A stretch of 64,000 nucleotides of DNA from an uncultured virus (IMG/VR IMGVR_UViG_3300036770_002019). Taxonomy: Duplodnaviria > Heunggongvirae > Uroviricota > Caudoviricetes > Crassvirales. The stretch is taken from the IMG/VR virus record IMGVR_UViG_3300036770_002019, positions 22,683 to 86,682 of that record; one strand, written 5' to 3'. Both the position numbers and the translations under genes were made by a program. How positions within the stretch are numbered: the first letter of the stretch is position 1; each line of letters begins with the position of its first letter. Below the pieces are notes generated by a model that worked only from the letters and a program-made list of their open reading frames with translations, had not been told where the DNA came from and ran no database searches. This document shows positions 1 through 64,000 of the stretch, piece after piece.

Positions 1-2
1 AA

Positions 3-848
3 GTAGTAGTTAATATGGGTCCAGGTATCAACTGTATTATAGACCTAAATGAATCAATAGGTATAGGAGTAACTACAAGTGGATGTGGCTGTACAAACCC
101 ATTAGCTGTAAACTTCAATCCATTAGCAACTGAAGATGATGGAAGTTGTATAATTTTAGGGTGTACGGACGAATTAGCAATTAATTACTCCCCAAACGCT
201 ACTGTATCTGACGGATCTTGTATATACAACGTCAACCCAATAGAACCTGCGTGCATTCCAAACAGTGTAGATAACACTAATACTTACGATGTTACATTAA
301 GTAACATACGTAGATGTCTTTCAAAAGAAGGAACTACACTTCTATTTAAAATACGTGGTGGGGTTAAGTGTGATACTACAGATCAAATAAAAATTACTTT
401 AGTAACTTATTTACTTGGGAGATTAGGATTAGATTGTTTGTATAACTGTAACTACACATTCGACTACAATGGTCAAGAGATTGATTGCGAAAATCTTTGG
501 ACTCTTGGGGGACCTAGTGGTCCTGAGCTAGAATGGGATACTACTACAATCTATGCAGCTGGAGATATGATTAGATATACATCTAATGGAATTACTAGTT
601 ACTACACTACAATAGAGGCAGGGCAAGCTTTATTACCCCCACCAGCAGAGCCTTTAAAATGGATAAGATGTCAGGATTATTCATTACCTTCGGGAACAGA
701 AACATATCTAAATACTTTCATTAACTTTGCAAGAAAGTTTTGTTTAGTTTGTTTTTCAGACCCACTACCTGTAGCTCAATCCATAAGTGTAGAAAACAAT
801 TTACTTGGGGGAATAACTTTAGAAAACGGGGATAACATACAATTATAA
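3..848 (+). CDS. Cys-rich virion/tail-associated protein (5'-truncated)
   Basis: Frame is open upstream of ATG15 to the window edge; two GCTxxxAxNxxPxATxxDGSC repeats; WDTTTIYAAGDMIRY...KW resembles a CBM5/12-type module. Confidence 0.6.
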   Translation, partial: VVVNMGPGINCIIDLNESIGIGVTTSGCGCTNPLAVNFNPLATEDDGSCIILGCTDELAINYSPNATVSDGSCIYNVNPIEPACIPNSVDNTNTYDVTLSNIRRCLSKEGTTLLFKIRGGVKCDTTDQIKITLVTYLLGRLGLDCLYNCNYTFDYNGQEIDCENLWTLGGPSGPELEWDTTTIYAAGDMIRYTSNGITSYYTTIEAGQALLPPPAEPLKWIRCQDYSLPSGTETYLNTFINFARKFCLVCFSDPLPVAQSISVENNLLGGITLENGDNIQL

Positions 849-2251
849 TGGCTACAATAACTAACCTAGCAGCTCTAACAAAAACTAACGTAACCACTAA
901 TGATTACTTGTTAGTAGCTAACTCAGCTAAACAAACCAATACTAAGTTTCAGCTTTCTACTTTATTCCCAACAGTTCAAACAAAAGCTGGGGCTTCTGGA
1001 GCTGACTTGTTTGTAGATATTACAGATAAAAATGTAATCAATCTTAAAGGTATTGAGTCTGCAAATAATAAAATTACAGTTACTACAGCTGCTAACGATA
1101 TTGTACTAACTCTCGCAGAAGCTAATATAGATCTAGCTAATTGTGACAATACTACCTCAACATTTCTATCTAGTGTCAATCTTACATCTAATGTAACAGG
1201 TACTCTCCCAGTAGCTAATGGGGGTACAAACGCTACATCCTTTTTAGATAAAGCTGTTGTTATAACGCAAGCTTCTGGTACTGACACTCTTAGCTCTTTG
1301 GCTATGACTACTAACGGTCAATTGTTAATTGGGGGTACTAGCGGTCCACAAGTAGCTACGTTAACTGCAGGTACTAACATCACTATAACTAATGGGGATG
1401 GGGCTATTACTATCAATTCATCTTTAGCATCTGTATCCTCAGATCTAGATATGAATAACAACGACATAGATCTTGGAACAGGCTATATTAGTTCAGATGG
1501 TAATAGTAATGGTGTTAGAGTTACAGGAAATAATGCATACGTAGGTACTGCAGCATCTTATTTTAACTCTGCGGTACTTAATCTAAGTGGGGGAATAGAT
1601 CTACTCACAAATACATCTCACACCATTAAAGTAGTAGCAGGAACAACTCCTGGAACACTAACTGTACAAGGACAAGATACTACTACTACAAATGGTAATG
1701 GGGGTAATTTAACTTTATCTGCAGGAGATGCAGACGGCAGTGGTACAGGTGGACAACTAAATCTTTATGGAGGGGATACTGGATCTGGGACAGGGGGCAG
1801 TATTAAACTTATTACTTCAGTAGCAGGTACATATACTGACGCTATAACTATAGATGGGAGTTCTGACGTTACTGTAAATAACGGTAGTTTAATTATTGCT
1901 CAAGCTACTGAAGGATTAGTACATACTAACAAAGGAGCTGTAACACAGGCTACTAGCCACGCAACTGGGGTTACTGTAAATGCAACTTCAGGAATTATAA
2001 CATTAGCAGGGGTAGCCCTGAATGCTGCTGCAGAAGCAGAGTTTACAGTAACAAATGGTGCTGTAACTACAGGATCTTTGATACTTCTAACAGTACAATG
2101 CCCAGCTGCAGCATCAGAGACAGATAATGCAACTTTAGTAGCTCAACTGAGTGGGGTAAGTAATGGAAGTTTTAACATCCGTCTTACTAACCCAGGAGCT
2201 GGAAATACATCAACCAACGCACACAAAATAAACTTCTTAGTTATAAATTAA
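848..2251 (+). CDS. Tail fibre/spike protein
   Basis: T/G/N-rich beta repeats; VTGTLPVANGGT and LTAGTNITITNG motifs typical of phage fibres; lies in the structural module. Confidence 0.75.
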   Translation: MATITNLAALTKTNVTTNDYLLVANSAKQTNTKFQLSTLFPTVQTKAGASGADLFVDITDKNVINLKGIESANNKITVTTAANDIVLTLAEANIDLANCDNTTSTFLSSVNLTSNVTGTLPVANGGTNATSFLDKAVVITQASGTDTLSSLAMTTNGQLLIGGTSGPQVATLTAGTNITITNGDGAITINSSLASVSSDLDMNNNDIDLGTGYISSDGNSNGVRVTGNNAYVGTAASYFNSAVLNLSGGIDLLTNTSHTIKVVAGTTPGTLTVQGQDTTTTNGNGGNLTLSAGDADGSGTGGQLNLYGGDTGSGTGGSIKLITSVAGTYTDAITIDGSSDVTVNNGSLIIAQATEGLVHTNKGAVTQATSHATGVTVNATSGIITLAGVALNAAAEAEFTVTNGAVTTGSLILLTVQCPAAASETDNATLVAQLSGVSNGSFNIRLTNPGAGNTSTNAHKINFLVIN

Positions 2252-2261
2252 TCGCAAACAC

Positions 2262-2666
2262 ATGACACAAATTACAGGAACTAACAGAGAGTTTTTACAA
2301 ATTTTAAAAGCTCTTGAATCAGTAAAAACCTTAAAAGGTAAAACTTTTGCACTTCTAGTTGCTAAAAATATTAGCAGTATTACAGAACATCTTCAACCTA
2401 TCGAAAAAGCTTCTATCCCTTCTAAAGACTTTCAAGAGCTTTCAGTAAAAGTTCACAAACTTATCGAAGAAGAAAAGTCAGAAGAAATAGAGAAAATTGA
2501 AAGTGAGCATGTTGAAATAATTGAAGAACGTAAACATCAATTAGACAATGTTGAGAAGATGCTGAATATGGAAAGCAGTGTAGGAGTTAATTTAATAAGT
2601 GAAGAACATTTACCTAGTGATATCACAGCAGATCAAATTTATGGGCTGCTTAAAATCTTAAAATAA
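2262..2666 (+). CDS. Putative tail fibre chaperone
   Basis: Small helical protein directly downstream of the fibre gene. Confidence 0.4.
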   Translation: MTQITGTNREFLQILKALESVKTLKGKTFALLVAKNISSITEHLQPIEKASIPSKDFQELSVKVHKLIEEEKSEEIEKIESEHVEIIEERKHQLDNVEKMLNMESSVGVNLISEEHLPSDITADQIYGLLKILK

Positions 2667-3058
2667 TGGCTGCAATTAATTTCAAAGTAGAATTAAAATC
2701 ATCTGGGCTATTATCCGCCCCACTATTATTATTTGCTGCAGATACAATTGTAGCTACAGGAGTAGTTGCTAAAGCAGCTAAGCTTATAACAGCTGTTAAT
2801 GGGGCAGCAGTTACATTATTCCCCAAAGCAGACTTTACAGATGCTGACGGTCAAGCCCTTGTCTTCATAAAAAATACAGGCAGTACTTACGATCTATTTG
2901 TAGAAGCTGGTACTGATGTAGAGTTTATTAAACTAAAACCTGGGCAATTTGCAGCCTTTCCGTGGTACACAGATAACAGTTCTGGGCAGGACCTTAAAGT
3001 CTATGCTAGTAATGCATCTGGTACTACTGTAGATGCCACATTAATTGAAATAACTTAA
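2666..3058 (+). CDS. Small beta-rich virion protein
   Basis: Translationally coupled ORF; IKLKPGQFAAFPW motif is common in phage structural proteins. Confidence 0.5.
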   Translation: MAAINFKVELKSSGLLSAPLLLFAADTIVATGVVAKAAKLITAVNGAAVTLFPKADFTDADGQALVFIKNTGSTYDLFVEAGTDVEFIKLKPGQFAAFPWYTDNSSGQDLKVYASNASGTTVDATLIEIT

Positions 3059-3061
3059 GTT

Positions 3062-3514
3062 ATGAGTGGAGTATTAGGAAGAATATTTGGGGGTTTAGCT
3101 TCTCAAGCTTCAACTATCATTGATGAGGTAGTTACAACTCAAGAAGAAAAACTTGAGTTAAAAATGAAGCTTGAGCAACTAATCATGGATGCTGAACTTG
3201 CAGCAGACCAAGAAATAACCAAACGCTGGGAAGTGGATATGGTTAATGGTAATTGGTTAAGTAAGAGCATTCGACCTCTGACACTAGCCTTCCTAGTAAT
3301 AGCTACAGTGTTACTTGTATTTATTGATGCAGGTGCTATAAACTTTGAAGTTAAAGAACACTGGGTTAACCTACTTGAACTAGTTTTGATTACAGTAATA
3401 GGAGCCTACTTTGGTGGGAGATCTTATGAAAAATCAAGAATTATTGTAAATGAAACTAGGTCTAGAAAAGAAGAAAGACATGAAAGAAGAAATAAAAGAC
3501 TTTCTGAGGACTAA
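3062..3514 (+). CDS. Holin (3-TM, GTA-holin-like)
   Basis: RWEVDM...WLSKSIRPL, two hydrophobic segments, GAYFGGRSYEK, basic C-terminus. Confidence 0.75.
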   Translation: MSGVLGRIFGGLASQASTIIDEVVTTQEEKLELKMKLEQLIMDAELAADQEITKRWEVDMVNGNWLSKSIRPLTLAFLVIATVLLVFIDAGAINFEVKEHWVNLLELVLITVIGAYFGGRSYEKSRIIVNETRSRKEERHERRNKRLSED

Positions 3515-4595
3515 CCCAGGGTATCTTAAAACAAGTATAGAAAGAATATCACACAGAGTAAACTGCAGTGATTTAAATCTATGCAGAGACGCTTTGAATG
3601 AAGTTAAGTTTGAACTTAAAAACAAGAACGTAAATGTAATAAGTGAGTTTAATAAACACTTGCAAGATAATGATATTCATCCTGACGATGTAATAAGTGT
3701 AAAGTATTGGCAAACAGCTTCTGGTAAACAAAGATTCTCAATCGTAACAAAGAATGAGCAGAATTCCGTACAAGACATTAAAGAGGAAATACAAAACTTT
3801 GCAAAACTTCACAGTACGAATGTACCAACAGTACTACGATCTTTTGATATTTCTAAACCGATAGCTTACGAAATATCTCTCCCAGACCTTCATTATGGGA
3901 AGATGCATTCTAAGACACTCAATGAAATTGAATCTGAATTTTTACAAGTTATACACAACCTTGTAGACCAAGCTGTAAATTTAGACATTGAGAAGTTTAT
4001 ACTCCCAATTGGGAATGATGGTATGAACTCTGAAGGAATGCGGCAGACAACTACTAAAGGTACTCCACAGCAAGACTCTGCAGGATGGAAAGAAACATTT
4101 AGAGGGTATTGGAACCTAATAGTAAGAGCAATAGACTACTTAAAAGAAATTGCCCCAGTGGATGTAATAATTATATCTGGGAATCACGATTACGAAAGAA
4201 TGTTCTATGTGGGGGATGTACTTGCAGGATGGTATAGAAATGATGAAAATGTTGTTATAGATAATTCAGAATCTTCTCGTAAATACATTGAGTATGGAGT
4301 AAATATGATTATGTTTACACATGGGGATAAAGAAAAGCCTAATGACATCCCATTAATAATGGCTACTGAACAACCAGAAATGTTTGCAAAGGCTTCTCAC
4401 AGAGAAGCTCATTGTGGGCACTTTCACAAAGAAATGCTAAATGAGTACAGGGGAGTTAAAGTCAGATTTATACCTAGTATTTGCCCTAATGATGAGTGGC
4501 ACAAACTCATGGGGTATGAGGCTAAACGAACAGGGCAAGCTTTTATTTGGTGCAAAAAAACTGGATTCTATGGATACTTCCAAACAAACCTCTGA
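3480..4595 (+). CDS. Calcineurin-like metallophosphoesterase
   Basis: DLHYGK, GND, GNHD, HGD and GHFH motifs; start ATG3480 preferred (ORF track gives 3450). Confidence 0.85.
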   Translation: MKEEIKDFLRTNPGYLKTSIERISHRVNCSDLNLCRDALNEVKFELKNKNVNVISEFNKHLQDNDIHPDDVISVKYWQTASGKQRFSIVTKNEQNSVQDIKEEIQNFAKLHSTNVPTVLRSFDISKPIAYEISLPDLHYGKMHSKTLNEIESEFLQVIHNLVDQAVNLDIEKFILPIGNDGMNSEGMRQTTTKGTPQQDSAGWKETFRGYWNLIVRAIDYLKEIAPVDVIIISGNHDYERMFYVGDVLAGWYRNDENVVIDNSESSRKYIEYGVNMIMFTHGDKEKPNDIPLIMATEQPEMFAKASHREAHCGHFHKEMLNEYRGVKVRFIPSICPNDEWHKLMGYEAKRTGQAFIWCKKTGFYGYFQTNL

Positions 4596-4854
4596 TGAGG
4601 ATTTCTCTTACTATGAAGAGGATGAAATATTGGATGAAGCATATTACAATGCTTATCTAATAATTACCAATAGAATGACTTTAGATGAATTAATAACTTC
4701 TAAAGGGGAAATAACATTCATTCCATATGATCCTGGAGTACCAGAAACAATAGAACTGATTTTAGATGATATGATTGATTATTTTTCATCAACTGAAGAA
4801 TACGAAATATGTGCAGAGTTAGTAAAAGTTAAAGAGAAATTAAATGACACTTGA
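4570..4854 (+). CDS. Small acidic protein with UVR-like C-terminal helix
   Basis: EEYEICAELVKVKEKL; ATG4570 is more plausible than 4441. Confidence 0.55.
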   Translation: MDTSKQTSDEDFSYYEEDEILDEAYYNAYLIITNRMTLDELITSKGEITFIPYDPGVPETIELILDDMIDYFSSTEEYEICAELVKVKEKLNDT

Positions 4855-5509
4855 TGAAATTGCATACAACCTTCTAAATCTAGTTCGCGGAGGTAGATCT
4901 AATCACGATGAAAACATCTCGCTTGATCAAATTAAATTTAATATCAAGCATTACAGAGCTGTATTCATTCGTAGAGATTTTGCACGCAATGGACTTATTA
5001 CACGGCACTTAGAGCAAGATCTTGGGTGCCTTAATCTTATTAGGGTAGACGCATCTAAGTGTTGTTCTTTACCTTCTACTTGCCCTGTATACAGAACAGA
5101 ATTACCTCTCCCTAAAACGGTTAGATTTAATTTCAAAGAAGCTATTACCTACACAGGTGATATTACAGGATTAGGGCGTATCCCAATGGTACAACCTTAT
5201 GAAATAGCATATATTCCTTACGATAAGCACACAAGCAACAATCCTAAAACTTATATGATTGAAGACTACTTGTATGTCTATAATCCTAAAGGTATGGATG
5301 TTATAAATGTACGTGGGATATTCGAAGATCCTGAAGAAGTGCAAAGATTTAAAACTTGTGATGGACCTTGCTATGATGAAAACTTCTCATTCCCCATGCC
5401 AATGGATATGGTTAGTTTAATAACTGCAGGACTACTAAATGGAGAACTAAAACTACTGGCAGGATCATTTACAGATGATGAGAATGACAGACAACAAGAT
5501 AGAGAATAA
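4844..5509 (+). CDS. Neck/ring (tail tubular-type) structural protein
   Basis: MTLDEIAY...NVRGIFEDPEEV...FPMP pattern of crAss-like ring proteins; synteny. Confidence 0.65.
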   Translation: MTLDEIAYNLLNLVRGGRSNHDENISLDQIKFNIKHYRAVFIRRDFARNGLITRHLEQDLGCLNLIRVDASKCCSLPSTCPVYRTELPLPKTVRFNFKEAITYTGDITGLGRIPMVQPYEIAYIPYDKHTSNNPKTYMIEDYLYVYNPKGMDVINVRGIFEDPEEVQRFKTCDGPCYDENFSFPMPMDMVSLITAGLLNGELKLLAGSFTDDENDRQQDRE

Positions 5510-5799
5510 TGAATACAAACGAAGAAAGATTGCTAAACGCAATCAAAAACCTTACAAGAAATTCTTTAGGTCAGTGTGGATCTATTATCATAGATGACAC
5601 TGTAGAGCATGTAGGTCCATATACAGCAATAACAGCTATTGGAACTGCTGCAGCAATCATTGATACCTCTGAGTGTGATTTAGGTCCTTTAGAAGATCAA
5701 CCAGCAACAATTACTATACCGCAAGGTGTAACAATATTTGGGGAGTTTAACTCTATCGAACTAGATTCAGGAGTTGTAATTGCGTACAAACAATGCTAA
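5509..5799 (+). CDS. Small virion protein
   Basis: IPQGVTIFGEFNSIELDSGVVIAY, a recurrent phage structural pattern; coupled ORF. Confidence 0.55.
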   Translation: MNTNEERLLNAIKNLTRNSLGQCGSIIIDDTVEHVGPYTAITAIGTAAAIIDTSECDLGPLEDQPATITIPQGVTIFGEFNSIELDSGVVIAYKQC

Positions 5800-6287
5800 A
5801 ATTAGGAACAAGTGTTCAGAGCGTAGTTAGTAGAGGGGGCATTACTAAAGTATGCCTTAATCCTAACTATACTTCAGATTTTAGTGCTGGGGTAGATGGT
5901 TGGACAGGAGATACAGGTATTAGCGCTATTATAGGAAATAGAGATTCTATTGGAGGTTTGAATGACAACTTAGGTGTTAGATTTGCTGTAGGCATCCCTA
6001 TTATCACTAAAACCCTAGCTGAAGAAGTTTCATCAGGATGTACATATACATACAGTCTTAGGGTATTCATACCAACTGGCAATAAAGATGTAACGTATAT
6101 TAGTAGACTCCTAATAGGGGGAGAAGAAATACCAATTTCAGGTGAAGCCATTGCAACCAATACTTGGACTTTATTTACTGGAACTTTTACTGCATCACAA
6201 ACATTAACTAGCTTCGGGATAGAGTTTAATGCTGGTAGTGCAAGTTCTGAATTAGCTTACTTAAGAGAGATATCATTAACACTTTAA
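5793..6287 (+). CDS. Putative carbohydrate-binding/fibre-like protein
   Basis: DFSAGVDGW...YTYSLRV...NTWTLFTGTF, a CBM4/9-like jelly-roll pattern. Confidence 0.45.
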   Translation: MLKLGTSVQSVVSRGGITKVCLNPNYTSDFSAGVDGWTGDTGISAIIGNRDSIGGLNDNLGVRFAVGIPIITKTLAEEVSSGCTYTYSLRVFIPTGNKDVTYISRLLIGGEEIPISGEAIATNTWTLFTGTFTASQTLTSFGIEFNAGSASSELAYLREISLTL

Positions 6288-6291
6288 GATT

Positions 6292-6561
6292 ATGTCCTCA
6301 CCAGCTTGGCAACGAAAAGAAGGCAAAAACCCTAAAGGAGGGTTAAATGCAAAAGGTAGAGCAAGTTATAAAGCTGCTAATCCTGGATCTAAATTAGGAG
6401 CTCCACAACCAAAAGGAGGAAAAAGACGTAATTCTTTTTGTTCTAGGATGTGCGGAATGAAAAGTAAATTGACTTCAAAGAAAACAGCAAGCGACCCAAA
6501 TTCAAGAATAAATAAATCATTAAGAATCTGGAACTGCGGTTCCTGCAGCAATTGGAAATAA
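6292..6561 (+). CDS. Small basic phage protein (DUF6321-like)
   Basis: MSSPAWQRKEGKNPKGGLNAKGRASY...SFCSRM...SRINKSLRIWNC, recalled conserved phage family. Confidence 0.65.
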   Translation: MSSPAWQRKEGKNPKGGLNAKGRASYKAANPGSKLGAPQPKGGKRRNSFCSRMCGMKSKLTSKKTASDPNSRINKSLRIWNCGSCSNWK

Positions 6562-6770
6562 TGGAGATACTAACCGTGTATGAAATCGTAATTATTGCCT
6601 CAGCTTTAGTGGGGACTTATGTAAAAATGAATATTGAGATTAATAAGGTTAAATCTCGTATATTTGTTTTAGAACAAAATCACAGTGAAATAACAACAAT
6701 GCTAAGAAAATTAGATAAAGATCTTACAGAGATTAAAATCTTATTAGCACGTAAACAATTAGACACATGA
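6561..6770 (+). CDS. Small membrane protein with coiled coil
   Basis: N-terminal TM segment followed by a heptad pattern; ATG6561 overlaps the upstream stop. Confidence 0.55.
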   Translation: MEILTVYEIVIIASALVGTYVKMNIEINKVKSRIFVLEQNHSEITTMLRKLDKDLTEIKILLARKQLDT

Positions 6771-7066
6771 TGACACTAATTATAATCATTTCAATTATCT
6801 CAGTACTAGGTGCTGTAGTTATAATTTATTTAGCTAACCTTCATAACGGGGGCATTGTAGATAACAATAAAAACTTTATCTCAGACAATGTAGACGATAA
6901 AGCTAAAGAAATAAAAAAAGAAATTAATCGACGTGTAGAAAACGTTAAACTTGAAGTAGAAGATGTAACTACAGCTATAGGAAATGCTATAGATGGTTTA
7001 GATGACATCTCAAAAGCTGCAGCAGGGGCTAACAGAAAAGGACGTCCAAAACATAAGCAGAAATGA
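6767..7066 (+). CDS. Membrane-anchored coiled-coil protein
   Basis: Hydrophobic N-terminus, coiled coil, basic C-terminus. Confidence 0.55.
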   Translation: MMTLIIIISIISVLGAVVIIYLANLHNGGIVDNNKNFISDNVDDKAKEIKKEINRRVENVKLEVEDVTTAIGNAIDGLDDISKAAAGANRKGRPKHKQK

Positions 7067-7605
7067 AACAAATGCTTAAACGTAAAGACGGGTCTTATTC
7101 TCAAAGAGGGCTTTGGGATAACATTCGCGCAAACAAAGGGTCAGGTAAAAAACCTACCAAAGACATGCTTAAACAAGAAAATAAAATTAAAGAAATGAAC
7201 TCAAAACCTAAATCAAAATCTCCCTCAAAGAAAATGGGTGGAGGATATAAAGCTCCACAATACCAAATGGGTGGGGATATGATTGAACCGTCTAAAGAAG
7301 TCAACTTTGATCGTCCTATGGCTCAATCAGGCATGGCTAAATCTAAAAAAATGAAGCCAGATTACATTGATATTGACAAAGACGGAAACAAAACAGAGCC
7401 GATGAAAAATGCCGCTTCAAATAAAAAAATGAAAAGCGGAGGAGGCAAATCAATGAAGCCTGGAGGTGGTGGAAGATTTGAAAAACTAGTTGGAGAACTC
7501 AAAGGTAAAGGAAAATCTGAAGATTCAGCTAAAGCAATAGCAGCTTCAATTGGGAGGAAAAAATACGGTAAGTCAAGATTTCAAGAAATGGCTAAAAAAG
7601 GATAA
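7063..7605 (+). CDS. Lys/Gly/Met-rich basic protein, possible internal head protein
   Basis: Low-complexity, highly basic, repeated xxGG motifs. Confidence 0.55.
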   Translation: MKQMLKRKDGSYSQRGLWDNIRANKGSGKKPTKDMLKQENKIKEMNSKPKSKSPSKKMGGGYKAPQYQMGGDMIEPSKEVNFDRPMAQSGMAKSKKMKPDYIDIDKDGNKTEPMKNAASNKKMKSGGGKSMKPGGGGRFEKLVGELKGKGKSEDSAKAIAASIGRKKYGKSRFQEMAKKG

Positions 7606-8090
7606 TGCATACATTGACAGACATATATAAACACTACAGAGCTAATACAGCATCACCCGTAGACAAAGCTACGTTTAAAAACATCTGTGAGGAGTTTAAT
7701 ATGTCTGTCATAGAAAATTTGATATTAGAAGGGAAAAGCTTTAACATGAGAAATAACCTTTCTAATATCTCTGTTCGTCGTATAGAACGTAATCCTTCAT
7801 GTCCTACAATAGATTGGTGGGAAAGTAATAAGTACAAACAAGAGCTTATCGAAGAAGGGGTAAAGATATTTGATCCAGAAACAGGGGAAGGAAAGAAATG
7901 GTTTATATACTATACAGATCCTTGGTATTGTAAGTATCATTGGGAAAAACATAAGTGTAAAATCCCTAACAAAACTGTTTATAGATTTACCCCAACAAGA
8001 GGACTAAAAGGAAATAAAGAAAAACTAACAGCGCTACTAAAAGAAGACGAGCTTGCTTACTTAAAATTCAAAAAACATGGCAATATATAA
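7605..8090 (+). CDS. IHF/HU-like protein of the crAss-like tail module
   Basis: Position immediately before the ring and muzzle genes; IDWWES...YRFTPTR pattern. Confidence 0.65.
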   Translation: MHTLTDIYKHYRANTASPVDKATFKNICEEFNMSVIENLILEGKSFNMRNNLSNISVRRIERNPSCPTIDWWESNKYKQELIEEGVKIFDPETGEGKKWFIYYTDPWYCKYHWEKHKCKIPNKTVYRFTPTRGLKGNKEKLTALLKEDELAYLKFKKHGNI

Positions 8091-8967
8091 AACTATATCT
8101 AGTAAGGTTATCTTGCGAAAGATCTTTCGAGATATTAAACCTAATCACGATAATTGGATTGATGATGCCATTGAATGGATTGGGGAAGCATTAGAGCACA
8201 TTGGGAGTTCAACGCAGCTAGATACTAAAGTTTGTGTTCTCCCAATTTCTAATTACAAAGGGTTACTCCCAAATGATTTCTATTACTCGCAAATGGTTGG
8301 GGTAAACAATGCTGTAGCCCCATCTATTGAAACAGAACTCGATGAGTTATTGTCTCAAGTAAATGATATTCAAGCTCAGTTAGCAGCTAACCCTAACCAA
8401 GACTTGACTTATCAAATGAGAGAACTTAACTCTCGAATCGTAGTTCTTGAGAATATCTACATGTCAGATAGCTCTATGGTTACACCATTAGCTTACTGTA
8501 CTACAGCATTCCCAAATGCAGAAGCTTGCCCAGAATGTGTAAATCAAACTACCACAGTCAAAGAATGTTACTTCATTGAAAATGATAGAATTAAAACTTC
8601 TTTTGCTTCTGGTAAAGTTTGTATAAGCTACAAAGCATTCCCAACAGATGAAGATTGTTACCCACTAGTACCAGACGATATTAGTTTCAAAGAAGCTATG
8701 TTTTGGTATGTATATAAGAAAATGCTTTTAGGTGGGGATACACCTGTAGAAAATGGGATAAACTATGTATTTGCCGAACAACAGTGGAAATACTACTGTA
8801 CACAGGCAAGAAACGCAGCTAATTACCCAGACATTGATAGATACGAGTCATTTATGAATCAATGGGTTAGACTTATCCCAAACATTAACAGACACTCAGC
8901 TGGGTTTGAAAATCTCGGAACTAGAGAAACATTACATAGAGGATCAGCTAATACTTACGGATTGTGA
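8077..8967 (+). CDS. Tail tubular/ring protein
   Basis: AIEWIGEALEHIG...LPNDF...YPLVPD...WKYYCTQA; crAss-like synteny. Confidence 0.7.
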   Translation: MAIYKTISSKVILRKIFRDIKPNHDNWIDDAIEWIGEALEHIGSSTQLDTKVCVLPISNYKGLLPNDFYYSQMVGVNNAVAPSIETELDELLSQVNDIQAQLAANPNQDLTYQMRELNSRIVVLENIYMSDSSMVTPLAYCTTAFPNAEACPECVNQTTTVKECYFIENDRIKTSFASGKVCISYKAFPTDEDCYPLVPDDISFKEAMFWYVYKKMLLGGDTPVENGINYVFAEQQWKYYCTQARNAANYPDIDRYESFMNQWVRLIPNINRHSAGFENLGTRETLHRGSANTYGL

Positions 8968-11900
8968 AGAAGTTTTTAAAAGGTATGCATAAAGACGCAG
9001 AGCGCGTTGATATGCCAGACGGTACTTACAGAGATGCTCTTAACGCTAACCTCTATTATACAAAAGGAGCTATTGTAAATGAGCAAGGAACAGTACTTGT
9101 GGGTGAATATAATTCCCCAAACTTTCCTATACAAAATATTATAGGTCAGTGCGCATTAGAAGACGGTAGAATTATAGTATTTGCTATTGACACTAATCCT
9201 GACACTAATGGAACCAATGTTATCTCTTTAGTAACCCCAAAACAAAACAAATACGAGGTATTATACAGAAACGATGATTTAAACTTTCAACCAAATTTTA
9301 CAATAGAAGCTACAGCTAAAATAGACAGTAAAAACAAAATAAAAGTCTATTTTACAGATAACTATATTTCAAAACTTGTAGAGCCAGAGACAGGGATAGA
9401 GTACATAGATGAATATAACCCACCAAGAGTGTTTGATATATCTAAACAGTTAGAGTATTTGCAGACTATTCCTACAGTTACTACTGCTGACCAAACTGTG
9501 CTGTACACAGCTGATGAAAATTTTACTGTAGATAAATTAGACATATTTATGAATGCTGGATTTATCCCAGAATTCACAACAGTAAATATAATAGAAGGAG
9601 GTGGGGTATTAAGTGGTACGTATCACTTAGCACTGGCGTATGTAGATGAAGACAGAAATACTACTAATTTCTTAACAGCTTCAAATGCAGTACACATTGT
9701 AACAACTAATGAGAACGCTCTCCCAACAGAATCTATTACAGGGGATCCACAAGGCTCTCAAAGTAATAAATCTATTTCCTGGAACTTCACAATACCAGAA
9801 GATGCAAGAAACTACACTTTTATTCAACCTGTAGTTATTCAAAGATTTGGGGGAGGTCAGAACCAAGAAACAAGTGAATTTGCATATGCGCTTGATCTTG
9901 TCAGAATAGAGCAAGGAGAAGTACAATCTGTTACATATACTGGATTAGAAACTGTAGCACAAGCAAGTGTATCTGAAGTTATAATTGATTATGTAAGATA
10001 TGAAACTGCTAAAACATTTGTGCAGTTGGATAACAGATTGTATGTATCAAATTTGCAATCTCGTGGAGATATAGGGTTTCAAAGATTTGCAAATTCTATT
10101 ACTTTGCGAGCTATAACTGAAGAAATTAAACGTTTTGACCCTAGATATTTTGATGTGATAAACATAAACAAAGGGTACACAAACTTACTATCCCCATCTA
10201 ATCAAGCATCTTTTAGACAAAATGATACTATACTAGACATTTATAAACCTATACAAGGTAACGATCACCCCGATCTAGATGACGAACAAATAGATAAGTT
10301 TACAGGAAGAGTTCGAAAAGGTTACAAAGATGTTAAACTTTCATACAATAAAAAATCTTACAGACGTTCTGAAGTATACGCTTTTTACATTTCTTTTGTT
10401 CTAAAAGATGGTACTGAAACATACGCATACCATATACCTGGAAGAAACGTATTAACAATCGGTGATACAGGATATCTTGAAAATGAATCAATTAGTGATC
10501 ATACACCTACAGATTTTGAAAATAATGTAGGTTTCAATACTGCAGAGATACTAGAACTGTATGAAAATGCTAAACTTCACCAAGTAACTGACACACAAGT
10601 TATTCTAAGCGAGATAGCTGGAGTAGAAGTATCCACAAGCTACTGGGAAAATAATGAAGAATTATATCCAGCATCTGCAGACTTCACAGTTTGGGAAACT
10701 GACGAAGATGGGGAACCTATACAAACTGGAGATTTAAGAGGAACTAAAGTTAGGCATCATAAAATGCCTTCAAACAAACACCCAAACTACTCTTTTATAA
10801 CAGGGACGCAGTCCTGGGATAATGATAACTCAAACGCAGTAAATCAATTTTCCCCAAACTTATTTGAAAATAACAATGAGAATCAAACTTTAGAACTTGC
10901 GGAAAACATAAGACTTCTTGGGGTACAGTTGGAAAATATACACATCCCCAAATTTATACTTAAGCAAGTTCAAGGATACAAAATATACTACGCTAAAAGA
11001 AACCAAAAAGATAAAACAATATTAGGTCAAAGTATCCCAGTTCCTGGGGCATTACGAGCTAATACTGTTTTAAGTATGTACACACCCATAGCAAAATTTG
11101 GGCCGTACAACAGAGCTTGGTGGATGTACGGGGGAATCCCCCCGTCAGGACTCTATTATCCGCTAATAGATTCTAAATTTTTTAACGGGAGTTTTTACAA
11201 AGGCTTCTCTATTTTCAAGTTTCATGATTTTAACCTGCTTAAAAATAAGCACACATTAAGTGGGGCATCTCACGTGGATGTTCAAAGCATACTAACATTT
11301 AGATATTACGCAGGAGGACCTGGGTCTAAAGATAGACCTGTACCAGACAACGATTCTCATACATTTTCTAATACAGAGTGGGGACCTAACGCGGAGATAG
11401 GAAATACCTCATTCCCTAATGATCCAGATAATCAATACGTGTCTGGGATTAGAGCTTGGGCTACATCTGTGTTTATAGCTGCTGGATATCATGAACCACA
11501 AACAGTTACCTACAGCACTCAATTCTTTTTGCAAAACAGTGTAGTAGCTAATAAACTCAACAACATACAGAGTATATACACAATACAACCTAAGAGTACA
11601 ACATATTTACCTGGTTCTACACATTTAGAAACTACAGACTCTGGAGCTTATCATGGAGCTAGATATTTATTAAATTTTGCAGGGGAATCTTCAATAGCAG
11701 TTGGATTAAGTTCAGGTCTCCCAATGCTAGTAGGATTTTTACTAAACGCAGAATCTCCTGACAGACCTGACGCATCTCAAGAATTTTGGTGGTACCCAAA
11801 TAATGGATGGTTAAATCCTGAAAATGGGGAGGTTGGTAATTTTAACTGGGTTCTGAATCTAAATAAACCTTACCTAGATCCCCTAGAAACATTCTCAGTC

Positions 11901-14012
11901 GGTGGGCATCCCGCAGCTTACTTAATTAATCTATGTACAATTAAAGAAAATGTATATGATTCTTTTGACGAACAGCAACTGGTTTGGACAGGATATTATA
12001 AATCTTTAAGAAACGTAGATATAAATACAGGAGAAGATCTTGTAGATTCTAATAACTACTACGAAGGAGCTCAGTCTGAAGAAGTGTTTGGGGGAGATAC
12101 CTATATAACTAGATATGGATTTAGAAGTACAGTTCTTTCGTACGGACATCATAACTGGATTGGGGGAGGTACACAAACAGATATCCCATTTAATTTATCT
12201 ACTGGATTTACAGGAAGTACTGAGATATGGGATAGTTCATTTGACGCAGATACGTTACTAGGTACTGACGAAGCTAACACAGATCTCGGCAGTAGTTATA
12301 GATGGGTAATAGGTAATAACACCCCAATAGCTACTATATTTTATTTCTACTGCGAATCTGAAGATTTAATAGGGTATCGACATTCTGCAGATGCATTGGC
12401 AGGAGTACCTGAAAAAGATGGCAGATTCTTTGATGGGTCTGTAGCCGCATCTGTATTGTTTAAAAGTCCAGTTAGTGATGGTACCAGCATGGATAACATG
12501 CTCTACATGAATAACTATTCTTTAGGGCAAGATATAAAAGTAGCTATTCCTCTCCCTAAAACTTTTGATAATGTAACTGTATTTCCTACAAGAACAATTA
12601 GAAGCGAAGTAGACGAAGGCACATTAGACGACAAGTATAGAAAGTATAAAGCATTAGAATACAAAGATGTGCCTAAAAACAGAGGTAGTGTATGGGATAT
12701 TTTTACCGTAGGTTCTGTATTGTACATACATACAAAAAACTCTTTGTTTGTAACAAAAGGTAAAGAAAATCTTCAACTGGGGGATGCTTCACAAGCATTT
12801 ATCGGTAGTGGGGATATATTTAGCCAAGATCCTGATGAACTAGTTTCTACAACTGAAGGATATGGTGGTACAGATGCTCAATTTGCAAGTATCACTACTC
12901 GATACGGACACTTCTTTATTAACAGAAATTATCGTAAGGTATTTCTATTTACTAATCAAATAGAAGAAATAAGTTCATATGGTATGGAGAAGTGGTTTAT
13001 AGATAACCTACCATACACAATAGAAAATTTTGGGGTAGATTTAAGTTTGTATCCTTCAATAAGTACGGATGCTCCTACAAACTATTTTGGATTTACAGCT
13101 GGGTATGATCCTAAATTTAAAAGAATCCTATTAACTAAAACAGAGTTAAAACCTACACCTTTGTTTATAAGTTTGTTTAACAACAACTTAATACAAGTAG
13201 TAGAAGGAATTATGCAGTTCCCTACAAACTATCAAGGCAGTGTTATATTTGGGGAGTTAACTTTTGAAAATACTAACTTCTTTACACGAGGAGGTTGGAC
13301 ATTATCCTATTACCCAGAATACAAATTTTGGGGAAGCAGGCATAGTTATATCCCACGTATATATTCTTATACGACTTCTGAATACTATAGTTTAGTAAAC
13401 TTTTCAGAATCAGAAGAAGGACAAGTTTGGGAACATAGTGATTTGAATAACCCTGGAAACTTTTACAATACGCTTTATAATTTTGAATTTGAATACATAG
13501 ATAATAGCTCACCTGGAGCATCTAAAGTATTCTCAAGTATATATTATTGGACCGAAATTCAATCCTCTAACAATGTAAATACTATTCAATCTATAAAGTA
13601 TACCTCACCAGGATTTACTAGTTTTTATGTGTATAATACACAACAAATATCTGGGGAACCTACAACAATTAACTACTTAAACAATATACGTCTTGTAGAT
13701 AAGTTTTGGTATATAAATAGTTTTAGAGATTTATCTTTAACTGCTAGCTTAACTACGACTGATTTAGTAACTAACACACCTAACGTACAAGAAGTGTTTG
13801 TTCAAGGTGTTACTGCCCCTATTCAAGACACAACAATGTTTGTTGAAGAAGGAGTAGTAAATTTAGACTACATTGACTCATCTAAAGATTGGTTTGAACA
13901 AAGAAGATTTGTAGATCAGTATCTAGGTGTAAGATTGATATGCAACAATTTAACAGGAAATTTGGTACATTTGTATGCAGCTGGGACTAAATTTCGCAAC
14001 TCATTCAGATAA
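8964..14012 (+). CDS. Tail stabilisation/muzzle protein
   Basis: 1682 aa, GTG start; F..GM.KD N-terminus, GGDTYI, GYDPKFKRILLT, WTLSY..KFWGSRHSYIP; crAss-like synteny. Confidence 0.75.
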   Translation: MKKFLKGMHKDAERVDMPDGTYRDALNANLYYTKGAIVNEQGTVLVGEYNSPNFPIQNIIGQCALEDGRIIVFAIDTNPDTNGTNVISLVTPKQNKYEVLYRNDDLNFQPNFTIEATAKIDSKNKIKVYFTDNYISKLVEPETGIEYIDEYNPPRVFDISKQLEYLQTIPTVTTADQTVLYTADENFTVDKLDIFMNAGFIPEFTTVNIIEGGGVLSGTYHLALAYVDEDRNTTNFLTASNAVHIVTTNENALPTESITGDPQGSQSNKSISWNFTIPEDARNYTFIQPVVIQRFGGGQNQETSEFAYALDLVRIEQGEVQSVTYTGLETVAQASVSEVIIDYVRYETAKTFVQLDNRLYVSNLQSRGDIGFQRFANSITLRAITEEIKRFDPRYFDVININKGYTNLLSPSNQASFRQNDTILDIYKPIQGNDHPDLDDEQIDKFTGRVRKGYKDVKLSYNKKSYRRSEVYAFYISFVLKDGTETYAYHIPGRNVLTIGDTGYLENESISDHTPTDFENNVGFNTAEILELYENAKLHQVTDTQVILSEIAGVEVSTSYWENNEELYPASADFTVWETDEDGEPIQTGDLRGTKVRHHKMPSNKHPNYSFITGTQSWDNDNSNAVNQFSPNLFENNNENQTLELAENIRLLGVQLENIHIPKFILKQVQGYKIYYAKRNQKDKTILGQSIPVPGALRANTVLSMYTPIAKFGPYNRAWWMYGGIPPSGLYYPLIDSKFFNGSFYKGFSIFKFHDFNLLKNKHTLSGASHVDVQSILTFRYYAGGPGSKDRPVPDNDSHTFSNTEWGPNAEIGNTSFPNDPDNQYVSGIRAWATSVFIAAGYHEPQTVTYSTQFFLQNSVVANKLNNIQSIYTIQPKSTTYLPGSTHLETTDSGAYHGARYLLNFAGESSIAVGLSSGLPMLVGFLLNAESPDRPDASQEFWWYPNNGWLNPENGEVGNFNWVLNLNKPYLDPLETFSVGGHPAAYLINLCTIKENVYDSFDEQQLVWTGYYKSLRNVDINTGEDLVDSNNYYEGAQSEEVFGGDTYITRYGFRSTVLSYGHHNWIGGGTQTDIPFNLSTGFTGSTEIWDSSFDADTLLGTDEANTDLGSSYRWVIGNNTPIATIFYFYCESEDLIGYRHSADALAGVPEKDGRFFDGSVAASVLFKSPVSDGTSMDNMLYMNNYSLGQDIKVAIPLPKTFDNVTVFPTRTIRSEVDEGTLDDKYRKYKALEYKDVPKNRGSVWDIFTVGSVLYIHTKNSLFVTKGKENLQLGDASQAFIGSGDIFSQDPDELVSTTEGYGGTDAQFASITTRYGHFFINRNYRKVFLFTNQIEEISSYGMEKWFIDNLPYTIENFGVDLSLYPSISTDAPTNYFGFTAGYDPKFKRILLTKTELKPTPLFISLFNNNLIQVVEGIMQFPTNYQGSVIFGELTFENTNFFTRGGWTLSYYPEYKFWGSRHSYIPRIYSYTTSEYYSLVNFSESEEGQVWEHSDLNNPGNFYNTLYNFEFEYIDNSSPGASKVFSSIYYWTEIQSSNNVNTIQSIKYTSPGFTSFYVYNTQQISGEPTTINYLNNIRLVDKFWYINSFRDLSLTASLTTTDLVTNTPNVQEVFVQGVTAPIQDTTMFVEEGVVNLDYIDSSKDWFEQRRFVDQYLGVRLICNNLTGNLVHLYAAGTKFRNSFR

Positions 14013-16894
14013 TGAAATCTTCAACTAAAAAATACTTTAACTCTGATAAGAAGTTTAACAAGCGAATTAAAAAGCAGGCTAGCGCTTTACCTTTAAGTGC
14101 TACAACTACTACTTTACAGACCGATGCTGATCAGCAAGGAACTTTGGGATTGTTGCAGCAAACTCAATTAGAGCAAGAACGTGCTCTACAACAAGAAGCT
14201 ACCGCAGAGTATCAACAACAGCTTGAAGCAGAACAGCAAAGAACACAGCAAGCAGTGTCTGCGATCCCTCAAGCTTTAACAACAGCTAAAGAAGTTAGTA
14301 GCACAGCAAAAGATGCAATAGCAGCTTTAGGGCAAAAAGGTGCAAAAGTTGCAGGTAAAGGATTCGCTAAAACGTCTACAGCTGTAGCTCCTGTTGCATT
14401 AGCAGCTACTTTAGCAGGGGAGGGTATTAAATATTTCTCAGCTGATGACGATGATACAAAATATAATGCAGGTGAAATCGGTGGAGGACTTCTTTCAGGT
14501 GCAGGACAAGGAGCTTCTTACGGAGCCTTAGCTGGAAGCATTATACCTGGATTTGGGAATGTTGCAGGTGCGGCAATAGGAGCAACAATAGGCGCTGGTG
14601 TAAGCGGAGCTAAAATGCTTATAGATAGAAAGAACGCTAGAGAGGGGCAAGAGTTAGAAGATAGAATTAAGAGCAGACGTGATACAGAATTTGCACAAAG
14701 AAATACAGATTTATTTAACCAAGCATTTGGGGCTCAAGGAAGAGATCTAGGTTACAATGTAGGATCAAGTGTTTCTAACTCTTACTTACCTGGGTTTCAA
14801 AGAGCAGAAACTGGGGGTAAAAAAGTCCCTGGGGGAGTTATTAAACCTCTCCCATTTGGGGCAGTTGAATTTAGAGGTAATAAACATGGGGAGTCAGGTA
14901 AAGGCTCTGATAGTGGTATTATCTTAGAAGAGGGGGGTAAAATGTCTCCTGGTGTAGAGGTAGAGGATAAGGAAACTATGGATAAGGTCAAATTCGCTAA
15001 CGGTAGAGAAGATGACTACATATTTTCTTCTTACTTAAAACTTGGAGGGAAATCATTTGCACAAAGACATAAAGAAATTCTTCAATCTGGGGGAGATCAG
15101 GAGCAGATACAAAACTTAGCTAAAATGCAAGAAGAAAAAGCTAAGGAAGTTGAACGTACTCCTGTAGGACCAACTGATCAATACGGTCCAAGAGGTCAAG
15201 AATATATTGCTAAGTATGGGGGAGTTAGAAAAAAATATCAAGCTGGTATGGGACCAATTGCTGGAAGGCAGTCTAATTATAACTCATCTATGGTTAGACC
15301 TATAGAAGAAGTGGCAGCATACCACAAAGCCATGGGAAAAGATTCTTTTTGGTACAAGTTTAAACCATATGATATAAAAGATTTTTTTAAAGATGAGGTA
15401 GTAGAATTCCCAAAAACATTTCAACAACTAGACTCTGCTAAATACAGTGTTCCTTTAAATATTCCACAACCTACTCCACAACCTAAACAATATGGTGGTA
15501 GGATGAAAGCTCAGACATCATTACCACCAGAGCAACAAGCACGTGTCGAAGAAAGTAAAAATCTACTGGATGCAATTGACGCCGGGGCTATTCAAGCTGG
15601 AGATTATGCAGGTGCCCAAGTTGCAGCTCAAAGTGCAGCTGCTAATGCCGCAGCCGCAGATACTCCTGTACAAACGCTAGAAATGCAGCCTACGACCTTA
15701 TTTCCATATTTAGACCTTTTAAATAATCCTAATTTTAGGCTAATGATGGAAAATGCGGAACGAAGAAGTCAAAGGCCAGCTACCCAAACTTCTGCAGCTG
15801 AATCAAATGAAGCTACTACTGATACAACTGAATTTAATGGTCAAGGATTAACCCCAGACAATACACCTAATTTACCAGCAGGAATGGCTTGGTTTGACAA
15901 TGGGGATGGTACATGGTCTATAATTCCAAGTGTAGCAGTAGGGGAAGCAGAGGTAGTAACAAAGAGAAAGCGTACACCACTATTTCCAAATATGCCGTAT
16001 GAGGAAGAAACAGGTATGCAAACAAAAGAGAACAAAGATGAATCTACTTTAGACTTTAAAAAAGAACAAAAGTTAAACATCCCACCCCCAAGAGTAAGAG
16101 ATGTTCCTCCTTTAGCTTATTTAGGAACTGCAGCTCAATTGCTTGGGCCATTAATGGCTTTAAGAACTTCTTACCCCGAACCTCAAAAAATAAGTGCAGG
16201 AGTTCAAGGTTTAACTAAATTGGGGAGAGTAAATTTCAACGCAGAAAGAGCAACAAATATAAATAGCTCTACAGCGGCTAACAGATTTATTCAAAACACT
16301 AGTGCGGGACCTGCAGCAATTGCAGCTACTATTGCAAGTAATAATGCAGCTCGTGAAGGATCTATGCAACTGGCATCTCAAGAAGCTAGAACAAATATGC
16401 AATTAGCTAATGCAGAAGAGCAATTAAATGCTAATATTGTAGCACAAAATATGGCTAGAGATTTGCAAGCTCAAGGATTGAATACTGAAGCTCAAAATAT
16501 GCTTGATCAACTTGAGTATCAAAATCGAATAAATGCTTTTGATACTATGGGGGCTATAGGAGCTCAGTTTGCATCTGATGTAATGCAATATAAAGCTACG
16601 GAAAGAGAAGCACGCGCTAATCAAATTGCTGGGGAATATACTCGTGAAGGATACGTTACTGCAATGCAGAATCGCCCTAAATATAGACGAATGCTTAAAG
16701 AAGCGGGTATTGATCCTAATGATACTCGCACAGTGCAAAGAATTGCTGCAGAAATGTACAATCCAAATATGACTCTCGACGAACAAGAAGAAATGTTTAG
16801 ACAATATGTTATTGAGCTAAATAAAACTAAAGAGAAAGAAGACAAAAGATTTGGGGGTTATATAAAGAAATACGGTAAAGTCTCTAAAAAATAA
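14012..16894 (+). CDS. Virion cargo/ejection protein
   Basis: Gly/Ala-rich TM-like segment, GNKHGESG and EVEDKET motifs, Q-rich coils, no Cys. Confidence 0.65.
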   Translation: MKSSTKKYFNSDKKFNKRIKKQASALPLSATTTTLQTDADQQGTLGLLQQTQLEQERALQQEATAEYQQQLEAEQQRTQQAVSAIPQALTTAKEVSSTAKDAIAALGQKGAKVAGKGFAKTSTAVAPVALAATLAGEGIKYFSADDDDTKYNAGEIGGGLLSGAGQGASYGALAGSIIPGFGNVAGAAIGATIGAGVSGAKMLIDRKNAREGQELEDRIKSRRDTEFAQRNTDLFNQAFGAQGRDLGYNVGSSVSNSYLPGFQRAETGGKKVPGGVIKPLPFGAVEFRGNKHGESGKGSDSGIILEEGGKMSPGVEVEDKETMDKVKFANGREDDYIFSSYLKLGGKSFAQRHKEILQSGGDQEQIQNLAKMQEEKAKEVERTPVGPTDQYGPRGQEYIAKYGGVRKKYQAGMGPIAGRQSNYNSSMVRPIEEVAAYHKAMGKDSFWYKFKPYDIKDFFKDEVVEFPKTFQQLDSAKYSVPLNIPQPTPQPKQYGGRMKAQTSLPPEQQARVEESKNLLDAIDAGAIQAGDYAGAQVAAQSAAANAAAADTPVQTLEMQPTTLFPYLDLLNNPNFRLMMENAERRSQRPATQTSAAESNEATTDTTEFNGQGLTPDNTPNLPAGMAWFDNGDGTWSIIPSVAVGEAEVVTKRKRTPLFPNMPYEEETGMQTKENKDESTLDFKKEQKLNIPPPRVRDVPPLAYLGTAAQLLGPLMALRTSYPEPQKISAGVQGLTKLGRVNFNAERATNINSSTAANRFIQNTSAGPAAIAATIASNNAAREGSMQLASQEARTNMQLANAEEQLNANIVAQNMARDLQAQGLNTEAQNMLDQLEYQNRINAFDTMGAIGAQFASDVMQYKATEREARANQIAGEYTREGYVTAMQNRPKYRRMLKEAGIDPNDTRTVQRIAAEMYNPNMTLDEQEEMFRQYVIELNKTKEKEDKRFGGYIKKYGKVSKK

Positions 16895-16898
16895 TACT

Positions 16899-18971
16899 AT
16901 GAGATTAGATTCTATAAGGTTTAATGCCCCAAGAAGTATGTACGTAGATCCAAGATCCGTACAAGTTAGTAATACTTTAAGAGAAAGGTATGCCTCTAAC
17001 TTTCAGTCAGTTGACCAACTAGAAGCACAACTTGCAGCTTTAAATGTAGCAGATTTTGAAGGAGATCAAAAACTTAAAAAACAGTTATTAGAATCCACTA
17101 GATCTAGACTTGAAGCTTTAGCTGAAAGAGGGGATTATGAAAATCTATCTTTACCTGTGGCGCAAACAGCTCAACAGTTTAGAAAGCAATACACCCCATT
17201 AGAACAGAACTTTAATAAATACCAAGAGTATGTAGCAGAAGTGAATCGCCGATATAAAGAAGGGGAGATAGATGCAGAAACATATGCAGAAGCTATCCCT
17301 GCAGCTAAACATAGCTATACAGGATTACAAGTAGATGAATCTGGGAATATTGATCCTAAAAGCTACTTCTCTGGGATGCAACTTGTAAAAGATGTAGAGA
17401 TTTTCCCATTAGTTGAAGAATCTATTAAAGGAATAGTTGCAGAGGAGTTTGGACAGCAAGCTCAATATCTAGGGCAAGGTCCTGATGGTCAATTTAAAGT
17501 GTCTACTTCTGATGGAATAAGGTTTGTATCTGCTGAAAGAGTACAAGCTATTTATCAAGAAGTATTAGCTAGACCTGATGTACAAGCAGCATTGGCTCAA
17601 AAAGCTAAATTAAGAACTTATAATTTAGACGGTACGCAGATACAAAACACTATCAATACTGACATTCAAACATATCAAGAAGAATTAGCTAAAGCTCAAA
17701 CTTTGTTAACTACAGGAGGACTAAATGCTCAAGAAACAACACAGGTACAAAAAACTATGGATCAAATCCAAGGAGAAATAACCAGGTTAAGTACTCTTGG
17801 GGAGAGTCGACAAAGAGAGTATATTCAAGATAGGGAAATTGAAGGAATACTAAGACCGATTACTTCTGCAGTACTTGCTAAGAATGTTTGGCAGCAGAGA
17901 CCTGCTTCTGAGAATTATACTAGACAGGATTGGGATGAAATGTATAAAATGTACCGTGATGATAGTTTACAAAGATCAAGAGCGGCAGCTGCAGATAAAA
18001 CCGTTCCAGTAGCTATAGATGCTGCAGGAAATGTTGTAATACAACAAGAAGCAGATCCTAATAGTGTTATTGCAAGTATGGATGCAAGTTTAAAAGCTAC
18101 TAAAGAGTATGAAAGAATTGCTAAAGAAGAAAATTTAAGTCCCGAAGCATTAAAAAGTAACGAAGAGGCTAGAATTGCTCAGTACATAAATTACGATCTT
18201 GCACAAGAGAGGCTTTTAGGGGCAGCTCTGGAGGCAGGAGTAGTAGTAGAATTAGCTGCCAATGGCAGACCTAAAAATACATCATGGTGGACAAATCTAT
18301 CTCCAAAGGAACTATCTAAAATAGAAAATGTATTTGAAGATGATGAAAGTCCTTACTACTGGCAAAAACCTGTAAATCTATCTATGCAAGTATCTGATAA
18401 CGAAACTTTTGCCAAATTCAAAACAGAAGTTATTAGGGCTTTTGAAGGCGCCCCACAATTAGCTGCTCAAATTTTAAATAAAAACGGAGAGTTTGAAACA
18501 GGTAAACTTGGAGATCTTGAAGGTAAAAAGATATCAAATATTGGTATATCTAGAGCCCCCTACCAAGGTATGTCAAGTACTAACCAAATTCAAATTACTT
18601 ACGAAGATGGGACAGTAGCTATGGTAGATGCAAGTAAAGTTACATCTCCAGTGTTAGACGAAATACAATCTTCCCCAGTGTTTAAAATGAACTCGGTAAC
18701 TCAAGCAGTAAGTCTTAACCCAAGATTTAATAGTACAACCCCATATGTACTTGCTACTCAATTTAAACTAACTAATGATGCAGGAGTTGAACAGAAAAAG
18801 CACGTACAGATTCTTATCTATCCTGCAGATAGAATAACGGATCAGACATACAAATTAGAGGATACTAGATATCAAGTAGTTATTGATGAGAAACCATCTC
18901 CTAAAATGACTCCTGCAGAATTAGCTACTGAGCTGGAAACTACTGGTCTTGGAACAATCATACTACCATGA
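16899..18971 (+). CDS. Virion cargo/ejection protein
   Basis: Helical, Cys-free protein between the muzzle and giant cargo genes. Confidence 0.6.
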   Translation: MRLDSIRFNAPRSMYVDPRSVQVSNTLRERYASNFQSVDQLEAQLAALNVADFEGDQKLKKQLLESTRSRLEALAERGDYENLSLPVAQTAQQFRKQYTPLEQNFNKYQEYVAEVNRRYKEGEIDAETYAEAIPAAKHSYTGLQVDESGNIDPKSYFSGMQLVKDVEIFPLVEESIKGIVAEEFGQQAQYLGQGPDGQFKVSTSDGIRFVSAERVQAIYQEVLARPDVQAALAQKAKLRTYNLDGTQIQNTINTDIQTYQEELAKAQTLLTTGGLNAQETTQVQKTMDQIQGEITRLSTLGESRQREYIQDREIEGILRPITSAVLAKNVWQQRPASENYTRQDWDEMYKMYRDDSLQRSRAAAADKTVPVAIDAAGNVVIQQEADPNSVIASMDASLKATKEYERIAKEENLSPEALKSNEEARIAQYINYDLAQERLLGAALEAGVVVELAANGRPKNTSWWTNLSPKELSKIENVFEDDESPYYWQKPVNLSMQVSDNETFAKFKTEVIRAFEGAPQLAAQILNKNGEFETGKLGDLEGKKISNIGISRAPYQGMSSTNQIQITYEDGTVAMVDASKVTSPVLDEIQSSPVFKMNSVTQAVSLNPRFNSTTPYVLATQFKLTNDAGVEQKKHVQILIYPADRITDQTYKLEDTRYQVVIDEKPSPKMTPAELATELETTGLGTIILP

Positions 18972-21900
18972 GTGAACTACAAACAGAAAATATAAGCTCT
19001 TTTACTGGTTTACCAATAACTCCTAAAGAAAAGAAACCAGAGGTGAGCGCTTTAACAGGTCTACCAATAACTAATCGTGCGGTTAGAACTGGGGTATTAG
19101 GTAATGTTCTTGGGCAAGCTGCCTCTGGTAATGTTAACTTGTTAGATCAGATGTCTTACAAAGACTATGAGTCTTACAAAAGTTATGGAGTAGCTGTATT
19201 GCCTGGTGTAGACTGGGATGAGCAAAGAGCTCAAAATCAATGGCGGTTAGAGAAATGGGCTTATGGAGCTACTAAAGCAGGAGTAACTTTTGGCACTTCG
19301 CTTTTAGAAAACACGGTAGGTCTAGTTGTAGGATTAGGATCAATAGCTACTGGTGGAAGTTTTTACGACAACCCATTTGGTAGAGGATTGGATAGTGTAA
19401 ATGAATACTTTGCAGAAGCACTCCCAAACTATTATACAAGAGAAGAACAAAACGCTTCTGCTTTAGGTGGGATGATGTATGCAAACTTTTGGGCTGATAA
19501 AGTATTAAATGGTGTAGGATATGTAGCAGGAAGTATTGCTACTGATGCAGCATTAGCATACCTTACAGGAGGAACAAGTTTAGTTGGGACTGCTGCCAGA
19601 TACTCACTAAAGTTTGGGGGAGTTCTATCTAAAGCACAAAAAGCTCAGGCTATATCCAACGTATACAAATTAACTAACTCAGCTCGACAAGGGGCAAAAA
19701 TAGCAGATGTTTTAACTGATGGGGCAAATGCTACAAGTAAACTTAAAAAACTGCGTGGAGCTAGGACAGCTTATGGCAGAGCTGAATCTGGGCTAATATC
19801 TGCTATTGGTGAATCTAACATTGAAGCAAGACAAGCTAAAAATGAAACTCTGCAAGGACTTAAAGAGCAATATGCGCTGCAGAATGGAATATCAGAAGAT
19901 GAAATTCCTGCAGAAATACTAGCAGGTATGGAAGCTTCTGCTACTGCAGCAGGAAATGTTGTATTTGGTATTAACCTCCCAGTAGTGGGGTTAACCAATA
20001 TGGTTACTATTGGGAGAATGTTAGGCCCAGGCTATAAACGATCTCTTCAAAAAGCTGCTCAAGAACGAGCTAAAAAATCTATTTACAATATTGGTGTTGG
20101 GAGAGAAGCTGATGAATTTGTAGATCTTGGATTGCAAGGTAATGCTGTTAAAAGAGCATTTGTAAAAGGTTCTAGAAAATTCGGAGAGAATTTTACTTCT
20201 GCATTATCAGAAGCTGGGCAAGAAGCTACTCAATTCTTTGCTTCTACGTACGCACAAGATTACTATAAAAACAAGTATTTCGGGAGAGCTGAGGGTATTG
20301 ATGGAATGATTGACTCCGCTGTTTATGGGCTAGAGCAAACTTTTGGGACTAAAGAGGGTCTTGAGTCTGCTCTTATTGGGGCAATAGTTGGGGGTGGAAC
20401 TGTTGGGGTACGTAATCTTAACAGAATTAGAAAAGGTGAAGAGTCCCTATCCCAAATCAAAACTAAAAATACACAAACAGTATTAGACATAGTTAACAGT
20501 ACTAATGGTGTAGTAGATGCTGTAGAAAGAGCTAAAAGCGCAGATACTTCTAACAAGCTTGCTCAAGCTATGGATAAACTCATAGCCGTAGCATCTGATC
20601 CGACAGTAGACAAAGCAACTAGAGATAGGGCTCAAAAACAATTTAAAGATTTACAGTATCAACTTGTAGCTAATGAAGCATTTACTCTTCTTGAATTTGG
20701 GAGAGAAGATATTCTTATGCAGCAATTAGATGATGCTAAAGATTTAGATGATGCTGAGTTTAAAAAAGCTTTTGGGTATGATGTTAACCAACCTCTTCCT
20801 GAAGGAGGGAAAGCTGCAATTGTAGATAAAATTAAAGATAGGATAAAGGAGCATAAAAAGGTAAAAGGGCAGATAGAGGAACTTGCCCCAAGACTCGAAA
20901 GAACTACAGGACTCCCAAGAACTTTGATGTCTAAAGAACAACAGCAGCAGGAAGATGAACTTATAGAAGCTAACAATTTCTACAGAAAAGCTCTATACAG
21001 CAGAGCCTCTGCAATATCAGGTTACAATACCAGAGCTGCCTCTATGGGGGTAGAAATGCAAAGAATAGCCTCTGAAACAGGGGTATCTTTGAATAGGGGA
21101 GCTATGGAAGATTTTGAATTCGATCAACTAGAGATTGAATTCGAAGACAATGATGAAGTAAAAGTTCAGGATGGGGGTAAAGTAAAAGGCAAACTTGTAG
21201 AGGAACTTCAAAAAGTTTATGCAGACCTACAAAAGAAAAACCCACTAGCAGCTAAAGAGTTTGCAACTCTTGCACAAGATTACTTGCATATAGTAGCTGA
21301 AAGACAAGCAGCAGTTAATTCTTTTGAAGCCTTGACTGATAAGAATGGATTAGAAAAAAGTGAGTACTTACGAAAGCGTCAAGAAGCAATGGAGGCTGAG
21401 GCTGCTAAAAAACAAGCAGAGGCAGAAGCCAAAGTTATTATAGACACAGCTGAAACTGCAAAAGATTTAGAAAAAGTACCTGATAATGCTACAAAGGAGC
21501 AGAAGGAATTAGCCAAAGCTAAAGCCAAAAGACTGCAAAGAGAGGCAGTTAAACGTGCTAAAAAGTACGAAAATAAAACTCTAGATGAACTTAGAGAAAT
21601 AGATACTGAAGCATTAGCACAACTTCCTGATGGGGAAATTGAGTTAGCCGCTCTTGAACTAGCTATTAACAGAGCTAAGAAAAAAGAACAAAGTCAACCA
21701 GCAATTGATCAAACTGAACCTGAAGCAGTTGAAGAAGCCTTCATCCCTGAAAATGTAGGAGAAGTTCAAATAGTATCAGCTAACAGTAGAGAGTTTGTAA
21801 TAGCTGGGAAAGTATTCTACAATTATGCAGCTGACCCTATATCTGCTATTAACAGAAACGAAGATGGGGTTATAATATCAGTAACTCTTTTAGATGAGAG

Positions 21901-24900
21901 TTTAAACCCACGTACATTTAGGAATGAAGCTACAGTAGATTCTTTAGCTTATGCTATACTTGCAGCACAATACAACACTCCTTCTGACCCAGAGATAACT
22001 GAAACAATAGAAGAAGATGTTGTTGTACGTACAGAAGCTGTTGCAGAATCAGTAGAAAAACTAGAGCGAAAAGCAAAACTTCCTCAAAATAAAGTTGAGA
22101 ATTCTCCTGTAGAAGCTATTAAAGCTCAACTGTTTGAACTGCATAGGGACTTAGAGGAGATAGTGGAAACTTTAGAAGAAAGACACGCTATACTCAGAGA
22201 GCAAAAAGTAAATAAAAAGAATAGAAGCAGAGACCCTCAGATACAAGAACTTACAAAATTAAAAGCTACTGTAGAAAAGCTTATAGCAGAAAGAAAGCAA
22301 GAACTAGAGAAGTTTAAACAAGAAGAAGTAAACCTTGAAGATGCAGAGAACAGACTTAATAAACTACGTACTGAGATAAATAAACTCTCCGAAGAAATTG
22401 CGGAGCTTGAAGCATTAGAATCAAGATTAGAAGAAGGGGGAGTTCAAGAACAAGCTCTTGCTAATGTTAAACAGGCTCGCAGAAAAAAACAAGCAACTAA
22501 GAATAGACTTAGTCGTGAATTAAATAGTATTCAAAATGAAAAAGTTGACTCTACAAGAGATGCAAGACAGGCTGCCGAAAGACTTGCAGGACCAATTAAA
22601 GGGCAAGCCAATGAAGGAGAAGGTGCAAATACTACTCCAGGACCTGGAACAGAGGGGAGAATTGTAGCCTCTAGAACAGATAGAACTGAACAAGCTGCAG
22701 AAGAAGTTGAACAAGCAGAGAGAAACGCTTCTGGGGAGCTTAGAGATCAAGGAGCAGGTCAAGCTCGTGGAGTGAAAGCTGATCAAGTTACTATAACCCC
22801 AACCCCTGCAGCTCCATCAACTCCTGTTTCTACAGATGCTAAAGCTGATATAGAAAGAAGAAAACAAGAATTAGGATTACAAAAAGTATTAAATATTTAT
22901 CCTCCCGACCAATCTGGAGGTTATAGAATAAAAATAAAAGGAGATAAATATGAAGTTCTTGTTCAATTTACAGGCAAAAAGTGGGATATTTTTCCTAAAC
23001 AAAAAAACGGAGATTTTCAAGCAACAGACCCTGAAACAGGTGATGCTTTATTAATTAATAAAGAACAAAGTAGAAAATTAGTAGAGAAATATTTACCTAA
23101 AAAGCTTGTTGATTTAATAGAATCAGCTGATTCTATTAAAGGGGTTGATAATCAAATAAAATTTGAACAAGGTGAAATTAAAGAATATGTAGATTTATTT
23201 AGAAAAGAATGGTTACAAGAAAGAATACCTATAGAAAAAGAATTATTAGAATTTTATCAATCTGATAAATTTGACAGAGAAAAAGAAGCTAAAGAAAGAA
23301 TAATAAAAGCACAACAAGAAGTAATTGCTAAATACGATGCAGAACTAGCTGCTTTAAAACAACAATCTACTGCAGGTACATTTACACCTACTACTCCGTA
23401 TGGAACTCCTAAAGGACCAGAGTTAACTACCGCTTCTACTCAATCTTCTGAGGCAATTCCAGTACAGCAATTACGCCCACAATCAGGATTAGATATTGCT
23501 GTACTCCCAAGTAACTTTGATACCTCTCCTGCATCTCCTGGAAGTGTATATGTAAACCCTGACGGCTCTCTCCCAATGAGTTCTCCTGCATCTCAAACTA
23601 TAAATGGGGAAGCAGTTATAATTGAGGATGGGGCGCTGTACAATTTTGATGATGACTTTGTTGGGAAAACTGTAACATTTGAAGTTAGAGAAGATACTGA
23701 TTGGGCTAAAGAACAATCTGATCTTAGCTGGAAAAATGCCCCAATATATGTAGTTCTTGATGGACAAAGAATTGCTCTTTTACAGTCTTATAATGAAGCT
23801 AAGAATACAGGTACTGCAAGAGAGGCTATTTACAGAATGTACAAAGAGGGGAAAACTCCACAAGCAGTTACTACTGGTAGAGGAGCTTTCAGCTTTTTAA
23901 ATGCTATTAACCCTGATACAGGTAAACCTGAGTTTGTAAATCCTTTAGAAGAATTTGAATCTCCTGCTTTTGCAGTTATTAGTAGCGAGGCAAAACAAGT
24001 TAGATATATAATCGGTCCAGGATCTAATCTCCCACAATCAGAGTTAGATAAAATGCAACAAGACTTGGATGAGCAAGCTTCTAAACTAGATAAAGATAAA
24101 TTTACAGAAGGGCAGGTAGTTATGGTTGTACGTACCCCAAATGGTAAGTATACAACCTATCCTGTATCTACTAAGAATTTAACTGAAGAGAGTACAAAAC
24201 TTGCTCTCAAGTTAATGAGTGAAAACAAAATAGTTGAACTGTTAGACTTAGTTGGGGTTAATGCCGACCCATATAACTGGGCAAGTAGAGCTCAAGGGAA
24301 ACCATCCTTTTTACATTATGTAGAGGCTGGTGACTTTTTTGTATTCCACAGCGATTCTGCAAATCAATTAGTGTCTATTAACTCTACAGAGTTAAGTAAA
24401 GCTATGCGTGGGGAGAAATTCTCTTTTGGGTATGTTCTTGGACCTACAACTGAGGACAATGATAGATTCGATAAAGATGAAAAAAGAAAAGACCACTCGG
24501 CTATTGGTAAGTTTATAGTTTCAGATCTAACAGCTTTACTTAAAAGAAAGAAGTACCAAGTATCAAAAGAATCTGTAAACGATAAAAATGCTCGTATAGT
24601 AAATCCAGAAACTGGGGAAGCTCAAAACTATCAAGAGTATATTTTTGGGGGAGGTCTTGCACAAGTAGATACTAGAAATAATAAAGGGTCTGTATTCCAC
24701 GGACTTCAAATTAAATTTGGGGCAATAGAGTCAGACAGTAAAACAAAAGGAGCTACAACTGCAGCTGCAACTTCTGTACACTCTAAACCTGCAACTACGT
24801 CTACTACTGAAGTAGTTAGATCTGAGGGTAAAAAAGCAGGTAGAGTTAGAAAAACAGAAAAAGTGGTAACTTTGAGTGAGTTAGGAGCTCAACCATCTGA

Positions 24901-25078
24901 TGAAATAAAAGCACAGTTAATGGCTGAAATGCAAGGAGTTACCCCACAAAACTTAGCAGATCTTGTAGGTAAATCCGCACCAGTTGCTCCTACAGCTGGG
25001 GGAATTAAAGTACTTTCTAAAAATGATTTGAACTCTCTGATAGATTTTGGAGATGAACTTAACAATATCTGTAAATAA
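18968..25078 (+). CDS. Giant ejection protein with N-terminal membrane helices
   Basis: 2036 aa; hydrophobic Gly/Ala helices, SEAGQEATQ motif, long coiled coils; precedes the RNAP. Confidence 0.7.
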   Translation: MSELQTENISSFTGLPITPKEKKPEVSALTGLPITNRAVRTGVLGNVLGQAASGNVNLLDQMSYKDYESYKSYGVAVLPGVDWDEQRAQNQWRLEKWAYGATKAGVTFGTSLLENTVGLVVGLGSIATGGSFYDNPFGRGLDSVNEYFAEALPNYYTREEQNASALGGMMYANFWADKVLNGVGYVAGSIATDAALAYLTGGTSLVGTAARYSLKFGGVLSKAQKAQAISNVYKLTNSARQGAKIADVLTDGANATSKLKKLRGARTAYGRAESGLISAIGESNIEARQAKNETLQGLKEQYALQNGISEDEIPAEILAGMEASATAAGNVVFGINLPVVGLTNMVTIGRMLGPGYKRSLQKAAQERAKKSIYNIGVGREADEFVDLGLQGNAVKRAFVKGSRKFGENFTSALSEAGQEATQFFASTYAQDYYKNKYFGRAEGIDGMIDSAVYGLEQTFGTKEGLESALIGAIVGGGTVGVRNLNRIRKGEESLSQIKTKNTQTVLDIVNSTNGVVDAVERAKSADTSNKLAQAMDKLIAVASDPTVDKATRDRAQKQFKDLQYQLVANEAFTLLEFGREDILMQQLDDAKDLDDAEFKKAFGYDVNQPLPEGGKAAIVDKIKDRIKEHKKVKGQIEELAPRLERTTGLPRTLMSKEQQQQEDELIEANNFYRKALYSRASAISGYNTRAASMGVEMQRIASETGVSLNRGAMEDFEFDQLEIEFEDNDEVKVQDGGKVKGKLVEELQKVYADLQKKNPLAAKEFATLAQDYLHIVAERQAAVNSFEALTDKNGLEKSEYLRKRQEAMEAEAAKKQAEAEAKVIIDTAETAKDLEKVPDNATKEQKELAKAKAKRLQREAVKRAKKYENKTLDELREIDTEALAQLPDGEIELAALELAINRAKKKEQSQPAIDQTEPEAVEEAFIPENVGEVQIVSANSREFVIAGKVFYNYAADPISAINRNEDGVIISVTLLDESLNPRTFRNEATVDSLAYAILAAQYNTPSDPEITETIEEDVVVRTEAVAESVEKLERKAKLPQNKVENSPVEAIKAQLFELHRDLEEIVETLEERHAILREQKVNKKNRSRDPQIQELTKLKATVEKLIAERKQELEKFKQEEVNLEDAENRLNKLRTEINKLSEEIAELEALESRLEEGGVQEQALANVKQARRKKQATKNRLSRELNSIQNEKVDSTRDARQAAERLAGPIKGQANEGEGANTTPGPGTEGRIVASRTDRTEQAAEEVEQAERNASGELRDQGAGQARGVKADQVTITPTPAAPSTPVSTDAKADIERRKQELGLQKVLNIYPPDQSGGYRIKIKGDKYEVLVQFTGKKWDIFPKQKNGDFQATDPETGDALLINKEQSRKLVEKYLPKKLVDLIESADSIKGVDNQIKFEQGEIKEYVDLFRKEWLQERIPIEKELLEFYQSDKFDREKEAKERIIKAQQEVIAKYDAELAALKQQSTAGTFTPTTPYGTPKGPELTTASTQSSEAIPVQQLRPQSGLDIAVLPSNFDTSPASPGSVYVNPDGSLPMSSPASQTINGEAVIIEDGALYNFDDDFVGKTVTFEVREDTDWAKEQSDLSWKNAPIYVVLDGQRIALLQSYNEAKNTGTAREAIYRMYKEGKTPQAVTTGRGAFSFLNAINPDTGKPEFVNPLEEFESPAFAVISSEAKQVRYIIGPGSNLPQSELDKMQQDLDEQASKLDKDKFTEGQVVMVVRTPNGKYTTYPVSTKNLTEESTKLALKLMSENKIVELLDLVGVNADPYNWASRAQGKPSFLHYVEAGDFFVFHSDSANQLVSINSTELSKAMRGEKFSFGYVLGPTTEDNDRFDKDEKRKDHSAIGKFIVSDLTALLKRKKYQVSKESVNDKNARIVNPETGEAQNYQEYIFGGGLAQVDTRNNKGSVFHGLQIKFGAIESDSKTKGATTAAATSVHSKPATTSTTEVVRSEGKKAGRVRKTEKVVTLSELGAQPSDEIKAQLMAEMQGVTPQNLADLVGKSAPVAPTAGGIKVLSKNDLNSLIDFGDELNNICK

Positions 25079-25084
25079 AAACTG

Positions 25085-28000
25085 ATGGCAACTTGTCCTA
25101 ATAGAAATTTAAAAGCTTGGAAAGATTTAGAAGCTGTTCAAGGAGAATCAATTGCATTAGCGATATGGGATAGATTTGATGGTCGTCCCCCAGAATTCTT
25201 TTACTCTACCCCACTTAAAGAGGGGACAGTAATAACAAAAGGATTTGATGTTCAGACTAGATTTACTGAGGAGCAGAATAATGCTATTCTTGATAGTATT
25301 ATCTACATGCTCATGGAGCAAAAAAAGCAAGAAGGCTTTAAGATAGAAGAGCAAATTGGAAATAAATCCACCAAAGGCTCTATCCCTAATTTCTTTCTGC
25401 AGCAAGCTTATGAGAATGAAAATGGAACAGCTGTTAGTTTAGAAGTAGCAGAATCTATTTGGGGGAAAGAGCAAGCATACGAAACGGCTGTAAGAGAAAA
25501 TCTCCCAGAAGAAACTCAAAATGCATTGTATGATGAGTGGGTAAATGCTATGGAAGAATCAGATGTTTATGAATCTGAACACCCAGCACGTGAAGCCTTT
25601 CTTGATATTTATGAGTTTTGGAATGGGGGTATTATTACCACAGGTAAAACAGAGAATGAAGTAAAATCTGACATAGCTTTAGGTAATATAGATATTGTTG
25701 GGTGGAGAGAACTCCTATCTAATAGAATTAAAGAGTTTGGGTATTCTATCTCAAACGTCGAACAAGAGGTAGAATTTGCATCAGACGAGGACATACTAGA
25801 AAGAATCTACAGTAAAGCTAGTATGGAAGAAGACCCTTCAAAAAAATTATCTGGGAGGATGAAAGAGCTATTAGCTACTATCCCTAACAGACAATTAAAT
25901 TTCCTAGGGTTAGCTAGTTATTTACCTGCAGATCAGATATATAAAGAACTTGCTACAACATTTGCAGGGTTGCAGAACTTCCCTGAAATGCTTGCTCAAG
26001 TAGAGACATTAGCATTACATAAACCTCAGTACGAAGCGGTGTCTGAGTTTATGAAAGGATTGAATAAAAAAGATGCTGCAGCTTTCAGTAGAATCTTTGC
26101 ACAATCTGCAAATGAGTTTTTGTTGATTAGAGTAGAAGCTAAAACTCCTGCAGGAGATGTAGTTAGAATATTTAACCCAAACGAAAACAGGATTGAGAGA
26201 TCTATAGCTACTACTTGGAAGAACGGAGCTGTAGAATCTAACATAGCTAAACCAAAAGCTATCTACAAAGTAACAGAGGAAGGCCTAGAAATAGATCAAA
26301 ATAAAGCTAAAGCTATTGCAGAAAATTGGTTATTGGTTAGAAGAGGTATTGCAGGTGTAGATTCGGTATCATCTACTCAGGGGGAGATATCTAAACCTGT
26401 ACAAGCTCTAACTGATATGCTGTGGAATATGGGGATATACTTAGGTGACCCAGAGATTAAACAAGAAACAGCCAATAACCTACAACAAGTTGTAAATACA
26501 GGAATATTTGTAGTAGAGAAAGGTAGAAGACAAAAACTTACAGGTAGAGCTGCTTATAACTACATTGCAAACAAAGAGGGTAAAAGCTTAGCAAGACTTG
26601 TATCTCAATTTGTAGTACTTAGCCCTGATGGAACTAAAGTTGAAAAAACTTTACGAACAGTTTCCACTACAATGTATGAGTCTCAAGGCTCAACAGTAAG
26701 ACACTTAGCATCGTTTGCCCCATTGTTTTTTGAAATGCGTGGGGATAGTTTTGTTAATGGGAAAGGTAAACAAATCTACCCAATTAATTTACGCCATCAT
26801 TTAGGTCAAGTATTTGAAACTCTTGGGAGTTCTACAGAGGATAAAACTAAGATGATGGATATGTATAGAGAGGATAAATTCTTTGCTCCTGTAGAAGGGA
26901 AAAATGAATTTGACTCTATACTTTTTAGACTTCTACAATCCCCAGAATTTACTAATGAGTTTAGAGCATTTGATTTAGATGCCCTCAAAGATGTTACTAT
27001 TCCTGATGGTACTGTAGATTACGAAAACTTCTCAAATACAGACTCTCTACGCACAAGATTAATTGCATACATCAACTCAGGTAATAGATCTACAGGATTA
27101 ATTGCTATCCCTATTCAATCTGATAGAAAGAAGTTTACTTTCTTCCCATTTGTACGTACAAAAAATTTAGCTGGTACACGAAAAGGTACTTTTGGGATAA
27201 CAGGGATGACTAAAAACGACATCATACTTGGACTTATAGTGCAAGATATGATGCGTATTGCTCATGGTAGAGGAATTCTTAGCAATCAAGTAACTGAAGA
27301 CGGACTCCCAAACCCACCAAAAGACCTTCCTGAAACGTATAAAAAGAATTTAAGTTCCCCAAAATCTATGCAATTTGATGGGACTTTAGTTGGGTCAGAA
27401 GGTAACATCCCTATTGTAACAGATGCTAGGCTTGAATCTAAAACTGGGGAATACTTCATTAGTGATTACATAGAAGAGTTTCTAACTGATCCAGAAGAGC
27501 TTAGAGACATTGAACCAGAAGTATTTAACGAAATACAGACTAAGATCAATGTAATGGTTGAGAGAGCTAACGAATACTTTCTCAACCAAGCTAAGATTTT
27601 AGATACTAAAATAAAAGAACAAGGGATAACTCTCCCAACAGAGGCACGAGAGTTTGGGGATAGAATGTCATTACTTGAAAATTATGTATTTGATGAGTTC
27701 TTAGGTAGAAACGAGATATCTAAAATACTTAGAGGTAGTAGAGCTCACGTAAAAGATATTCAAACCTTTTACAAAAGAGTTGGGCATGCTACTACTCCTG
27801 GGATGGAGGTAGCTTTAGCATCAGATTTAGCTATAAATGGATTGCAGGAAGTAGATGGGATAAGCAACTATGGGATGCCTGATACTTTTATAGAAGCTAC
27901 TTTTAATGATATTAAGCTTAACTTGGATGAAGAGATGCGTACACGCGCGATAGAAAGAGCTGAAGCAATTCGAGACGGACTTATTGAAGCTGGGTATGAT

Positions 28001-31000
28001 GCTGATTTTGCACAGTCAATGGCAGAAGAATACATGCCTAATGAAGTAGAGGGTACAGACGCACAGGGGTTGATTTCAATAGATTTCTATAGAGATCTAA
28101 TGCAAGGTAAAGGAGAGTGGACAATCAACGAAGAGAAAGCTTACGATGCATACAAACAAGCACCCGAAGGAAGTAAGCAATTTGTATATCAAACAGGCTT
28201 TACCCCACAAGGATTTAAACCAGGAGATGCAGTACCTTTTTATCCGCAAAAACCTTACTATGAGTACAATGAACTTGTAGGTGGGGTTGTTACGACTGAC
28301 TCACATAAAAACTCTTATCACTTACTATTAGAAGGGGAAACAAAAAGTAACCCTGTAAAAGACAATCTAAGACGGAGAATGGAGGCTGTTGGAGAGTATG
28401 CAGGCTTGCAACGTATTGGGGTAGCTAACTTTGTAACAGCAAAGAAGATTAAGATCAACAAGGTTAATACTTTGACTGATAAAGTTGGTGGGCTATCTAA
28501 TGTAGGAACTAATACAGTTAACAGTAGAGGACTAAGATTCCCTCAAGAGATCCCAAAAAAGAAAGCTTCTACTACAATGTTTAACCGTCAGGTTAGAAAG
28601 AATACAATATCGAACATTGATCCTAATCACACGTACACATTAAATGCGGGGTTAGATACTGAAATAAAAATATCAGGCCAAGAAATGCTTGATATGTATC
28701 ACGCCGCTATAGAACGTAAAATAGAACTAGAATTTAAGCAAGTAGAGAAAGAGCTTGGGGTAGATAAAATACAGAAAGCTTTAGCTAAACAAGATGTTGA
28801 AGAGTATAATGCAGCTTTAACTTCATTTCTACGTAAGCTTAGAGATAAGATTAAAGACAATAACATTGAAAGGGATCTCCCAACTAACTATGATGCTGGG
28901 TTAAGAATTGAGTTAGATGAAGCTGGGAGACCTCAATACCAAATTCCACTAGACTTCCCTATATACTTTGAAAAGTATGAAAGAGTACTCCTTGGGATGG
29001 CTGTTAATGCTGCATTTAAACAGAAAGTTCCAGGAATGGAGGCTGTGCAAGTTGCAGAAATTGGGGGATATGCTGAATCTGGGGAGTTAAACTTTTACGA
29101 AATCCAAAAAGATAAATCAGGTACCCCAAGAGTAGTTCACATGGAGGTAATGATTCGTGAGGATATAGCTCGTAAATTTGGGTTAGAGCCTGGACAAGAC
29201 TTAGACTCACTCCCAGAAGAACTAAGACGTATTATAGGGTATCGTATCCCCAACCAAGGAAAATCTTCTACAGTAATAATGAAGATTAAACGAATCCTAC
29301 CAGCTAATTATGCAAAAGCTGTTATAGTTCCTGCTCAATTAACTAAACTCACAGGATCTGACTTCGATATTGATAAGATGTTCTTGATGTTCCCAGAAGT
29401 TAGACAAACAGATGCTGGACCAGTTAAAGTTCGTCCTCCTTATGAGGGGATATTAGGAAAAGCTGTCCAGCCTGTAGCGGAATCAATTAATATTTATGCA
29501 GGAGATAATCAAAATGCAGATTTAAGTAATTTCGCAATTCGTCCTTTTGTTGTGCAGGGCGTGGAATACAAATCTGTAGAACAATATTTCCAATCTAAAA
29601 AGTTTGAAATTGCCGAAGTTCTTGAATTTGACACACAAGAAGCTGCTGATAAAGTCTTTGCAATAGCTGATAAGATTATGGAGACATCTTCTGGAGCGCA
29701 GTTAAAAAGACTAGGAAACACAAGAATACCAGGCGTAACTTTTAACGAAGAAAGTTGGAATGTATATGGAGAAGAAGCCATGTATGTGGGTATTTATGAA
29801 AGTTTTAATCAGAACCCAGAAGCAAGAAAACGTTTATTACAAACAGGCAATGCAGAACTAACCCACAAACAAGATAAATCTAAGTGGGGGAAAAAGTTCC
29901 CTGAAATACTAACTAGAGTTAGGGAAGAACTTAAAAAAGAATATCCGCAAGATGTACCTATAAAACCAACCCAACCTTCACAACAAGATTTAAGCACTCC
30001 TACTGCTATCAAACCAGGAGTAGAAAAATTATTTGATTCTAATCCTGAATTAGCTAATCAAGTATATGAAGCTTTGGGGTTTGATAATTTTACTAATCAG
30101 GAAAAAGAAACCTTAATAGCACAATTAAGAAATCCATTATTTGATTTAGTAAGAGGTACTGAATTGTATAATAAATATAAAGGAGAAACTATACCTTACG
30201 GCTATTCAGAAAATTCTTGGAAATTACTTATTTCTGGAATAACTGAATCTAAACTAGATTTAAATAAAATTTTATTAGGTTATAAACAAAGACTTTTAGA
30301 AGAAGAAAACACACCTATTAGAGAAACAGGTATTGACGAAAAAACAGGATTACCAAAAGGATTTAATCCTTCTACTGGTGCATTTGAAGGAGGATTTGGA
30401 GAAATTTCAGAAAAAGAAAATGCAATAAAAACTTCTAAAAATAAAATAAATGTTTTAAATAAATTTATACAACAAAAACAACAAGCTCTACAACTATACT
30501 CTCAATACTTAGATACAGGTAAACAAGATATAGAAGGATTTAAAGATTTTGCTAAATCTCCACTACAACAAGATATAAGCATAGATAAAATAACAGATAT
30601 ATCTATCCTAAACAATATCATTTTAGATGTAGTAGAAGCTGTTCAAGCTAATCTACTCCACGTAAATGAATCTATGGCTCCATTAGATGAATCTACTCTA
30701 CCTAGATTAGTTGCAGATATTGAAGCTAAATTCCCAGAATTACAAGCCCCACTAGAGTTTGCTAGTGTAGACATTGAGACAGAAATGGGGATACGAAATA
30801 CTATAGGTAGAGCTATGCGTGGATTGTGGGCTAACTTTATAGCTGGTCATGCTGTAGCTGCTTTTGGGGATATTGTAGTAAATGCTAACTACGAATTAAA
30901 TTTAGATGGGAAAGCATACCCAAAACTTATAGGAGTTGCAGGGCAAGAAGTTGCAGAGTTCGACAGAGGAGTTCCTATTAACATGATAGGTTCTAGATAC

Positions 31001-32719
31001 TTATCTGCCGCAGTAGATGCTGCTAAAAAACCTTATCAGTATACACTTAATGATAGAACTTTTACTTACCCTATAGAAGCTTATTGGATGGCCTTCTCTG
31101 GGGATACAAAAGCGCTGCATGATTTCTTGAATGTCCCAATCATAAGACAGTTTACTGATTTGTTTTATACAAAGTATGGAGCCAAACCTATACTAATGGA
31201 GAATGCACTATTAGATGTTATCCCTAAAATGTATAAAGACAGCTTGAAAGAAGATAGGTTACGTCCAGCTACCTCAATGACAAGAGAAGAACTTGCAAAC
31301 CCACAAGATCTTCCTCCTGCTAGACAGTACGAGCTGCTATTAAACATGTTAAAGTTTAGAGAGGCTGGTAGATCTATGACTCAAATGTTTAAGGTTATTG
31401 CCCCAGATTCTATGGATGGTATGAACAGCATAGATTCTATTAAATCATACAGAAGTAGACAGAATCAGTTTAACCCTAACATTACAAGCCCAGAAAATCA
31501 AATCTTCATAAACCCAAATGCTCCTTTAGAGCCTGTAGTAGATCAATTTATAGGACAAGTAAGTGTATATGGAATGCAGAGAGGGTTTTCTAATCTCTTT
31601 TTGGATATTGCAGATATGGCTGCTAAGATATTCCCCATGACTGTATCCCCAGCTATGGATAATCTGGACATGAGAATAATGGATTTAACTGGGAATACAC
31701 AATTAAATCCTGAAGCGCATAGAGATATTAGAAGAGCAGCTATGCTAAGTGTATTTGCTCAAGAAGAATCCCCATTAAGAGAATTCTTCAGTGATACGCA
31801 CCTAAAACTAAACTATCTAAACAAGGATAGTAACTTGGTTACAAAGCTCAGGGACTTGAAAGTAAAGTATCCTAAACTTGCAGAAAACTTGTTTATTAGA
31901 AAGTTTGTGGAGAACAATGATAATGACCTCCCAGAAACTAAAGTGTTCTTGTTAGATTTCGATACATCTTATCAAATGACTAGGTTTGAAAAAGATGCAG
32001 TAACTTTAGCAGCATACAGATTACTTAAACGACCAGAAGAAGTTGTTGGGAAAGATGCTTCGATAGAAGATAGACAATCTATAATAAACTTAGCTGAAGA
32101 TCTGTTGATGAACACATTAATAGTTCATGGGTTTAAACAAACGACTGGTTCATACCAAGATCTTATACCTGTAACATTCTTTACAGATAATAGGTTTGCA
32201 CGTTACAACAATCCTGGGGAAAGACTTGGATCCCCAGTTAAATACTTTAGACAGCAGATGACTTCTATGTATACCATAGATACTTTTGATAACTTTGCAG
32301 TAGATTTTATACGCCAAAGCTTTCAAACGTCTCCTGGTGGATACACATTAGTCCAAGGTATACGAAAGAAAGCAACACCTAATGAAATCGTTTTAAGTGA
32401 TAAAGACAAGATTAGAATGTACAGAAATGGGTACCCAATTCCTTTTATTACAGTGACAAACTCTACAACTAACGAAACATTCTTGTACGCATCTGGTCAT
32501 ATTTTAACTTCAGGAACTGTAGAAGGAAAGTATGTAAAAGTTAATCCTTTAGGGGTAGACAGTAAATTAATAGAAGCAACAAACCCTGATAAGTCTGTAA
32601 TCAATGAACAAGGATTACCACTATCATCTATTGTTATGACTTCTACAACTACAGGAATTTCAACTAATGCAGGCTCAATAGCCTCTACAGAGAACCAACA
32701 ATCTATAATCTGCAAATAA
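25085..32719 (+). CDS. Virion RNA polymerase (crAss-like, phi14:2 gp66-type) with inserted NADAR domain
   Basis: TDAQG, GYRIPNQG, catalytic GSDFDIDK (DFDID at 29360-29374) and SAAVDAAK motifs. Confidence 0.92.
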   Translation: MATCPNRNLKAWKDLEAVQGESIALAIWDRFDGRPPEFFYSTPLKEGTVITKGFDVQTRFTEEQNNAILDSIIYMLMEQKKQEGFKIEEQIGNKSTKGSIPNFFLQQAYENENGTAVSLEVAESIWGKEQAYETAVRENLPEETQNALYDEWVNAMEESDVYESEHPAREAFLDIYEFWNGGIITTGKTENEVKSDIALGNIDIVGWRELLSNRIKEFGYSISNVEQEVEFASDEDILERIYSKASMEEDPSKKLSGRMKELLATIPNRQLNFLGLASYLPADQIYKELATTFAGLQNFPEMLAQVETLALHKPQYEAVSEFMKGLNKKDAAAFSRIFAQSANEFLLIRVEAKTPAGDVVRIFNPNENRIERSIATTWKNGAVESNIAKPKAIYKVTEEGLEIDQNKAKAIAENWLLVRRGIAGVDSVSSTQGEISKPVQALTDMLWNMGIYLGDPEIKQETANNLQQVVNTGIFVVEKGRRQKLTGRAAYNYIANKEGKSLARLVSQFVVLSPDGTKVEKTLRTVSTTMYESQGSTVRHLASFAPLFFEMRGDSFVNGKGKQIYPINLRHHLGQVFETLGSSTEDKTKMMDMYREDKFFAPVEGKNEFDSILFRLLQSPEFTNEFRAFDLDALKDVTIPDGTVDYENFSNTDSLRTRLIAYINSGNRSTGLIAIPIQSDRKKFTFFPFVRTKNLAGTRKGTFGITGMTKNDIILGLIVQDMMRIAHGRGILSNQVTEDGLPNPPKDLPETYKKNLSSPKSMQFDGTLVGSEGNIPIVTDARLESKTGEYFISDYIEEFLTDPEELRDIEPEVFNEIQTKINVMVERANEYFLNQAKILDTKIKEQGITLPTEAREFGDRMSLLENYVFDEFLGRNEISKILRGSRAHVKDIQTFYKRVGHATTPGMEVALASDLAINGLQEVDGISNYGMPDTFIEATFNDIKLNLDEEMRTRAIERAEAIRDGLIEAGYDADFAQSMAEEYMPNEVEGTDAQGLISIDFYRDLMQGKGEWTINEEKAYDAYKQAPEGSKQFVYQTGFTPQGFKPGDAVPFYPQKPYYEYNELVGGVVTTDSHKNSYHLLLEGETKSNPVKDNLRRRMEAVGEYAGLQRIGVANFVTAKKIKINKVNTLTDKVGGLSNVGTNTVNSRGLRFPQEIPKKKASTTMFNRQVRKNTISNIDPNHTYTLNAGLDTEIKISGQEMLDMYHAAIERKIELEFKQVEKELGVDKIQKALAKQDVEEYNAALTSFLRKLRDKIKDNNIERDLPTNYDAGLRIELDEAGRPQYQIPLDFPIYFEKYERVLLGMAVNAAFKQKVPGMEAVQVAEIGGYAESGELNFYEIQKDKSGTPRVVHMEVMIREDIARKFGLEPGQDLDSLPEELRRIIGYRIPNQGKSSTVIMKIKRILPANYAKAVIVPAQLTKLTGSDFDIDKMFLMFPEVRQTDAGPVKVRPPYEGILGKAVQPVAESINIYAGDNQNADLSNFAIRPFVVQGVEYKSVEQYFQSKKFEIAEVLEFDTQEAADKVFAIADKIMETSSGAQLKRLGNTRIPGVTFNEESWNVYGEEAMYVGIYESFNQNPEARKRLLQTGNAELTHKQDKSKWGKKFPEILTRVREELKKEYPQDVPIKPTQPSQQDLSTPTAIKPGVEKLFDSNPELANQVYEALGFDNFTNQEKETLIAQLRNPLFDLVRGTELYNKYKGETIPYGYSENSWKLLISGITESKLDLNKILLGYKQRLLEEENTPIRETGIDEKTGLPKGFNPSTGAFEGGFGEISEKENAIKTSKNKINVLNKFIQQKQQALQLYSQYLDTGKQDIEGFKDFAKSPLQQDISIDKITDISILNNIILDVVEAVQANLLHVNESMAPLDESTLPRLVADIEAKFPELQAPLEFASVDIETEMGIRNTIGRAMRGLWANFIAGHAVAAFGDIVVNANYELNLDGKAYPKLIGVAGQEVAEFDRGVPINMIGSRYLSAAVDAAKKPYQYTLNDRTFTYPIEAYWMAFSGDTKALHDFLNVPIIRQFTDLFYTKYGAKPILMENALLDVIPKMYKDSLKEDRLRPATSMTREELANPQDLPPARQYELLLNMLKFREAGRSMTQMFKVIAPDSMDGMNSIDSIKSYRSRQNQFNPNITSPENQIFINPNAPLEPVVDQFIGQVSVYGMQRGFSNLFLDIADMAAKIFPMTVSPAMDNLDMRIMDLTGNTQLNPEAHRDIRRAAMLSVFAQEESPLREFFSDTHLKLNYLNKDSNLVTKLRDLKVKYPKLAENLFIRKFVENNDNDLPETKVFLLDFDTSYQMTRFEKDAVTLAAYRLLKRPEEVVGKDASIEDRQSIINLAEDLLMNTLIVHGFKQTTGSYQDLIPVTFFTDNRFARYNNPGERLGSPVKYFRQQMTSMYTIDTFDNFAVDFIRQSFQTSPGGYTLVQGIRKKATPNEIVLSDKDKIRMYRNGYPIPFITVTNSTTNETFLYASGHILTSGTVEGKYVKVNPLGVDSKLIEATNPDKSVINEQGLPLSSIVMTSTTTGISTNAGSIASTENQQSIICK
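29483..29940 (+). other. NADAR (YbiA-like) domain embedded in the RNAP
   Basis: LSNF...SVEQYFQSKKF...W...M...F.QNPE...LLQTG..L.H..D..WG...IL..VREEL. Confidence 0.85.
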
Positions 32720-35700
32720 TGAGCTGCGAATATAAAATAAACGGGAAAACAGACCCAACCCATACAGAGTTATTCAACTATGTTGCGAATAACAGAGAGA
32801 GATCTGCAGACGAAGTATACAGAATACTGAGAGAAGCAGGCATAGCAATTAAAAAAAATGATGCTGGAGGGAATCCTCGTATGTACTTAGTTATGGGTAC
32901 AGATAGCTCTGTTAGCTACAAACGAGCTCAAGACATAAATTTAGGAGCTAGATTATTTTTTGGAGTGCCTCAAAACGAAAGACTTTTAGAGTACACTAAT
33001 CTAGGTACTAGAAGTAACAAATTTACTGGGGTAAATACTCTGTTTGGGTTGAGGATTAATGAGTCCGTTTTAAAAAATATGGAGTCACCTCAACAGCAGT
33101 ATGAAAATATTGCAGAGATACTTGAAGAGGAGGCTAGAAGAGTTATCTTAGACACTCCATCCCCATTTAGGGATGATTATTTATTATCGGAGGCTGCTCT
33201 TCAAGCTAATAATTCTGAAAGATCTAAGTTTTCTAAGATGGCTCAAAATAGTGTAGATAACACTGTTAAGCAAATTACAAAACTAAAACAGGCATTTAAG
33301 AATGCTGGTATTGATGTAGAGGTAAGATTAGATGGGGATATCGAAGAAAAGGGGGTTTTACTTCCAGTAAGTGAAGACAACCCAAATCCAGTAATACTTC
33401 TTAACCCAAACGAAATTACAGAAGATACTGTATACCATGAGTTTGCTCACTTGTTCATAGATTTATTGGGGTATAATCACCCACTTGTACAACAAGCTAT
33501 GGAAGAGCTTAGAGGTAGTGAACTTTACCAAGAAGTATTAGAGTACTACCCCGAGCTGGAAGGAGATACTGAAAGATTAGATAAAGAAGTACTTGCAACA
33601 GCAATAGGATTAGAAGGGGCACGAATGGAGAAGAAGGCCCCTAACAAATTACAATCCATTATAAATAGAATATTCAGAGCTATAGGAAAGTTACTTGGGG
33701 TATCTCAAAACGCAGTTTCTCAGTTAGCTGTAAATATGATTGTGAATGAAATAGATGTTACTCAATTTAGAGGGGCACTATCTTCATATGCTCAAATGAG
33801 TAAAGCTGAACGCAATGTAAAAAACATTGTAGAAACTCTTAGGGAGAAAACAGAAACAGCTATTCTACAATTAGAGTCTCTCCCATTTAAAAACGAAGCC
33901 GCTATTAACGAACTCAAACTCCAGCAATCTAAACTAGAGACGGTTACAGAAGTAGAGGGTTTGATTGACTTTGTTAACTACACAACTAGATTAGCTGCTA
34001 GAGCTGAAACAACTTTTGAAAACATCTTAACTGAGTATTCTCCTAATCCTGCACTAATTACTGGGGAAAAAAGATTACAAATGCTGCAACAATTGCATCA
34101 AGTACATCAATGGTTGCAGGCATTTCACAATAACACTAGCAAAAATGGGTCTACACTTACAGCTATCAAGTTAGAGCTACGTAAAAAAACAGATGCTGTA
34201 GAAGCTTCTGGTGGGAATATAGCAGAGCTAACAGCTTTTAAAACCAGACTGGCAGATGCTATTGATGTATTAGATGAGTTAGACGAAAAGTATGCTAAAG
34301 TGGGTATCCCAATTCTAGCAGATCTTCTATTAGAATATAACAAACCGCAGATCGACGATAAAATTAATGCAGCAATAGAAAAAGTCCGCACTACTGGTAG
34401 AGAATTTGGGTTGGAGAGAAAGACCCCTGAATTTAGAGAACTGCAAAGACAGCTTAAAGCAGGAGAAATAACTAAACAAGAGTTTGATGCTGCAAAGATT
34501 GAATTGAATATAAAACATCTACAAGCCCGTAAAATTGGGAGAGAAGCTATTATTCAAGAGCTTACTGAGAGTCAAAAGAATAAAAGCTGGTTATCATATA
34601 TGATGGATCCAGTTATATACTCATCTCAACCAGCTATACAGTTATTTGCAGGACACGTTAAAGCAGCACTATACAGAGCTGCAGATAAGTTTAGAGAAAC
34701 TAAATATGAACTCAGAGACATCTACAGAGAGTATGCAGAGTCAAGACCTGGGACGGAATTTGACGATGCAGCTTTCAACGAACCTGTTCTTGAAACTTAC
34801 ACATATGAAGTTATAGATTGGGAGGAAACTAAGAAGACTGGGGAACATGTAACTAAGAGAATGAATCTTTTAAGTTTTGTTCAACCTTATGATGTTGGGA
34901 AGTATTACCAGGCAGAAACAGATGCAATTACATCTTTAGCTAAAAAATATAATCGACCTACAGACCCAGACGAATTAAAAGCTTGGACTAAATCTAAAAA
35001 AGCAACTCAATATTATGCTGAGCTTTCGCAATGGTATGCAGAAAACTCTGTAATGGCAGAAGATGCTCAAGAGAGATATGATACTTTAATAAGTAAAAGA
35101 AAAGCTCTCCAAGTAGAATTAGAACAAGCTTTACAGGTAGGGAATTCTAATAAAGTTGGGTTGTTAGAAGCAGAGATAGCTTCTTTATCTACTCAAATTG
35201 GGGCAGCATATGACTTTAGAGCTAAACAATTTAAAGGTTCATTCGCTCGACCAAATGATAAGTACAGATCTGAAAAGTACGAAAAGCTTGTAAAAGATAA
35301 ATCGTCTGTAGAATATAGATACTATCAAGCGTTATTAAATGAGTACAAGAAATCTCAAAAGAAATTAGGACGTACAAACCAAGTTAGAAATAGTTGGAAT
35401 GACTTTTCTTACATACTCCCAACAGTTAGAAAATCTACCCTTAATAAAACAATAGAGGGGGCAAGTTCTATAGATGTATCTCAAGTTGTATCTGCAGGTA
35501 AAGATATGATTAAAGATACGTATGAAATCCTGGAAACAGATACTGACTACGGGGTACTTGTAGGATTAAATGGGGAAAGATTACAAACTGTACCTGTATT
35601 CTTTACAAACCCTGTAGATGAAAAAGATGTAAGTAGGGATGCTCTTGGGAGCATACTTAAGTTTACACATATGTCCAACATGTTTGAAGAAAAATCTAAG

Positions 35701-37284
35701 ATACTTGGGTCTGTAGAAATGATGAGAAGTGTTATTGAACAGCGAGGAACTTTAGAGCAAGATGAATCAGGTAACCCAGCGTTTAATAAAGTTACAGCCA
35801 GACTTAAAAATATGGCCAAGCGTGCTGTAACACAAGACCCTAAAAAAGACCCAGATAATCAATTTAGACATTTAAGTGAATTCATAGACTCTGTATTCTA
35901 TGGGGAAAAAGATCTTAAAAATCAATTAAATGCATCAATAAGATTATTTGGGAAAGAGATAGACATATCTGGGAATAAACTTTCTCAAACAGCAACAACT
36001 CTAACTGCAGCTACGTCATTGATTGGGAACAAGCTGCAAGCAGTTAACCAGATAATAATGGATAATGAACGTTTGATTGAAGAAGGGATTGCAGGAGAGT
36101 ACTTTGGGAAATTAGATTTAGCTTGGGCAAAAGGAGAGTACTATAAAAATCTACTGACTTTAAAGACAGTAAAAGATGCAGGTAGTTTTGCTAAGGATAA
36201 TAAAATGCTTCAAGCTGCAGAGCTATTAGATGCATTATCTGATTTAATAGACAGCAATGGGGATAGAGTTACAGGAGCTCGTCTTAAAAAGTATCTGTCC
36301 TTTGATACAGGATTCTTTATGCAGAACATGGCAGAACATGAAACTGCTTTAACACGAATGCTTGCTGTAGCTAGAGGATACAAAGGAAAGCTAAAAGATG
36401 CTGCAGGTAATGTAATATTGAACGAAAAGAACGAACCTGCAGATTTATACGACCTGCTTGTAAAAGATAAAAAAGGAATGTTAACTCTGGACCCAAGAGT
36501 AGCTAATATTACTTTGTACGATGTAAGGAGTACATTAGCAGGATTACAAAAGAAATCCAATCAGCTTAAAGGATCAGTAGATAGGTCTATGGCTGAAAGA
36601 AGAGCTGCAGGAAAGATGGTTACTTTGTTTAGAAGATTCTTAGCCCCAGGTTTTAGAAGACATTGGGGTCATGGAGGGTTAGCTAACGTAGCTTTCTTAC
36701 ATGTAGATACAGAAACAGGAATGCTGTCTGAAGGAGCGTATTGGACTACATTCAAATACATTCGAGATCAAGTACAAAGTATAGCTACAAAACAACCAGC
36801 TAATGTTTGGAATTTATTAACTGCAGATGAAAAAGCTAACGTACGTAGAACTGCTGCACAATCTACATTCTTTTTAAGTTCTATGATTTTAAGTGGATTG
36901 TTAATGGGGGCAGCAGCAGATGAGGACGATGAGGAAAAAGCTGCTCAATACATTTTCTGGGCGTACCAAGCTAGAAGACTGCAGACTGAACTTGGGGCAT
37001 TCTTATCCCCAAAAGAAGTGTACAACATTACTAAATCCCCATCAGCTGCTTCTAGGCCTATAATGAATATATATGATCTAATGACACATATTGTTTTCAA
37101 AGAGATACCGTATGCTTTAGGTGCAGATGGATTAGAAAAAGATATTTTCTACCAACGCAAAAGCGGGGAATTTGAAAAAGGGGATAGAAAAGTAATTAAG
37201 AAGATCAGATCTGTTATCCCAGTATGGAGCGGGTTAAACAAAAACGCTGAAGAGGCTATTAAGTGGTTTGATCTTAATGGGTAA
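32719..37284 (+). CDS. Giant ejection protein with zincin-like metalloprotease domain
   Basis: VYHEFAH (HExxH) plus a downstream EVLA glutamate; C-terminal hydrophobic helix; typical third crAss-like cargo protein. Confidence 0.75.
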   Translation: MSCEYKINGKTDPTHTELFNYVANNRERSADEVYRILREAGIAIKKNDAGGNPRMYLVMGTDSSVSYKRAQDINLGARLFFGVPQNERLLEYTNLGTRSNKFTGVNTLFGLRINESVLKNMESPQQQYENIAEILEEEARRVILDTPSPFRDDYLLSEAALQANNSERSKFSKMAQNSVDNTVKQITKLKQAFKNAGIDVEVRLDGDIEEKGVLLPVSEDNPNPVILLNPNEITEDTVYHEFAHLFIDLLGYNHPLVQQAMEELRGSELYQEVLEYYPELEGDTERLDKEVLATAIGLEGARMEKKAPNKLQSIINRIFRAIGKLLGVSQNAVSQLAVNMIVNEIDVTQFRGALSSYAQMSKAERNVKNIVETLREKTETAILQLESLPFKNEAAINELKLQQSKLETVTEVEGLIDFVNYTTRLAARAETTFENILTEYSPNPALITGEKRLQMLQQLHQVHQWLQAFHNNTSKNGSTLTAIKLELRKKTDAVEASGGNIAELTAFKTRLADAIDVLDELDEKYAKVGIPILADLLLEYNKPQIDDKINAAIEKVRTTGREFGLERKTPEFRELQRQLKAGEITKQEFDAAKIELNIKHLQARKIGREAIIQELTESQKNKSWLSYMMDPVIYSSQPAIQLFAGHVKAALYRAADKFRETKYELRDIYREYAESRPGTEFDDAAFNEPVLETYTYEVIDWEETKKTGEHVTKRMNLLSFVQPYDVGKYYQAETDAITSLAKKYNRPTDPDELKAWTKSKKATQYYAELSQWYAENSVMAEDAQERYDTLISKRKALQVELEQALQVGNSNKVGLLEAEIASLSTQIGAAYDFRAKQFKGSFARPNDKYRSEKYEKLVKDKSSVEYRYYQALLNEYKKSQKKLGRTNQVRNSWNDFSYILPTVRKSTLNKTIEGASSIDVSQVVSAGKDMIKDTYEILETDTDYGVLVGLNGERLQTVPVFFTNPVDEKDVSRDALGSILKFTHMSNMFEEKSKILGSVEMMRSVIEQRGTLEQDESGNPAFNKVTARLKNMAKRAVTQDPKKDPDNQFRHLSEFIDSVFYGEKDLKNQLNASIRLFGKEIDISGNKLSQTATTLTAATSLIGNKLQAVNQIIMDNERLIEEGIAGEYFGKLDLAWAKGEYYKNLLTLKTVKDAGSFAKDNKMLQAAELLDALSDLIDSNGDRVTGARLKKYLSFDTGFFMQNMAEHETALTRMLAVARGYKGKLKDAAGNVILNEKNEPADLYDLLVKDKKGMLTLDPRVANITLYDVRSTLAGLQKKSNQLKGSVDRSMAERRAAGKMVTLFRRFLAPGFRRHWGHGGLANVAFLHVDTETGMLSEGAYWTTFKYIRDQVQSIATKQPANVWNLLTADEKANVRRTAAQSTFFLSSMILSGLLMGAAADEDDEEKAAQYIFWAYQARRLQTELGAFLSPKEVYNITKSPSAASRPIMNIYDLMTHIVFKEIPYALGADGLEKDIFYQRKSGEFEKGDRKVIKKIRSVIPVWSGLNKNAEEAIKWFDLNG

Positions 37285-37327
37285 TTAAAAAAAAGAGAGG
37301 GGCTAACCTCTCTTTTCTTTTTTAATT
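37283..37327. terminator. Bidirectional intrinsic terminator at the convergence of the two modules
   Basis: AAAAGAGAGG-GGCTAA-CCTCTCTTTT hairpin with A and T tracts on both sides. Confidence 0.8.
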
Positions 37328-37638
37328 GCTACTACTAGCAGGGTTAGATACCCAAGAAGATCCATAACTGAGTCTTCAGTATTATCATCTACCCCCACAT
37401 TTCTAATGCGTGATAGTTTATCATCTATTCTAACTGCAATCGAATCCGATGCTTTTAGTTTAGAGAATATCCTAATCGGGGATAGAGCTGAATCTCCATA
37501 AGCTGTATTCTTAGTTTTAAGAAGTTCTTTAACTTCATCTAAAACTTTGATTGCTTCTATTATAGTTGGGTGTTCTATCTTCTGTACATTTGGTCTAAAT
37601 TCTGAAGGCTCTGAAGAGCTCCAAACTGTGTCAGTCAT
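37303..37638 (-). CDS. DUF1599/Nmad1-like nucleotide-modification-associated protein
   Basis: KNTAYGDSA...VRIDDKLSRI...EDSVMDLLGYL. Confidence 0.75.
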   Translation of the reverse strand: MTDTVWSSSEPSEFRPNVQKIEHPTIIEAIKVLDEVKELLKTKNTAYGDSALSPIRIFSKLKASDSIAVRIDDKLSRIRNVGVDDNTEDSVMDLLGYLTLLVVAIKKEKRG

Positions 37639-38335
37639 TGTATAATTGTATTTGTTCGCTATCTGTTAATTGTGTAGGTAAAGTAAACCAATTTATTTTA
37701 GACTCAAGCATTTCATCAATTTTAACGAAGTGCCCATTCCCAAAAAACCCAGCTCTCCCAAAATTATACATTTCTGCAGCTGGGTGAGCTGATATCAGTA
37801 CCTTATCTTCAGGGATGTACTTTTTATACTTCTCAGCATGTTTACCCCAAAGGACAAAAATAGTGTTAGGTTTATGTTTTACAATATGCTTGATTACATT
37901 AGTTGTAAAAAATGTCCATAAATGAGAATGACTCCCAGGAGTATCTTTTACAACACTTAAAGCTGTATTAAAAAGAAGTACCCCTTGTTTACCCCAATGT
38001 GTCAAAGAGTAATCAAATTCATCTGGGGTGTAGTTATATTGAGCGTTTAACTCTCTTGTGATAACTTTAAGACTAGGGGGTATTGGGGTAGATTTAACCC
38101 CAAATGATACCCCAATAGCTTGTCCATTATGATAAGGATCTTGCCCAAGTATAACTACTTTAACTTCTGACAGTTGGCATAATTCAAAAGCTTTGAATGT
38201 ATCTGCCCCATCAGGGTATACCTTAGAAGTTAATTTATCTTTTTTTATTGTATCTTGAAGAGTTTGAAACTCTTTTGAAGAAAATAGGGGGGACATTACA
38301 TCCCCCCAATCTCCTAACTTATCTTTCCAAGTCAT
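37631..38335 (-). CDS. ung: Uracil-DNA glycosylase, family 1
   Basis: VVILGQDPYH, PPSL, QGVLLFN, LWG, HP motifs. Confidence 0.92.
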   Translation of the reverse strand: MTWKDKLGDWGDVMSPLFSSKEFQTLQDTIKKDKLTSKVYPDGADTFKAFELCQLSEVKVVILGQDPYHNGQAIGVSFGVKSTPIPPSLKVITRELNAQYNYTPDEFDYSLTHWGKQGVLLFNTALSVVKDTPGSHSHLWTFFTTNVIKHIVKHKPNTIFVLWGKHAEKYKKYIPEDKVLISAHPAAEMYNFGRAGFFGNGHFVKIDEMLESKINWFTLPTQLTDSEQIQLYND

Positions 38336-39084
38336 GGTAAATAATATTCAGGGTTAAATACTTCATCTTCTATAGTAATTCTACTATGTAGTTCACTGTT
38401 ATGATCAAGTTCGATATCTAGTTTAGCTTCAAGTTCCTTTCTTAATGATTCGGTTTGAAACAATACCTTCCCAGTATACCCATCTATATCAAATCCATGA
38501 AATTCAAGTATCTTCAACTTCCATATATCATCAATCTGCGAATACCTCCCTTTAATAAAATGCTCATACGATTTGATAGCTGAATCTGGGATATTGAATA
38601 CAAACAGTACATGATAGGGGTCAGGGTCAATTTTATGCCTAAAAGATATGAAAGAGCACAGCGCTTCTTCGAACTTTAGAAACAACTGCTCCCCTGAAAA
38701 TCTGTACAGTAAGGCAATAGTCCTCCCAGCATCCTCTATAGCACTCCCAATAAAACAGTTTATAAATAAACTATCCCACATGAATAAATTTCTATTCCCA
38801 CCCAAGAAAGGGAATATAAATATACTAGAGTTGGTGGTTTTAGCTGTTAATAAATCATACCCAACCAACTTACCATTTACAATAGCTGGGTAAATATGAT
38901 TAAACTTAAATGGGTACTTTAATTTTGGGGTTAAAACATCACCAACTTGTAACACCAAATCATCATTATGTAACTTAATAATATTTCCTTCTGTATCTGT
39001 GTCCCTGTTTAAATTCAGTACCCCACCAGAAAGTCTTACAATTCTGGCGTTTTTTACAGTAAAAGAAAATTTAGAAGTTACCAT
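38332..39084 (-). CDS. Hypothetical protein
   Basis: 250-aa ORF coupled within the replication module. Confidence 0.6.
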   Translation of the reverse strand: MVTSKFSFTVKNARIVRLSGGVLNLNRDTDTEGNIIKLHNDDLVLQVGDVLTPKLKYPFKFNHIYPAIVNGKLVGYDLLTAKTTNSSIFIFPFLGGNRNLFMWDSLFINCFIGSAIEDAGRTIALLYRFSGEQLFLKFEEALCSFISFRHKIDPDPYHVLFVFNIPDSAIKSYEHFIKGRYSQIDDIWKLKILEFHGFDIDGYTGKVLFQTESLRKELEAKLDIELDHNSELHSRITIEDEVFNPEYYLP

Positions 39085-39863
39085 TCATCATCAGATTGAG
39101 TGTTGTTTGAAATTGTTTCTATGTTATGTACTACAAGTTCAGGAATAATATTACTCCCAAACTCCCTAATAACATCCTGTGGTGTTTTTAAGAGGTACAC
39201 TAATCTAAAAGTCTGATTGAATTTAAAGATTCCTTCAGTCATACCAAACTGCTCCACATACTTTTTAATAGTAAATGCTTCAAAATCCTTTGTTCTGTCC
39301 TTTAACCAATTTTCTGCTGTCTTCTCCCCTACTCCTCTTAATCCTGGTATGTTATCAGTAGAGTCCCCCATCAACACTTGTTTCCAAAGAAACCACAATG
39401 CTACGCCAGGGGAAGTATGTACAAATTCTGTTGTACGATAGTTGTAATGCATGCCAACACATTGATACAATACATCTTTATCTGGGGAACAAATGATAGT
39501 TTTACGTTCCGTATTATATGCATAATACGCAACTAAATCATCTGCCTCAAGTTCTGAAATGTATGTAAATCTCCAACGCTGTATTAAATATTCCACTAAA
39601 GCTGGGAATATAATAGGCCTTGAAGATCTGGAATCTTTACGTTTGGCTTTATACAAAGGGTCAACATTATATCTAAAACATTGACCTTTAGTAAGAAAAC
39701 CTGCAAAAGAAGAGGTGTTGCAACTGTTCAACATATGATAAATACGTTGATCAAGTCCAGCAACAGCCTCCTCTAATGTAGGTTTATCCATCTCGTAGTA
39801 CAACAGAGAATCCCCATCAATCAAACAAATATCATTACCTTTTGGGATTCTCTCTATACTCAT
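39078..39863 (-). CDS. 5'-3' exonuclease/RNase H (FEN-like)
   Basis: LIDGD, YKAKR, EADD, DKD and GDSTDNIPGLRGVGEKTA (H3TH) motifs. Confidence 0.9.
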   Translation of the reverse strand: MSIERIPKGNDICLIDGDSLLYYEMDKPTLEEAVAGLDQRIYHMLNSCNTSSFAGFLTKGQCFRYNVDPLYKAKRKDSRSSRPIIFPALVEYLIQRWRFTYISELEADDLVAYYAYNTERKTIICSPDKDVLYQCVGMHYNYRTTEFVHTSPGVALWFLWKQVLMGDSTDNIPGLRGVGEKTAENWLKDRTKDFEAFTIKKYVEQFGMTEGIFKFNQTFRLVYLLKTPQDVIREFGSNIIPELVVHNIETISNNTQSDDEW

Positions 39864-41032
39864 TATAAGTTCATAAGATTGTTAACGTCACTTTGGATCT
39901 CTGTAATTGCATTAGAATATTCTTTTGCAATAGCAGCTCTCATCTCTTCCCACTCACTGTCAGTCTTAGCTGCATAAGTAGATGAATGATAGATAGATCC
40001 ATTAATCCCAGTCAAACTAGAATGTACGAAATACTGCAAGCAACGAACAGCTCCTGTAGAATCATCAGGTATTGCCCCAACATGCATAGGATCTACAAAC
40101 ACATTGTGAATCTCACCTGAGTAATTGTTGATGTACACCAATCCCCCAAAATGAAGACCTTTAACACAAGATGCACGATCGTTAGTGTTTACTTTATCCC
40201 AAGAATCTAAGCGATGTACACATCCCACTTTAATGAAATGCCCAGGCTTAGAATATCCATTAGGGCCCTCACAATAGAATGCATCTCCACCTTGACCTTG
40301 AACTGCAGGTTCAAACAAACGATCTTCTACAAACTCTGGGAGACCTTCAGATTCAATCTCCCCAGTATCTGCGTTGAATGTACGCTTATATCTATCTACA
40401 ATCTCCCCAGTCGCAGTATCAAACTTGTGTAGAATCTCCCTAGATACTTTGTACCCATTCAATAACCCCTCTTTAGTGATTTTGATTTGATACATAGTAG
40501 CTCTTTCCTCAGCAACTTCTTCACTGAGTCCATGCTTCTCCATAAACTCTTTCTTAAGTTTAGGGTGAACATACTTCATGTTAATGAAATTGAACATTCT
40601 CTCAGAGAACTCTTCACCTCTCCCATCTTTGAGCTTTGTGCGAAGAACAGGGTTACGTAACCAACGAGTCCATAATTTAATAAGAGGTTCAAAATCTACC
40701 CCCATATCCATAGACTCGTAGATACGATCTACAAGAGCTTTAGGTATAGGAACATTTGTGATACTTGTACCGCTTTTCAAGAAAAACTCTTTTGTTACAG
40801 GATTAACATAAATGAATTCACACTTATCTTGAACAAGTTTAGAGTAATCATGAATTAGTAAAGTAGAGAACTCTTCTAAAGCAAGATTGTACTCCTGGAT
40901 AGTTGTTGCAGTATTTGCTTTGTCAGCTACTTTCAACATTGACTGATACAAATCTCTATCGTATGATACAGAAAACGATTCGTTTCCATACGATCCGCTG
41001 ATGTGATCATTAATAACATTTACACTAATCAT
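39863..41032 (-). CDS. rIIB-like protein
   Basis: GYK, SCVKGLHFG and VDPMHVGAIP motifs; directly downstream of the rIIA-like gene. Confidence 0.75.
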   Translation of the reverse strand: MISVNVINDHISGSYGNESFSVSYDRDLYQSMLKVADKANTATTIQEYNLALEEFSTLLIHDYSKLVQDKCEFIYVNPVTKEFFLKSGTSITNVPIPKALVDRIYESMDMGVDFEPLIKLWTRWLRNPVLRTKLKDGRGEEFSERMFNFINMKYVHPKLKKEFMEKHGLSEEVAEERATMYQIKITKEGLLNGYKVSREILHKFDTATGEIVDRYKRTFNADTGEIESEGLPEFVEDRLFEPAVQGQGGDAFYCEGPNGYSKPGHFIKVGCVHRLDSWDKVNTNDRASCVKGLHFGGLVYINNYSGEIHNVFVDPMHVGAIPDDSTGAVRCLQYFVHSSLTGINGSIYHSSTYAAKTDSEWEEMRAAIAKEYSNAITEIQSDVNNLMNL

Positions 41033-41053
41033 AAATTTTTAATTTTAAAGTGT

Positions 41054-43684
41054 TTATACTTGTGGTAAATTAATTTCAATATCAAGCTTACCACGAGACT
41101 TGATGTAATGTTCTATTTCTTTCTTGAAATCTTCATCTTTATAGTACGGAAATCTCAAATTATCTAGTATGTGATGTATCCCTTCTATAAACTCATCCTT
41201 TGTTCTAGCAAGTTTAACTATCTCAGAATCAAATGCTTCAACTGCTTTTATATCTGTAAAAATAAACAATTCCCTTGACTTATTCGCTACAAGTGTATCA
41301 TCATAATTAACAGACTCACAGTAAGTTTGGAATTCAACAAACTTGTCTATGAGCTCAACAATATCCGAATGTCCTCCGTCAGGAAAACCTGCATATTTAG
41401 TTTTATATTCATCCAACAATTCGTACATTTTTGGGTAATCAAGGCTGATAAAATCTAACTCATTCAACCAATTTGGGAGAGTCTTGATAGATCTACCAGT
41501 GATCCATTTAACTAAATGATGGTCCATAGTAATAGTATTGCGATTAGAATCGTAATCATAAAAGAATGTATCTATATGCTTACAATTAGGGTTTTGTTCA
41601 AGATACTTAAGTTTGTCTTCACTTACTTTTAATAGTTGTGGTACTGGTAATTCTTTGTCACTCCTACTATTACCTTTAAATCTTTCTTGAGGATAATCTA
41701 CATAGAATATGTATTGTTGATTGTACCAATAACCTAATGAATGATATAAATGCGATGCGTTGATATTAAATTTCTTCAAAACACTTGCTGCGAACATCAA
41801 CTTATCCCCATCTTTACTACTACCGTAATAAGTTATTTTTTCGGAATGAAGTAACGTACTTAGTTTAGGCTCTACTTTATCCCACACATATTCATTTTCA
41901 TGAATACGAATGCTATATGCAACTACTCTAGATTCTAATTCCCGCTTTTGGCTTGGGGTTAATGATTTAGATTCATCAACCTTATCTAAAAACTCATCAA
42001 TATTCGCTAAAGCTTTTCTATATTCATCTGGTACTACAACATCCTCATAAGATTTAGTAAGTTCAGATTTCTCTAAATACCCAAATATCTTATTTCTATG
42101 ATGCAAAAGTTTTGCAGCTTGAGTTGCATCTAAATCATCAGCTATGAACTCTGCAATTTCCCTAGCTTCAATAATTATGATTCTATCAAACTGCTCTGTG
42201 AGGTATGTATCTTTAGCTCTGTCTCTTGGAGTTTCAGAATCTTTAATAAAGACAGCATCAAAGTTGAATGTCAACCAGGTAGTTACAGCCTCTGAAGTAA
42301 TACTTACCTTCCCAGATTTAGTTACAGATTGAATTACTTCCCTTACATGCAATCCTTTGAATAAAGCTTTTGGACCTATAAAAGTAATAGCAGAATCTTT
42401 GGGATATTTAGGTTTAATATCCTCTGTATCAATGATCTTACTGATTTGCCTAAGAGCACTATTAGAATTATTAGAAGATTTGTGTAATACATCCCTGCAA
42501 GCTTGTAACCATTTGAGGAAGTCATCTTCTTGCAGTTGTTCCTCTACAAGATTTGTGGCCTCTAAAGCAGCATTCTTAATTACTCCCTGAATAAATAGTT
42601 TAGTTGGTTCATTCCATATAACTTTCTCTCTTGATGGGGTTACTTCTACACCATCCTGTATTACAATCTCTTCCCCAGTCTCTGGGTTCTTTATACTTTG
42701 TCGTACAGGACATTTCAAACCTACACTACCGTACAATTGTTCCATCTCAAGCTCTCTAAAATCAACATACCCGTAGTTAATACCTGCAGTTGACTTTACA
42801 TCTTTAACTACTACAATGTGAGGTTTGTTGTATATGCTTGAGTTAGTTACAATAATACTATCAGAATTGTGAATAATCTGATTGTGTATACTTTTCTCCC
42901 ACTTTGTCCCATCTTCATGTATAAACAATTTTACGTTGTGTAAGTAATTTAGTTGATCTTGTACCGATTCTTCGAACCTAGATCTATTATGCTTCTTAAC
43001 CCCAAATGAAACTATTGTGTAGTTCTTTTCCTCAGTCTCTTCATAATGCACTTTAGTCCCATCACTAAATTCAATGTACGGGTTAAACTGTGGAATTATG
43101 AAATCTGTTTTGTATGGGTAACAGTTACATTTAAACTTTTTCCCATTGTGTACAGTTTCAATTGTGTAGAAATCTACCCCAGTAGATAATGCTACTTTAG
43201 CCCCTAAACCAAAGGCCCCGAAGTTTTGTGAAGTATTACGTTTAGTAGAATATCCTAATTCTAGTACACCCTCTAAACGTTTACCCCCAATACCCACACC
43301 ACAGTCTATGATTTCTATTTTATCACAATACCCAATCCCCTCATTACGATAATAGTTAATAATGATGTCATTGGTGTCTTGATTCAAACAGTTCAAATCA
43401 TAGTAGTCAGGGTTAAAGTTAGAATCAGAATATTGTTCCCCATCTCTTCTGATGAAGTAATCTTCTTCTGTTTTTACCCCTGTTAAAATCTCAATAGCTA
43501 TCTCCTTCTCTCGTTGAGAATCGCATGCATTTGTTACAAGCTCTCTAATAGTAGAAGGAATAGGGTTAGAATACTGAGTTGCTTGGAGTATGTCAAACAC
43601 CATCTTCTCAGCACCTTTGTTTATGCGTTTAGATACACCATCAATATTAGATTGTATATCCGCATCTATAGTTTTGATACTCAT
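41054..43684 (-). CDS. rIIA-like protein (GHKL ATPase)
   Basis: YSNPIPSTIRELVTNACDS, DCGVG, GAFGLGAK, TPSRE. Confidence 0.85.
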   Translation of the reverse strand: MSIKTIDADIQSNIDGVSKRINKGAEKMVFDILQATQYSNPIPSTIRELVTNACDSQREKEIAIEILTGVKTEEDYFIRRDGEQYSDSNFNPDYYDLNCLNQDTNDIIINYYRNEGIGYCDKIEIIDCGVGIGGKRLEGVLELGYSTKRNTSQNFGAFGLGAKVALSTGVDFYTIETVHNGKKFKCNCYPYKTDFIIPQFNPYIEFSDGTKVHYEETEEKNYTIVSFGVKKHNRSRFEESVQDQLNYLHNVKLFIHEDGTKWEKSIHNQIIHNSDSIIVTNSSIYNKPHIVVVKDVKSTAGINYGYVDFRELEMEQLYGSVGLKCPVRQSIKNPETGEEIVIQDGVEVTPSREKVIWNEPTKLFIQGVIKNAALEATNLVEEQLQEDDFLKWLQACRDVLHKSSNNSNSALRQISKIIDTEDIKPKYPKDSAITFIGPKALFKGLHVREVIQSVTKSGKVSITSEAVTTWLTFNFDAVFIKDSETPRDRAKDTYLTEQFDRIIIIEAREIAEFIADDLDATQAAKLLHHRNKIFGYLEKSELTKSYEDVVVPDEYRKALANIDEFLDKVDESKSLTPSQKRELESRVVAYSIRIHENEYVWDKVEPKLSTLLHSEKITYYGSSKDGDKLMFAASVLKKFNINASHLYHSLGYWYNQQYIFYVDYPQERFKGNSRSDKELPVPQLLKVSEDKLKYLEQNPNCKHIDTFFYDYDSNRNTITMDHHLVKWITGRSIKTLPNWLNELDFISLDYPKMYELLDEYKTKYAGFPDGGHSDIVELIDKFVEFQTYCESVNYDDTLVANKSRELFIFTDIKAVEAFDSEIVKLARTKDEFIEGIHHILDNLRFPYYKDEDFKKEIEHYIKSRGKLDIEINLPQV

Positions 43685-43950
43685 TTAGGTAATACTTTTA
43701 ATACTTGTTTATAATTAAAAAGTTGAATTGCAGTTAGATTATACTCATGTAGCTTTAAAACTCTGGAGGTGTGGTAGCTGCATATGTACCGTTTTCTAAA
43801 TTTTGAAAAATCATAATCATAAACTGTGTCAGGTAACCATATGTATGTGAAATTGGAACTTCTAGATATCCCTGCAAACACTCCAATAGTAAATGAATTT
43901 GAAAAGCTTACAGCTATTATATCCCCTACTTTAAAATCATCTATGTCCAT
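43681..43950 (-). CDS. Hypothetical protein
   Basis: Coupled to the rIIA-like gene. Confidence 0.55.
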   Translation of the reverse strand: MDIDDFKVGDIIAVSFSNSFTIGVFAGISRSSNFTYIWLPDTVYDYDFSKFRKRYICSYHTSRVLKLHEYNLTAIQLFNYKQVLKVLPK

Positions 43951-43965
43951 AAAGCTTTGTAAATT

Positions 43966-43994
43966 AAAAACCCCAACTTGTTATGTTGGGGTTT
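43966..43994 (-). terminator. Intrinsic terminator
   Basis: Minus strand AAACCCCAAC-ATAACAA-GTTGGGGTTT followed by a T tract. Confidence 0.75.
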
Positions 43995-44469
43995 CCATGT
44001 TTAAAATCGTTTCAATAGTTTTTAGAATCTGATTTTGATTCCTTGGGACGAATAACATTGGGGGGTCATCCATCTCCATTAGATGCTTTTTAAACATCTT
44101 CCATTTAAGTGGGAAACGATCATTAGCGTATCCTTTACACTCAATAATCCATTTTCCTTTAGGATCAACAAAATCTGGGGTATAAGTAATATCCCTTACT
44201 TTGAATTCTTTTTTATCCGCGTACCCAGTCTTTCCGTTATCTTCAAAGCTAGAGTTAGGGTAATGAAATCCTTCGAGAAGAACATATTTATGCTTTTCAT
44301 AGTCATTCTTAATGTTATTCTCTTTGAGTTTATTGTAGCAGAATGCTTCTAGCATTGATCTAAAAGCTATACCATCAACTGTTTTACTCTTAGAGATTAT
44401 TCTTCCTCTACTTGTGGTACCAGTCCCAGGTACATTTCTTTGTCCAGTTCTTTTACCTCTTCTAGCCAT
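43981..44469 (-). CDS. PD-(D/E)xK endonuclease (Holliday resolvase/DUF1064-like)
   Basis: FRSMLE, YTPDF, IIECKG. Confidence 0.8.
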   Translation of the reverse strand: MARRGKRTGQRNVPGTGTTSRGRIISKSKTVDGIAFRSMLEAFCYNKLKENNIKNDYEKHKYVLLEGFHYPNSSFEDNGKTGYADKKEFKVRDITYTPDFVDPKGKWIIECKGYANDRFPLKWKMFKKHLMEMDDPPMLFVPRNQNQILKTIETILNMETPT

Positions 44470-44615
44470 TCTCTTTCTAATTTTCGGGCGGTGTAAATAT
44501 CCCCAACATCTAATTTAGTCTTTGTCCCCAAATTAGCCATCATTACTGCAGACTTTTTTAGAATATAATCAATCTTTTCTTTAACTATTGGGTCAGTGAA
44601 GTACGGTGTGTCCAT
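44397..44615 (-). CDS. Hypothetical protein
   Basis: ORF between primase and nuclease. Confidence 0.5.
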   Translation of the reverse strand: MDTPYFTDPIVKEKIDYILKKSAVMMANLGTKTKLDVGDIYTARKLEREWLEEVKELDKEMYLGLVPQVEEE

Positions 44616-45606
44616 AATATGTAGATTTTAAAAAGTTAGATGCCTCATCCAATCCATGATTCATGATAAGATCTGATATATCCTTAGATTTATAAAAATC
44701 TGGGATACATACATTGAAAAGGTTATACTGTTCACAGATCTTAGTAGCCATAGTTTGGCCAGGATTTCTTTCTTTATCAAAATCATTATCGTATAATACA
44801 CTTACATACTCAAACCGTGACTTTAAATCGTCTATCAATTCCTGTTTAGGGAACTGCATTTCGCTTTGAAGTGCAACAGCTTGATACCCTAATTCGTGTA
44901 AAGACATTACATCCTTAAGAGAGCTTGTAATAACAACGTGCTCCCCAGTTTCTGAAAGTTGATTATATCCTTGAATACAGTCTTCAGATACATTACTAAC
45001 CCACTTACAATCTAAATCTTTGGGGGAATAGATTTTTACCCCAGATTTAAAGTTGTACACGTAGCTTAGATCTTTGCATTTGAACCTATTTCCGTTAATC
45101 CAGAAATAATCTATTGGGTGTACCCCAAATGTAAGTAAAACTTTTGGGGTTATCCCAAACATTCCCCAAAAGTTTAAATCTTTTTGCTCGAAGGATCTTT
45201 TTCTGACTTTAATTTCAGAATGATTTTTCTCTGAGATCTTTTCGTAAACATCCAATCCGTAAGTTCTTGCACTTTTGAACCCACCCATCTCCCCAGAGAG
45301 ATTGAGCCCAAAATCACTAGAAATAACTTTAAGACATCCCAAAAAATCAACATTGTGTTTGTACATAACATAACTAAAACAGTTAAATGTGTGACTTGGT
45401 TCCCCAAAATCTTTGTATACTAATCTCCCATTTATTTTAGCTATTGCTACAGTAGGGGAGTTATCAACACGTAAATCTGATTTAAACTTCTTCCCAACTT
45501 CCTTAAAGTTAGGGCAATAATGCTTGAATATATCAAATTCTGTGATCTTAGCTAGTATTACATCTGAATGAAGATAGTCATTACTACCTCTAGATTGTAT
45601 TCCCAT
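44593..45606 (-). other. DNA primase (TOPRIM)
   Basis: N-terminal S.LR.DNSPT/YKDFG domain; ITSSLKDVM, YDND and KDISD motifs; ATG45606 preferred. Confidence 0.82.
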
Positions 45607-45612
45607 AACACA

Positions 45613-45620
45613 CAAAATTA
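45613..45620 (-). promoter_or_regulatory. Bacteroidota-type -7 promoter element (TAnnTTTG)
   Basis: TAATTTTG just upstream of the primase ATG and just after a terminator. Confidence 0.45.
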
Positions 45621-45625
45621 ATAAT

Positions 45626-45660
45626 AAAAAAAATAGGGAGGCCTTTACGACCCCCCTATT
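45626..45660 (-). terminator. Intrinsic terminator
   Basis: Minus strand AATAGGGGGGTC-GTAAA-GGCCTCCCTATT followed by a T tract. Confidence 0.75.
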
Positions 45661-45677
45661 CTTAACCTAACCAAAAC

Positions 45678-46430
45678 TTACCAAGGTGCGCTATCAGTAT
45701 CGCTACTGATCGTATCATCGGCAACAATCAAATTTGGGGAGTAATTTTGCAACACTAAATCTGGGTTAAATTCAGCATTAAAATTACCATACTCATCGTT
45801 AAGAGCCTTTACAAACAAATCATCACGTTTTGGTTTTAGACGACCGAAGTGTTTAGTGTAAACCTGTTGATACTTCCCATCTTTAACACCTAGCAATACT
45901 CTTACACGGTTATCCGCAAGACTGCTAACTAAAGACTTAAGCTCAGATACATCACCTTTAACAATGTTGTCAATTGTCTCTAAGTAACAATCTCCACCAT
46001 TAGCTACGTTAGCCCATGCTTTGATAAACTCTAACAGAGTATCTTCCCCAACATAAGCTTTACGAACTCCTTCACTCTTATACCAATCGTATTTTGTCGA
46101 AGGATCACTCTCTGACCATGATATTTGACCACGATTGTTAGTCCACATAAATTTATCCCCAGCCTTGTTAGTTCTAACTTGAGGCTGTGTCAATATCTCT
46201 ATGCGAGTCATGATATCTGGACTTGTGTGCTGTACCCAGAATGTGATCTTCTGATACTCTTGATCTGATAGAGTTACAACATAGTCAGGCTCAGTCTTTA
46301 GATTGATACCTAACCCTGATAACTCTTCAAGAGTTGGGTTTACAGCTACTACTTTAACAGGGGCAATGCCAGTATATAACTGTACCCCACCTGCTACTTC
46401 TTGTTCTGAATTATTACTTGCAACTGCCAT
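45678..46430 (-). CDS. Putative ssDNA-binding protein
   Basis: LYTGIAPVKVVAVNPT pattern, acidic tail ending in PW, position near the Sak4-like ATPase. Confidence 0.55.
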   Translation of the reverse strand: MAVASNNSEQEVAGGVQLYTGIAPVKVVAVNPTLEELSGLGINLKTEPDYVVTLSDQEYQKITFWVQHTSPDIMTRIEILTQPQVRTNKAGDKFMWTNNRGQISWSESDPSTKYDWYKSEGVRKAYVGEDTLLEFIKAWANVANGGDCYLETIDNIVKGDVSELKSLVSSLADNRVRVLLGVKDGKYQQVYTKHFGRLKPKRDDLFVKALNDEYGNFNAEFNPDLVLQNYSPNLIVADDTISSDTDSAPW

Positions 46431-46437
46431 TTATGTA

Positions 46438-46779
46438 TTAATTAAAGTCTGTGTTAAAATCGTTTTGTTCAACTTCTTGGATAGCATCCAAAATGTTAGT
46501 TTGGTTTGGGTCAACTGTCTCCATCTGTTCTACTGTGTCATCTATCAGTTGAAAGCGAAGAGTTGTAAGTTTGTTCTTACGTACTCTCTTACCTTTCAAT
46601 GACGGGTGTTGAAACATAATTTTGATTTCTGCAGCTGTAAGGTTATACTTCTCTGCAATCTTGTCACGATCTAAACCATTTTCAAGATCTTTAATTACCC
46701 CACTTACAGTAATTACTGCTGGGGTTGTAGACATAGTAGTACTTTGTGTACTTTCGTTTTGAATTTGCGCGTCAATCAT
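46438..46779 (-). CDS. HTH-containing hypothetical protein
   Basis: GLDRDKIAEKYNL. Confidence 0.55.
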   Translation of the reverse strand: MIDAQIQNESTQSTTMSTTPAVITVSGVIKDLENGLDRDKIAEKYNLTAAEIKIMFQHPSLKGKRVRKNKLTTLRFQLIDDTVEQMETVDPNQTNILDAIQEVEQNDFNTDFN

Positions 46780-46799
46780 CGCTTTTAAATTTTAAAAAA

Positions 46800-47510
46800 T
46801 TAATCAATAAAAATTTTTGTCCAATCAAGTTCCATAACTTGACCTTTAAGGTGATCACAGCGTGAGCCTGCGTTTATGTCCGTCCCAGAATCGAAACTAA
46901 TCATAGTTTTATCATTCTCTCTGTAAACATATCCGATAGCGTCAGCGTTGGCGCAAGTGATACTTCTAATTTTACCAGTAAGATCTAGATCTTTAGAAGT
47001 AACTTCTTTCCCTTTCTTCTCTGTTACTTTGTCCTTTAAGTGACCTACAAGAATGATATGATCTGCAAGCTTATTCAACCTGTCTAACCATTTTTTGTAA
47101 GCAATTCTTAAGTACAAATAACCAGCACCTTGAGGTAAAGAGAGTACAGACAAACCTTTATTTTCTGGGTCAAAGTTTTTGCCCATAGGAGTATCTCTGT
47201 ACAATTGTTTAGCCTCTGCTTCGCACCATACCTCTAATTGTGTGACAGTGTCTATAGCTATATATTTGTAAGGTTTCCCTTCATTTATAATAGCTCTCCC
47301 AATGTTAGATAGTTCTGACAGATTGTTAGCTTTGATCTTTAAAGCTTCAACCATATCACTACCATCCTCTAAGTCAATGATTAGACAGTTATCTAAATTA
47401 GCTAGTGTAGTGGTCTTACCAATCTTTGGTGGACCGTACATAACAAAGTTTTTCGGGGATTTACGTGTTGCCCCAACTTTGGTTTTAGGAAGATTTAATT
47501 GCTCGTTCAT
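46800..47510 (-). CDS. AAA_24/Sak4-like ATPase (recombinase)
   Basis: Walker A GPPKIGKTT, Walker B IAIDT, ILVGH. Confidence 0.85.
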   Translation of the reverse strand: MNEQLNLPKTKVGATRKSPKNFVMYGPPKIGKTTTLANLDNCLIIDLEDGSDMVEALKIKANNLSELSNIGRAIINEGKPYKYIAIDTVTQLEVWCEAEAKQLYRDTPMGKNFDPENKGLSVLSLPQGAGYLYLRIAYKKWLDRLNKLADHIILVGHLKDKVTEKKGKEVTSKDLDLTGKIRSITCANADAIGYVYRENDKTMISFDSGTDINAGSRCDHLKGQVMELDWTKIFID

Positions 47511-48441
47511 GAATTGTAAATGTTGATAAATCTGTTTGAAATGGGATCATTCCTAATAAACCATCCCTGTTTTTTTCGATGTGCACTGCCAACAATCCTA
47601 TAGGATCTTCCCCGCAATATGCGTCTGTAATCCCATACAAATCATACGGTCGTTGCAGCATCATCACCACATGCGCATCCTGACCAATAGAATCGCCCCC
47701 AAACAAATCTGTTAAGAGAGGTTGGTATTGATTTTTGGCGCGATGCTCTTGCTCGATATTCCTGTTAAGTTGAGATAAAAGTATCGTAATACTACCCATT
47801 CTTGCTTGCATCCACATGCACCCTTTAGAGAGTACATTAAGATTTTGCAATTCTGTTTCCTCTCTCCCAAGTACAAGTCGTGAGTGGTCGATCAAATTGA
47901 CAACAGTTCTCTGAGGATGCTTGTTAAAAATTCGTTCGTTAACCTTTTTCACTGCATTCATATCTTGAGGAATAGAACAAAAATAAATGGGGTAGTTTTT
48001 ATACTTCTGTGTTTCATTTACATAACGTTGATACTTATCTTCTGATAGTTTTTGCTCAACAGATAACAGTTCAAATGTTTGAAGTTTAGTGTCTTTTGAA
48101 CCAGCTCTCAGAATTTGCTGGTCTCCAGGCATCTCGAAACTCCAATAAACAACCATCATATCTTTTTGAGCATTCTCATCCAGAAGATCAAATATCAACT
48201 GATTACTAAATGCACTTTTCCCAACACCAGGTCTACCTGCAATAACGTACATCTTTCCTGGTTGTAATCCCCCCATTAAATTCTTATTCAACCTTTTCCA
48301 TTTAGTAGGGAGTACGTTCCGCTTACCCAACATCCCATCTCTGACATGCTGAATAGAACGCTCTACTTCTTTGGAAATGTGCCTAAGAATGGGAAGATTA
48401 GAGTTGTCTTGTGATTCTTGAGGTAAGTTTACTTGGTTCAT
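47485..48441 (-). CDS. dnaB: DnaB-like replicative helicase
   Basis: GRPGVGKS, SFEM, LSQLNR, IGQDA, KNRDG. Confidence 0.9.
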   Translation of the reverse strand: MNQVNLPQESQDNSNLPILRHISKEVERSIQHVRDGMLGKRNVLPTKWKRLNKNLMGGLQPGKMYVIAGRPGVGKSAFSNQLIFDLLDENAQKDMMVVYWSFEMPGDQQILRAGSKDTKLQTFELLSVEQKLSEDKYQRYVNETQKYKNYPIYFCSIPQDMNAVKKVNERIFNKHPQRTVVNLIDHSRLVLGREETELQNLNVLSKGCMWMQARMGSITILLSQLNRNIEQEHRAKNQYQPLLTDLFGGDSIGQDAHVVMMLQRPYDLYGITDAYCGEDPIGLLAVHIEKNRDGLLGMIPFQTDLSTFTIHERAIKSS

Positions 48442-48940
48442 TTATGTTCATATTTACATACTTTTCCCAAGTATGATTATTTACCCATGTAACTAATTGC
48501 TGCATGTACTTCAATTGATCACTCGTTCTACGAATATCAAGTTCTGTCTGCAAAGCTTTTATGACTTCTAAATGCTTACCAACATTGCCATTAATGTACT
48601 TCTCGTATTTAAGTCTAGCTTTCTCATTAGCTTTTGCCATTGGGTCATTAGCCCTGAGAACACGATTTTCTACTCGAAGAGGAAAATGGGACAGTAAGTC
48701 AGACCACATTTGAAGGAAAGGGGTAGATAACGGTGCGTTAAATTTATCCCTAACCACATGGTCTTCAACTGACTGCCCCATTTTTAGGTATCCGTTGGTT
48801 TGCAAAGATTCTGGATCTACGTTAAGATTCAGAGTGTTTAGAACATCATAGGCTTTATGCTGCAACAGGTACAAATATAAATAATCATCAGCATTTATCC
48901 CAAGAATTTTAAGAGTTTCTGTACTAATTTCTACATTCAT
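48398..48940 (-). CDS. Replication-associated protein (possible helicase loader/initiator)
   Basis: Directly upstream of DnaB; TWVNNHTWE motif. Confidence 0.45.
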   Translation of the reverse strand: MNVEISTETLKILGINADDYLYLYLLQHKAYDVLNTLNLNVDPESLQTNGYLKMGQSVEDHVVRDKFNAPLSTPFLQMWSDLLSHFPLRVENRVLRANDPMAKANEKARLKYEKYINGNVGKHLEVIKALQTELDIRRTSDQLKYMQQLVTWVNNHTWEKYVNMNINEPSKLTSRITRQL

Positions 48941-48949
48941 ACTAAAAAT

Positions 48950-49264
48950 TTAAACATCTTGTTTAAATACTATAGTTACTTCCACTCCTTTAATGTTAAA
49001 TGTAATTTTAGATGGGGTCTCAATATTATCTAAGTCTACATTCTTGGCAGTTTCATTGACTTCTTTGAATGGGACTATACGATTATACTTCATGTACCAG
49101 TATCTAGAAATTACACTGTTTTCAGTTCTCCCTAATTTAGCTGCAACTTCTTTCGCAGCTTTGTTCCTGTTAAATGAAGATTCAAGTTCTGAATACACTA
49201 ATAAATCTTCTGAACTCTCGTACCTTCTTCTGTTTCTATTTCGTGTTGAATACGTTGAATACAT
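48950..49264 (-). CDS. HTH protein
   Basis: VAAKLGRTENSVISRY. Confidence 0.55.
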   Translation of the reverse strand: MYSTYSTRNRNRRRYESSEDLLVYSELESSFNRNKAAKEVAAKLGRTENSVISRYWYMKYNRIVPFKEVNETAKNVDLDNIETPSKITFNIKGVEVTIVFKQDV

Positions 49265-50423
49265 CTTCCGTTGAATTTAACCATTGTACATTACTAAGTT
49301 TACTCACAGCATTTTCTAACCACTTTTCTTCCTGAGAATCTTTAACATAAAGAATAAAAATCTTACCGACTTTGTTCTCAGAAAGTCTAAGCAGTCTACC
49401 TACTCGCTGTATCATAGGTAAGGCTTTACTATCAAGTCCTGCAATAATCCCAATCTCAGAGTCAGCAACATCAAATCCTTGGTTCAAAGCTTTAGTAGAG
49501 CAGAGAATATTATTCTCCCCATTCTTAAACTTTTGAATTAATCTTTCACGCACGACTTTAGATTTGCCGCTATGATAAGATAATCCCCCAAGAGTTTTTG
49601 ACAAGCTATCTGTAAAGGTATTAGTCCCAGAGAATACTAGCAGCTTTTTACCAGGGTATTGATCTAATATAAACTTTGATACAGCTAGTTTATTACTTGC
49701 ATGCTGAACCACTTCTTTTCTGTCCCTAATTCCCTTGTAAAACATAGCTGCAGCTGCTTTATCTCCCTGCATAGTCCCAGCTAATATAGCTTGAGCATTA
49801 TTAAATGCATCAAACTGTCCTAGCTTGTACTTAGCATGTACAAAAAGATTGTTAGCTTTTTTATACGTTGCTGCTTCCTCGTCAGTTAAACTAATTGGGA
49901 GACAGTACACATTGTACGGAGCAACCAAACCTAAAGTAACGCAAGCATCTAAAGAAATAGAATAATTGATTGGGGCTAAGTTTATGAGAATTTCTCTGTA
50001 TTCTGGTTCCTCTGGGAGAGTTGCCGTCAAACAAAGTAGTTTATCATAAGTGTTCTGTTCAAAAAACTTACGATATACTGGGCTCAAACCTAAGTGTACC
50101 TCATCACAAATTACTATAGAGTAGTGTTCCCCATTTAGTTTGTGTGCTGACTGATAGCAAATTATATCAATGCTGTCTAGTACATCCCCATAACCCCACT
50201 TCTTAAACTCTAGTTTAAACTGTTCTTGTAGCTGATTTGTTGGGACTAATACTAACCCTTTACCTTGGTACTTTCTTATTACAAGCCCTACAGCAAGAAC
50301 AGCACATCTACTCTTCCCAAAACCTGTCCCAGCTATAATGCTGCCATTGTAACCATGTGCAGCCCAAGCATTTAAAGCTTTTCTTTGTTCTGCATCTTTA
50401 ATACTCAGTGTAGGTTGTGTCAT
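49236..50423 (-). CDS. Superfamily 2 helicase
   Basis: GTGFGKS, DEVH, LTAT, QRVGR; ATG50423 preferred. Confidence 0.9.
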   Translation of the reverse strand: MTQPTLSIKDAEQRKALNAWAAHGYNGSIIAGTGFGKSRCAVLAVGLVIRKYQGKGLVLVPTNQLQEQFKLEFKKWGYGDVLDSIDIICYQSAHKLNGEHYSIVICDEVHLGLSPVYRKFFEQNTYDKLLCLTATLPEEPEYREILINLAPINYSISLDACVTLGLVAPYNVYCLPISLTDEEAATYKKANNLFVHAKYKLGQFDAFNNAQAILAGTMQGDKAAAAMFYKGIRDRKEVVQHASNKLAVSKFILDQYPGKKLLVFSGTNTFTDSLSKTLGGLSYHSGKSKVVRERLIQKFKNGENNILCSTKALNQGFDVADSEIGIIAGLDSKALPMIQRVGRLLRLSENKVGKIFILYVKDSQEEKWLENAVSKLSNVQWLNSTEDVFNVFNTK

Positions 50424-50655
50424 ATTTGATAACCGTGTTAAAAAGTTTTCGTTCAATCTCCTCTAATACTCTCCCATCTAACAACACTAAGATGCACTCT
50501 TTCTTGTGTTTAACACTTAACAAGTTAATGTCTGCAGAGAAAGAGAAAAAAGACAAATCTAAAGGATCATACTCAAAAGTAACTTCAAGCATCACATCTT
50601 CAATGTCTATAATAGTTGTATTAGTAATCATAAATCCAGAATATAAGTTGAACAT
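50398..50655 (-). CDS. Hypothetical protein
   Basis: Fills the gap on the coding strand; start uncertain. Confidence 0.4.
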   Translation of the reverse strand: MFNLYSGFMITNTTIIDIEDVMLEVTFEYDPLDLSFFSFSADINLLSVKHKKECILVLLDGRVLEEIERKLFNTVIKYDTTYTEY

Positions 50656-51029
50656 TTGTTATAAACCTGCATGAAAAGATTTGAATACTTTGGGTAGTAC
50701 TTTATCCATCTCTCATGCTTTTGAATAGTATTAACTACAGTCCCATGCCCTCTGTTTACGTAGTTACCTATAGATACAACATCTATAGAAACTAAGTTTC
50801 TACTTACTGCTTCGAATATAGTCCTAGCAATAACATGCTCATGCAGCCTGGATTTAGATACGACATTATATTTAGATATACCTGTTACTTCACAAGTTAC
50901 ATCCATAACAATATCCATATTTAATCCAGTCTGCAGCTTGTTAATTCTTAGTATTTTATTTCTAGTCAGATCTGGGAGACCTGCGTAAACATAAGCAGGG
51001 ATAGTTATTACTTTAGATCTACAGTACAT
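50628..51029 (-). CDS. DnaA C-terminal-like HTH protein
   Basis: SKSR...VIAR...SIG..VNRGHGTV. Confidence 0.7.
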   Translation of the reverse strand: MYCRSKVITIPAYVYAGLPDLTRNKILRINKLQTGLNMDIVMDVTCEVTGISKYNVVSKSRLHEHVIARTIFEAVSRNLVSIDVVSIGNYVNRGHGTVVNTIQKHERWIKYYPKYSNLFMQVYNKCSTYILDL

Positions 51030-51199
51030 ATGTAAGATAGATTTGAAGTTTTAGTACTATAACTCTTTGAGTACTCTCTAGCTTCTTTATCTGATTTAAA
51101 CGCAGCCACAACATTTGAAAAACTTGAAGTATTTTCAACAGTCATAACTAAATAAATCTTAGAGATCTTATCTCTTTTAAACAACTTAAATATTCTCAT
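51008..51199 (-). CDS. Hypothetical protein
   Basis: Coupled small ORF. Confidence 0.5.
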   Translation of the reverse strand: MRIFKLFKRDKISKIYLVMTVENTSSFSNVVAAFKSDKEAREYSKSYSTKTSNLSYICTVDLK

Positions 51200-51513
51200 T
51201 GGTCTGATGATTTGATAAATACTCCGTTTTCTGTTTTACCTGTTCTGTTTTTAATTTCCTCCCAAGCAGCTTCTAAACATTCTTGAGGGGTTAAATCTAA
51301 CTGCATAGCTAGAATAATTAAAGTGACAAAGGAATCCCCTATCCCATCTTTAATGCCTTCTTTGTTTTTACGAGCCATAGCTGCAGCTGTCTCCCCAACC
51401 TCCTCCATTACTTTGAGCATTTGAAAGTTAGAGTAATCAGATACTAAAATCTGTTTGTCCGTAGCCCATAAACGTACATTCTCAATGAGCTCATCAAAAG
51501 TTTTCTGTTCCAT
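51196..51513 (-). CDS. MazG-like NTP pyrophosphohydrolase
   Basis: KVMEEVGE...DGIGDSFVTL...IKNRTGK. Confidence 0.85.
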   Translation of the reverse strand: MEQKTFDELIENVRLWATDKQILVSDYSNFQMLKVMEEVGETAAAMARKNKEGIKDGIGDSFVTLIILAMQLDLTPQECLEAAWEEIKNRTGKTENGVFIKSSDQ

Positions 51514-51515
51514 AA

Positions 51516-52022
51516 TTATTTAATTAGTGTTCTCCAATTAGTTGATTTAGGTAAAATCTTTAGCCTATTAGTGCCTAACACGCTAATCATATTATCTAAA
51601 GGACTGTTGTAAAGATTAATACCGTACAAAGATTTCTTGCACTTATATAAGCTACCACTGTAACCATAGAAGTATATAAAATCTTTATCTTCTTTTACGT
51701 CTTTAATCCCAGAGTTTACTCTCCAACTATAATTAAACTCCCCATATACTTTGTAGATAGGGCCATCATCAAAGAGTATTCTAATAACCACCCAATTATC
51801 AGGCTCATATAAGCTAGTATAATCAGGTTTCTTTTTAAACGTTCGACTAATAAAGTCTTTTAATTTAGTCCACATTTTACTGGAAATTAAGGATGAATAA
51901 ATAGATTCAATTGAAGAGTAAAACAATCCAATAACTATAACTGCAGCTAGTGTAACTATTACAGTTATCGCTGTACCAAGTAATAAAGAACTTAGTACCT
52001 CAAGTATCTTACTTAGATTCAT
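51516..52022 (-). CDS. Conserved phage protein with N-terminal TM segment
   Basis: PDNWVVI...SWRVNSGI...GYSGSLYKC. Confidence 0.6.
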   Translation of the reverse strand: MNLSKILEVLSSLLLGTAITVIVTLAAVIVIGLFYSSIESIYSSLISSKMWTKLKDFISRTFKKKPDYTSLYEPDNWVVIRILFDDGPIYKVYGEFNYSWRVNSGIKDVKEDKDFIYFYGYSGSLYKCKKSLYGINLYNSPLDNMISVLGTNRLKILPKSTNWRTLIK

Positions 52023-52036
52023 TTAGTTTTTAATCT

Positions 52037-52366
52037 TTAATTTTCTGCCGAACTTTCCCAATGGGTTAGTATAAACATTACATCTAGGTATGGTTCTTCT
52101 TTCTCATCAAGCACTACTGCGATCTTTATACCTCCACAATCTGAGCTGTAGTAGACCTTGTCTACATCGTCATACTCAATGTCTTCAAATTCCTTGATGA
52201 CCTCGTGAAGCCTAGAGGTTAACTCTGAATAAATCTTACCTATAGAAACTGGCTCACCTCTCCATGTCCATTTAAGAAACTCCATAACAGAGTGAATCTT
52301 CTGCACATCTAAATTGTCAATGACATCAATAATGTGCTTGTCTTTATCTTCAAATTTGAATTTCAT
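52037..52366 (-). CDS. Hypothetical protein
   Basis: ORF on the coding strand. Confidence 0.6.
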   Translation of the reverse strand: MKFKFEDKDKHIIDVIDNLDVQKIHSVMEFLKWTWRGEPVSIGKIYSELTSRLHEVIKEFEDIEYDDVDKVYYSSDCGGIKIAVVLDEKEEPYLDVMFILTHWESSAEN

Positions 52367-52587
52367 AAGTCAAGTGTTACATTGTAAGTGTTCATTAAGT
52401 CCCGTAGTTCCTCTCTGGTTTTCTCAAGGACCGCATATTCTGATTCAGTCAAGCCTTCGTGCTTTAGTTTGCTACGTAGATACTGATCTATATCCCATAG
52501 TACAGCATAGTAATTACCAGCGTTAACAGCTAGTTTATGCTCTGCATTTTCTTCTGGGAGATTAAATTTAAGTGTTGCTTTCGCCAT
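52363..52587 (-). CDS. Conserved small phage protein
   Basis: MAKATLKFNLPEE...WDIDQYLRSKLK. Confidence 0.65.
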   Translation of the reverse strand: MAKATLKFNLPEENAEHKLAVNAGNYYAVLWDIDQYLRSKLKHEGLTESEYAVLEKTREELRDLMNTYNVTLDL

Positions 52588-52603
52588 TTGTAATTGATTT
52601 TAG

Positions 52604-52677
52604 TGCGCCCACCAGGGCTTGAACCTGGGACCCACGGATTATGAGTCCGTTGCTCTAACCAACTGAGCTATGGGCGC
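52604..52677 (-). tRNA. tRNA with CAT anticodon, probably Ile2 (lysidine type) rather than Met
   Basis: Complete cloverleaf GCGCCCA...ACGGA-CTCATAA-TCCGT...TTCAA...TGGGCGC-A; C4 and C5 fit TilS determinants; no encoded CCA. Confidence 0.9.
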
Positions 52678-52695
52678 TGATAAAAACTTTAAGTG

Positions 52696-53337
52696 TTAAG
52701 CTTTCACTACTTTAAGATTGGTTGCCGATTTAGTCCTTACGACCTCGCCTTCTTTAGTCCATCGCCAAAACACGTTGCCGTCATAAAGCCCGTAACTTGT
52801 TGGCTCTTGACGATCTCGCTTGCCGATCAGTAAGTAGAAGCCGCCCCCCTCGTGCGGTGATTCGACAAGGATATGGGGTTCGGTTTCAAATGAACTTACA
52901 ACACCCCATCCGTTGCTGTTCCAATACAACCGCTGCTTGCCATAGATACAGTTTGCCCCGTCACCGTCAAACGAGAATACTCCTTCGTATGTTTCTGGTT
53001 TTGGAGCGGGCTGCGGTTCGGGCTTCGGGCTGCGTGCCTTCAACAGTTCCCGCAACTGATGAATCTCTCCGATGGTTAGGGGCTGGGTTAGGCGTTGGTA
53101 CTTAGCCATGAACTCGTCGTAGGTATAGCGGGTGAATTCATCGCCTGCGTCTACACTGAAAATCCCATATCCATCCTCGGTTGTCAACACGCGTAAATCG
53201 CCCGTCGACCATCTCTGATTAAAATCGCTCCACATTGGCACGGGGTCAGGCTTGTACCCCATTGAACGCATTACTTCTGTAACCGCGTTGTACTGCTCTT
53301 CGTCGGCTATTTTAACCGATAATCTTTTCAATTCCAT
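52696..53337 (-). CDS. Hypothetical protein (higher-GC island)
   Basis: 213-aa ORF with a Pro-rich linker. Confidence 0.65.
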   Translation of the reverse strand: MELKRLSVKIADEEQYNAVTEVMRSMGYKPDPVPMWSDFNQRWSTGDLRVLTTEDGYGIFSVDAGDEFTRYTYDEFMAKYQRLTQPLTIGEIHQLRELLKARSPKPEPQPAPKPETYEGVFSFDGDGANCIYGKQRLYWNSNGWGVVSSFETEPHILVESPHEGGGFYLLIGKRDRQEPTSYGLYDGNVFWRWTKEGEVVRTKSATNLKVVKA

Positions 53338-53352
53338 TGTTATTTGTTATTG

Positions 53353-53370
53353 TGCCGTTAGGCGGTTATT
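53353..53370. repeat. 18-bp direct repeat, copy 1
   Basis: TGCCGTTAGGCGGTTATT, identical at 54463-54480. Confidence 0.85.
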
Positions 53371-53380
53371 ACTAAATTCA

Positions 53381-53698
53381 CTATCGGCAAACGTTACTTA
53401 CCTTGTACGGACTAATCGTATCGCTCCCCGCTATCACATACCCGTCAATTAACTCGCACTTGCGATTGATAACCACGGGGTGTTCATCCCATGCGGTGCG
53501 CCAGTATCGGCATTCGCATTCGTTGTGTGTTAGAGGGGTTACAATATATTTACCAACTCCCATGACGGCAAAGCCAATTAAAATAATAATACTAACAGCT
53601 ACTGTCAATGCTAAAATGTATTTCAGAAAGTCTTTCATATATGGGGTATAGACCGCTGCTATGTGTTGTAGTTTTGACTTCATAGTTACGTCTTCCAT
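53381..53698 (-). CDS. Small membrane protein
   Basis: One TM helix. Confidence 0.55.
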   Translation of the reverse strand: MEDVTMKSKLQHIAAVYTPYMKDFLKYILALTVAVSIIILIGFAVMGVGKYIVTPLTHNECECRYWRTAWDEHPVVINRKCELIDGYVIAGSDTISPYKVSNVCR

Positions 53699-53892
53699 AA
53701 CTCGTATATTATGGACTCAATGTTATACCCCTTTAGGAATTGCGCAACCATGTTCGGGCACTCAACTTCAACTCCGTATTCATGCAATTCGGCATAATAC
53801 CCTTCTGCTTTCAGTAGTTCCAAAGCCGCAAACCTGTGCTTGTTTGCAATTAAAAGTATGTGTGTTGTTCTCATCTTCTCGATTCCCAACAT
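53686..53892 (-). CDS. Hypothetical protein
   Basis: Coupled ORF; true start is probably the internal ATG near 53874. Confidence 0.45.
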   Translation of the reverse strand: MLGIEKMRTTHILLIANKHRFAALELLKAEGYYAELHEYGVEVECPNMVAQFLKGYNIESIIYELWKT

Positions 53893-54095
53893 TGGTTATT
53901 CTCAGGGGTGCATAGTCCGTTGTTGGGGTAAACGTCCTTTCCCTTTTTATTACAGTAGCCCTTTGACTTGGGTAACTTGTTCACCTTGTACTTCTCGCGG
54001 TAATCTTTAGCCCAATCAACGTCACGGGCAAAGTGTTTACACGCGTTGCAGTTGGTGTCGATTGCTTCCAGTTCAATGTTGCCTTCGCGTGTCAT
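53871..54095 (-). CDS. Cys-rich small protein
   Basis: CNACKHF...GYC...C...C. Confidence 0.55.
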   Translation of the reverse strand: MTREGNIELEAIDTNCNACKHFARDVDWAKDYREKYKVNKLPKSKGYCNKKGKDVYPNNGLCTPENNQCWESRR

Positions 54096-54448
54096 ATCGG
54101 TAGCGGTGGGAGGGGTGTGCCTTGGTCGTAGTGAAGGTAAACGTCATTCCAAAACACGTCTTTCTCATTGGTTCTTGTCCAATCTGCGAAAGAGGCAATT
54201 GCATACTTAATGCAAGTAGGCTTAGCCCTTAGCTCAAACTCAGGGTCATACTGCTCAAGAGCGCGTTCCCGATAACCGTTGGGTAATCTTTCAAGCCATC
54301 CGAGTACGGTGGTGGGTTCGGTCGTCGGTTCGGGTTCGGTGGGTTTAGGCTGCTCCAACTCGTTCTTGCACATTTTGCACCAGTAACCGTCGTATGTCTT
54401 TTGCGGGTCAGTACATCCGCAGTTAGTGCATAATTGATTTGTGTTCAT
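54092..54448 (-). CDS. Zn-ribbon-containing protein
   Basis: CTNC...CKMC and a Pro/Thr linker. Confidence 0.6.
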   Translation of the reverse strand: MNTNQLCTNCGCTDPQKTYDGYWCKMCKNELEQPKPTEPEPTTEPTTVLGWLERLPNGYRERALEQYDPEFELRAKPTCIKYAIASFADWTRTNEKDVFWNDVYLHYDQGTPLPPLPI

Positions 54449-54462
54449 TTCAAGTCGTGTTA

Positions 54463-54480
54463 TGCCGTTAGGCGGTTATT
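54463..54480. repeat. 18-bp direct repeat, copy 2
   Basis: TGCCGTTAGGCGGTTATT. Confidence 0.85.
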
Positions 54481-54550
54481 TAATCTGTTCAAATACCTCC
54501 ATCACTAATGCAATGGCTGCGTCGAGTAGTGCTGATAGTATGTGATTCAT
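54476..54550 (-). CDS. Putative 24-aa peptide (not in ORF track)
   Basis: MNHILSALLDAAIALVMEVFEQIK; ATG overlaps the upstream TGA (ATGA). Confidence 0.4.
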   Translation of the reverse strand: MNHILSALLDAAIALVMEVFEQIK

Positions 54551-54927
54551 ATCAAATTCTTTAAAACATAATCAAATGCTGCACTATATGCTTCTTGTGG
54601 TGAACCATAAAAAATTTCTTTCCCGTTATAATGATTTCCAAATCTATAAGGTTTGTGGATAGAAATATAATATCCCATATCTTTACTGTCAGGAGATTTA
54701 ACTTCAATCCAAATACCATGATTAACTCTTAGCCATTCACAAACTTGCCATTGTTCTGGTGCTGAATAATATGGGTGTAAAGAGTTTTTATGAATTGTAT
54801 TACCACAATTAAAAGGCAAAGGTCTTTCATCACCTTCTTCTACACACATTTTACATTCTACATCAAATTCTTTTTCTTTAAGCCACTTAGCTTGTTCAAA
54901 GGTTACGTATGCTGGTTTTATTTCCAT
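54547..54927 (-). CDS. Conserved Bacteroidota phage protein
   Basis: YVTFEQAKWLKEKEF...SAPEQWQVCEWLR. Confidence 0.65.
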   Translation of the reverse strand: MEIKPAYVTFEQAKWLKEKEFDVECKMCVEEGDERPLPFNCGNTIHKNSLHPYYSAPEQWQVCEWLRVNHGIWIEVKSPDSKDMGYYISIHKPYRFGNHYNGKEIFYGSPQEAYSAAFDYVLKNLI

Positions 54928-54929
54928 GA

Positions 54930-55688
54930 CTATTCGTATAAATAAGTTCCTGACAAATAAGTTTTACCATTGATTGTTGTGGTTTTTAATCTTTGATAAG
55001 TAGATTTAGAATTCTCTACTTTTGTCCAATTTTCTTTTTCAACAATATCTGCTGACATTAATCTACAAACTTCTTCCATTTTAGCAACAAACCATTTAGG
55101 TGTTTTAGGTTGTTTGAGGGATTGGATAATTTGTTGATAATCAGACTCTGTTAATTCTGCTGAGTTATCTGTCATACTATTCATCCACATATCAATTCCC
55201 ATATTAATAGCATTTCTCAAATCTCCTTCACTATATGCTTTAGTTGCTGCTTTTGATGCAAACTTATATCCGCAATTTACTCCAACCTCTAATACATCAA
55301 AAATGTCTTGAATAGTTATCATACCTTTACCTAAAGGATATTCGTCTTTTAAGTTTTCAAAATTAGAATAAGCAAACTTTTTAGCCTTTTCTAAAGAATA
55401 ATCTTCAACAACAATTTCAGGAAGTAAAGGTAAATCTAATTCAGGGGCATTACCTTTTGGTTGGTAGGCGATGACTTTTTGGAACTGATATACCTCCTCC
55501 ACGTCAAAACAAGTATCACAAGTTAGCCCATACCATCTTCTATGAGGCTTACTATAAGGCATATCATCAATTTCGCCTACAACAACAATTCCCACATAAC
55601 CAGGAATTAAAGCCAAATCATTTTCTTTAACTTCTTCATCAGAAACAGCTAATATATAATCAGGTGTTTCAATTATTTGTAGTTTCAT
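54930..55688 (-). CDS. Hypothetical protein
   Basis: 252-aa ORF in a coupled run. Confidence 0.65.
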   Translation of the reverse strand: MKLQIIETPDYILAVSDEEVKENDLALIPGYVGIVVVGEIDDMPYSKPHRRWYGLTCDTCFDVEEVYQFQKVIAYQPKGNAPELDLPLLPEIVVEDYSLEKAKKFAYSNFENLKDEYPLGKGMITIQDIFDVLEVGVNCGYKFASKAATKAYSEGDLRNAINMGIDMWMNSMTDNSAELTESDYQQIIQSLKQPKTPKWFVAKMEEVCRLMSADIVEKENWTKVENSKSTYQRLKTTTINGKTYLSGTYLYE

Positions 55689-55900
55689 TTGATTTTTATT
55701 AATGGATAAGCGTTGATAATTAAGTCTGTGGTTATGAAATCTTTTTCAACTTCATTTTCACATGCTTCACTAGCTGCCTGCAAAGCTGCTGTTACATGGT
55801 ACTCTATAATTTCTCTAATAGCTTCTTCTGAAGCTTTTTTGCTTGTTAACCTTTCTAGTACGTCTTTAATTTCCATCTTATTTCTTTTTGAATTGTTCAA
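55685..55900 (-). CDS. Hypothetical protein
   Basis: HVTAALQAASE...IINAYPL; start uncertain. Confidence 0.55.
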   Translation of the reverse strand: MNNSKRNKMEIKDVLERLTSKKASEEAIREIIEYHVTAALQAASEACENEVEKDFITTDLIINAYPLIKIK

Positions 55901-56132
55901 ACAATTCTTGTGTTGTATAATATTTCATATCCAAACCAATCCAGTTATTTTTAGATGCAGTTTGGAAATCTTTAATTCTAATCCATTCAGCAAATTCAAT
56001 AGCTTCATTATACATTCTTTCAGCTTGCCATTTAGCACCAGCAATGAAATGGTCGTTAATATCTAAAAATGAACTATCAAAATTAAATCTTGCATATTTT
56101 TCAGCCGCTTCTTCGATTGTTTCGTGTGTCAT
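55878..56132 (-). CDS. EEAA/GAKWQ-motif protein
   Basis: TIEEAAEKY...GAKWQAERMY. Confidence 0.65.
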   Translation of the reverse strand: MTHETIEEAAEKYARFNFDSSFLDINDHFIAGAKWQAERMYNEAIEFAEWIRIKDFQTASKNNWIGLDMKYYTTQELFEQFKKK

Positions 56133-57010
56133 GGTGTTTGGTTTTTGAATTGTTCAAACCATTTTCTTGGCGACATTTTAAAGTCAATTACATTGTCCCC
56201 ATGACATAGATCCCCACAATGAAAGTCATTCATTAGTTTTCGGATAATAATCTCAACGTCTAAGTCGCTGTACATTCTTTTCGCTTGCCATTTAGCACCT
56301 TCTTTAAAAGATTGTTTTCTGTTTACTGAATCTATTTCTTGTTCATCTTCAATAAGGTATTGAACTGCATAATTCTCAGCAGCTTCTTCAAGCGTTTCTT
56401 GTTTAGGGTCTACTAAATGTCTAACTCTATTTTGACATCCATTTTCATCACAATAATTCATTGTGCATTTTTCTTCTGGTGTTTCACAGAAAGAATGTGT
56501 TTTAGGTAACTCGAATGCGTTAAGTTCTTCTTGTGGAATGATGATTTTGTAAGAATAATAAACACCATTTAAAGGATTAATTCTTTTAGATTTATTTGGT
56601 TCAAAATGTTGTTTAGTTTTAATCTCAACAAATTCACATTTGGAATTATTAACAAACCATTCAAGAAATTCATCATCAATAGCTTGTACACCATCTTTGA
56701 TAAGATCTTGGTCTGTTGTTAGGATGATTTTTTTGCAAGCATTTAATACTTCAGTAACTCCATCTTGAAATCTAATTATACCTATATTTGATTTAATTTC
56801 TACTACTTTATGAACTAATTCTTCAGAACATAAACACCAATCACCTTCTTTAATTTCTTCATCAGAAGTGATGTAGATGTTATGGTAAGTTCCAATAAAG
56901 TGATTATTAGAATTTGTACTTGAGTTGTCTTTCAAAAATTGTAAATTACCTCTTTTTGAAAGTAACAACCTACTTGGTCTATCTGTTGGTAGTATGAGTA
57001 TGTTTTTCAT
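56129..57010 (-). CDS. EEAA/GAKWQ-motif protein
   Basis: NIYITSDEEIKEGDW, KKIILTTDQDLIKDGVQAIDDEFLEWF, TLEEAAENY...GAKWQAKRMY. Confidence 0.7.
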   Translation of the reverse strand: MKNILILPTDRPSRLLLSKRGNLQFLKDNSSTNSNNHFIGTYHNIYITSDEEIKEGDWCLCSEELVHKVVEIKSNIGIIRFQDGVTEVLNACKKIILTTDQDLIKDGVQAIDDEFLEWFVNNSKCEFVEIKTKQHFEPNKSKRINPLNGVYYSYKIIIPQEELNAFELPKTHSFCETPEEKCTMNYCDENGCQNRVRHLVDPKQETLEEAAENYAVQYLIEDEQEIDSVNRKQSFKEGAKWQAKRMYSDLDVEIIIRKLMNDFHCGDLCHGDNVIDFKMSPRKWFEQFKNQTP

Positions 57011-57103
57011 AACGTTTGATTTATTGGTTATAAAAAAGACAGCTCACAGGCTAAGGGTCACGTGATTTAATTCCGCGTGTGGAAACTGCCATTATTTAAT
57101 TAG

Positions 57104-57334
57104 TTACGCAGGCATAATCAGCATTATCTGAAACTTACCATTACAAGCCGCTTCTTCGGCTTCTTCAATAGTTTCGTAGCAAGGAATAAAGCCAGCAATA
57201 CCATGCAATTTTTGTTTGCGTTCTTCTCCTGTAAACGTGTCAGTGTATGCTATATCTTGGCTTAATTTAAGCACTGCATACAATACATTGTTGTTGACCT
57301 TGTCTGATTTAAAATTGTCCTGTGGTTGTTTCAT
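57104..57334 (-). CDS. Cassette-like small protein
   Basis: ORF bounded by degenerate attC-like boxes. Confidence 0.55.
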   Translation of the reverse strand: MKQPQDNFKSDKVNNNVLYAVLKLSQDIAYTDTFTGEERKQKLHGIAGFIPCYETIEEAEEAACNGKFQIMLIMPA

Positions 57335-57382
57335 ATCGCTGTGATAGGTGAATAGGGGTGCTTCTATAAGTTAGTTAGTAGC
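57276..57382 (+). mobile_element. Degenerate attC-like site
   Basis: R''-like GCATACAAT and R'-like GTTAGTAGC (57374-57382); the arms are not complementary. Confidence 0.4.
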
Positions 57383-57384
57383 AA

Positions 57385-57639
57385 TTATTTTTTGCTACGT
57401 TCTGTGCAAAATTTACAGTTACCTTTATGACAAATACTTCTACCGCCATACACCATCGATAAAACATATTCACAACTATCTATTTCAACTATTTTATAGC
57501 TTCCGTTGTCATATTCAGTATTTGTTTTGGTGTATTGCTGTTTATTTTCTGGTATTTCACAACCGCAAAAAATGACAGCTACTAACAGCACATAAGCAAA
57601 AGCAAAGGTTCTGTGGTAAATTGATGTTTTCGTTTTCAT
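57385..57639 (-). CDS. Cassette-encoded putative lipoprotein
   Basis: Hydrophobic stretch followed by IFCGC; HKGNCKFC; N-terminus encoded within an attC-like arm. Confidence 0.65.
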   Translation of the reverse strand: MKTKTSIYHRTFAFAYVLLVAVIFCGCEIPENKQQYTKTNTEYDNGSYKIVEIDSCEYVLSMVYGGRSICHKGNCKFCTERSKK

Positions 57640-57713
57640 ATTATATTCTGTTTTTAAGTTAAAATTTTCGCTTCTAAATCTTTGCCTTCGCTTATCTGCA
57701 AAACATTAGCGGC
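57578..57713 (+). mobile_element. attC-like hairpin site
   Basis: GCTACTAAC-AGCAC-ATAAGC-AAAAGCAAAG...CTTTGCCTTC-GCTTAT-CTGCAAAAC-ATTAGCGGC; a 20-nt arm pairs on the minus strand with 17 Watson-Crick and 2 G-T pairs. Confidence 0.7.
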
Positions 57714-57717
57714 AATA

Positions 57718-57927
57718 TTACTCGTGCCATTCAACATAAGTTCCGCAAGTATCGCAGCACTCTTCGTATGTTACTCTTTCGTTGACAATGTACGCTTCAC
57801 AATTAGGACAGTATGCGTCTGCTGTTTCTGATACTAATTCAGCTTGTGAAGGAATGCTGCTGCCAACATCACCTACCCGCAAGGCAGGGTTTATCGGTTT
57901 ATTGGATTTCTGTTCCTTTTTCATCAT
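57718..57927 (-). CDS. Cassette-encoded Zn-ribbon protein
   Basis: CPNC...CDTC; first ~24 aa are encoded by an attC-like site. Confidence 0.65.
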   Translation of the reverse strand: MMKKEQKSNKPINPALRVGDVGSSIPSQAELVSETADAYCPNCEAYIVNERVTYEECCDTCGTYVEWHE

Positions 57928-57992
57928 TAGTGCTATTTTAAAAGTTTGTACTATTTAATCCTGCCCTGTCGAATAGCTGAATGCCGTTATAT
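57859..57992 (+). mobile_element. attC-like hairpin site
   Basis: GCTGCCAAC-ATCAC-CTACCCG-CAAGGCAGGGTT...AATCCTGCCCTG-T-CGAATAG-CTGAATGCC-GTTATAT; includes an extra-helical base. Confidence 0.65.
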
Positions 57993-58027
57993 CCCCCGCG
58001 ATCTTCCCCTCGCGGTGTGGGGGTGTT

Positions 58028-58234
58028 TCATGGGGTGCAATTCGGGAACTTTTCTGTAAATGCTTTAAGTATTTTAGGCAGGTCAATTTCATAAATCATT
58101 GTGTATTCCTGTTCGCCTTGTTCCTTTTGAAACCTTTGTGTTTGCCACCATTTCCATATTTCAACATCGTCAGGAAAACTACGATTAACAGCACTTTCGC
58201 GCTTATCGTCTTCAATCGGGTACGATTCGTGCAT
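58028..58234 (-). CDS. Cassette-like small protein
   Basis: Contains R''-like GATTAAC-AGCAC (58183-58194) near its start. Confidence 0.55.
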   Translation of the reverse strand: MHESYPIEDDKRESAVNRSFPDDVEIWKWWQTQRFQKEQGEQEYTMIYEIDLPKILKAFTEKFPNCTP

Positions 58235-58256
58235 TTTTTTTGTATTAAATTGTTAG

Positions 58257-58330
58257 TACCCCCAACAGGACTCGAACCTGTAACCGAGAGGATAGAAGCC
58301 TCTTGTTCTCTCCAATTGAACTATGGGGGC
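58257..58330 (-). tRNA. tRNA-Arg(TCT)
   Basis: Cloverleaf GCCCCCA...AGAGG-CTTCTAT-CCTCT...TTCGAGT...TGGGGGT-A; has the A20 Arg identity element. Confidence 0.88.
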
Positions 58331-58463
58331 ATAATGCCCGTACTTTCCGAGCTGTCATAGCTTACCTTGCAGCTAACCGTGTTCCCTTATCTCCAGAGAC
58401 CAATAGCACCCGTTTATACTCTGGGTACACCGAGATGAAAGCACGATTGGGGAATCTGCTTTG

Positions 58464-58579
58464 TGGTCAGGACAGGATTCGAACCTGTAAACCTACTCCC
58501 CATCTTCGGTTTTTTTACTCTAATGTTTGGAGTGGGGCTAACCACATTAGAGTGCGTCTACCAATTCCGCCACCTGACC
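58464..58579 (-). ncRNA. tRNA-like RNA lacking a canonical anticodon arm
   Basis: Perfect acceptor stem GGTCAGG/CCTGACC, Leu-type D arm, ACAGG-TTCGAAT-CCTGT T arm, 10-bp stem with a 17-nt loop in place of the anticodon arm. Confidence 0.75.
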
Positions 58580-58688
58580 GAAATAACCCTGGCAGTTTCT
58601 GCTGATCAAGCAGTCTTACCAGGGGTTGTTAACACTTATGCCTTGGGCTATTCATGCCAACTATAAGACCTCAGAATTTGAGCAGTTC

Positions 58689-58940
58689 TTATGGTATGCT
58701 TCGAGGTTCATCATCTAGATTAGAATCAACAAACTCTTCTAAAACTTTCGTAGCTTCAGATATAAACAAACTTAACTCATCTGAATCATATTTCACAGAT
58801 AAAATGTTATCTAATGATTTCTGAGTCTGTCTGAGATTATATTTGAGTTGATGTTTAAATCTAGTATCTCCATGAGTTTCATCTATAAGCTCTTGCAGTA
58901 AAAGACTTACTACAAATATCTTAACTTCTAAATTCCTCAT
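58689..58940 (-). CDS. Hypothetical protein
   Basis: ATG58940 preferred. Confidence 0.55.
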   Translation of the reverse strand: MRNLEVKIFVVSLLLQELIDETHGDTRFKHQLKYNLRQTQKSLDNILSVKYDSDELSLFISEATKVLEEFVDSNLDDEPRSIP

Positions 58941-59040
58941 CTTCCCTAAATTTATCACAATGTTCTAAACATTCTGAACAAATGTCTGTGTCCTCATAAA
59001 TTAATGCTCCACAGCAATTAGATACTACTTCACTACACAT
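58921..59040 (-). CDS. 39-aa Zn-finger microprotein (not in ORF track)
   Basis: MCSEVVSNCCGALIYEDTDICSECLEHCDKFREDEEFRS. Confidence 0.65.
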   Translation of the reverse strand: MCSEVVSNCCGALIYEDTDICSECLEHCDKFREDEEFRS

Positions 59041-59518
59041 AAATAGCTTCTGCTTTGTCAGTAAATACTTCTTTTACTATTGAATTGTCAACCTCATCGA
59101 ACTTCATCATAACCTTGACAACAGCTTCAAGCGCAGGAATTACCCCTTGATGACTTGCAACTGTCTCAAATGTGTATTCGATTTCAGCCAACTCATCAAT
59201 AGTAAACCCTGTAGTATTTACTAAAGCTTGTATTTGTAGTTGATGTTCTAAGCTGTAAATTGATAAGTCATTTCTTGTTTGTCCATTTTCCCCTGTAATA
59301 AATAAATTATTCCAAGCTGTAAACTCTACAGGACCGTATGGAGTCATAAACATATAGTTGTCTGCAGTTACAAAACCATCTCTTACGGAAAGTTTAATAC
59401 CACACGCAGCGGCAATAAGATTACCAACAGCACAAGCTGCACATGTACCATTAAGAAGTGTGTTTGAATTTAAGCTATCCAAGAAAATGTCAATAGCTCT
59501 TTGAACTCTTTCTGTCAT
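59033..59518 (-). CDS. Conserved hypothetical protein
   Basis: GTCAACAVGNLIA...TGFTIDELAEIE..FE. Confidence 0.65.
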   Translation of the reverse strand: MTERVQRAIDIFLDSLNSNTLLNGTCAACAVGNLIAAACGIKLSVRDGFVTADNYMFMTPYGPVEFTAWNNLFITGENGQTRNDLSIYSLEHQLQIQALVNTTGFTIDELAEIEYTFETVASHQGVIPALEAVVKVMMKFDEVDNSIVKEVFTDKAEAIYV

Positions 59519-59536
59519 TGTAATTAGTGTTAATTG

Positions 59537-59659
59537 TTAAAAACCTTGTTCTCTTTGATATGCATCCACAACAGTAGTTAGCATTGATTGCATAGTTGCC
59601 GGATCTGCAAGCAAACCCGTTTCTTCTGAGAGTGATAAATACATGTAAATGTCTATCAT
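59537..59659 (-). CDS. Putative 40-aa protein (not in ORF track)
   Basis: MIDIYMYLSLSEETGLLADPATMQSMLTTVVDAYQREQGF fills the gap on the coding strand. Confidence 0.35.
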   Translation of the reverse strand: MIDIYMYLSLSEETGLLADPATMQSMLTTVVDAYQREQGF

Positions 59660-59673
59660 CACCTCTTTTAAAG

Positions 59674-61551
59674 TTACTTCTCCCATGTTTTTGAGATGTT
59701 TGTGTCTGCTTTAAGCAAACCGTTAGTTATTATTTCATTTGCTGCTTCCTCCATTAGTTGAGTCATTTTAAGTTTCCATTCTTCTGCTATTTCAGTTAGA
59801 CAGATAGTATCAATTTGATCATGCACAGTCATGACTAACTTTACCCTATTTTTATACTTAGATTCAATTTCATCGAATATAAGATTGAGTGCAAGTTTAG
59901 TCATATCAGCACTAGCTCCTTGAATAGGGGTATTTTTAGATTGTCGTTCAATTTGAGATAAATCTGCAGGAGCAGTGTTATATCTATCCCAAGCACTGAA
60001 CCATCTTCTACGTTTAAACGGTTTAAATGTGCGTATATACCCATGCTGTTTCCCAAACCTCCCAAGCATTTCTAAGAATGCTTTGATACTTGGGAAAGCT
60101 TTAAAGTATTTCTCAATTAGCTCTGATGCATCATTGATTTTGATATCAAGAGTATCTGCAAGTTTGTGTGGACCCATACCATAAGCCAACCCAAAGTTAA
60201 TAGACTTAACTTGAGTCCTTAGCTTTTTGTGTTTAGGGCAATCACACTTTTGCTTAGACAATTGGTAAGCACAATCATTCTCAGCTGCTAGTGTCCACTC
60301 ATCTTGAAACACAAGTTCAGCACATACTGAATGAAGATCTTGATTGTTTTCAAGAGCATGTAAAAACACAGGATCTTTAGAACCATATGCAATTACGTTA
60401 AGCTCCTGAGAACTATAATCTGAGGATACAAATACCCAACCTTCAGGAGCAATAAAACAGTTCCTGTATTTGTTGTCAGCAGGTATCTGCTGCATGTTAG
60501 GTTCACTCGAAGATACTCTCCCTGTATCAAGAATCTGTTGAAAGTTTGTATGTACTTTGTTATCACACGATACAAACTTGAAAAAATTACTTCCATAAGC
60601 ATTAGATAATTTAGATTTTTCTTTGTAAGCTATGTATGAGTTAATGATATCATGCTTACGTCTGTACTTGTACAAATTCTTCCCATTAACATCTTCAAGA
60701 CTTGGGATTAAGAGTTTGAATAGTTTAAGAACTTGAGTTGGGGAATCCCAGTTAATGTTAGTTTTCCTTGTCTCTTCTTCAAACATATTCATTTGAACAG
60801 GTTGATGATATTTACTCAGCTTCTGATTAGCTAATACAAGAGAATCAAGGTGAAGTTGTGCTTCTTCTGCTTCACGAGTATTAATCAACGCTAAATCTGT
60901 CCATCTATCCCTATCAATATTTAATCCTTCATATTCAATCTCTGAAAAAACAACTACTGCTTTGTTCTCTAAACTAACTACCTCTTCTAATTCATAGTTA
61001 GATATTTGAGGTAATTGTTTAAGCATTATTTCAATGAGATATTCAACATCCTTAGCCCCATAATTAATTTGCTGATCTGAAAATGGTTGCCCATTCAAGT
61101 TAACAAATTGATTACGAGTATCTTTATTGAGAGTTATGTTTAGATATCTATTAACTAGTTTATCTAGACCATAACCATAATTATCTTTCCCACAATGTAA
61201 TATTTTCTCAACTAAATAAGTATCATAAATGTTACGAGTACTGATATTACCCCAATGCTTAATAAACTTGTAATCAAATTTAGCATTGTGAAATATTTTG
61301 ATAATGTCTTTTGACTCAAATACTTCTCTTAGAGGTTCAATGTTAATGTGTCTCGCATCAATAACAAACTGAGTATCCTTATCCCCAATCTGAAGCATCA
61401 ATAGCTTCTTACATGTGAAATCAAATCCTTCAGTTTCTGTATCTACAGCTAGAACTTGTTTAGTTTTGCAGTAATCAGCACATTCCTGAATTGTGCAAGT
61501 TTCAAATGTTTGAACTATTGATTGAGTCGTCGATATGAATTTGATTGGCAT
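59674..61551 (-). CDS. polA: DNA polymerase family A (3'-5' exonuclease plus polymerase)
   Basis: DTET, HNAKFD, TGRVSS.PNMQQIP, DYSSQE, KSINFGLAYG, NTPIQG, VHD. Confidence 0.95.
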   Translation of the reverse strand: MPIKFISTTQSIVQTFETCTIQECADYCKTKQVLAVDTETEGFDFTCKKLLMLQIGDKDTQFVIDARHINIEPLREVFESKDIIKIFHNAKFDYKFIKHWGNISTRNIYDTYLVEKILHCGKDNYGYGLDKLVNRYLNITLNKDTRNQFVNLNGQPFSDQQINYGAKDVEYLIEIMLKQLPQISNYELEEVVSLENKAVVVFSEIEYEGLNIDRDRWTDLALINTREAEEAQLHLDSLVLANQKLSKYHQPVQMNMFEEETRKTNINWDSPTQVLKLFKLLIPSLEDVNGKNLYKYRRKHDIINSYIAYKEKSKLSNAYGSNFFKFVSCDNKVHTNFQQILDTGRVSSSEPNMQQIPADNKYRNCFIAPEGWVFVSSDYSSQELNVIAYGSKDPVFLHALENNQDLHSVCAELVFQDEWTLAAENDCAYQLSKQKCDCPKHKKLRTQVKSINFGLAYGMGPHKLADTLDIKINDASELIEKYFKAFPSIKAFLEMLGRFGKQHGYIRTFKPFKRRRWFSAWDRYNTAPADLSQIERQSKNTPIQGASADMTKLALNLIFDEIESKYKNRVKLVMTVHDQIDTICLTEIAEEWKLKMTQLMEEAANEIITNGLLKADTNISKTWEK

Positions 61552-61705
61552 AATCTATAATAGCTTTTGCTTTGGCGGTGTGTATTAGATTGCTGTCAAA
61601 GATAAAATGTTCTTCCTCAGCATCCAAAGCTTGTTTATAACTATGTTCTAATTCTTGTATACGATTTTGCTGCATGAGCATGTATACATATTTCATTTGC
61701 CCCAT
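61502..61705 (-). CDS. Hypothetical protein
   Basis: ORF overlapping the PolA start. Confidence 0.5.
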   Translation of the reverse strand: MGQMKYVYMLMQQNRIQELEHSYKQALDAEEEHFIFDSNLIHTAKAKAIIDYANQIHIDDSINSSNI

Positions 61706-61729
61706 TATTGTAATATTTGAAATTAAAAT

Positions 61730-61768
61730 GAAAGCTCACCATCTGCCGTGCACAGACAATGAGCTTTC
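61730..61768 (-). terminator. Terminator-like hairpin
   Basis: GAAAGCTCA...TGAGCTTTC followed by ATTTT on the minus strand. Confidence 0.55.
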
Positions 61769-61804
61769 CCCTACAAACAGTTATGATGCACGGAATGAAG
61801 AGAC

Positions 61805-62377
61805 TTAGTTAAAAATCTCCCCAGTGTTCACATCAACTGTAGCCTGACGTGCATCAGACTGCAGAAGAATGTGATTTGCTTTGTCGAAACACACTCTCGT
61901 ATTTGAGAAGATGTATTTCCCCTGATGAGTAATATAAGCACCATCACGACCAGCACGCTTAGCTGCTGTTTCGATGTTAAGTGCTTGCCACTCAGTCGGA
62001 GTTGTAGTCTCTACGACTTCAATACGCAATGTATGCGTGTTGTCCCCAACTTGTACTTTAGGGTTAAGTACATTCAATGGAAGAACAGTTCTCCCCAACT
62101 CATCAACAATCCAATTCTGATTGTCTGACAAATCAATCCCCAACAATTTTGAGGCATCATCAGATTCAGCAGTCAACCACGCACGACGAGCACCACCTTG
62201 CGAAAAGCGATCATCAGACTTGTTGAAGATAGCCAACGGATTGTTAGCTGAAGATGTGTTAAGCACTTCTGCAAGTTCAAGCTGTAGTTTACCCCCAGCA
62301 ACTTTACGAGCGTTAACAAGAAGAGAATTTCCTGCAGTTAAGGTCTGCAAGTTACCTGTGTTCAATGCATTTTGCAT
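61805..62377 (-). CDS. Conserved phage protein, possibly nucleic-acid binding
   Basis: 190-aa ORF ending in VDVNTGEIFN. Confidence 0.65.
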   Translation of the reverse strand: MQNALNTGNLQTLTAGNSLLVNARKVAGGKLQLELAEVLNTSSANNPLAIFNKSDDRFSQGGARRAWLTAESDDASKLLGIDLSDNQNWIVDELGRTVLPLNVLNPKVQVGDNTHTLRIEVVETTTPTEWQALNIETAAKRAGRDGAYITHQGKYIFSNTRVCFDKANHILLQSDARQATVDVNTGEIFN

Positions 62378-62435
62378 GATTGATAAGGATTAAATGAAAA
62401 ATATGCACCCATTTTGAAGGCAGGGTGCTTCTCCT

Positions 62436-62630
62436 TTAGTTTAATAATGATTTAACAAAGTCTAACTCATCGTATGCTATATTTATGGCTTTATCCATAC
62501 ATAGATTGTTAGATACATACAAGTTGATAATGTAATTAAAGAACTTTGTCTCCCCATAGTTAAGGAAGTCATGTTCTTCAACTGACATACATGAGATAGC
62601 CTTCTCATGTATTGGGAGTAATGCAATCAT
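62436..62630 (-). CDS. Hypothetical protein
   Basis: Small ORF on the coding strand. Confidence 0.45.
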   Translation of the reverse strand: MIALLPIHEKAISCMSVEEHDFLNYGETKFFNYIINLYVSNNLCMDKAINIAYDELDFVKSLLN

Positions 62631-62659
62631 GATTATCTGTTTAATGATGAAACAAAAAA

Positions 62660-62749
62660 CAAACAGAGCTTGCTATGTATTTAATCAGTGCTTTCACCTA
62701 CTGATTATAACACATAGCTGAAATCATTTACTGATATTCGCTCTGTTTG
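62660..62749 (-). ncRNA. Candidate three-way-junction RNA
   Basis: Perfect stems CAAACAGAGC/GCTCTGTTTG, GCTATGT/ACATAGC and TAATCAGT/ACTGATTA. Confidence 0.5.
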
Positions 62750-62753
62750 AATA

Positions 62754-63092
62754 TTACCTACGTTGAACAATTACATATCTTTCATACGCATCATAGTACG
62801 TACTATCAGAGAATGTAATTTCATCTTTACCTTTTGGGATCATTTTGTCGGAGTTACGACCAATAATCCTAGAGTCTCCCCCAAAATTATTGACATAATC
62901 GTAGTAAGTATTTACTACGACTGTATCCCCAACCTTGTAGAAGTCAAATGTTGTTGTGCTATCATACATAATCTGAGTTATAAACCCAGTGTTTAATGAT
63001 TCAACAACATAAAATCTGTCTGTTTCTTCTGTTACCTGTGTACCACAAGAAGAAATTGCAAATGCTAGAATACCAAAGAAAATACGTTTCAT
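62754..63092 (-). CDS. Putative lipoprotein
   Basis: MKRIFFGILAFAISSC lipobox-type signal; ATG63092 preferred. Confidence 0.7.
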   Translation of the reverse strand: MKRIFFGILAFAISSCGTQVTEETDRFYVVESLNTGFITQIMYDSTTTFDFYKVGDTVVVNTYYDYVNNFGGDSRIIGRNSDKMIPKGKDEITFSDSTYYDAYERYVIVQRR

Positions 63093-63231
63093 GTTACAAT
63101 GATTTTTGTGTTTTACACCTAAAACTTTACGACCAAGCAATTCTAGGAGTGTAGTCTCCTGAGTTAAGCTATTAACTACATTATTGTAAAGAAACTGGTG
63201 CCCTCAACAACTTGGGAAGTTATTAAGTTTT

Positions 63232-63735
63232 TTAAAAGTTTTCTATGAATTTCTCAAAATGATACTCTTGAACGTTAGCTCTAAAAGTATAACTTGATTC
63301 TTCTAAATCCATTTTGTTTTCCTGGTTTTTGTAAATCATTGTTGTTCCATCACTTAGAGTTAATTCCCAAGTGTAAGAATACCAATAACTTCCTACAATA
63401 TACCATCCTCCTTTTTCAGATTCTTGATGTTTATCCCTTTTAATCAGTTTACTACTGACTATTGTAGGATATTCAAAATCTATGATGTCTTCTATATTGA
63501 AGTACAGGGTTTTTTCATTAACTAGTTTTCCTGTACCTTTTTGTAAACAACCTTTTAGACTATCAGGTAATTTGTTAAATAATTCTACTTGATTAGGTTG
63601 TCTAAAGTCTAAAAAAACTGATAAACGACCATCATAAATATGAACATTTATCCATTGGTCACTGAAATGATGTTCAAACTTATGGTTAACTAGACTAGAT
63701 AACCAATCTAGTATTTTTGATTTTAGTTTATCCAT
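63232..63735 (-). CDS. Hypothetical protein
   Basis: 167-aa ORF. Confidence 0.6.
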   Translation of the reverse strand: MDKLKSKILDWLSSLVNHKFEHHFSDQWINVHIYDGRLSVFLDFRQPNQVELFNKLPDSLKGCLQKGTGKLVNEKTLYFNIEDIIDFEYPTIVSSKLIKRDKHQESEKGGWYIVGSYWYSYTWELTLSDGTTMIYKNQENKMDLEESSYTFRANVQEYHFEKFIENF

Positions 63736-63869
63736 TTTTAGAAGGTTTATAGTTAATAAAAAAGGCAGAGAGCTGTATTACTACAACGAGTTACTGGTTT
63801 ATGTTAAAATCCAAGACTAAAAGATTTAAAGAAAAAGGTAACTCTACTCTCTGCTTTAATTATTCCCTC

Positions 63870-63967
63870 TGCACTCAGTTGTAATAGTGGTTGGGTTTGA
63901 CACACTTACAGGTACCACGACTTGACCTATTACAACTGCTCACCCTTGGGAAATGAGTTGTGGTGCA
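63870..63967 (-). ncRNA. Candidate structured RNA
   Basis: TGCAC/GTGCA closing stem, CTCA/TGAG hairpin, and a 12-bp CAGTTGTAATAG/CTATTACAACTG stem. Confidence 0.5.
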
Positions 63968-64000
63968 TTATGTGTCATACATTAAGATGTGTCAGTAATC

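Follow-up and report, generated by a model that had tools for sequence, protein, structure and literature searches.

Terminal cysteines at the facing ends of giant ejected RNA polymerase proteins of Crassvirales suggest an end-to-end linked chain

No phages are more abundant in the human gut than those of the Crassvirales. How these phages release their very large internal proteins from the capsid, and how transcription starts, is an open question (PMC10172136, PMC13434306). In the sources available, virion location and delivery to the host of the RNA polymerase (RNAP) trio are reported for phi14:2 (preprint) and crAss001 (PMC10172136) only, and the crAss001 cargo must partly unfold for tail passage (PMC10172136). 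In other crAss-like phages, the same three parts form a single-chain 'polyprotein'; the phi14:2 RNAP preprint notes this fusion and its authors assumed that the polyprotein is cleaved into its parts.

Podovirus ejectosome proteins (T7 gp14/15/16; P22 gp7/16/20) reside inside the head and leave through the tail, either ahead of the DNA or together with it (PMC10172136). N4-like phages eject a giant single-chain RNAP with strong Cys suppression, which is ascribed to passage through the periplasm (PMC11445570), and a 2026 paper on N4 poses the question of a correspondence between the three crAss proteins and the NTD, core and CTD of the N4 RNAP (PMC13434306). The N4-like (Schitoviridae) virion RNAP, at about 3,400-3,500 aa, resembles the proteins analysed here in being giant, ejected and Cys-poor; no pairing rule has been described for it and, being one chain, it needs no terminal Cys. 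Podovirus ejectosomes are known as non-covalent assemblies, and we know of no terminal Cys rule described for them. Cys suppression in N4-like giant RNAPs and polyprotein fusion are already known, while a full-text literature search found no report of the terminal-Cys pairing pattern described below; moreover, the word 'cysteine' has no match in the main text of PMC10172136 or of the phi14:2 preprint.

We analysed a stretch of 64,000 nucleotides (the window) from an uncultured Crassvirales virus (IMG/VR IMGVR_UViG_3300036770_002019). Its plus strand encodes three giant proteins, i.e. the 2036-aa 'up' (18968..25078; first chain protein and counterpart of phi14:2 g067 and crAss001 gp47), a 2544-aa virion RNAP (25085..32719) and the 1521-aa 'down' (32719..37284; last chain protein and counterpart of phi14:2 g065 and crAss001 gp49). 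On the same strand lie two cargo proteins of 960 aa (14012..16894) and 690 aa (16899..18971); by blastp, relatives of the former lie directly upstream of the chain in the surveyed lineages L003, L005, L009 and L011, and the latter matches the ORF immediately preceding the chain in L003-L011.

The 2544-aa protein is a crAss-type (phi14:2 gp66 type) virion RNAP, as judged from its motif and homology. It carries GSDFDIDKMF, in which the catalytic motif DFDID occupies aa 1426-1430 (29360..29374, plus strand), matches the solved gp66 structure (PDB 6VR4 chain A; E 9.9e-16, query 1100-1440) and is 23-27% identical by tblastn to the RNAPs of crAss001 (gp50) and phi14:2 (g066). The DFDxD motif was present in 42/42 lineage representatives and in phi14:2, and the crAss001 version is GSDFDVDKLY. 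By contrast, the N4 RNAP is a single polypeptide with an unrelated, T7-like fold (PMC13434306), whereas the window has three ORFs and a gp66-type polymerase. The 'down' protein, a candidate zincin-like protease (phi14:2 gp65 type), carries HExxH at aa 240 (33436-33450, plus strand) and is linked by blastp to the 'down' proteins of many loci, while Pfam and PDB searches with it gave no matches; a scan with 'down' alone yielded one close relative, L084.

The initial annotation had counted few Cys in these proteins, all of them terminal, and the translations confirm its counts and positions exactly. The 'up', RNAP and 'down' proteins together contain 4 Cys in 6101 residues, every one at a junction-facing end. 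The sole Cys of 'up' is its penultimate residue 2035 (..NNICK*; TGT, 25070..25072), the RNAP has Cys only at residue 4 (MATCPN..; TGT, 25094..25096) and at the penultimate residue 2543 (..SIICK*; TGC, 32711..32713), and the sole Cys of 'down' is residue 3 (MSCEY..; TGC, 32725..32727), all four codons being on the plus strand. The identical ICK at both C-termini and the absence of Cys from the 960-aa and 690-aa cargo proteins were also correctly noted. The remaining ORFs of the window contain 151 Cys in 11,289 aa (1.3%). Were four Cys scattered at random, all of them would come to lie no more than 4 residues from the four junction-facing termini with a probability of (16/6101)^4 = 4.7e-11, an extreme value, although the test was made post hoc.

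Cultured phages display the same pattern. In phi14:2, g067 has Cys only at 1797 of 1797, g066 at 3 and 2179 of 2180, and g065 at 3; in crAss001, gp47 has Cys at 2339 of 2341, gp50 at 5, 1334 and 2404 of 2412, and gp49 at 5. The pattern also recurs in DAC15, whose RNAP, like those of phi14:2 and crAss001, is 23-24% identical over the core, and in p-crAssphage. Thus, the window shares RNAP homology, a DFDID-type motif, the gene trio and the terminal Cys with phi14:2 gp67/gp66/gp65 and crAss001 gp47/gp50/gp49, although its phage is only distantly related to both and its closest clade includes fused forms.

Counting Cys in orthologous triplets across crAss-like phages, the check proposed in the initial annotation, extended this conservation to 42 non-redundant IMG/VR lineage representatives (<60% identity). 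Cys were present on both sides at 51/52 boundaries between chain proteins, at a distance of 1-7 residues from the C-end on one side and at residue 2-7 of the following protein on the other, and the pair was kept at 14-30% protein identity. At the sole exception, in L044, there was a Cys on the N-side only, the only C-side Cys lying 32 residues from the end; no boundary (0/52) had a C-side Cys alone. Non-chain boundaries had Cys on both sides in 0/32 cases, and among 131 control ORFs Cys occurred at positions 2-7 in 9.2% and in the last 7 residues in 4.6%. In an alignment of 16 'down' proteins, the N-terminal Cys was one of only five invariant columns. We conclude that the terminal-Cys pattern is conserved and not a product of chance. 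Scanning with p-crAssphage gp44 added no independent lineages, all matches being strains 92-98% identical.

The outer ends of the chains mostly lacked Cys: there was none at the last C-terminus in 31/31 chains and none at the first N-terminus in 26/30. Three of the four first-N-terminus exceptions were RNAPs without an 'up' gene directly upstream, and for two of these three the opposite strand encodes a protein with a C-terminal Cys. Within the chain proteins, internal Cys made up 0.048% of 239,570 residues vs 1.19% in control ORFs. Since some lineages contain internal Cys (L065, L062, L063, L016, L034 and L027, with up to 15 per chain), as does p-crAssphage with 10, the exclusion is not absolute.

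The pair outlasts loss of gene adjacency. It was kept where the genes are convergent (crAss001, DAC15, L016, L029 and L034) and despite the altered gene order of p-crAssphage, and intergenic gaps at paired boundaries ranged from -8 to 541 nt. The initial annotation had proposed that each C-terminal Cys pairs, through a disulfide or shared metal, with the one at the N-terminus of the following protein, in a chain that follows gene order with a membrane-inserting protein leading and with release in the reducing cytoplasm. The pairing part of this proposal has strong support, in that the Cys are conserved, track splits and fusions (see below) and persist without adjacency; the lead by gene order is not supported. 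p-crAssphage and crAss002 encode the zincin-bearing protein ahead of the RNAP protein and, therefore, the order is not universal; moreover, a membrane-inserting leader was not borne out, as 'up' has one marginal hydrophobic segment only.

The number of Cys followed the number of proteins into which the chain is divided. The five fully fused lineages had 0 Cys in 4652-5346 aa, and in three of them (L005, L007 and L008) blastp identified homologues of 'up', RNAP and 'down' in that order; thus, the single-chain forms match the split forms in their three parts and in the order of these but have no Cys. Where 'up' and RNAP are fused, the only Cys left were the C-terminal one of the fusion protein and the N-terminal one of the next protein; this class comprises 22 lineages, in 6 of which homology of the N-terminal half to 'up' was confirmed while the others were judged by size and motif position, a jackhmmer search with the N-terminal 900 aa of 'up' having converged early and left most lineages unreached. 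Conversely, in L011, in which RNAP and 'down' are fused, only the C-terminal Cys of 'up' and the N-terminal Cys of the RNAP were left, and an additional split in L022 was accompanied by an additional Cys pair. In 21/25 chains complete at both ends, total Cys was exactly 2 x (proteins - 1). On the RNAP-core tree, at least 9 fusion or fission events were placed, one junction having changed state 6 or more times and the other 3 or more, and the window's own 6-row clade (support 100) contains all four architectures. In total, Cys pairs appear at split points and vanish at fusions. What the sequences show directly is the Cys pattern, that it is conserved and that it covaries with gene fusion and fission. 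L042 resembled a chain that had been split recently and had gained a C-terminal Cys; it is instead a fused gene carrying a frameshift and was excluded from the evidence.

These observations suggest that the separate giant proteins are joined by their ends to make a single chain. Probably, the place of the peptide linker found in the single-chain relatives is taken by an inter-chain disulfide, which yields an unbranched chain. According to this model, 'up', RNAP and 'down' would be separately encoded pieces of what in other Crassvirales is one Cys-free polypeptide of ~4,600-5,350 aa; at each gene break, the Cys near the very end of a polar C-terminal tail would bond with the one at residue 2-7 of the protein that follows, and this inter-chain disulfide would stand in for the lost peptide linker. 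Because the Cys lie only at protein ends, the chain would be unbranched whichever ends pair, and its stubs would measure ≤6 residues; the near-absence of other Cys would prevent loops and branches, and such a chain, partly unfolded, could thread the narrow tail channel. The disulfide would form in the released virion and then be reduced in the host cytoplasm, freeing the parts. We infer the disulfide nature of the link, its formation in the released virion and its reduction in the host.

A comparable principle operates in two-chain translocated toxins, in which a Cys pair flanks the chain break and holds the parts together extracellularly until cytosolic reduction frees them. Toxin chains mostly arise by nicking of one precursor, and the toxin Cys sit in a loop; by contrast, the model for the crAss proteins links as many as four separately encoded proteins by their ends. 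The likeness, with Cys flanking the chain break at both window junctions, is one of working principle only and does not involve homology. Purified crAss001 virions contain disulfides, located in the tail and in gp57 (PMC10172136); the disulfide list and the reduced and non-reduced mass-spectrometry data of that study (Extended Data Tables 2-3) may be relevant to the proposed link.

Two other readings of the terminal Cys are improbable. The first is that they join neighbours via a shared metal ion or other thiol chemistry rather than a disulfide, which fits the same covariation data; a shared metal was also allowed for in the initial annotation. A metal site is disfavoured by the flanking residues: one Cys per side is conserved with no conserved His, Asp or second Cys adjoining, the +1/+2 positions of the N-side Cys are mostly P/N and the C-side flanks mostly K, His is rare in these proteins, and two thiolates alone are a poor metal site. 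The second, to which we likewise assign a low probability, is that the Cys are not paired with the neighbour and instead form homodimers or tether the proteins to a virion part such as the portal or the capsid interior. A disulfide has no inherent preference for joining a C-end to an N-end, the identical ICK ends in the window permit any pairing, and p-crAssphage and crAss002 have smaller cargo-like proteins with a solitary C-terminal Cys; against this, the two sides come and go together (51 both, 1 N-side only, 0 C-side only, none in fused forms), and the last C-terminus, which faces no neighbour, is invariably without Cys (31/31). Moreover, Cys totals are even and follow the 2 x (proteins - 1) rule in 21/25 complete chains, so no outside partner is needed.

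It is very improbable that the Cys serve covalent processing, i.e. thioester-based ligation or trans-splicing that makes one true polypeptide. An X-Cys bond near the C-end and a Cys near the N-end are ingredients of thioester chemistry, and the single-chain relatives show that a joined product would be viable; we know of no precedent for ligation or splicing of this sort. A Pfam search of the window proteins found no intein or Hint domains and no family at the termini, the N-side Cys lies at 2-7 and not at position 1, and Cys 1-7 residues from the ends leave no space for intein halves. In the fused L007, the region equivalent to the junction is a 93-aa charged linker, not a fold, with no alignable counterpart, and separate crAss001 gene products have been identified by mass spectrometry, with intact masses not given (PMC10172136). 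Finally, a by-product of junction nucleotide signals (stop/start coupling), as the tight window junctions (TAA..ATG at up/RNAP; TAATG at RNAP/down) might suggest, or chance in Cys-poor proteins is, in our judgement, already refuted by pairs kept between convergent genes and across gaps of up to 541 nt, which rules out a DNA-level signal as the cause, by the use of both TGT and TGC at positions varying from 1 to 7, and by the probability of 4.7e-11 for the window alone.

Several points count against the disulfide-linked chain itself. With the same ICK at both window C-termini and no evident docking signal, specific head-to-tail pairing is unexplained; a co-fold of the C-terminal 150 aa of 'up' and the N-terminal 350 aa of the RNAP, run without alignments, scored 0.29, short of the mark of 0.34, and counts neither for nor against the pairing. 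Virions assemble in the reducing cytoplasm and, therefore, a disulfide would form only after release and would not help in co-packaging unless catalysed; a search for a phage-encoded thiol oxidase of the Erv1/Alr family gave no matches in the 86.7-kb record that contains the window, a result that carries no weight, as the control genomes gave none either. Lastly, if the fused polyprotein is cleaved, as the phi14:2 authors assumed, the proteins could be at work as separate parts and not as a linked chain. The covariation suggests that split forms are re-joined rather than that fused forms are cleaved.

A broader version of the model, which we regard as evenly balanced between right and wrong, would hold across the Crassvirales: the ejected RNAP module would be one functional chain in which any gene cut is re-joined by a terminal Cys-pair disulfide, the virion's ~6,100-residue 'pseudo-polyprotein' would thread the tail as a single unbranched string, and only the reducing host cytoplasm would dismantle it, possibly also switching on the self-inhibited RNAP. 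The rule that Cys number 2 x (proteins - 1), all at facing ends, is a concrete hypothesis that can be tested at the bench in phi14:2, crAss001 and DAC15. If true, it would account for the free interchange of fused and split gene layouts, connect the single-chain N4 polymerase, with its NTD, core and CTD, to the crAss trio, overturn the assumption that the polyprotein is a mere precursor for cutting, and add a redox-controlled step to phage infection. It would also provide an annotation check for start codons and frameshifts in chain genes, e.g. crAss002 gp33 and L042.

Lipidation motifs consist of a lipobox that follows a signal peptide and precedes the Cys, or of a C-terminal CaaX box. Both were considered and rejected for the terminal Cys, as the N-side Cys at 2-7 has no hydrophobic leader and C-side endings are diverse (C, CK, CE, CNS, CKNNK and others). 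The C-side tails were polar, with a hydrophobic fraction of 0.25 vs 0.325 (p = 2e-13), and K/R occupied the +1 position of the C-side Cys in 48% vs a background of 13%.

The three genes of the putative ejected-protein chain in the window, 'up' (18968-25078), the virion RNA polymerase (RNAP; 25085-32719) and the putatively zincin-like 'down' (32719-37284), are arranged head to tail on the + strand and encode proteins of 2036, 2544 and 1521 aa. Translation of the ORFs bore out the cysteine counts and positions given for this trio in the initial annotation: the only Cys of the 'up' protein is residue 2035 (..NNICK), RNAP has Cys at residues 4 (MATCPN..) and 2543 (..SIICK) only, and the single Cys of the 'down' protein is residue 3 (MSCEY..). 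As also described there, the two proteins directly upstream of the trio (960 aa and 690 aa) have no Cys. The remaining ORFs of the window contain 151 Cys in 11,289 aa (about 1.3%). In a post hoc test, the probability that four random Cys in 6101 residues all fall at most four residues from the four facing termini was 4.7e-11.

The parent IMG/VR record is 86,682 bp and rated complete. The RNAP is 23-27% identical to crAss-like RNAPs, also matches PDB 6VR4, and has the motif GSDFDIDKMF at aa 1426. The 'down' protein has an HExxH motif at aa 240, and Pfam and PDB searches with it gave no match; the sole database match of the 'up' protein, which has one marginal hydrophobic segment, is one unnamed PHROG.

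An IMG/VR scan with the RNAP as query gave 78 loci (L-numbers), in which + strand ORFs were retained if they reached 300 aa when counted from the first ATG; TAG had to be read as an amino acid in 20 loci. With a clustering threshold of 60% identity, the loci fell into 42 lineages, each represented by its most complete locus. Successive ORFs, starting with the one that precedes the RNAP ORF, were counted as a chain boundary if they measured at least 1000 aa and at least 600 aa. Both Cys were present at 51 of the 52 chain boundaries, i.e. 1-7 residues from the C-terminal end of one protein (C-side) and at position 2-7 of the next (N-side); the sole exception is L044, the only Cys of which is 32 residues away from the end. 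Cys on both sides occurred at none of the 32 other (non-chain) boundaries. Of 131 control ORFs from the same loci, 9.2% had a Cys within positions 2-7, 4.6% had one among the last seven residues and none had both. Cys content was 1.19% in control ORFs versus 0.048% in the chain interior; across 239,570 chain residues, there were 106 terminal and 115 internal Cys, the latter being absent altogether in 26 of the 42 lineages. We conclude that the observation made in the window is confirmed and extends to a rule across Crassvirales.

A candidate split chain with a new C-terminal Cys (L042, 4910-8470) was rejected. Three different frames of L042 match the end of the fused L017 protein and, therefore, L042 is a frameshifted copy of the fused gene (assembly error or decayed gene) with the Cys out of frame; the two loci share a cluster, represented by L017. 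In L049, whose cluster is represented by L048, the last protein begins at TTG ((M)AKKGC..). Under the standard code, L057, L058 and L062-L079 lack long ORFs; with TAG read through, they have ORFs of 4,200-4,700 aa (5' end open) and about 1,560-1,790 aa, most with 11-62 in-frame TAG and two truncated ones with fewer. This is the stop-codon recoding of gut crAss-like phages.

The terminal Cys covary with fusion and fission of the chain. In five lineages, the whole chain is a single ORF of 4652-5346 aa without any Cys; by blastp, homologues of 'up', then RNAP, then 'down' lie in L005, L007 and L008 (and in L003 of the L005 cluster), L010 matches RNAP and 'down', and L017 matches 'up' and the RNAP core. 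Fusions of 'up' and RNAP (e.g. L009, L012, L019, L039, L041, L050 and L054) have terminal Cys only at the C-terminus of the fused product and the N-terminus of the final chain protein; L011, in which RNAP and 'down' are fused, has Cys only at the C-terminus of 'up' and the N-terminus of the fusion; and L022 has one extra split and one extra Cys pair. For 25 chains both ends were covered, and in 21 of these the number of Cys equals 2 x (proteins - 1). Three of the rule-breakers (L016, L034 and L026) have RNAPs without an 'up' gene directly upstream and the fourth (L027) belongs to a lineage rich in internal Cys; a large convergent ORF ending in ..KCRV or ..HCR is present in L016, L029 and L034. 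The final 10 residues of the last chain protein lack Cys in 31 of 31 cases, and the first 10 residues of the first in 26 of 30, the exceptions being the four rule-breakers.

In a quick IQ-TREE tree of the RNAP core (45 rows), the window groups in a six-row clade (support 100) with L009 ('up' and RNAP fused), L011 (RNAP and 'down' fused) and L005, L007 and L008 (all fused). Under parsimony, this topology requires six or more changes for up|RNAP and three or more for RNAP|down, with fusion to 'up' confirmed by profile in 6 of 22 lineages and otherwise assigned from size and a DFDID motif roughly 2,500-3,600 residues from the start. In the fused L007 protein, the region equivalent to the junction is a charged stretch of 93 aa without Cys and, thus, breaks fall in linkers.

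Counting Cys in orthologous trios, a check proposed in the initial annotation, showed that the pattern is kept not only at the survey boundaries but also in every cultured relative examined. In phi14:2, Cys are found only at 1797 of 1797 in g067, at 3 and 2179 of 2180 in g066 and at 3 in g065; in crAss001, only at 2339 of 2341 in gp47, at 5, 1334 and 2404 of 2412 in gp50 and at 5 in gp49; and in DAC15, only at 2220 of 2222 in protein 61, at 5, three internal positions and 2265 of 2265 in protein 63 and at 4 and 619 in protein 62. Because the genes for the first chain protein and the RNAP are convergent in crAss001 and DAC15 and the pair is still present, the pair is independent of gene adjacency. 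In p-crAssphage (L081), the zincin-bearing gp45 (..SFSCM) precedes the RNAP-bearing gp44 (MSCGNIK..), and the pair is kept despite a gene order unlike that of the window; the proposed ejection in gene order is, accordingly, without support.

In crAss002 (L083), gp32 ends in ..SFVCS. The annotated start of gp33 (12824-25561) looks 32 codons too early: a start at Met33 would give MSCTPSNPK.., which resembles the p-crAssphage gp44 start and fits the N-side rule. A Cys near the C-terminus without an N-side counterpart in the protein that follows is found in three smaller cargo-like proteins, i.e. p-crAssphage gp47 (one Cys, 856 of 857) and gp48 (three, the last in ..VYRCGGHRR) and crAss002 gp30 (one, ..RCGGKKKIA).

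For the C-side Cys, the distance to the end is 1-3 residues in 41 of 51 cases; the N-side Cys occupies position 3-5 in 48 of 52. C-side tails have fewer hydrophobic residues over their final 40 positions (fraction 0.25 versus a background of 0.325, p = 2e-13) and K/R is enriched next to the Cys, while N-side heads have ordinary hydrophobicity. Across 16 aligned 'down' proteins (14-30% identity), invariance is limited to five columns, M1 and C3 among them. Two N-side motifs recur, M-x-C-K and C-P-N-x4-E-W-K. The latter is N-terminal in the RNAP of the window (25094 onward) and of L011, and N-terminal in the last protein of many other lineages (e.g. L018, L025, L031, L037, L041, L043 and L052); it may act as a transferable 'acceptor' head.

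The initial annotation had proposed that facing Cys pair by a disulfide or shared metal. That they act together has strong evolutionary support from the boundary survey and the covariation with architecture; a chemical bond between them is putative. In the simplest account, an inter-chain link via the Cys pair, most likely a disulfide, would replace the peptide linker. With Cys confined to chain ends, the product would therefore be unbranched with very short stubs, which would suit passage through the tail; the tail constrictions of crAss001 are said to demand partial unfolding of cargo (PMC10172136). The link would form after release and be reduced in the cytoplasm, and may have a part in RNAP activation; any order of entry is hypothetical. 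According to that paper, disulfides are present in the tail and gp57 of purified crAss001 virions, and a text search of it gave no mention of the Cys of gp47, gp49 and gp50.

Several points speak against the link. Packaging takes place under reducing conditions, internal Cys are tolerated in several lineages, the identical ICK ends in the window offer no clue to pairing specificity, and the phi14:2 authors, in their preprint, assumed that the polyproteins are cleaved. Cys suppression is known in N4-like ejected proteins, where it is attributed to passage through the periplasm (PMC11445570). A full-text literature search of main articles found no description of terminal Cys pairs in these proteins, nor did term searches in the crAss001 atlas, the phi14:2 preprint and the 2026 N4 paper.

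The window ORF richest in Cys (15-848, +; 277 aa) has 15 (5.4%), in contrast to the cargo block. Homologues of the Cys-free 960-aa cargo protein in L007 (3-1934) and L009 (3-1703) have a tight four-Cys cluster (at 356-370 and 269-281 in the respective partial ORFs), which may be a metal site. Finally, the window RNAP contains a NADAR/YbiA-like domain at aa 1476-1603 (29510-29893, +), just after the catalytic DFDID motif (Pfam PF08719, E 6e-14; PDB 2b3w match). Similar inserts are present in L019, L017 and L024 (blastp) and in cr126_1 ('DUF1768'), and a virion-delivered NADAR domain that removes ADP-ribose could serve as a counter-defence.

Follow-up and report, generated by a model that had tools for sequence, protein, structure and literature searches.

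An intact NADAR domain in a cargo cassette of a predicted crAss-type virion RNA polymerase

Introduction

The RNA polymerase gp66 of the crAss-like phage phi14:2 (PDB 6VR4) is reported to be packaged in the virion, to enter the cell, and to require each Asp of its DFDID motif for activity (preprint 10.1101/2020.03.07.982082). The corresponding polymerase of crAss001 has likewise been described as virion cargo by mass spectrometry, and partial unfolding has been proposed for passage through the tail (PMC10172136).

In vitro, NADAR domains of all four families hydrolyse ADP-ribosylated guanine (G-ADPr), whether on DNA or on RNA (PMC11125620, PMC12945103), with a conserved Glu and Lys holding the distal ribose and phosphate (PMC11543638). 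Phage members have a hallmark His in the last strand, where YbiA has Glu and DarG1 has Asp (PMC11543638, PMC11125620, PMC12945103). The phage T4 representative – gp30.3, or AdfN (PF08010) – is reported to clear ADP-ribose from DNA and to counter DarTG1 (PMC11257639). NADAR domains packaged in virions are presented as a general phage theme in PMC9503650, which also describes the polyvalent proteins (Iyer, Burroughs, Anand, de Souza, Aravind) of phages and conjugative elements. These are giant virion-embedded proteins with shuffled effectors, typically including ADP-ribosyltransferase (ART) and NADAR domains, that are thought to act early after injection.

Here, we analyse a 64,000-nucleotide stretch (the window) of an 86.7-kb virus record from an uncultured member of the Crassvirales, in which a predicted crAss-type virion RNA polymerase is interrupted by a NADAR domain. 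We describe the polymerase, the cassette in which the domain lies, and its distribution among related polymerases, and weigh what the domain may do and whether its position next to the active site matters.

Results

A gp66-type RNA polymerase and its neighbour

The window encodes a homologue of phi14:2 gp66 in an open reading frame of 2544 codons that has neither stops nor frameshifts, and the features on which its assignment depends are as follows.

25085..32719, + strand: crAss-type virion RNA polymerase, phi14:2 gp66 homologue, 2544 aa
29360..29374, + strand: catalytic DFDID motif, aa 1426-1430, equivalent to gp66 1361-DFDID-1365
30785..30868, + strand: bridge-helix-like segment, aa 1901-1928 (model helix aa 1895-1925, 31 residues)
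32719..37284, + strand: homologue of phi14:2 gp65 (RNA polymerase-associated virion protein), directly downstream of the polymerase

A phmmer comparison with the PDB matched the product to 6vr4_A (E 9.9e-16), pairing aa 1100-1440 with gp66 1058-1389 and including GSDFDIDKM, and tblastn matches fall on annotated crAss RNA polymerases. The predicted model of aa 980-2100 superimposes on 6vr4_A with Z 20.9 and an rmsd of 3.5 over 658 aligned residues, and on QDE-1 with Z 14. Its bridge-helix-like segment is placed as the gp66 bridge helix (1529-1559), and the trigger-loop region, aa 1965-2062, aligns with gp66 1613-1711, such that the DFD[IV]D motif, two-barrel fold, bridge helix and trigger loop that define the gp66 family are all present. 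The downstream gene product is related to gp65 by BLASTP (E 2e-41, 25% identity, 726 aa), and the genes are arranged as phi14:2 g067-g066-g065, after which the coding strand switches. From this homology and the synteny with the gp65 homologue, we infer that the polymerase travels in the virion and is passed into the host cell. Unlike the window protein, gp66 itself is without a NADAR, and the roughly 75 aa that it has at the corresponding position are, as far as detectable, unrelated to the insertion described below.

A multi-module cassette between the catalytic barrel and the bridge helix

A cassette with several modules interrupts the polymerase downstream of the catalytic double-psi barrel and upstream of the bridge helix.

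29459..30553, + strand: cargo cassette, 365 aa, aa 1459-1823, absent or exchanged in relatives
29483..29938, + strand: NADAR domain of the phage gp30.3/AdfN type, aa 1467-1618, assigned by Pfam, fold and catalytic residues
29579..29866, + strand: predicted catalytic span, with E1499 (nt 29579-29581), K1506 (29600-29602) and H1594 (29864-29866), and also D1597 and W1601
29939..30007, + strand: Pro/Gln-rich linker, aa 1619-1641, assigned by sequence and by low pLDDT in the polymerase model
30008..30082, + strand: conserved linker peptide, aa 1642-1666, recurring in other cassettes
30083..30472, + strand: module M, about 130 aa, aa 1667-1796, with no family assigned and near-identical copies in two other giant proteins
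30473..30553, + strand: ART-PolyVal remnant, in which the N-flank (..QLYSQYLDT) is fused to the C-flank (GKQDIEGFKDFA) and the core is absent, with flanks as in P0055

The slot lies after the last double-psi barrel strands and some 70 residues ahead of the bridge helix, and is normally a loop of about 10 aa. In relative P0006, whose core is 85% identical, the sequence ..PPYE.LLG continues directly into ..TSIDKITD.., with no insert. The proposal of a first-pass annotation that a NADAR-like domain interrupts the RNA polymerase is thus borne out, and its placing of the domain about 36 codons past DFDID differs by one codon from the 37 that we count (aa 1467, nt 29483). Its figure of about 150 aa agrees with the NADAR itself (152 aa); the whole inserted block is larger, at 365 aa, and the NADAR is only its first module, joined on its N-side by a linker of eight residues (aa 1459-1466).

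The NADAR domain is intact

The excised 152 residues match PF08719 (NADAR) at E 4.1e-16 and 60.1 bits, well above the cut-off of 35.1; the whole protein scores 53.0 bits over aa 1476-1603, and the match in the genome search is 58.2 bits. PF08010 (Phage_30_3) is reached marginally, with 36.9 bits for the excised domain against a cut-off of 36.0, and 29.4 bits for the whole protein. An AlphaFold2 model of the excised domain has a pLDDT of 95.8 and contains the YbiA-like alpha-helical core fold; its top three PDB matches by Foldseek – YbiA 2b3w (TM 0.71), 8bau (0.64) and 8bat (0.48) – are all NADARs, and the remaining matches have E values of at least 2. In a 1121-aa model of the polymerase the core folds well, and the NADAR part has a pLDDT of 25-40, because the alignment gives no cover there.

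The Glu and Lys of SVEQYFQSKK (aa 1497-1506) and the D..WG-like motif, here LTHKQDKSKWG (aa 1592-1602), are retained, as had been noted from the letters alone. In the alignment with 8bau, the P. nicotianae NADAR, E1499 and K1506 fall opposite E43 and K50, and H1594 opposite E125, so that the window domain has the His characteristic of phage NADARs; the LTH motif is common to it and KVP40 gp30.3. Across an alignment of 42 members of the clade the Lys is invariant and the Glu, His, Asp and Trp are at least 90% conserved, and all such residues are kept here. By HMM, fold and catalytic residues, the inserted domain is therefore confirmed as an intact NADAR.

This preservation bears on the reading that the NADAR is a neutral or decaying passenger of cassette shuffling, with no present function. 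Although the adjoining ART module has lost its core and close relatives do without the whole cassette, the retention of every residue conserved in at least 90% of the 42 clade members (E, K, H, D and W included), the confident model, and the uninterrupted reading frame make this reading very improbable.

Among characterized NADARs the domain most resembles AdfN, with which it shares a minimal core free of the DarG1 N-terminal extension, conserved Glu and Lys residues spaced seven apart, the His in place of the YbiA-type Glu or DarG1 Asp, and an expected activity of removing ADP-ribose from guanine (PMC11257639, PMC11125620). The two are only about 30-36% identical, however, and AdfN is the product of a free-standing early gene, whereas the window domain is a module of a 2544-aa virion polymerase and is presumably present before any gene is expressed. 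Because it is embedded in this way, we class it from its sequence as an AdfN-like domain and not as an AdfN orthologue in gene architecture. A YbiA-type housekeeping role, acting on riboflavin intermediates, was considered and set aside, since the domain is the His variant, lies in a predicted virion protein and belongs to a phage-specific clade. DarG1 (BC4488-type; PDB 8BAT; PMC11543638) has the same fold, the Glu and Lys, and a predicted guanine-ADP-ribose chemistry in common with the window NADAR; identity as such an antitoxin was rejected, as His replaces the catalytic Asp, the domain begins eight residues past polymerase sequence with no N-terminal DNA-binding extension, and no adjoining DarT1 was matched, a weak negative as the control genomes gave none either.

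The remaining cassette modules and an ART remnant

The linker peptide that follows the Pro/Gln-rich segment (IKPGVEKLF..NPELA..VYEALGF) opens cassettes at quite different positions in the proteins P0004, P0008, P0033, P0055 and P0070. P0008 has a near-identical copy of module M at about aa 500-650, and P0017 has one at about aa 2380-2490. Module M has no assigned family, either by a Pfam search of aa 1619-1800 at E <= 10 or in the ESM Atlas, where its best score of 0.84 falls under the 0.9 line. The flanks that end the cassette surround a PF18760 ART-PolyVal domain in P0055 (32.9 bits, cut-off 31.2, aa 3812-3935), and the same core-less junction of flanks occurs in P0017. Our own narrow HMM for the ART module gave no match in P0002.

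These flanks raise the possibility that the NADAR is, or was, an antidote to a phage-borne ADP-ribosyltransferase of the same cassette, limiting self-damage in the manner of the DarT1-NADAR and YarT-YbiA pairs. ART-NADAR toxin-antitoxin pairs are known (PMC11125620), and of the 12 proteins in which this NADAR clade occurs together with this ART type, nine have them no more than about 130 aa apart. But the ART core has been lost here, and neither PF18760 nor DarT (PF14487) was matched in the 86.7-kb phage genome, a weak negative in each case as control genomes gave no match either. Moreover, the ART type accompanies the NADAR in only 12 of 203 NADAR-bearing proteins by the narrow HMM, and P0004, which has no NADAR, retains an ART-like module. 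An antidote role is thus quite improbable.

Distribution of the cassette and of related NADARs

The cassette is absent from P0006, P0005, P0010, P0018 and others, and of 72 relatives, 68 have a slot of 0-24 aa. In P0004 it is filled by a different cassette of 286 aa, in which candidate cargoes score only below threshold (ART-PolyVal, 23.2 bits against 31.2; GNAT acetyltransferase, 15.2 against 25.4). None of the 25 best polymerase-core matches (47-87% identity) has a NADAR. The nearest NADARs (52-66% identity) are in proteins whose polymerase cores are only 22-43% identical to that of the window, at N-terminal, C-terminal or other internal sites of distant crAss-type polymerases. Because the domain is missing from the closest cores and its nearest kin are elsewhere in distant polymerases, we conclude that the cassette is recently acquired and mobile. 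The best GenBank phage match illustrates the pattern: the product QOR59539.1 of cr126_1 (Kolpuevirus hominis, MT774391.1), also a crAss-type polymerase (DFDID at aa 1509), carries a NADAR of the same clade with 43% identity, but at its N-terminus (aa 54-201), with about 1300 residues between it and the motif.

NADAR-type additions are common on the crAss-type polymerase family. Among the best 150 NADAR cluster representatives, 54 are polymerases with both core and motif, and considering the closest NADAR representatives of at least 2000 aa, 51 of 66 have core and motif and seven more have the core only. In a core-seeded sample of IMG/VR, however, a NADAR lies within 4 kb of the catalytic region at only two of 80 loci, and the domain is therefore far from universal. 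The combination agrees with what is described for polyvalent proteins (PMC9503650), in that a predicted giant virion protein has shuffled, lineage-variable effectors, with the cassette present, absent or exchanged between relatives. The difference, relative to polyvalent proteins as presented there, is that the carrier is an essential virion RNA polymerase and that the cargo is in an internal loop by the catalytic barrel and not at an end.

Position relative to the active site

The first-pass annotation had treated proximity to the active site as purposeful, with the enzyme travelling alongside the transcription bubble. A NADAR tethered by an eight-residue linker at the barrel exit could scan the single-stranded template or non-template strand and clear ADP-ribose co-transcriptionally. 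Consistent with this, locus L026 has a different NADAR at the homologous slot, 39% identical to that of the window and in an unrelated lineage, and each of the two has a close empty-slot relative (P0006 for the window; L036, 81% identical, for L026). The N-side linker is short, gp66 is reported to transcribe single-stranded DNA well in vitro (preprint 10.1101/2020.03.07.982082), and single-stranded DNA is among the known G-ADPr substrates (PMC12945103).

The wider distribution argues otherwise. In not one of the 54 NADAR-bearing polymerases drawn from the best 150 representatives does the domain follow DFDID within 450 aa; most carry it towards the C-terminal end, in the N-terminal part, or elsewhere upstream of the motif. 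In multisubunit polymerases the segment past the catalytic barrel lines the NTP-entry side and not the DNA cleft, and by analogy the slot would do the same. P0004, moreover, fills this slot with other cargo, and in most relatives there is next to nothing in it. Design for the active-site neighbourhood is thus unsupported as it had been stated, the slot of the closest relatives being empty or otherwise occupied, and co-transcriptional scanning seems unlikely.

Because the L026 lineage gained another NADAR there, the slot is at least a favoured insertion point, and its exact location probably reflects a permissive surface loop. A stronger proposal, which we regard as doubtful, is that the barrel-exit loop is a selected docking site from which the injected polymerase 'proofreads' ADP-ribose off its template, having arisen at least twice independently, in the window lineage and in L026. 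If true, the docking site would make the protein a fused repair-transcription machine.

Discussion

We consider it probable, though well short of assured, that the NADAR is a pre-made, injected de-ADP-ribosylase for counter-defence, directed against host ADP-ribosylation of phage DNA. A mobile cargo cassette has entered a normally short loop of the virion RNA polymerase. Like its counterparts in phi14:2 and crAss001, that polymerase is predicted to be packaged and to accompany the DNA into the cell, so that the NADAR would arrive pre-made. Where DarT1-like ADP-ribosyltransferases of the host had modified guanine in phage DNA (or RNA), it would then strip off the ADP-ribose, and so enable first-round transcription and later replication to proceed ahead of any phage gene expression. 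The domain would have to refold once through the tail. On present evidence, the polymerase would be mainly a delivery vehicle and tether.

Much of the original interpretation stands, namely an intact NADAR, a gp66-type host protein, delivery from the virion as reported for homologues (10.1101/2020.03.07.982082; PMC10172136), and an anti-defence precedent in the reported defeat of DarTG1 by the His-type AdfN (PMC11257639); position as design is the part left unsupported. The precedent has a complication, in that T4 gp30.3 reportedly gave uninfected E. coli no relief from DarT1 toxicity (PMC11125620, PMC11257639). His-type NADARs may for this reason have a narrow substrate range in vivo, or one that depends on DNA modification.

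A different target is also conceivable. The NADAR could degrade soluble ADP-ribose-derived immune signals or by-products (such as TIR-made cyclic ADPR isomers), RNA-linked ADP-ribose or NAD caps, rather than repair DNA. PMC9503650 argues for soluble ADP-ribose derivatives as possible targets of most phage NADARs, and NADARs also remove G-ADPr from RNA (PMC12945103). We found no demonstration of NADAR cleavage of such signals in the NADAR literature cited here, however; the sole tested His-type member is reported to work on DNA-linked ADP-ribose during infection (PMC11257639), and few enzyme copies per virion are ill-suited to draining a diffusible pool. A target of this kind is accordingly improbable.

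Under the preferred explanation, counter-defence by an injected de-ADP-ribosylase, the advantage of fusion to the polymerase is plain. If incoming DNA is ADP-ribosylated by the host, a phage dependent on an injected polymerase cannot await expression of an anti-defence gene; an eraser loaded beforehand as part of that polymerase would remove the difficulty. The frequency of NADARs on crAss-type polymerases suggests that this very abundant group of phages is under major pressure from ADP-ribosylation of nucleic acids. These compact and well-folded domains are usable for probing the substrate range of His-type NADARs. Relatives at 84-87% identity whose slot is empty, or holds a NADAR or other cargo, form a natural experiment together with the second slot-using lineage, and the position question is therefore testable.

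Among the main texts searched, we found none that ties crAss-like polymerases to NADAR, DUF1768 or YbiA. In PMC10607447 a NADAR gene is merely a table entry, and the GenBank label of QOR59539.1 is already 'DUF1768 domain-containing protein'.

A NADAR domain within the virion RNA polymerase

The virus record containing the window is 86,682 bases long and complete by CheckV, and the carrier of its NADAR domain is a crAss-type virion RNA polymerase of the gp66 family (gp66 being the virion polymerase of phi14:2). We base this identity on several matches: residues 1100-1440, including the catalytic ..GSDFDIDKM.., match gp66 (PDB 6VR4; E 9.9e-16), residues 1965-2062 match its trigger-loop region, annotated crAss RNA polymerases are matched by tblastn, and the polymerase gene immediately precedes a phi14:2 gp65 homologue (E 2e-41), after which the coding strand changes, just as it does in phi14:2. 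An AlphaFold2 model of residues 980-2100 (48 aligned sequences, mean pLDDT 72) also fits 6vr4_A (Z 20.9, rmsd 3.5, 658 residues), and next aligns with QDE-1 (Z 14) and plant RDR2. Packaging of gp66, its entry into the cell with the DNA and its transcription of early genes are described in a preprint (10.1101/2020.03.07.982082), and the crAss001 polymerase proteins are reported as virion cargo by mass spectrometry (PMC10172136).

Polymerase features
25085..32719, + strand: crAss-type virion RNA polymerase open reading frame, 2544 residues, stop-free
aa 1426-1430: DFDID catalytic motif
29483-29938 (aa 1467-1618), + strand: NADAR domain, from Pfam, PDB sequence matches and predicted fold

The first-pass annotation placed a NADAR-like domain about 36 codons past DFDID, and this is confirmed, with its start 37 codons after the motif. 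An HMM search gives 60.1 bits against Pfam NADAR (PF08719, cut-off 35.1); Phage_30_3 (PF08010) is marginal for the excised domain (36.9 vs 36.0 bits) and scores 29.4 for the whole protein. Sequence matches in the PDB are YbiA (2b3w) and the P. nicotianae NADAR (8bau). Folded together with 41 clade members, the domain has a pLDDT of 95.8, and its top three Foldseek matches in the PDB are all NADARs (2b3w, TM 0.71; 8bau, 0.64; the DarG1-type 8bat, 0.48), all remaining matches having E values of at least 2. The E and K noted earlier in SVEQYFQSKK are indeed retained, as E1499 and K1506 align with E43 and K50 of 8bau, and H1594 (LTHKQD) aligns with its catalytic E125. Among 42 clade members the K1506 position is invariant, and the E, the H, D1597 and W1601 are each at least 90% conserved; with these residues kept, it is very unlikely that the domain is a decaying passenger.

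The LTH motif is common to the window domain and KVP40 gp30.3. The catalytic position is described as Glu in YbiA-type, Asp in DarG1 and His in phage (gp30.3) NADARs, the phage type being a bare core without the DarG1 extension (PMC11543638, PMC11125620, PMC12945103). T4 gp30.3 (AdfN) is reported to take ADP-ribose off DNA and to be necessary and sufficient against DarTG1 in infection (PMC11257639), and not to rescue DarT1 toxicity in uninfected cells (PMC11257639, PMC11125620); guanine-ADP-ribose on DNA and RNA is reportedly hydrolysed by all four NADAR families (PMC11125620, PMC12945103). Sequence and modelling together show an intact AdfN-type NADAR, with predicted activity, tethered in a gp66-type polymerase as a swappable cassette. 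It would work as AdfN does, but has no free-standing gene.

Composition of the inserted cassette

The interruption of the polymerase is a real insertion, but its extent was reported too small: the window has 365 extra residues (aa 1459-1823, nt 29459-30553) rather than ~150. When aligned with 11 relatives and gp66, the relative P0006 (core 85% identical) runs from ..PPYEALLG through ~10 residues to ..TSIDKITDVSILNN.. at this slot, which lies between the catalytic double-psi barrel and the bridge helix. Measured with HMMs for the flanking segments, the slot is 0-24 aa long in 68 of 72 proteins and loci; longer slots are two of ~88 aa, that of P0004 (286) and that of the window (379). P0004, nearest to the window polymerase among full-length relatives (84% identity across aa 1-1458), shares its slot and linkers but has no NADAR. 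The P0004 cargo (aa 1465-1741) scores weakly for GNAT (15 bits) and, over a short module, for ART-PolyVal (23 bits), neither reaching the Pfam cut-off.

The cassette consists of an 8-residue linker, the NADAR, a Pro/Gln-rich linker and then:

IKPGVEKLF..NPELA..VYEALGF: conserved peptide, after the Pro/Gln-rich linker
30083-30472: 130-aa module, after the conserved peptide
30473-30553: ART-PolyVal flanks joined directly, ..QLYSQYLDT to GKQDIEGFKDFA, peptides that flank a full module in other giant proteins

The 130-aa module has no Pfam match, and its Atlas score is 0.84. A nearly unchanged copy occurs in P0008 (~aa 500-650), a giant protein in which no polymerase core was detected, and another in P0017 (~aa 2380-2490); the module looks portable in its own right.

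In P0055, one such giant protein, the module between these flanks is Pfam ART-PolyVal (32.9 vs 31.2 bits). All that remains of an ADP-ribosyltransferase module in the window is therefore its pair of flanks, with roughly 100-200 aa of catalytic core missing at the junction; P0017 has an identical core-less junction. We regard it as quite improbable that the NADAR is the partner of a phage-borne ART, for although the two are adjacent in 9 of 12 proteins having both, these 12 are the only ones with this ART type among 203 that bear a NADAR, and the window cassette has lost the ART core. PF18760 and DarT were not found in the phage genome, both weak negatives, as control genomes were also without a match.

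Origin and reuse of the insertion site

Searching the domain against 1.84 billion cluster representatives gave 1104 protein matches at E <= 1e-3, of which 431 reach E <= 1e-10. Polymerase core and motif are present in 54 of the best 150, among which the many short proteins may be contig fragments; at lengths of at least 2000 aa, the proportion is 51 of 66, with 7 more having the core only. NADARs of this clade are thus common on crAss-type polymerases. All 25 best core matches (47-87% identity over ~360 aa) are without a NADAR. The most similar NADARs (52-66% identity) are positioned elsewhere, in carriers with just 22-43% core identity: upstream of the motif in P0019 (aa 1273-1423, motif at 1619), for example, and near the C-terminus in P0020, P0126 and P0025. 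For these two reasons the NADAR is a mobile cassette recently gained in the window lineage. A clade NADAR is also N-terminal in cr126_1 (GenBank), annotated as 'DUF1768 domain-containing protein'.

In all 54 polymerases the first 450 residues after the motif are free of a NADAR; in most the domain lies 650-1500 residues downstream, near the C-terminus, or far upstream. Among the cluster-representative matches, only P0124, a 100%-identical fragment, has the window's arrangement. In P0019, P0129 and P0238 an internal NADAR recurs 247-346 residues upstream of DFDID, approximately the inter-barrel connector region in gp66 numbering.

When IMG/VR was searched with only the polymerase core as seed, 80 loci were found. 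A same-strand NADAR lies within 4 kb in only two of them, a count that farther N- or C-terminal copies would escape. At one of the two, the crAss-type polymerase locus L026 (4868-5400), a divergent NADAR (39% identical to that of the window) begins 35 residues after DFDID, in the homologous slot; this slot is empty in its relative L036 (2183-2300), 81% identical to L026 before it and 65% after. Different NADARs have thus been inserted at the same point in two unrelated lineages. This reuse keeps alive the proposal that a position beside the active site serves co-transcriptional cleaning, but NADAR positions across polymerases give it no support, and we consider it unlikely.

Proposed role

We suggest that the NADAR would be delivered pre-made inside the injected polymerase, and would strip phage nucleic acid of DarT1-like ADP-ribosylation as soon as infection begins. 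That it instead removes soluble signals derived from ADP-ribose, as PMC9503650 argues for phage NADARs in general, seems improbable here. NADAR domains are described as often virion-packaged, and the window architecture follows the logic of the polyvalent proteins presented in the same paper (PMC9503650). Among the main texts of papers searched, we found none that connects crAss-like polymerases to NADAR, DUF1768 or YbiA. What the window adds is a slot inside the polymerase, next to its catalytic barrel, that a second lineage has independently reused, and an ART remnant without its core in the same cassette.

Other features of the window

A 960-aa protein in the virion block (14012-16894, + strand) is endolysin-like at aa 95-199 (phrog_10341, E 1.7e-7) and may be a virion-borne cell-wall hydrolase. 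An adjacent gene pair (39863-43684, - strand) resembles the RIIB and RIIA lysis-inhibition (exclusion) proteins (phrog_609, E 5.7e-9; phrog_612, E 6.8e-16). Local G+C content climbs to 0.43 at 52-54 kb vs ~0.35 elsewhere, and two tRNA genes are present:

52603-52677, - strand: tRNA-Met(CAT)
58256-58330, - strand: tRNA-Arg(TCT)

Follow-up and report, generated by a model that had tools for sequence, protein, structure and literature searches.

We examined a 64-kb window of the 86,682-bp IMG/VR record of a Crassvirales phage, a lytic phage of Bacteroidota; all positions below refer to this window unless another contig is named. Four small ORFs lie on its minus strand in a block whose upstream limit is a tRNA-Arg gene (Table 1), and their predicted coordinates were confirmed. 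The two middle ORFs are each carried by a cassette with a hairpin site of its own, site A or site B. The 69-aa ORF of cassette A is zinc-ribbon-like, with weak matches to Pfam zinc-ribbon families that fall under the cut-off, and the 84-aa ORF of cassette B is lipoprotein-like and matches phrog_19356 (E 3.9e-7). On the outer sides, the unit of the 68-aa ORF (58251..57986) has TAAC motifs at its bounds, and the unit of the 76-aa ORF (57373..57103) has its stop codon inside a TAAC motif.

Table 1. Features of the small-ORF block, in positions of the 64-kb window
Feature	Position	Strand	Description
tRNA-Arg(TCT)	58256..58330	-	ARAGORN; Rfam tRNA 66.8 bits; upstream limit of the small-ORF block
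68-aa ORF	58028..58234	-	between tRNA-Arg and site A
Cassette A	57705..57985	-	site A, 69-aa ORF (57718-57927) and terminal repeat ending TAAT
Site A, attC-type	57864..57989	-	TAAC box 57989-57986 to GTTG box 57867-57864
Cassette B	57374..57704	-	site B, 84-aa ORF (57385-57639) and terminal repeat ending TAAC (57377-57374)
Site B, attC-type	57583..57708	-	TAAT box 57708-57705 to GTTA box 57586-57583
Cassette B terminal inverted repeat	57374..57395		pairs with 57565-57586, just 3′ of site B (sense strand)
76-aa ORF	57104..57334	-	downstream of cassette B

A scan against Rfam 15 returned only tRNAs and chance-level matches, with no family fitting the attC-type sites. By blastn against cultured phages, the segment 57360-58030 matched only over 62 nt within the loop of site A, which occur in Cellulophaga phages phi19:3 and phi13:2 (4 records). 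None of the four ORFs was found in the 80 loci of DNA polymerase relatives, which added no synteny; tblastn in these relatives found only two neighboring ORFs, in 2 loci each. As originally noted for the window, no integrase is present: PF00589 detected no recombinase anywhere in the 86,682-bp phage record.

Folding of both hairpins is specific to the minus (gene-sense) strand, at the places and with the bottom-strand polarity that had been proposed. On the minus strand, the fold energies are -30.5 kcal/mol for site B (z -3.10) and -36.1 kcal/mol for site A (z -3.44), and 0/200 shuffles equaled either. On the plus strand, site B has z -1.58 (11/200 shuffles) and site A has z -1.00 (31/200). 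We then built a covariance model, R1, on 48 hairpins, all drawn from the chromosomal arrays of 12 Bacteroidota genomes and with the phage-type copy left out. R1 matched both sites over its full length, site B at 57571-57720(-) with 91.9 bits (E 1.6e-19) and site A at 57852-58001(-) with 63.4 bits (E 7.5e-13), although these E-values are rough owing to a short calibration. Its score at the place of site B on the plus strand is only 4.8 bits, and there are no other matches within the 64-kb window.

In the R1 alignment, compensatory changes occur at 16 of the 22 consensus pairs, as would be expected of the predicted structure. The consensus further has an unpaired spacer (4 nt, confined to the 5′ side); a 1x1 mismatch is conserved in it and a T of the 3′ arm is invariant, and these two may correspond to the published extrahelical bases near the L box through which attC sites contact the integrase. 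Sites of the family are about 70 to 150 nt long, and those of the window measure about 126 nt. AAC and GTT are invariant in alignment A1 partly because the scan required these boxes, but the G that follows AAC and the T that precedes GTT do not vary in it either. Site A has the boxes TAAC...GTTG and site B has TAAT...GTTA, a T replacing the C of the AAC triplet in the latter, whereas 13/13 other copies have TAAC at this box, so site B may have lost the ability to recombine. Of the extended boxes RYYYAAC / GTTRRRY, the first is matched at 6/7 positions by site A (ATATAAC) and at 4/7 by site B (CGCTAAT), and the family consensus, ...UGCUAAC, fits it only in part. The following attC features are present: AAC and GTT boxes (with the C lost in site B), a bottom-strand fold, an unpaired spacer, and a variable loop. 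Chance hairpins are ruled out by the R1 E-values, the covariation, and the junction data described below.

The original prediction counted four attC-like elements, and two of them stand. The other two, which it called degenerate, fold no better than shuffled sequence (z -1.07 and -1.27) and contain the ...TAAC junction motif alone. With filters off, R1 returned no match with E<=10 at 58180-58258 and, within 57290-57400, only chance fragments (E>=3.2). The unit of the 68-aa ORF accordingly has no recognizable site of its own (no R1 match with filters off; fold z -1.27), and that of the 76-aa ORF gave no significant R1 match, only chance-level fragments with a best E of 1.2.

Brute-force fold scans of the phage genome for TAAC...GTTA hairpins were noisy. 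They returned 33 hairpins at -14 kcal, compared to 8-53 for 11 control four-letter words, and 6 at -20 kcal, compared to 0-6, which is no excess at either threshold. Both window sites were missed by these scans because each has one degenerate box. We note that the small number of sites in the window, two, and the lack of a general hairpin excess in the genome are points against the explanation that we favor below.

The predicted complementarity between the two ends of a cassette is real and longer than had been claimed. In cassette B, 57374-57395 pairs with 57565-57586 over 22 nt at 86% (19/22; 20/22 in the family consensus). In cassette A, the 3′ end pairs at 12/14 positions, 57718-57705 with 57867-57854, including two G-U pairs read from the sequence. 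Other cassettes have different but matching terminal pairs, and the R-box complementarity in these cassettes extends over 10-22 nt. For the bacterial arrays, we compared the 8 nt after the GTT box of a site with the 8 nt before the AAC box of the next site. The two ends of one cassette form a mean of 5.41 Watson-Crick pairs of 8, with at least 7 in 19/41 cases. The in-situ partner control gave a mean of 2.79 (at least 7 in 0/57) and skipping one site gave 2.32 (at least 7 in 0/34). Cassettes of the window and of the arrays carry the complement of the inner box of their own site, which fits a site split by crossover.

Related phage contigs provide presence/absence footprints of the cassettes. 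In two of them, L161 and L162, cassette B is precisely absent, with 57706 joined directly to 57385; both match 57991..57706, in cassette A, at 95% identity, and on the side of the 76-aa unit their homology is limited to 57385..57315. A contig of run X2 from the same metagenome study joins 57368 to 57706 at a depth of 72, alongside cassette-bearing contigs at a depth of about 14. Cassette B recurs with constant ends in 13 other viral contigs, preceded by TAAC in 13/13 and ending in TAAC in all 14 copies, that of the window included. In a pattern search of genome contigs, 5/7 matches were real copies in Bacteroidota MAGs. Site A is common to L161, L162, and L166-L170 at 81-95% identity, the homology beginning at TAAC|G. 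Furthermore, a 561-bp cassette is found at 100% identity in two contexts of one genome (L180 2483-3043 and L177 5980-6540), with GTTA at the end on both sides.

These junctions largely bear out the predicted position of the breakpoints at the box: the exact ...TAAC|G boundary is seen in L161/L162, the 13 copies, and the 561-bp cassette, but breakpoints 57315 and 57994/58024 are not at attC-type sites. From such junction-exact presence and absence, we infer that the cassettes are mobile through recombination. No joint that spans a cassette and goes back was found among the 15 joints listed, which derive from assembled contigs where rare circles would not show. Three backward joints outside this list all lie in the tRNA region (58578 to 58350/58335).

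Across 95 sources (94 viral and MAG loci and the P12002L record), R1 produced 143 matches, with at most 10 per contig. One hairpin type is found with unrelated gene bodies (L126, L101, L096, L166-L170, L171, and L177). A single crossover point per site is inadequate to account for this combination, which would require that cassettes also arise anew or that exchange takes a second form.

In Bacteroidota chromosomes, sites of this family occur in arrays, the largest with about 25 cassettes, that immediately follow a gene for a 378-aa Xer-like recombinase. This arrangement holds for 11 of the 12 regions; in the twelfth, G002, a lone phage-type cassette, cassette B, lies 110 bp after the recombinase gene. 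The arrays begin at a conserved insertion site located 66-130 nt after the recombinase stop codon, and their cassettes have the orientation of the recombinase gene. Besides this co-directional 378-aa type, there is a divergent recombinase type of about 300 aa. A strict pattern of this site plus GTT(A/G) was detected in 24/33 recombinase 3′ flanks (2 of them misplaced), or about 28/33 by eye. At least one R1 site lies within 1.4 kb in 15/33 flanks, and 17/17 matches are on the strand opposite the recombinase. In one genome (G017), at least 24 of the 30 genome-wide R1 matches fall in the array adjacent to the recombinase. An attI-type insertion site with an array is thus present in the bacterial relatives only, and none is found in the window.

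R1 sites occur in 79/151 sampled genomes. They are present in 43/52 genomes with a recombinase match and in 36/99 without one (Fisher p 5e-8, with no correction for phylogeny). All 16 genomes with strong orthologs of the 378-aa recombinase have sites; counting against the association, 63 of the 79 site-bearing genomes have no strong ortholog, and some site-bearing MAG contigs may be phage DNA. In viral contigs, pattern searches of limited reach gave no recombinase with a single protein as query and 4 distant relatives with alignment A2, the top one at 41% over residues 106-371.

The recombinase differs from integron integrases, which are taken to be defined by the IntI additional domain, a domain held to be essential. 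The array recombinase scores 212.9 against TIGR02249, compared to a cut-off of 265, and positions 182-230 are unaligned. In an alignment to 2a3v, residues 181-241 of IntI4 correspond to only 19 residues of the array recombinase. By these alignments, the array-adjacent enzyme lacks the IntI-specific additional domain. It has an N-terminal extension of about 100 aa with no Pfam match. The original prediction of a tyrosine recombinase in the host or elsewhere thus led to a candidate in Bacteroidota with a conserved insertion site and arrays, albeit an Xer-like one that does not carry the domain of IntI.

Phage and bacterial cassettes differ in the orientation of their genes. The ORF is on the strand opposite to the bacterial arrangement in 34/36 phage cassettes, compared to 6/44 bacterial ones. 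In the window, the start codons of the 84-aa and 69-aa ORFs lie in the loops of sites B and A, respectively, upstream of the GTT box by 57 and 64 nt. This was predicted for all four ORFs, but the other two have no recognizable site. The start codon is within the hairpin at 44 of the 57 distinct phage sites. With the ORF on the bottom strand and its start in the loop, the 5′ leader, start codon, and first 20 or so codons of the gene are part of the site as well. That the hairpin might also affect translation is speculative.

Taken together, we consider it likely that 57374-57989 holds two integron-type cassettes of a Bacteroidota site family on which a host recombinase acts in trans. Each cassette comprises an attC-type site of about 126 nt, followed by a small ORF and by a terminal sequence that can pair with the nucleotides just after the cassette's own site; the site itself runs from the AAC box through an unpaired spacer of 4-5 nt, the covarying stem, the loop, and the second arm to the GTT box. 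During infection, the better-folding strand, which is the gene-sense strand and corresponds to the attC bottom strand, would fold when single-stranded. The host recombinase would then catalyze strand exchange, with the crossover presumably at the AAC box and probably with circular intermediates, and the phage would supply no recombinase of its own. Cassettes could in this way be lost, gained, or exchanged, both among phage genomes and with the arrays of hosts. The comparative footprints support the original proposal of gene shuffling by attC-like single-stranded DNA hairpins with a host or remote tyrosine recombinase, as far as sequences can indicate.

Alternatively, the hairpins could be mRNA elements, either leaders whose open loop presents the start codon or processing sites, with modules swapped by homologous recombination. 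This agrees with the structure being on the sense strand in the phage, the start codons within hairpins, the conserved loop sequence, the same hairpin with unrelated gene bodies, and the precedent of PeSLs in T4-type phages (PMC2839356 and PMC4122927). In the bacterial arrays, however, the structured strand is the non-coding strand in 37/44 cassettes and cannot be an mRNA element there, and a conserved site following the gene of a tyrosine recombinase marks where the arrays begin. An RNA function also leaves the own-end complementarity unexplained, and breakpoints fall at a single junction rather than being spread over the conserved 150 nt. Expression signals are not enriched in a scan that excludes Bacteroidota promoters (sigma-70 promoter-like sites, 4 compared to 4.1 expected; terminator-like sites, 3 compared to 1.4), and this sigma-70-type scan found no promoter-like or minus-strand terminator-like site inside site A or B. 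We therefore regard an RNA element as very unlikely to be the main explanation, although the hairpins may have a secondary RNA role in phages.

It is also possible, though unlikely, that the sites are ordinary attC sites of a CALIN served by a canonical host IntI with the additional domain, the Xer-like recombinase being a bystander. The architecture fits the attC description in PMC5027507, and Qi et al. (PMC9892861) report that IntI1 recombined an attC of Polaribacter phage P12002L. R1 finds 5 sites in that phage, each immediately preceding a methyltransferase or Mom-like gene, and these may be the attC sites that Qi et al. predicted there with the IntegronFinder/HattCI models. Against a canonical IntI, none of the 10 site-bearing or array genomes examined has a TIGR02249 match over the cut-off, and in the five large-array genomes, as in the element-bearing MAG G002, the top scorer is the Xer-like protein encoded beside the array. 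The conserved insertion site lies directly behind the Xer-like gene, and the IntegronFinder 2.0 report (PMC9024848) describes almost no Bacteroidetes integrons, compared to R1 sites in more than half of our sampled genomes. We can scarcely credit non-autonomous single-strand transposons of the IS200/IS605 type, inserting 3′ of TAAC and moved by an HUH transposase: their hairpin-bearing ends, an insertion always after TAAC with the element end also TAAC, and no target duplication beyond the shared box would all agree, but the units form head-to-tail arrays behind a tyrosine recombinase gene, have one hairpin each rather than distinct left and right end hairpins, and show an own-end complementarity that fits a site split by crossover.

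If the cassettes are indeed of the integron type, lytic phages would have a site-specific route for gaining and losing small accessory genes, beyond homologous and illegitimate recombination. That sites are common to phages and host chromosomes points to phage-host gene exchange, and phage gene pools would be linked directly to host chromosomal arrays. Such attC-type recombination without the IntI-defining domain would bear on the origin of integrons from Xer-like enzymes. We lean slightly toward a broader view, in which Bacteroidota possess a widespread integron-type system largely missed by surveys, with an Xer-like recombinase without the IntI domain. In this broader system, phages would use the sites as portable gene heads, and accessory genes of phages could be moved by the host enzyme from one phage to another or into the chromosomes of hosts. 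The sequences of the enzyme, of the insertion site, and of numerous natural sites are now known.

The closest known systems are integron attC sites and CALINs, the latter being clusters of attC sites without an integrase. According to PMC5027507, the folded bottom strand of attC has two conserved triplets, AAC in its 5′ box and GTT in its 3′ box. The sites described here share the single-strand hairpin, these boxes, the unpaired spacer, the variable loop, and the bottom-strand bias, and also have both halves of the R box of a site on its cassette, arrays of small ORFs, and occurrence in a phage without an integrase. Clusters of attC sites in lytic phages are already published, as Qi et al. (2023, PMC9892861) report a CALIN in P12002L, where R1 sites lie beside the methyltransferase genes. 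An attC-like array in a lytic phage is thus less unusual than the original prediction held, but neither reversed cassettes with the start codon in the loop nor the Bacteroidota recombinase platform was found described in the literature searched, the coverage of which was limited. A start codon within a recombination site would couple mobility to expression, a coupling for which the same literature gave no description. Compared to integrons, the recombinase here is without the IntI additional domain and has the N-terminal extension of about 100 aa, the insertion site follows the recombinase gene with cassettes co-directional with it, the R-box complementarity is extended to 10-22 nt, and the phage ORF is on the bottom strand with its start inside the site.

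Sedentary chromosomal integrons of the Vibrio VCR type have near-identical attC repeats in long arrays. They resemble the present system in having similar sites of about 125 nt between unrelated ORFs and long chromosomal arrays, and such arrays of similar sites would explain why one hairpin occurs with different gene bodies. The present system differs from them in phylum, in the type of recombinase, and in that its sites are common to lytic phages. Other small modules, pdif modules and IMEXs, are moved in trans by the host Xer at dif-like sites, which are 28-bp duplexes. A host Xer-type recombinase acting in trans on short sites is common to both, whereas the sites here are strand-specific hairpins of about 126 nt in arrays and not 28-bp duplexes. 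PeSLs, which combine a promoter with terminator stem-loops and act via homologous recombination according to the two PeSL papers cited above, are likewise short conserved motifs between small accessory genes of lytic phages that mark points of insertion, deletion, and replacement. The phage sites differ from PeSLs by having no promoter or terminator excess and by their junction-exact exchange, covariation, and recombinase-linked bacterial arrays.

We identified two long hairpins, one around the start of the 84-aa ORF (site B) and one around that of the 69-aa ORF (site A). As the minus strand, site B folds to -30.5 kcal/mol (z = -3.10) and site A to -36.1 kcal/mol (z = -3.44), with 0/200 shuffles as good, and the plus-strand folds of the same hairpins are unremarkable (z = -1.58 and -1.00). 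R1, a covariance model trained on hairpins of bacterial arrays, gives full-length matches at these two positions and no others in the window. Of the four attC-like elements originally predicted, these two are retained on the strength of their strand-specific fold and R1 match, and the two described as degenerate are dropped; shuffled sequences fold as well as they do (z = -1.07 and -1.27). The architecture of the retained elements agrees with the published description of attC sites, in which AAC is the sole conserved triplet, the boxes are complementary, the spacer is unpaired, the terminal structure varies and the bottom strand is preferred (PMC5027507). We read them as attC-type sites, and the 84-aa and 69-aa units as integron-type cassettes.

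Features of the small-ORF block and of other stretches noted in the window
Feature	Position	Strand	Remark
Four small ORFs (76, 84, 69 and 68 aa)	57104-58234	-	just downstream of tRNA-Arg
84-aa ORF	57385-57639	-	lipoprotein-like leader; matches phrog_19356
Site B	57583-57708	-	R1 match 57571-57720
Site A	57864-57989	-	R1 match 57852-58001
Cassette B (84-aa unit)	57374-57704	-	
Cassette A (69-aa unit)	57705-57985	-	zinc-ribbon matches of its protein are weak and fall below cut-off
Inverted repeat, 22 nt, 86%	57374-57395 and 57565-57586		3′ end of 84-aa unit and stretch directly past its hairpin
Leader and first five codons (MKQPQ) of 76-aa ORF	57315-57385	-	
G+C-rich hairpin	57994-58024		past 68-aa ORF
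Candidate relic site	58181-58213	-	codons 9-19 of 68-aa ORF
Near-perfect hairpin, 113 nt	50831-50943	-	-40.3 kcal/mol; opens TAAC, closes GTTA; not matched by R1
tRNA, 116 nt	58464-58579	-	Rfam, 42.2 bits; absent from ARAGORN output
Repeated stretch, 69 nt	63687-63755		identical to genome 20-88

Relatives were gathered using the ORFs themselves as queries (80 and 10 viral loci); the four ORFs are absent from 80 contigs sharing the DNA polymerase. In blastn of the region against the gathered loci, copies of the unit 57708/57720..57374 that are 73-82% identical turn up in otherwise unrelated contigs, and several loci have just one hairpin in common with the region. In two related phage contigs (L161 and L162), the match covers 57991..57706 (95%) and goes straight on to 57385..57315 (90%), with the 84-aa unit precisely missing. 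The window junctions of this unit are ...TAAT^G on the left and ...CTAAC^ on the right (^, junction), and the empty site in L161 is a single ...CTAAC^. All 13 further full copies, from 12 different upstream contexts, have an upstream flank ending in TAAC, and the unit itself ends in TAAC in 14/14 copies, window included. These breakpoints in relatives fall at the junction boxes, as expected under the original prediction. Site B is without the C of the AAC triplet and so may be fixed in this phage.

Copies of the 84-aa unit hardly vary over their first ~165 nt and last 57 nt, between which they cannot be aligned. At the level of the lipoprotein family (L081-L105 and the window ORF), the leader and the C-terminal HKGNCKFC...SKK end are nearly invariant in DNA and the mature middle cannot be aligned from copy to copy, a pattern suggestive of diversifying selection or of a middle that has been replaced repeatedly. 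In diverged hairpin copies (L089, L101, L111 and L115), compensatory changes preserve the stem. In L166-L170, four other gene bodies are attached to the hairpin of the 69-aa ORF, and homology stops at the GTTA box. The region is also present in assembled contigs of four sequencing runs from one study, one of which (X1) is possibly the window's own source. Contig ends accumulate at 57315, 57374/57378, 57706, 57991/57994 and 58024, and in run X2 a contig at depth 72 joins 57368 to 57706 with 5 other letters between, beside cassette-bearing contigs at depth ~14.

A 21-nt hairpin arm gave 7 matches in species-representative genomes, 5 of them real copies in Bacteroidota MAGs. In these cassettes, the 3′ end is complementary to the stretch past the cassette's own hairpin, and the sequence involved differs from cassette to cassette. 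One MAG (G002) carries its cassette 110 bp past, and convergent with, the gene for a 378-aa tyrosine recombinase; in another (G005), a different cassette sits behind a homologous recombinase and shares 561 bp at 100% identity with a copy that another contig carries within a phage-like gene block, identity stopping at GTTA on both sides.

R1 was trained on 48 array hairpins from 12 genomes, aligned as bottom strand, with the phage-type copy excluded. RNAalifold on this alignment gives 22 pairs, 16 with compensatory double changes, and the predicted covariation of homologous hairpins is thereby borne out; the invariance of the AAC and GTT boxes is partly by construction, since the hairpin scan demanded them. 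Among viral and MAG loci, R1 finds 143 sites, at most 10 on any one contig, in 95 sources (94 loci and the P12002L record). The 5 R1 sites in Polaribacter phage P12002L are short, and each is directly upstream of a methyltransferase or Mom-like gene. Own-end complementarity holds family-wide, at 5.41 of 8 versus 2.79 and 2.32 in two controls.

At least one R1 site (E<=1e-8) occurs in 79/151 sampled Bacteroidota genomes: 43/52 with a recombinase match versus 36/99 without (p = 5e-8, uncorrected for phylogeny). All 16 strong-ortholog genomes carry sites. In five genomes, most R1 matches cluster in a single array immediately behind the recombinase, invariably on the strand opposite to it (at least 24/30 in G017 and ~22/28 in G128, counted genome-wide). 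No canonical integron integrase over cut-off was found in these five array genomes or in the five MAGs.

The 378-aa recombinase scores over the cut-off for NF040815 (XerA-type; 224.3 vs 220) and under that for the integron-integrase model (212.9 vs 265), leaving model positions 182-230 unaligned. Its closest solved structures are archaeal XerA proteins. Segment 181-241 of IntI4 (2a3v), where the IntI-specific domain lies, has a counterpart of only 19 residues in the 378-aa protein, whose residues 1-100 matched no Pfam family. A recombinase match (E<=1e-40) is present in 114/301 sampled Bacteroidota genomes, with ~26 strong orthologs. A conserved site ending ...TATAAAC(A/G)A^GTT(A/G) occurs in 24/33 ortholog 3′ flanks by strict pattern, 2 of them misplaced, and in ~28 by eye. 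It lies 66-130 nt past the stop codon and is followed by a cassette end in reverse complement. Arrays alternating ORFs with ~125-nt hairpins follow in 11/12 fetched downstream regions, including at least 13 sites within 8.5 kb in G017. On the phage side, no PF00589 recombinase was found across the whole 86,682-bp virus genome record; a query with the single 378-aa protein had no match in viral contigs, and an alignment query gave just 4 distant relatives.

From the position of the arrays beside the recombinase, together with the conserved insertion site and the footprints at the junctions, we infer recombination in trans: most likely, the host's Xer-like recombinase would act on the folded bottom strands of the phage sites. 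These results support the original interpretation of attC-like hairpins, cassettes and a host or remote tyrosine recombinase, with the recombination step itself as the inferred part.

One crossover per site leaves three things unexplained: hairpins common to unrelated gene bodies, the breakpoint at 57315 and those at 57994/58024. The region is shaped by other processes as well. The G+C-rich hairpin at 57994-58024 is 31/31 identical in L161/L162, where ~510 nt of other genes (one ASCH-like by eye) separate it from site A, and this module boundary is away from any attC-type site. The leader and MKQPQ start of the 76-aa ORF recur, at 90% identity, on a different gene in L161/L162, with homology stopping at 57315, which is not a site; the same five-codon start also heads another L161 gene. 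The candidate relic resembles the two outer ends of site B (the stem start and ...GTGCTGTTA) with the middle absent; it is undetected by R1 and, judged by this likeness, may be a collapsed site.

Elsewhere in the record, the 116-nt tRNA carries a ~62-nt insert absent from other tRNAs, as seen from contigs of other organisms in which 58489/58490 adjoins 58553/58554; it may be an intron-like insertion. The 69-nt repeat is found at each end of the virus record, which, though classed as linear, may thus be terminally repetitive or circularly permuted.

The longest ORF between consecutive sites is on the bottom strand in 34/36 phage intervals and on the top strand in 37/44 bacterial intervals. Of 57 distinct phage sites with an ORF, 44 hold its start codon within the hairpin, and the GTT box follows at a median of 57 nt; the count is biased towards the families of the two window ORFs, whose homologs were used to find these loci. 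We found no description of this polarity, of cassettes starting inside the site or of a Bacteroidota platform of this kind in the literature searched, and such descriptions may exist elsewhere. CALINs in virulent phages, one a Polaribacter phage, are already published, and IntI1 recombined some phage attC sites, according to PMC9892861. IntegronFinder 2.0 reports almost nothing in Bacteroidetes, with In0 only and one complete integron in Salinibacter (PMC9024848). PeSL motifs represent a similar phenomenon, with an anatomy different from that of the window sites. Other Bacteroidota have a second layout (G049:C33, G073:C44, G061:C10, G062:C33, G069:C14 and G012:C2), in which genes for shorter recombinases (about 280-320 aa; 39-45% identity with the 378-aa protein) are oriented away from neighbouring sites of this family, the arrangement seen in classical integrons. 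In archaeal integrons, attI is immediately downstream of intI and the additional domain is present (PMC9668308); a classification of tyrosine recombinases calls the IntI insertion "not fully conserved" within the integron-like subgroup (PMC8138268). Although the integrase feature that defines an integron is absent, the system resembles an integron cassette array in its working.
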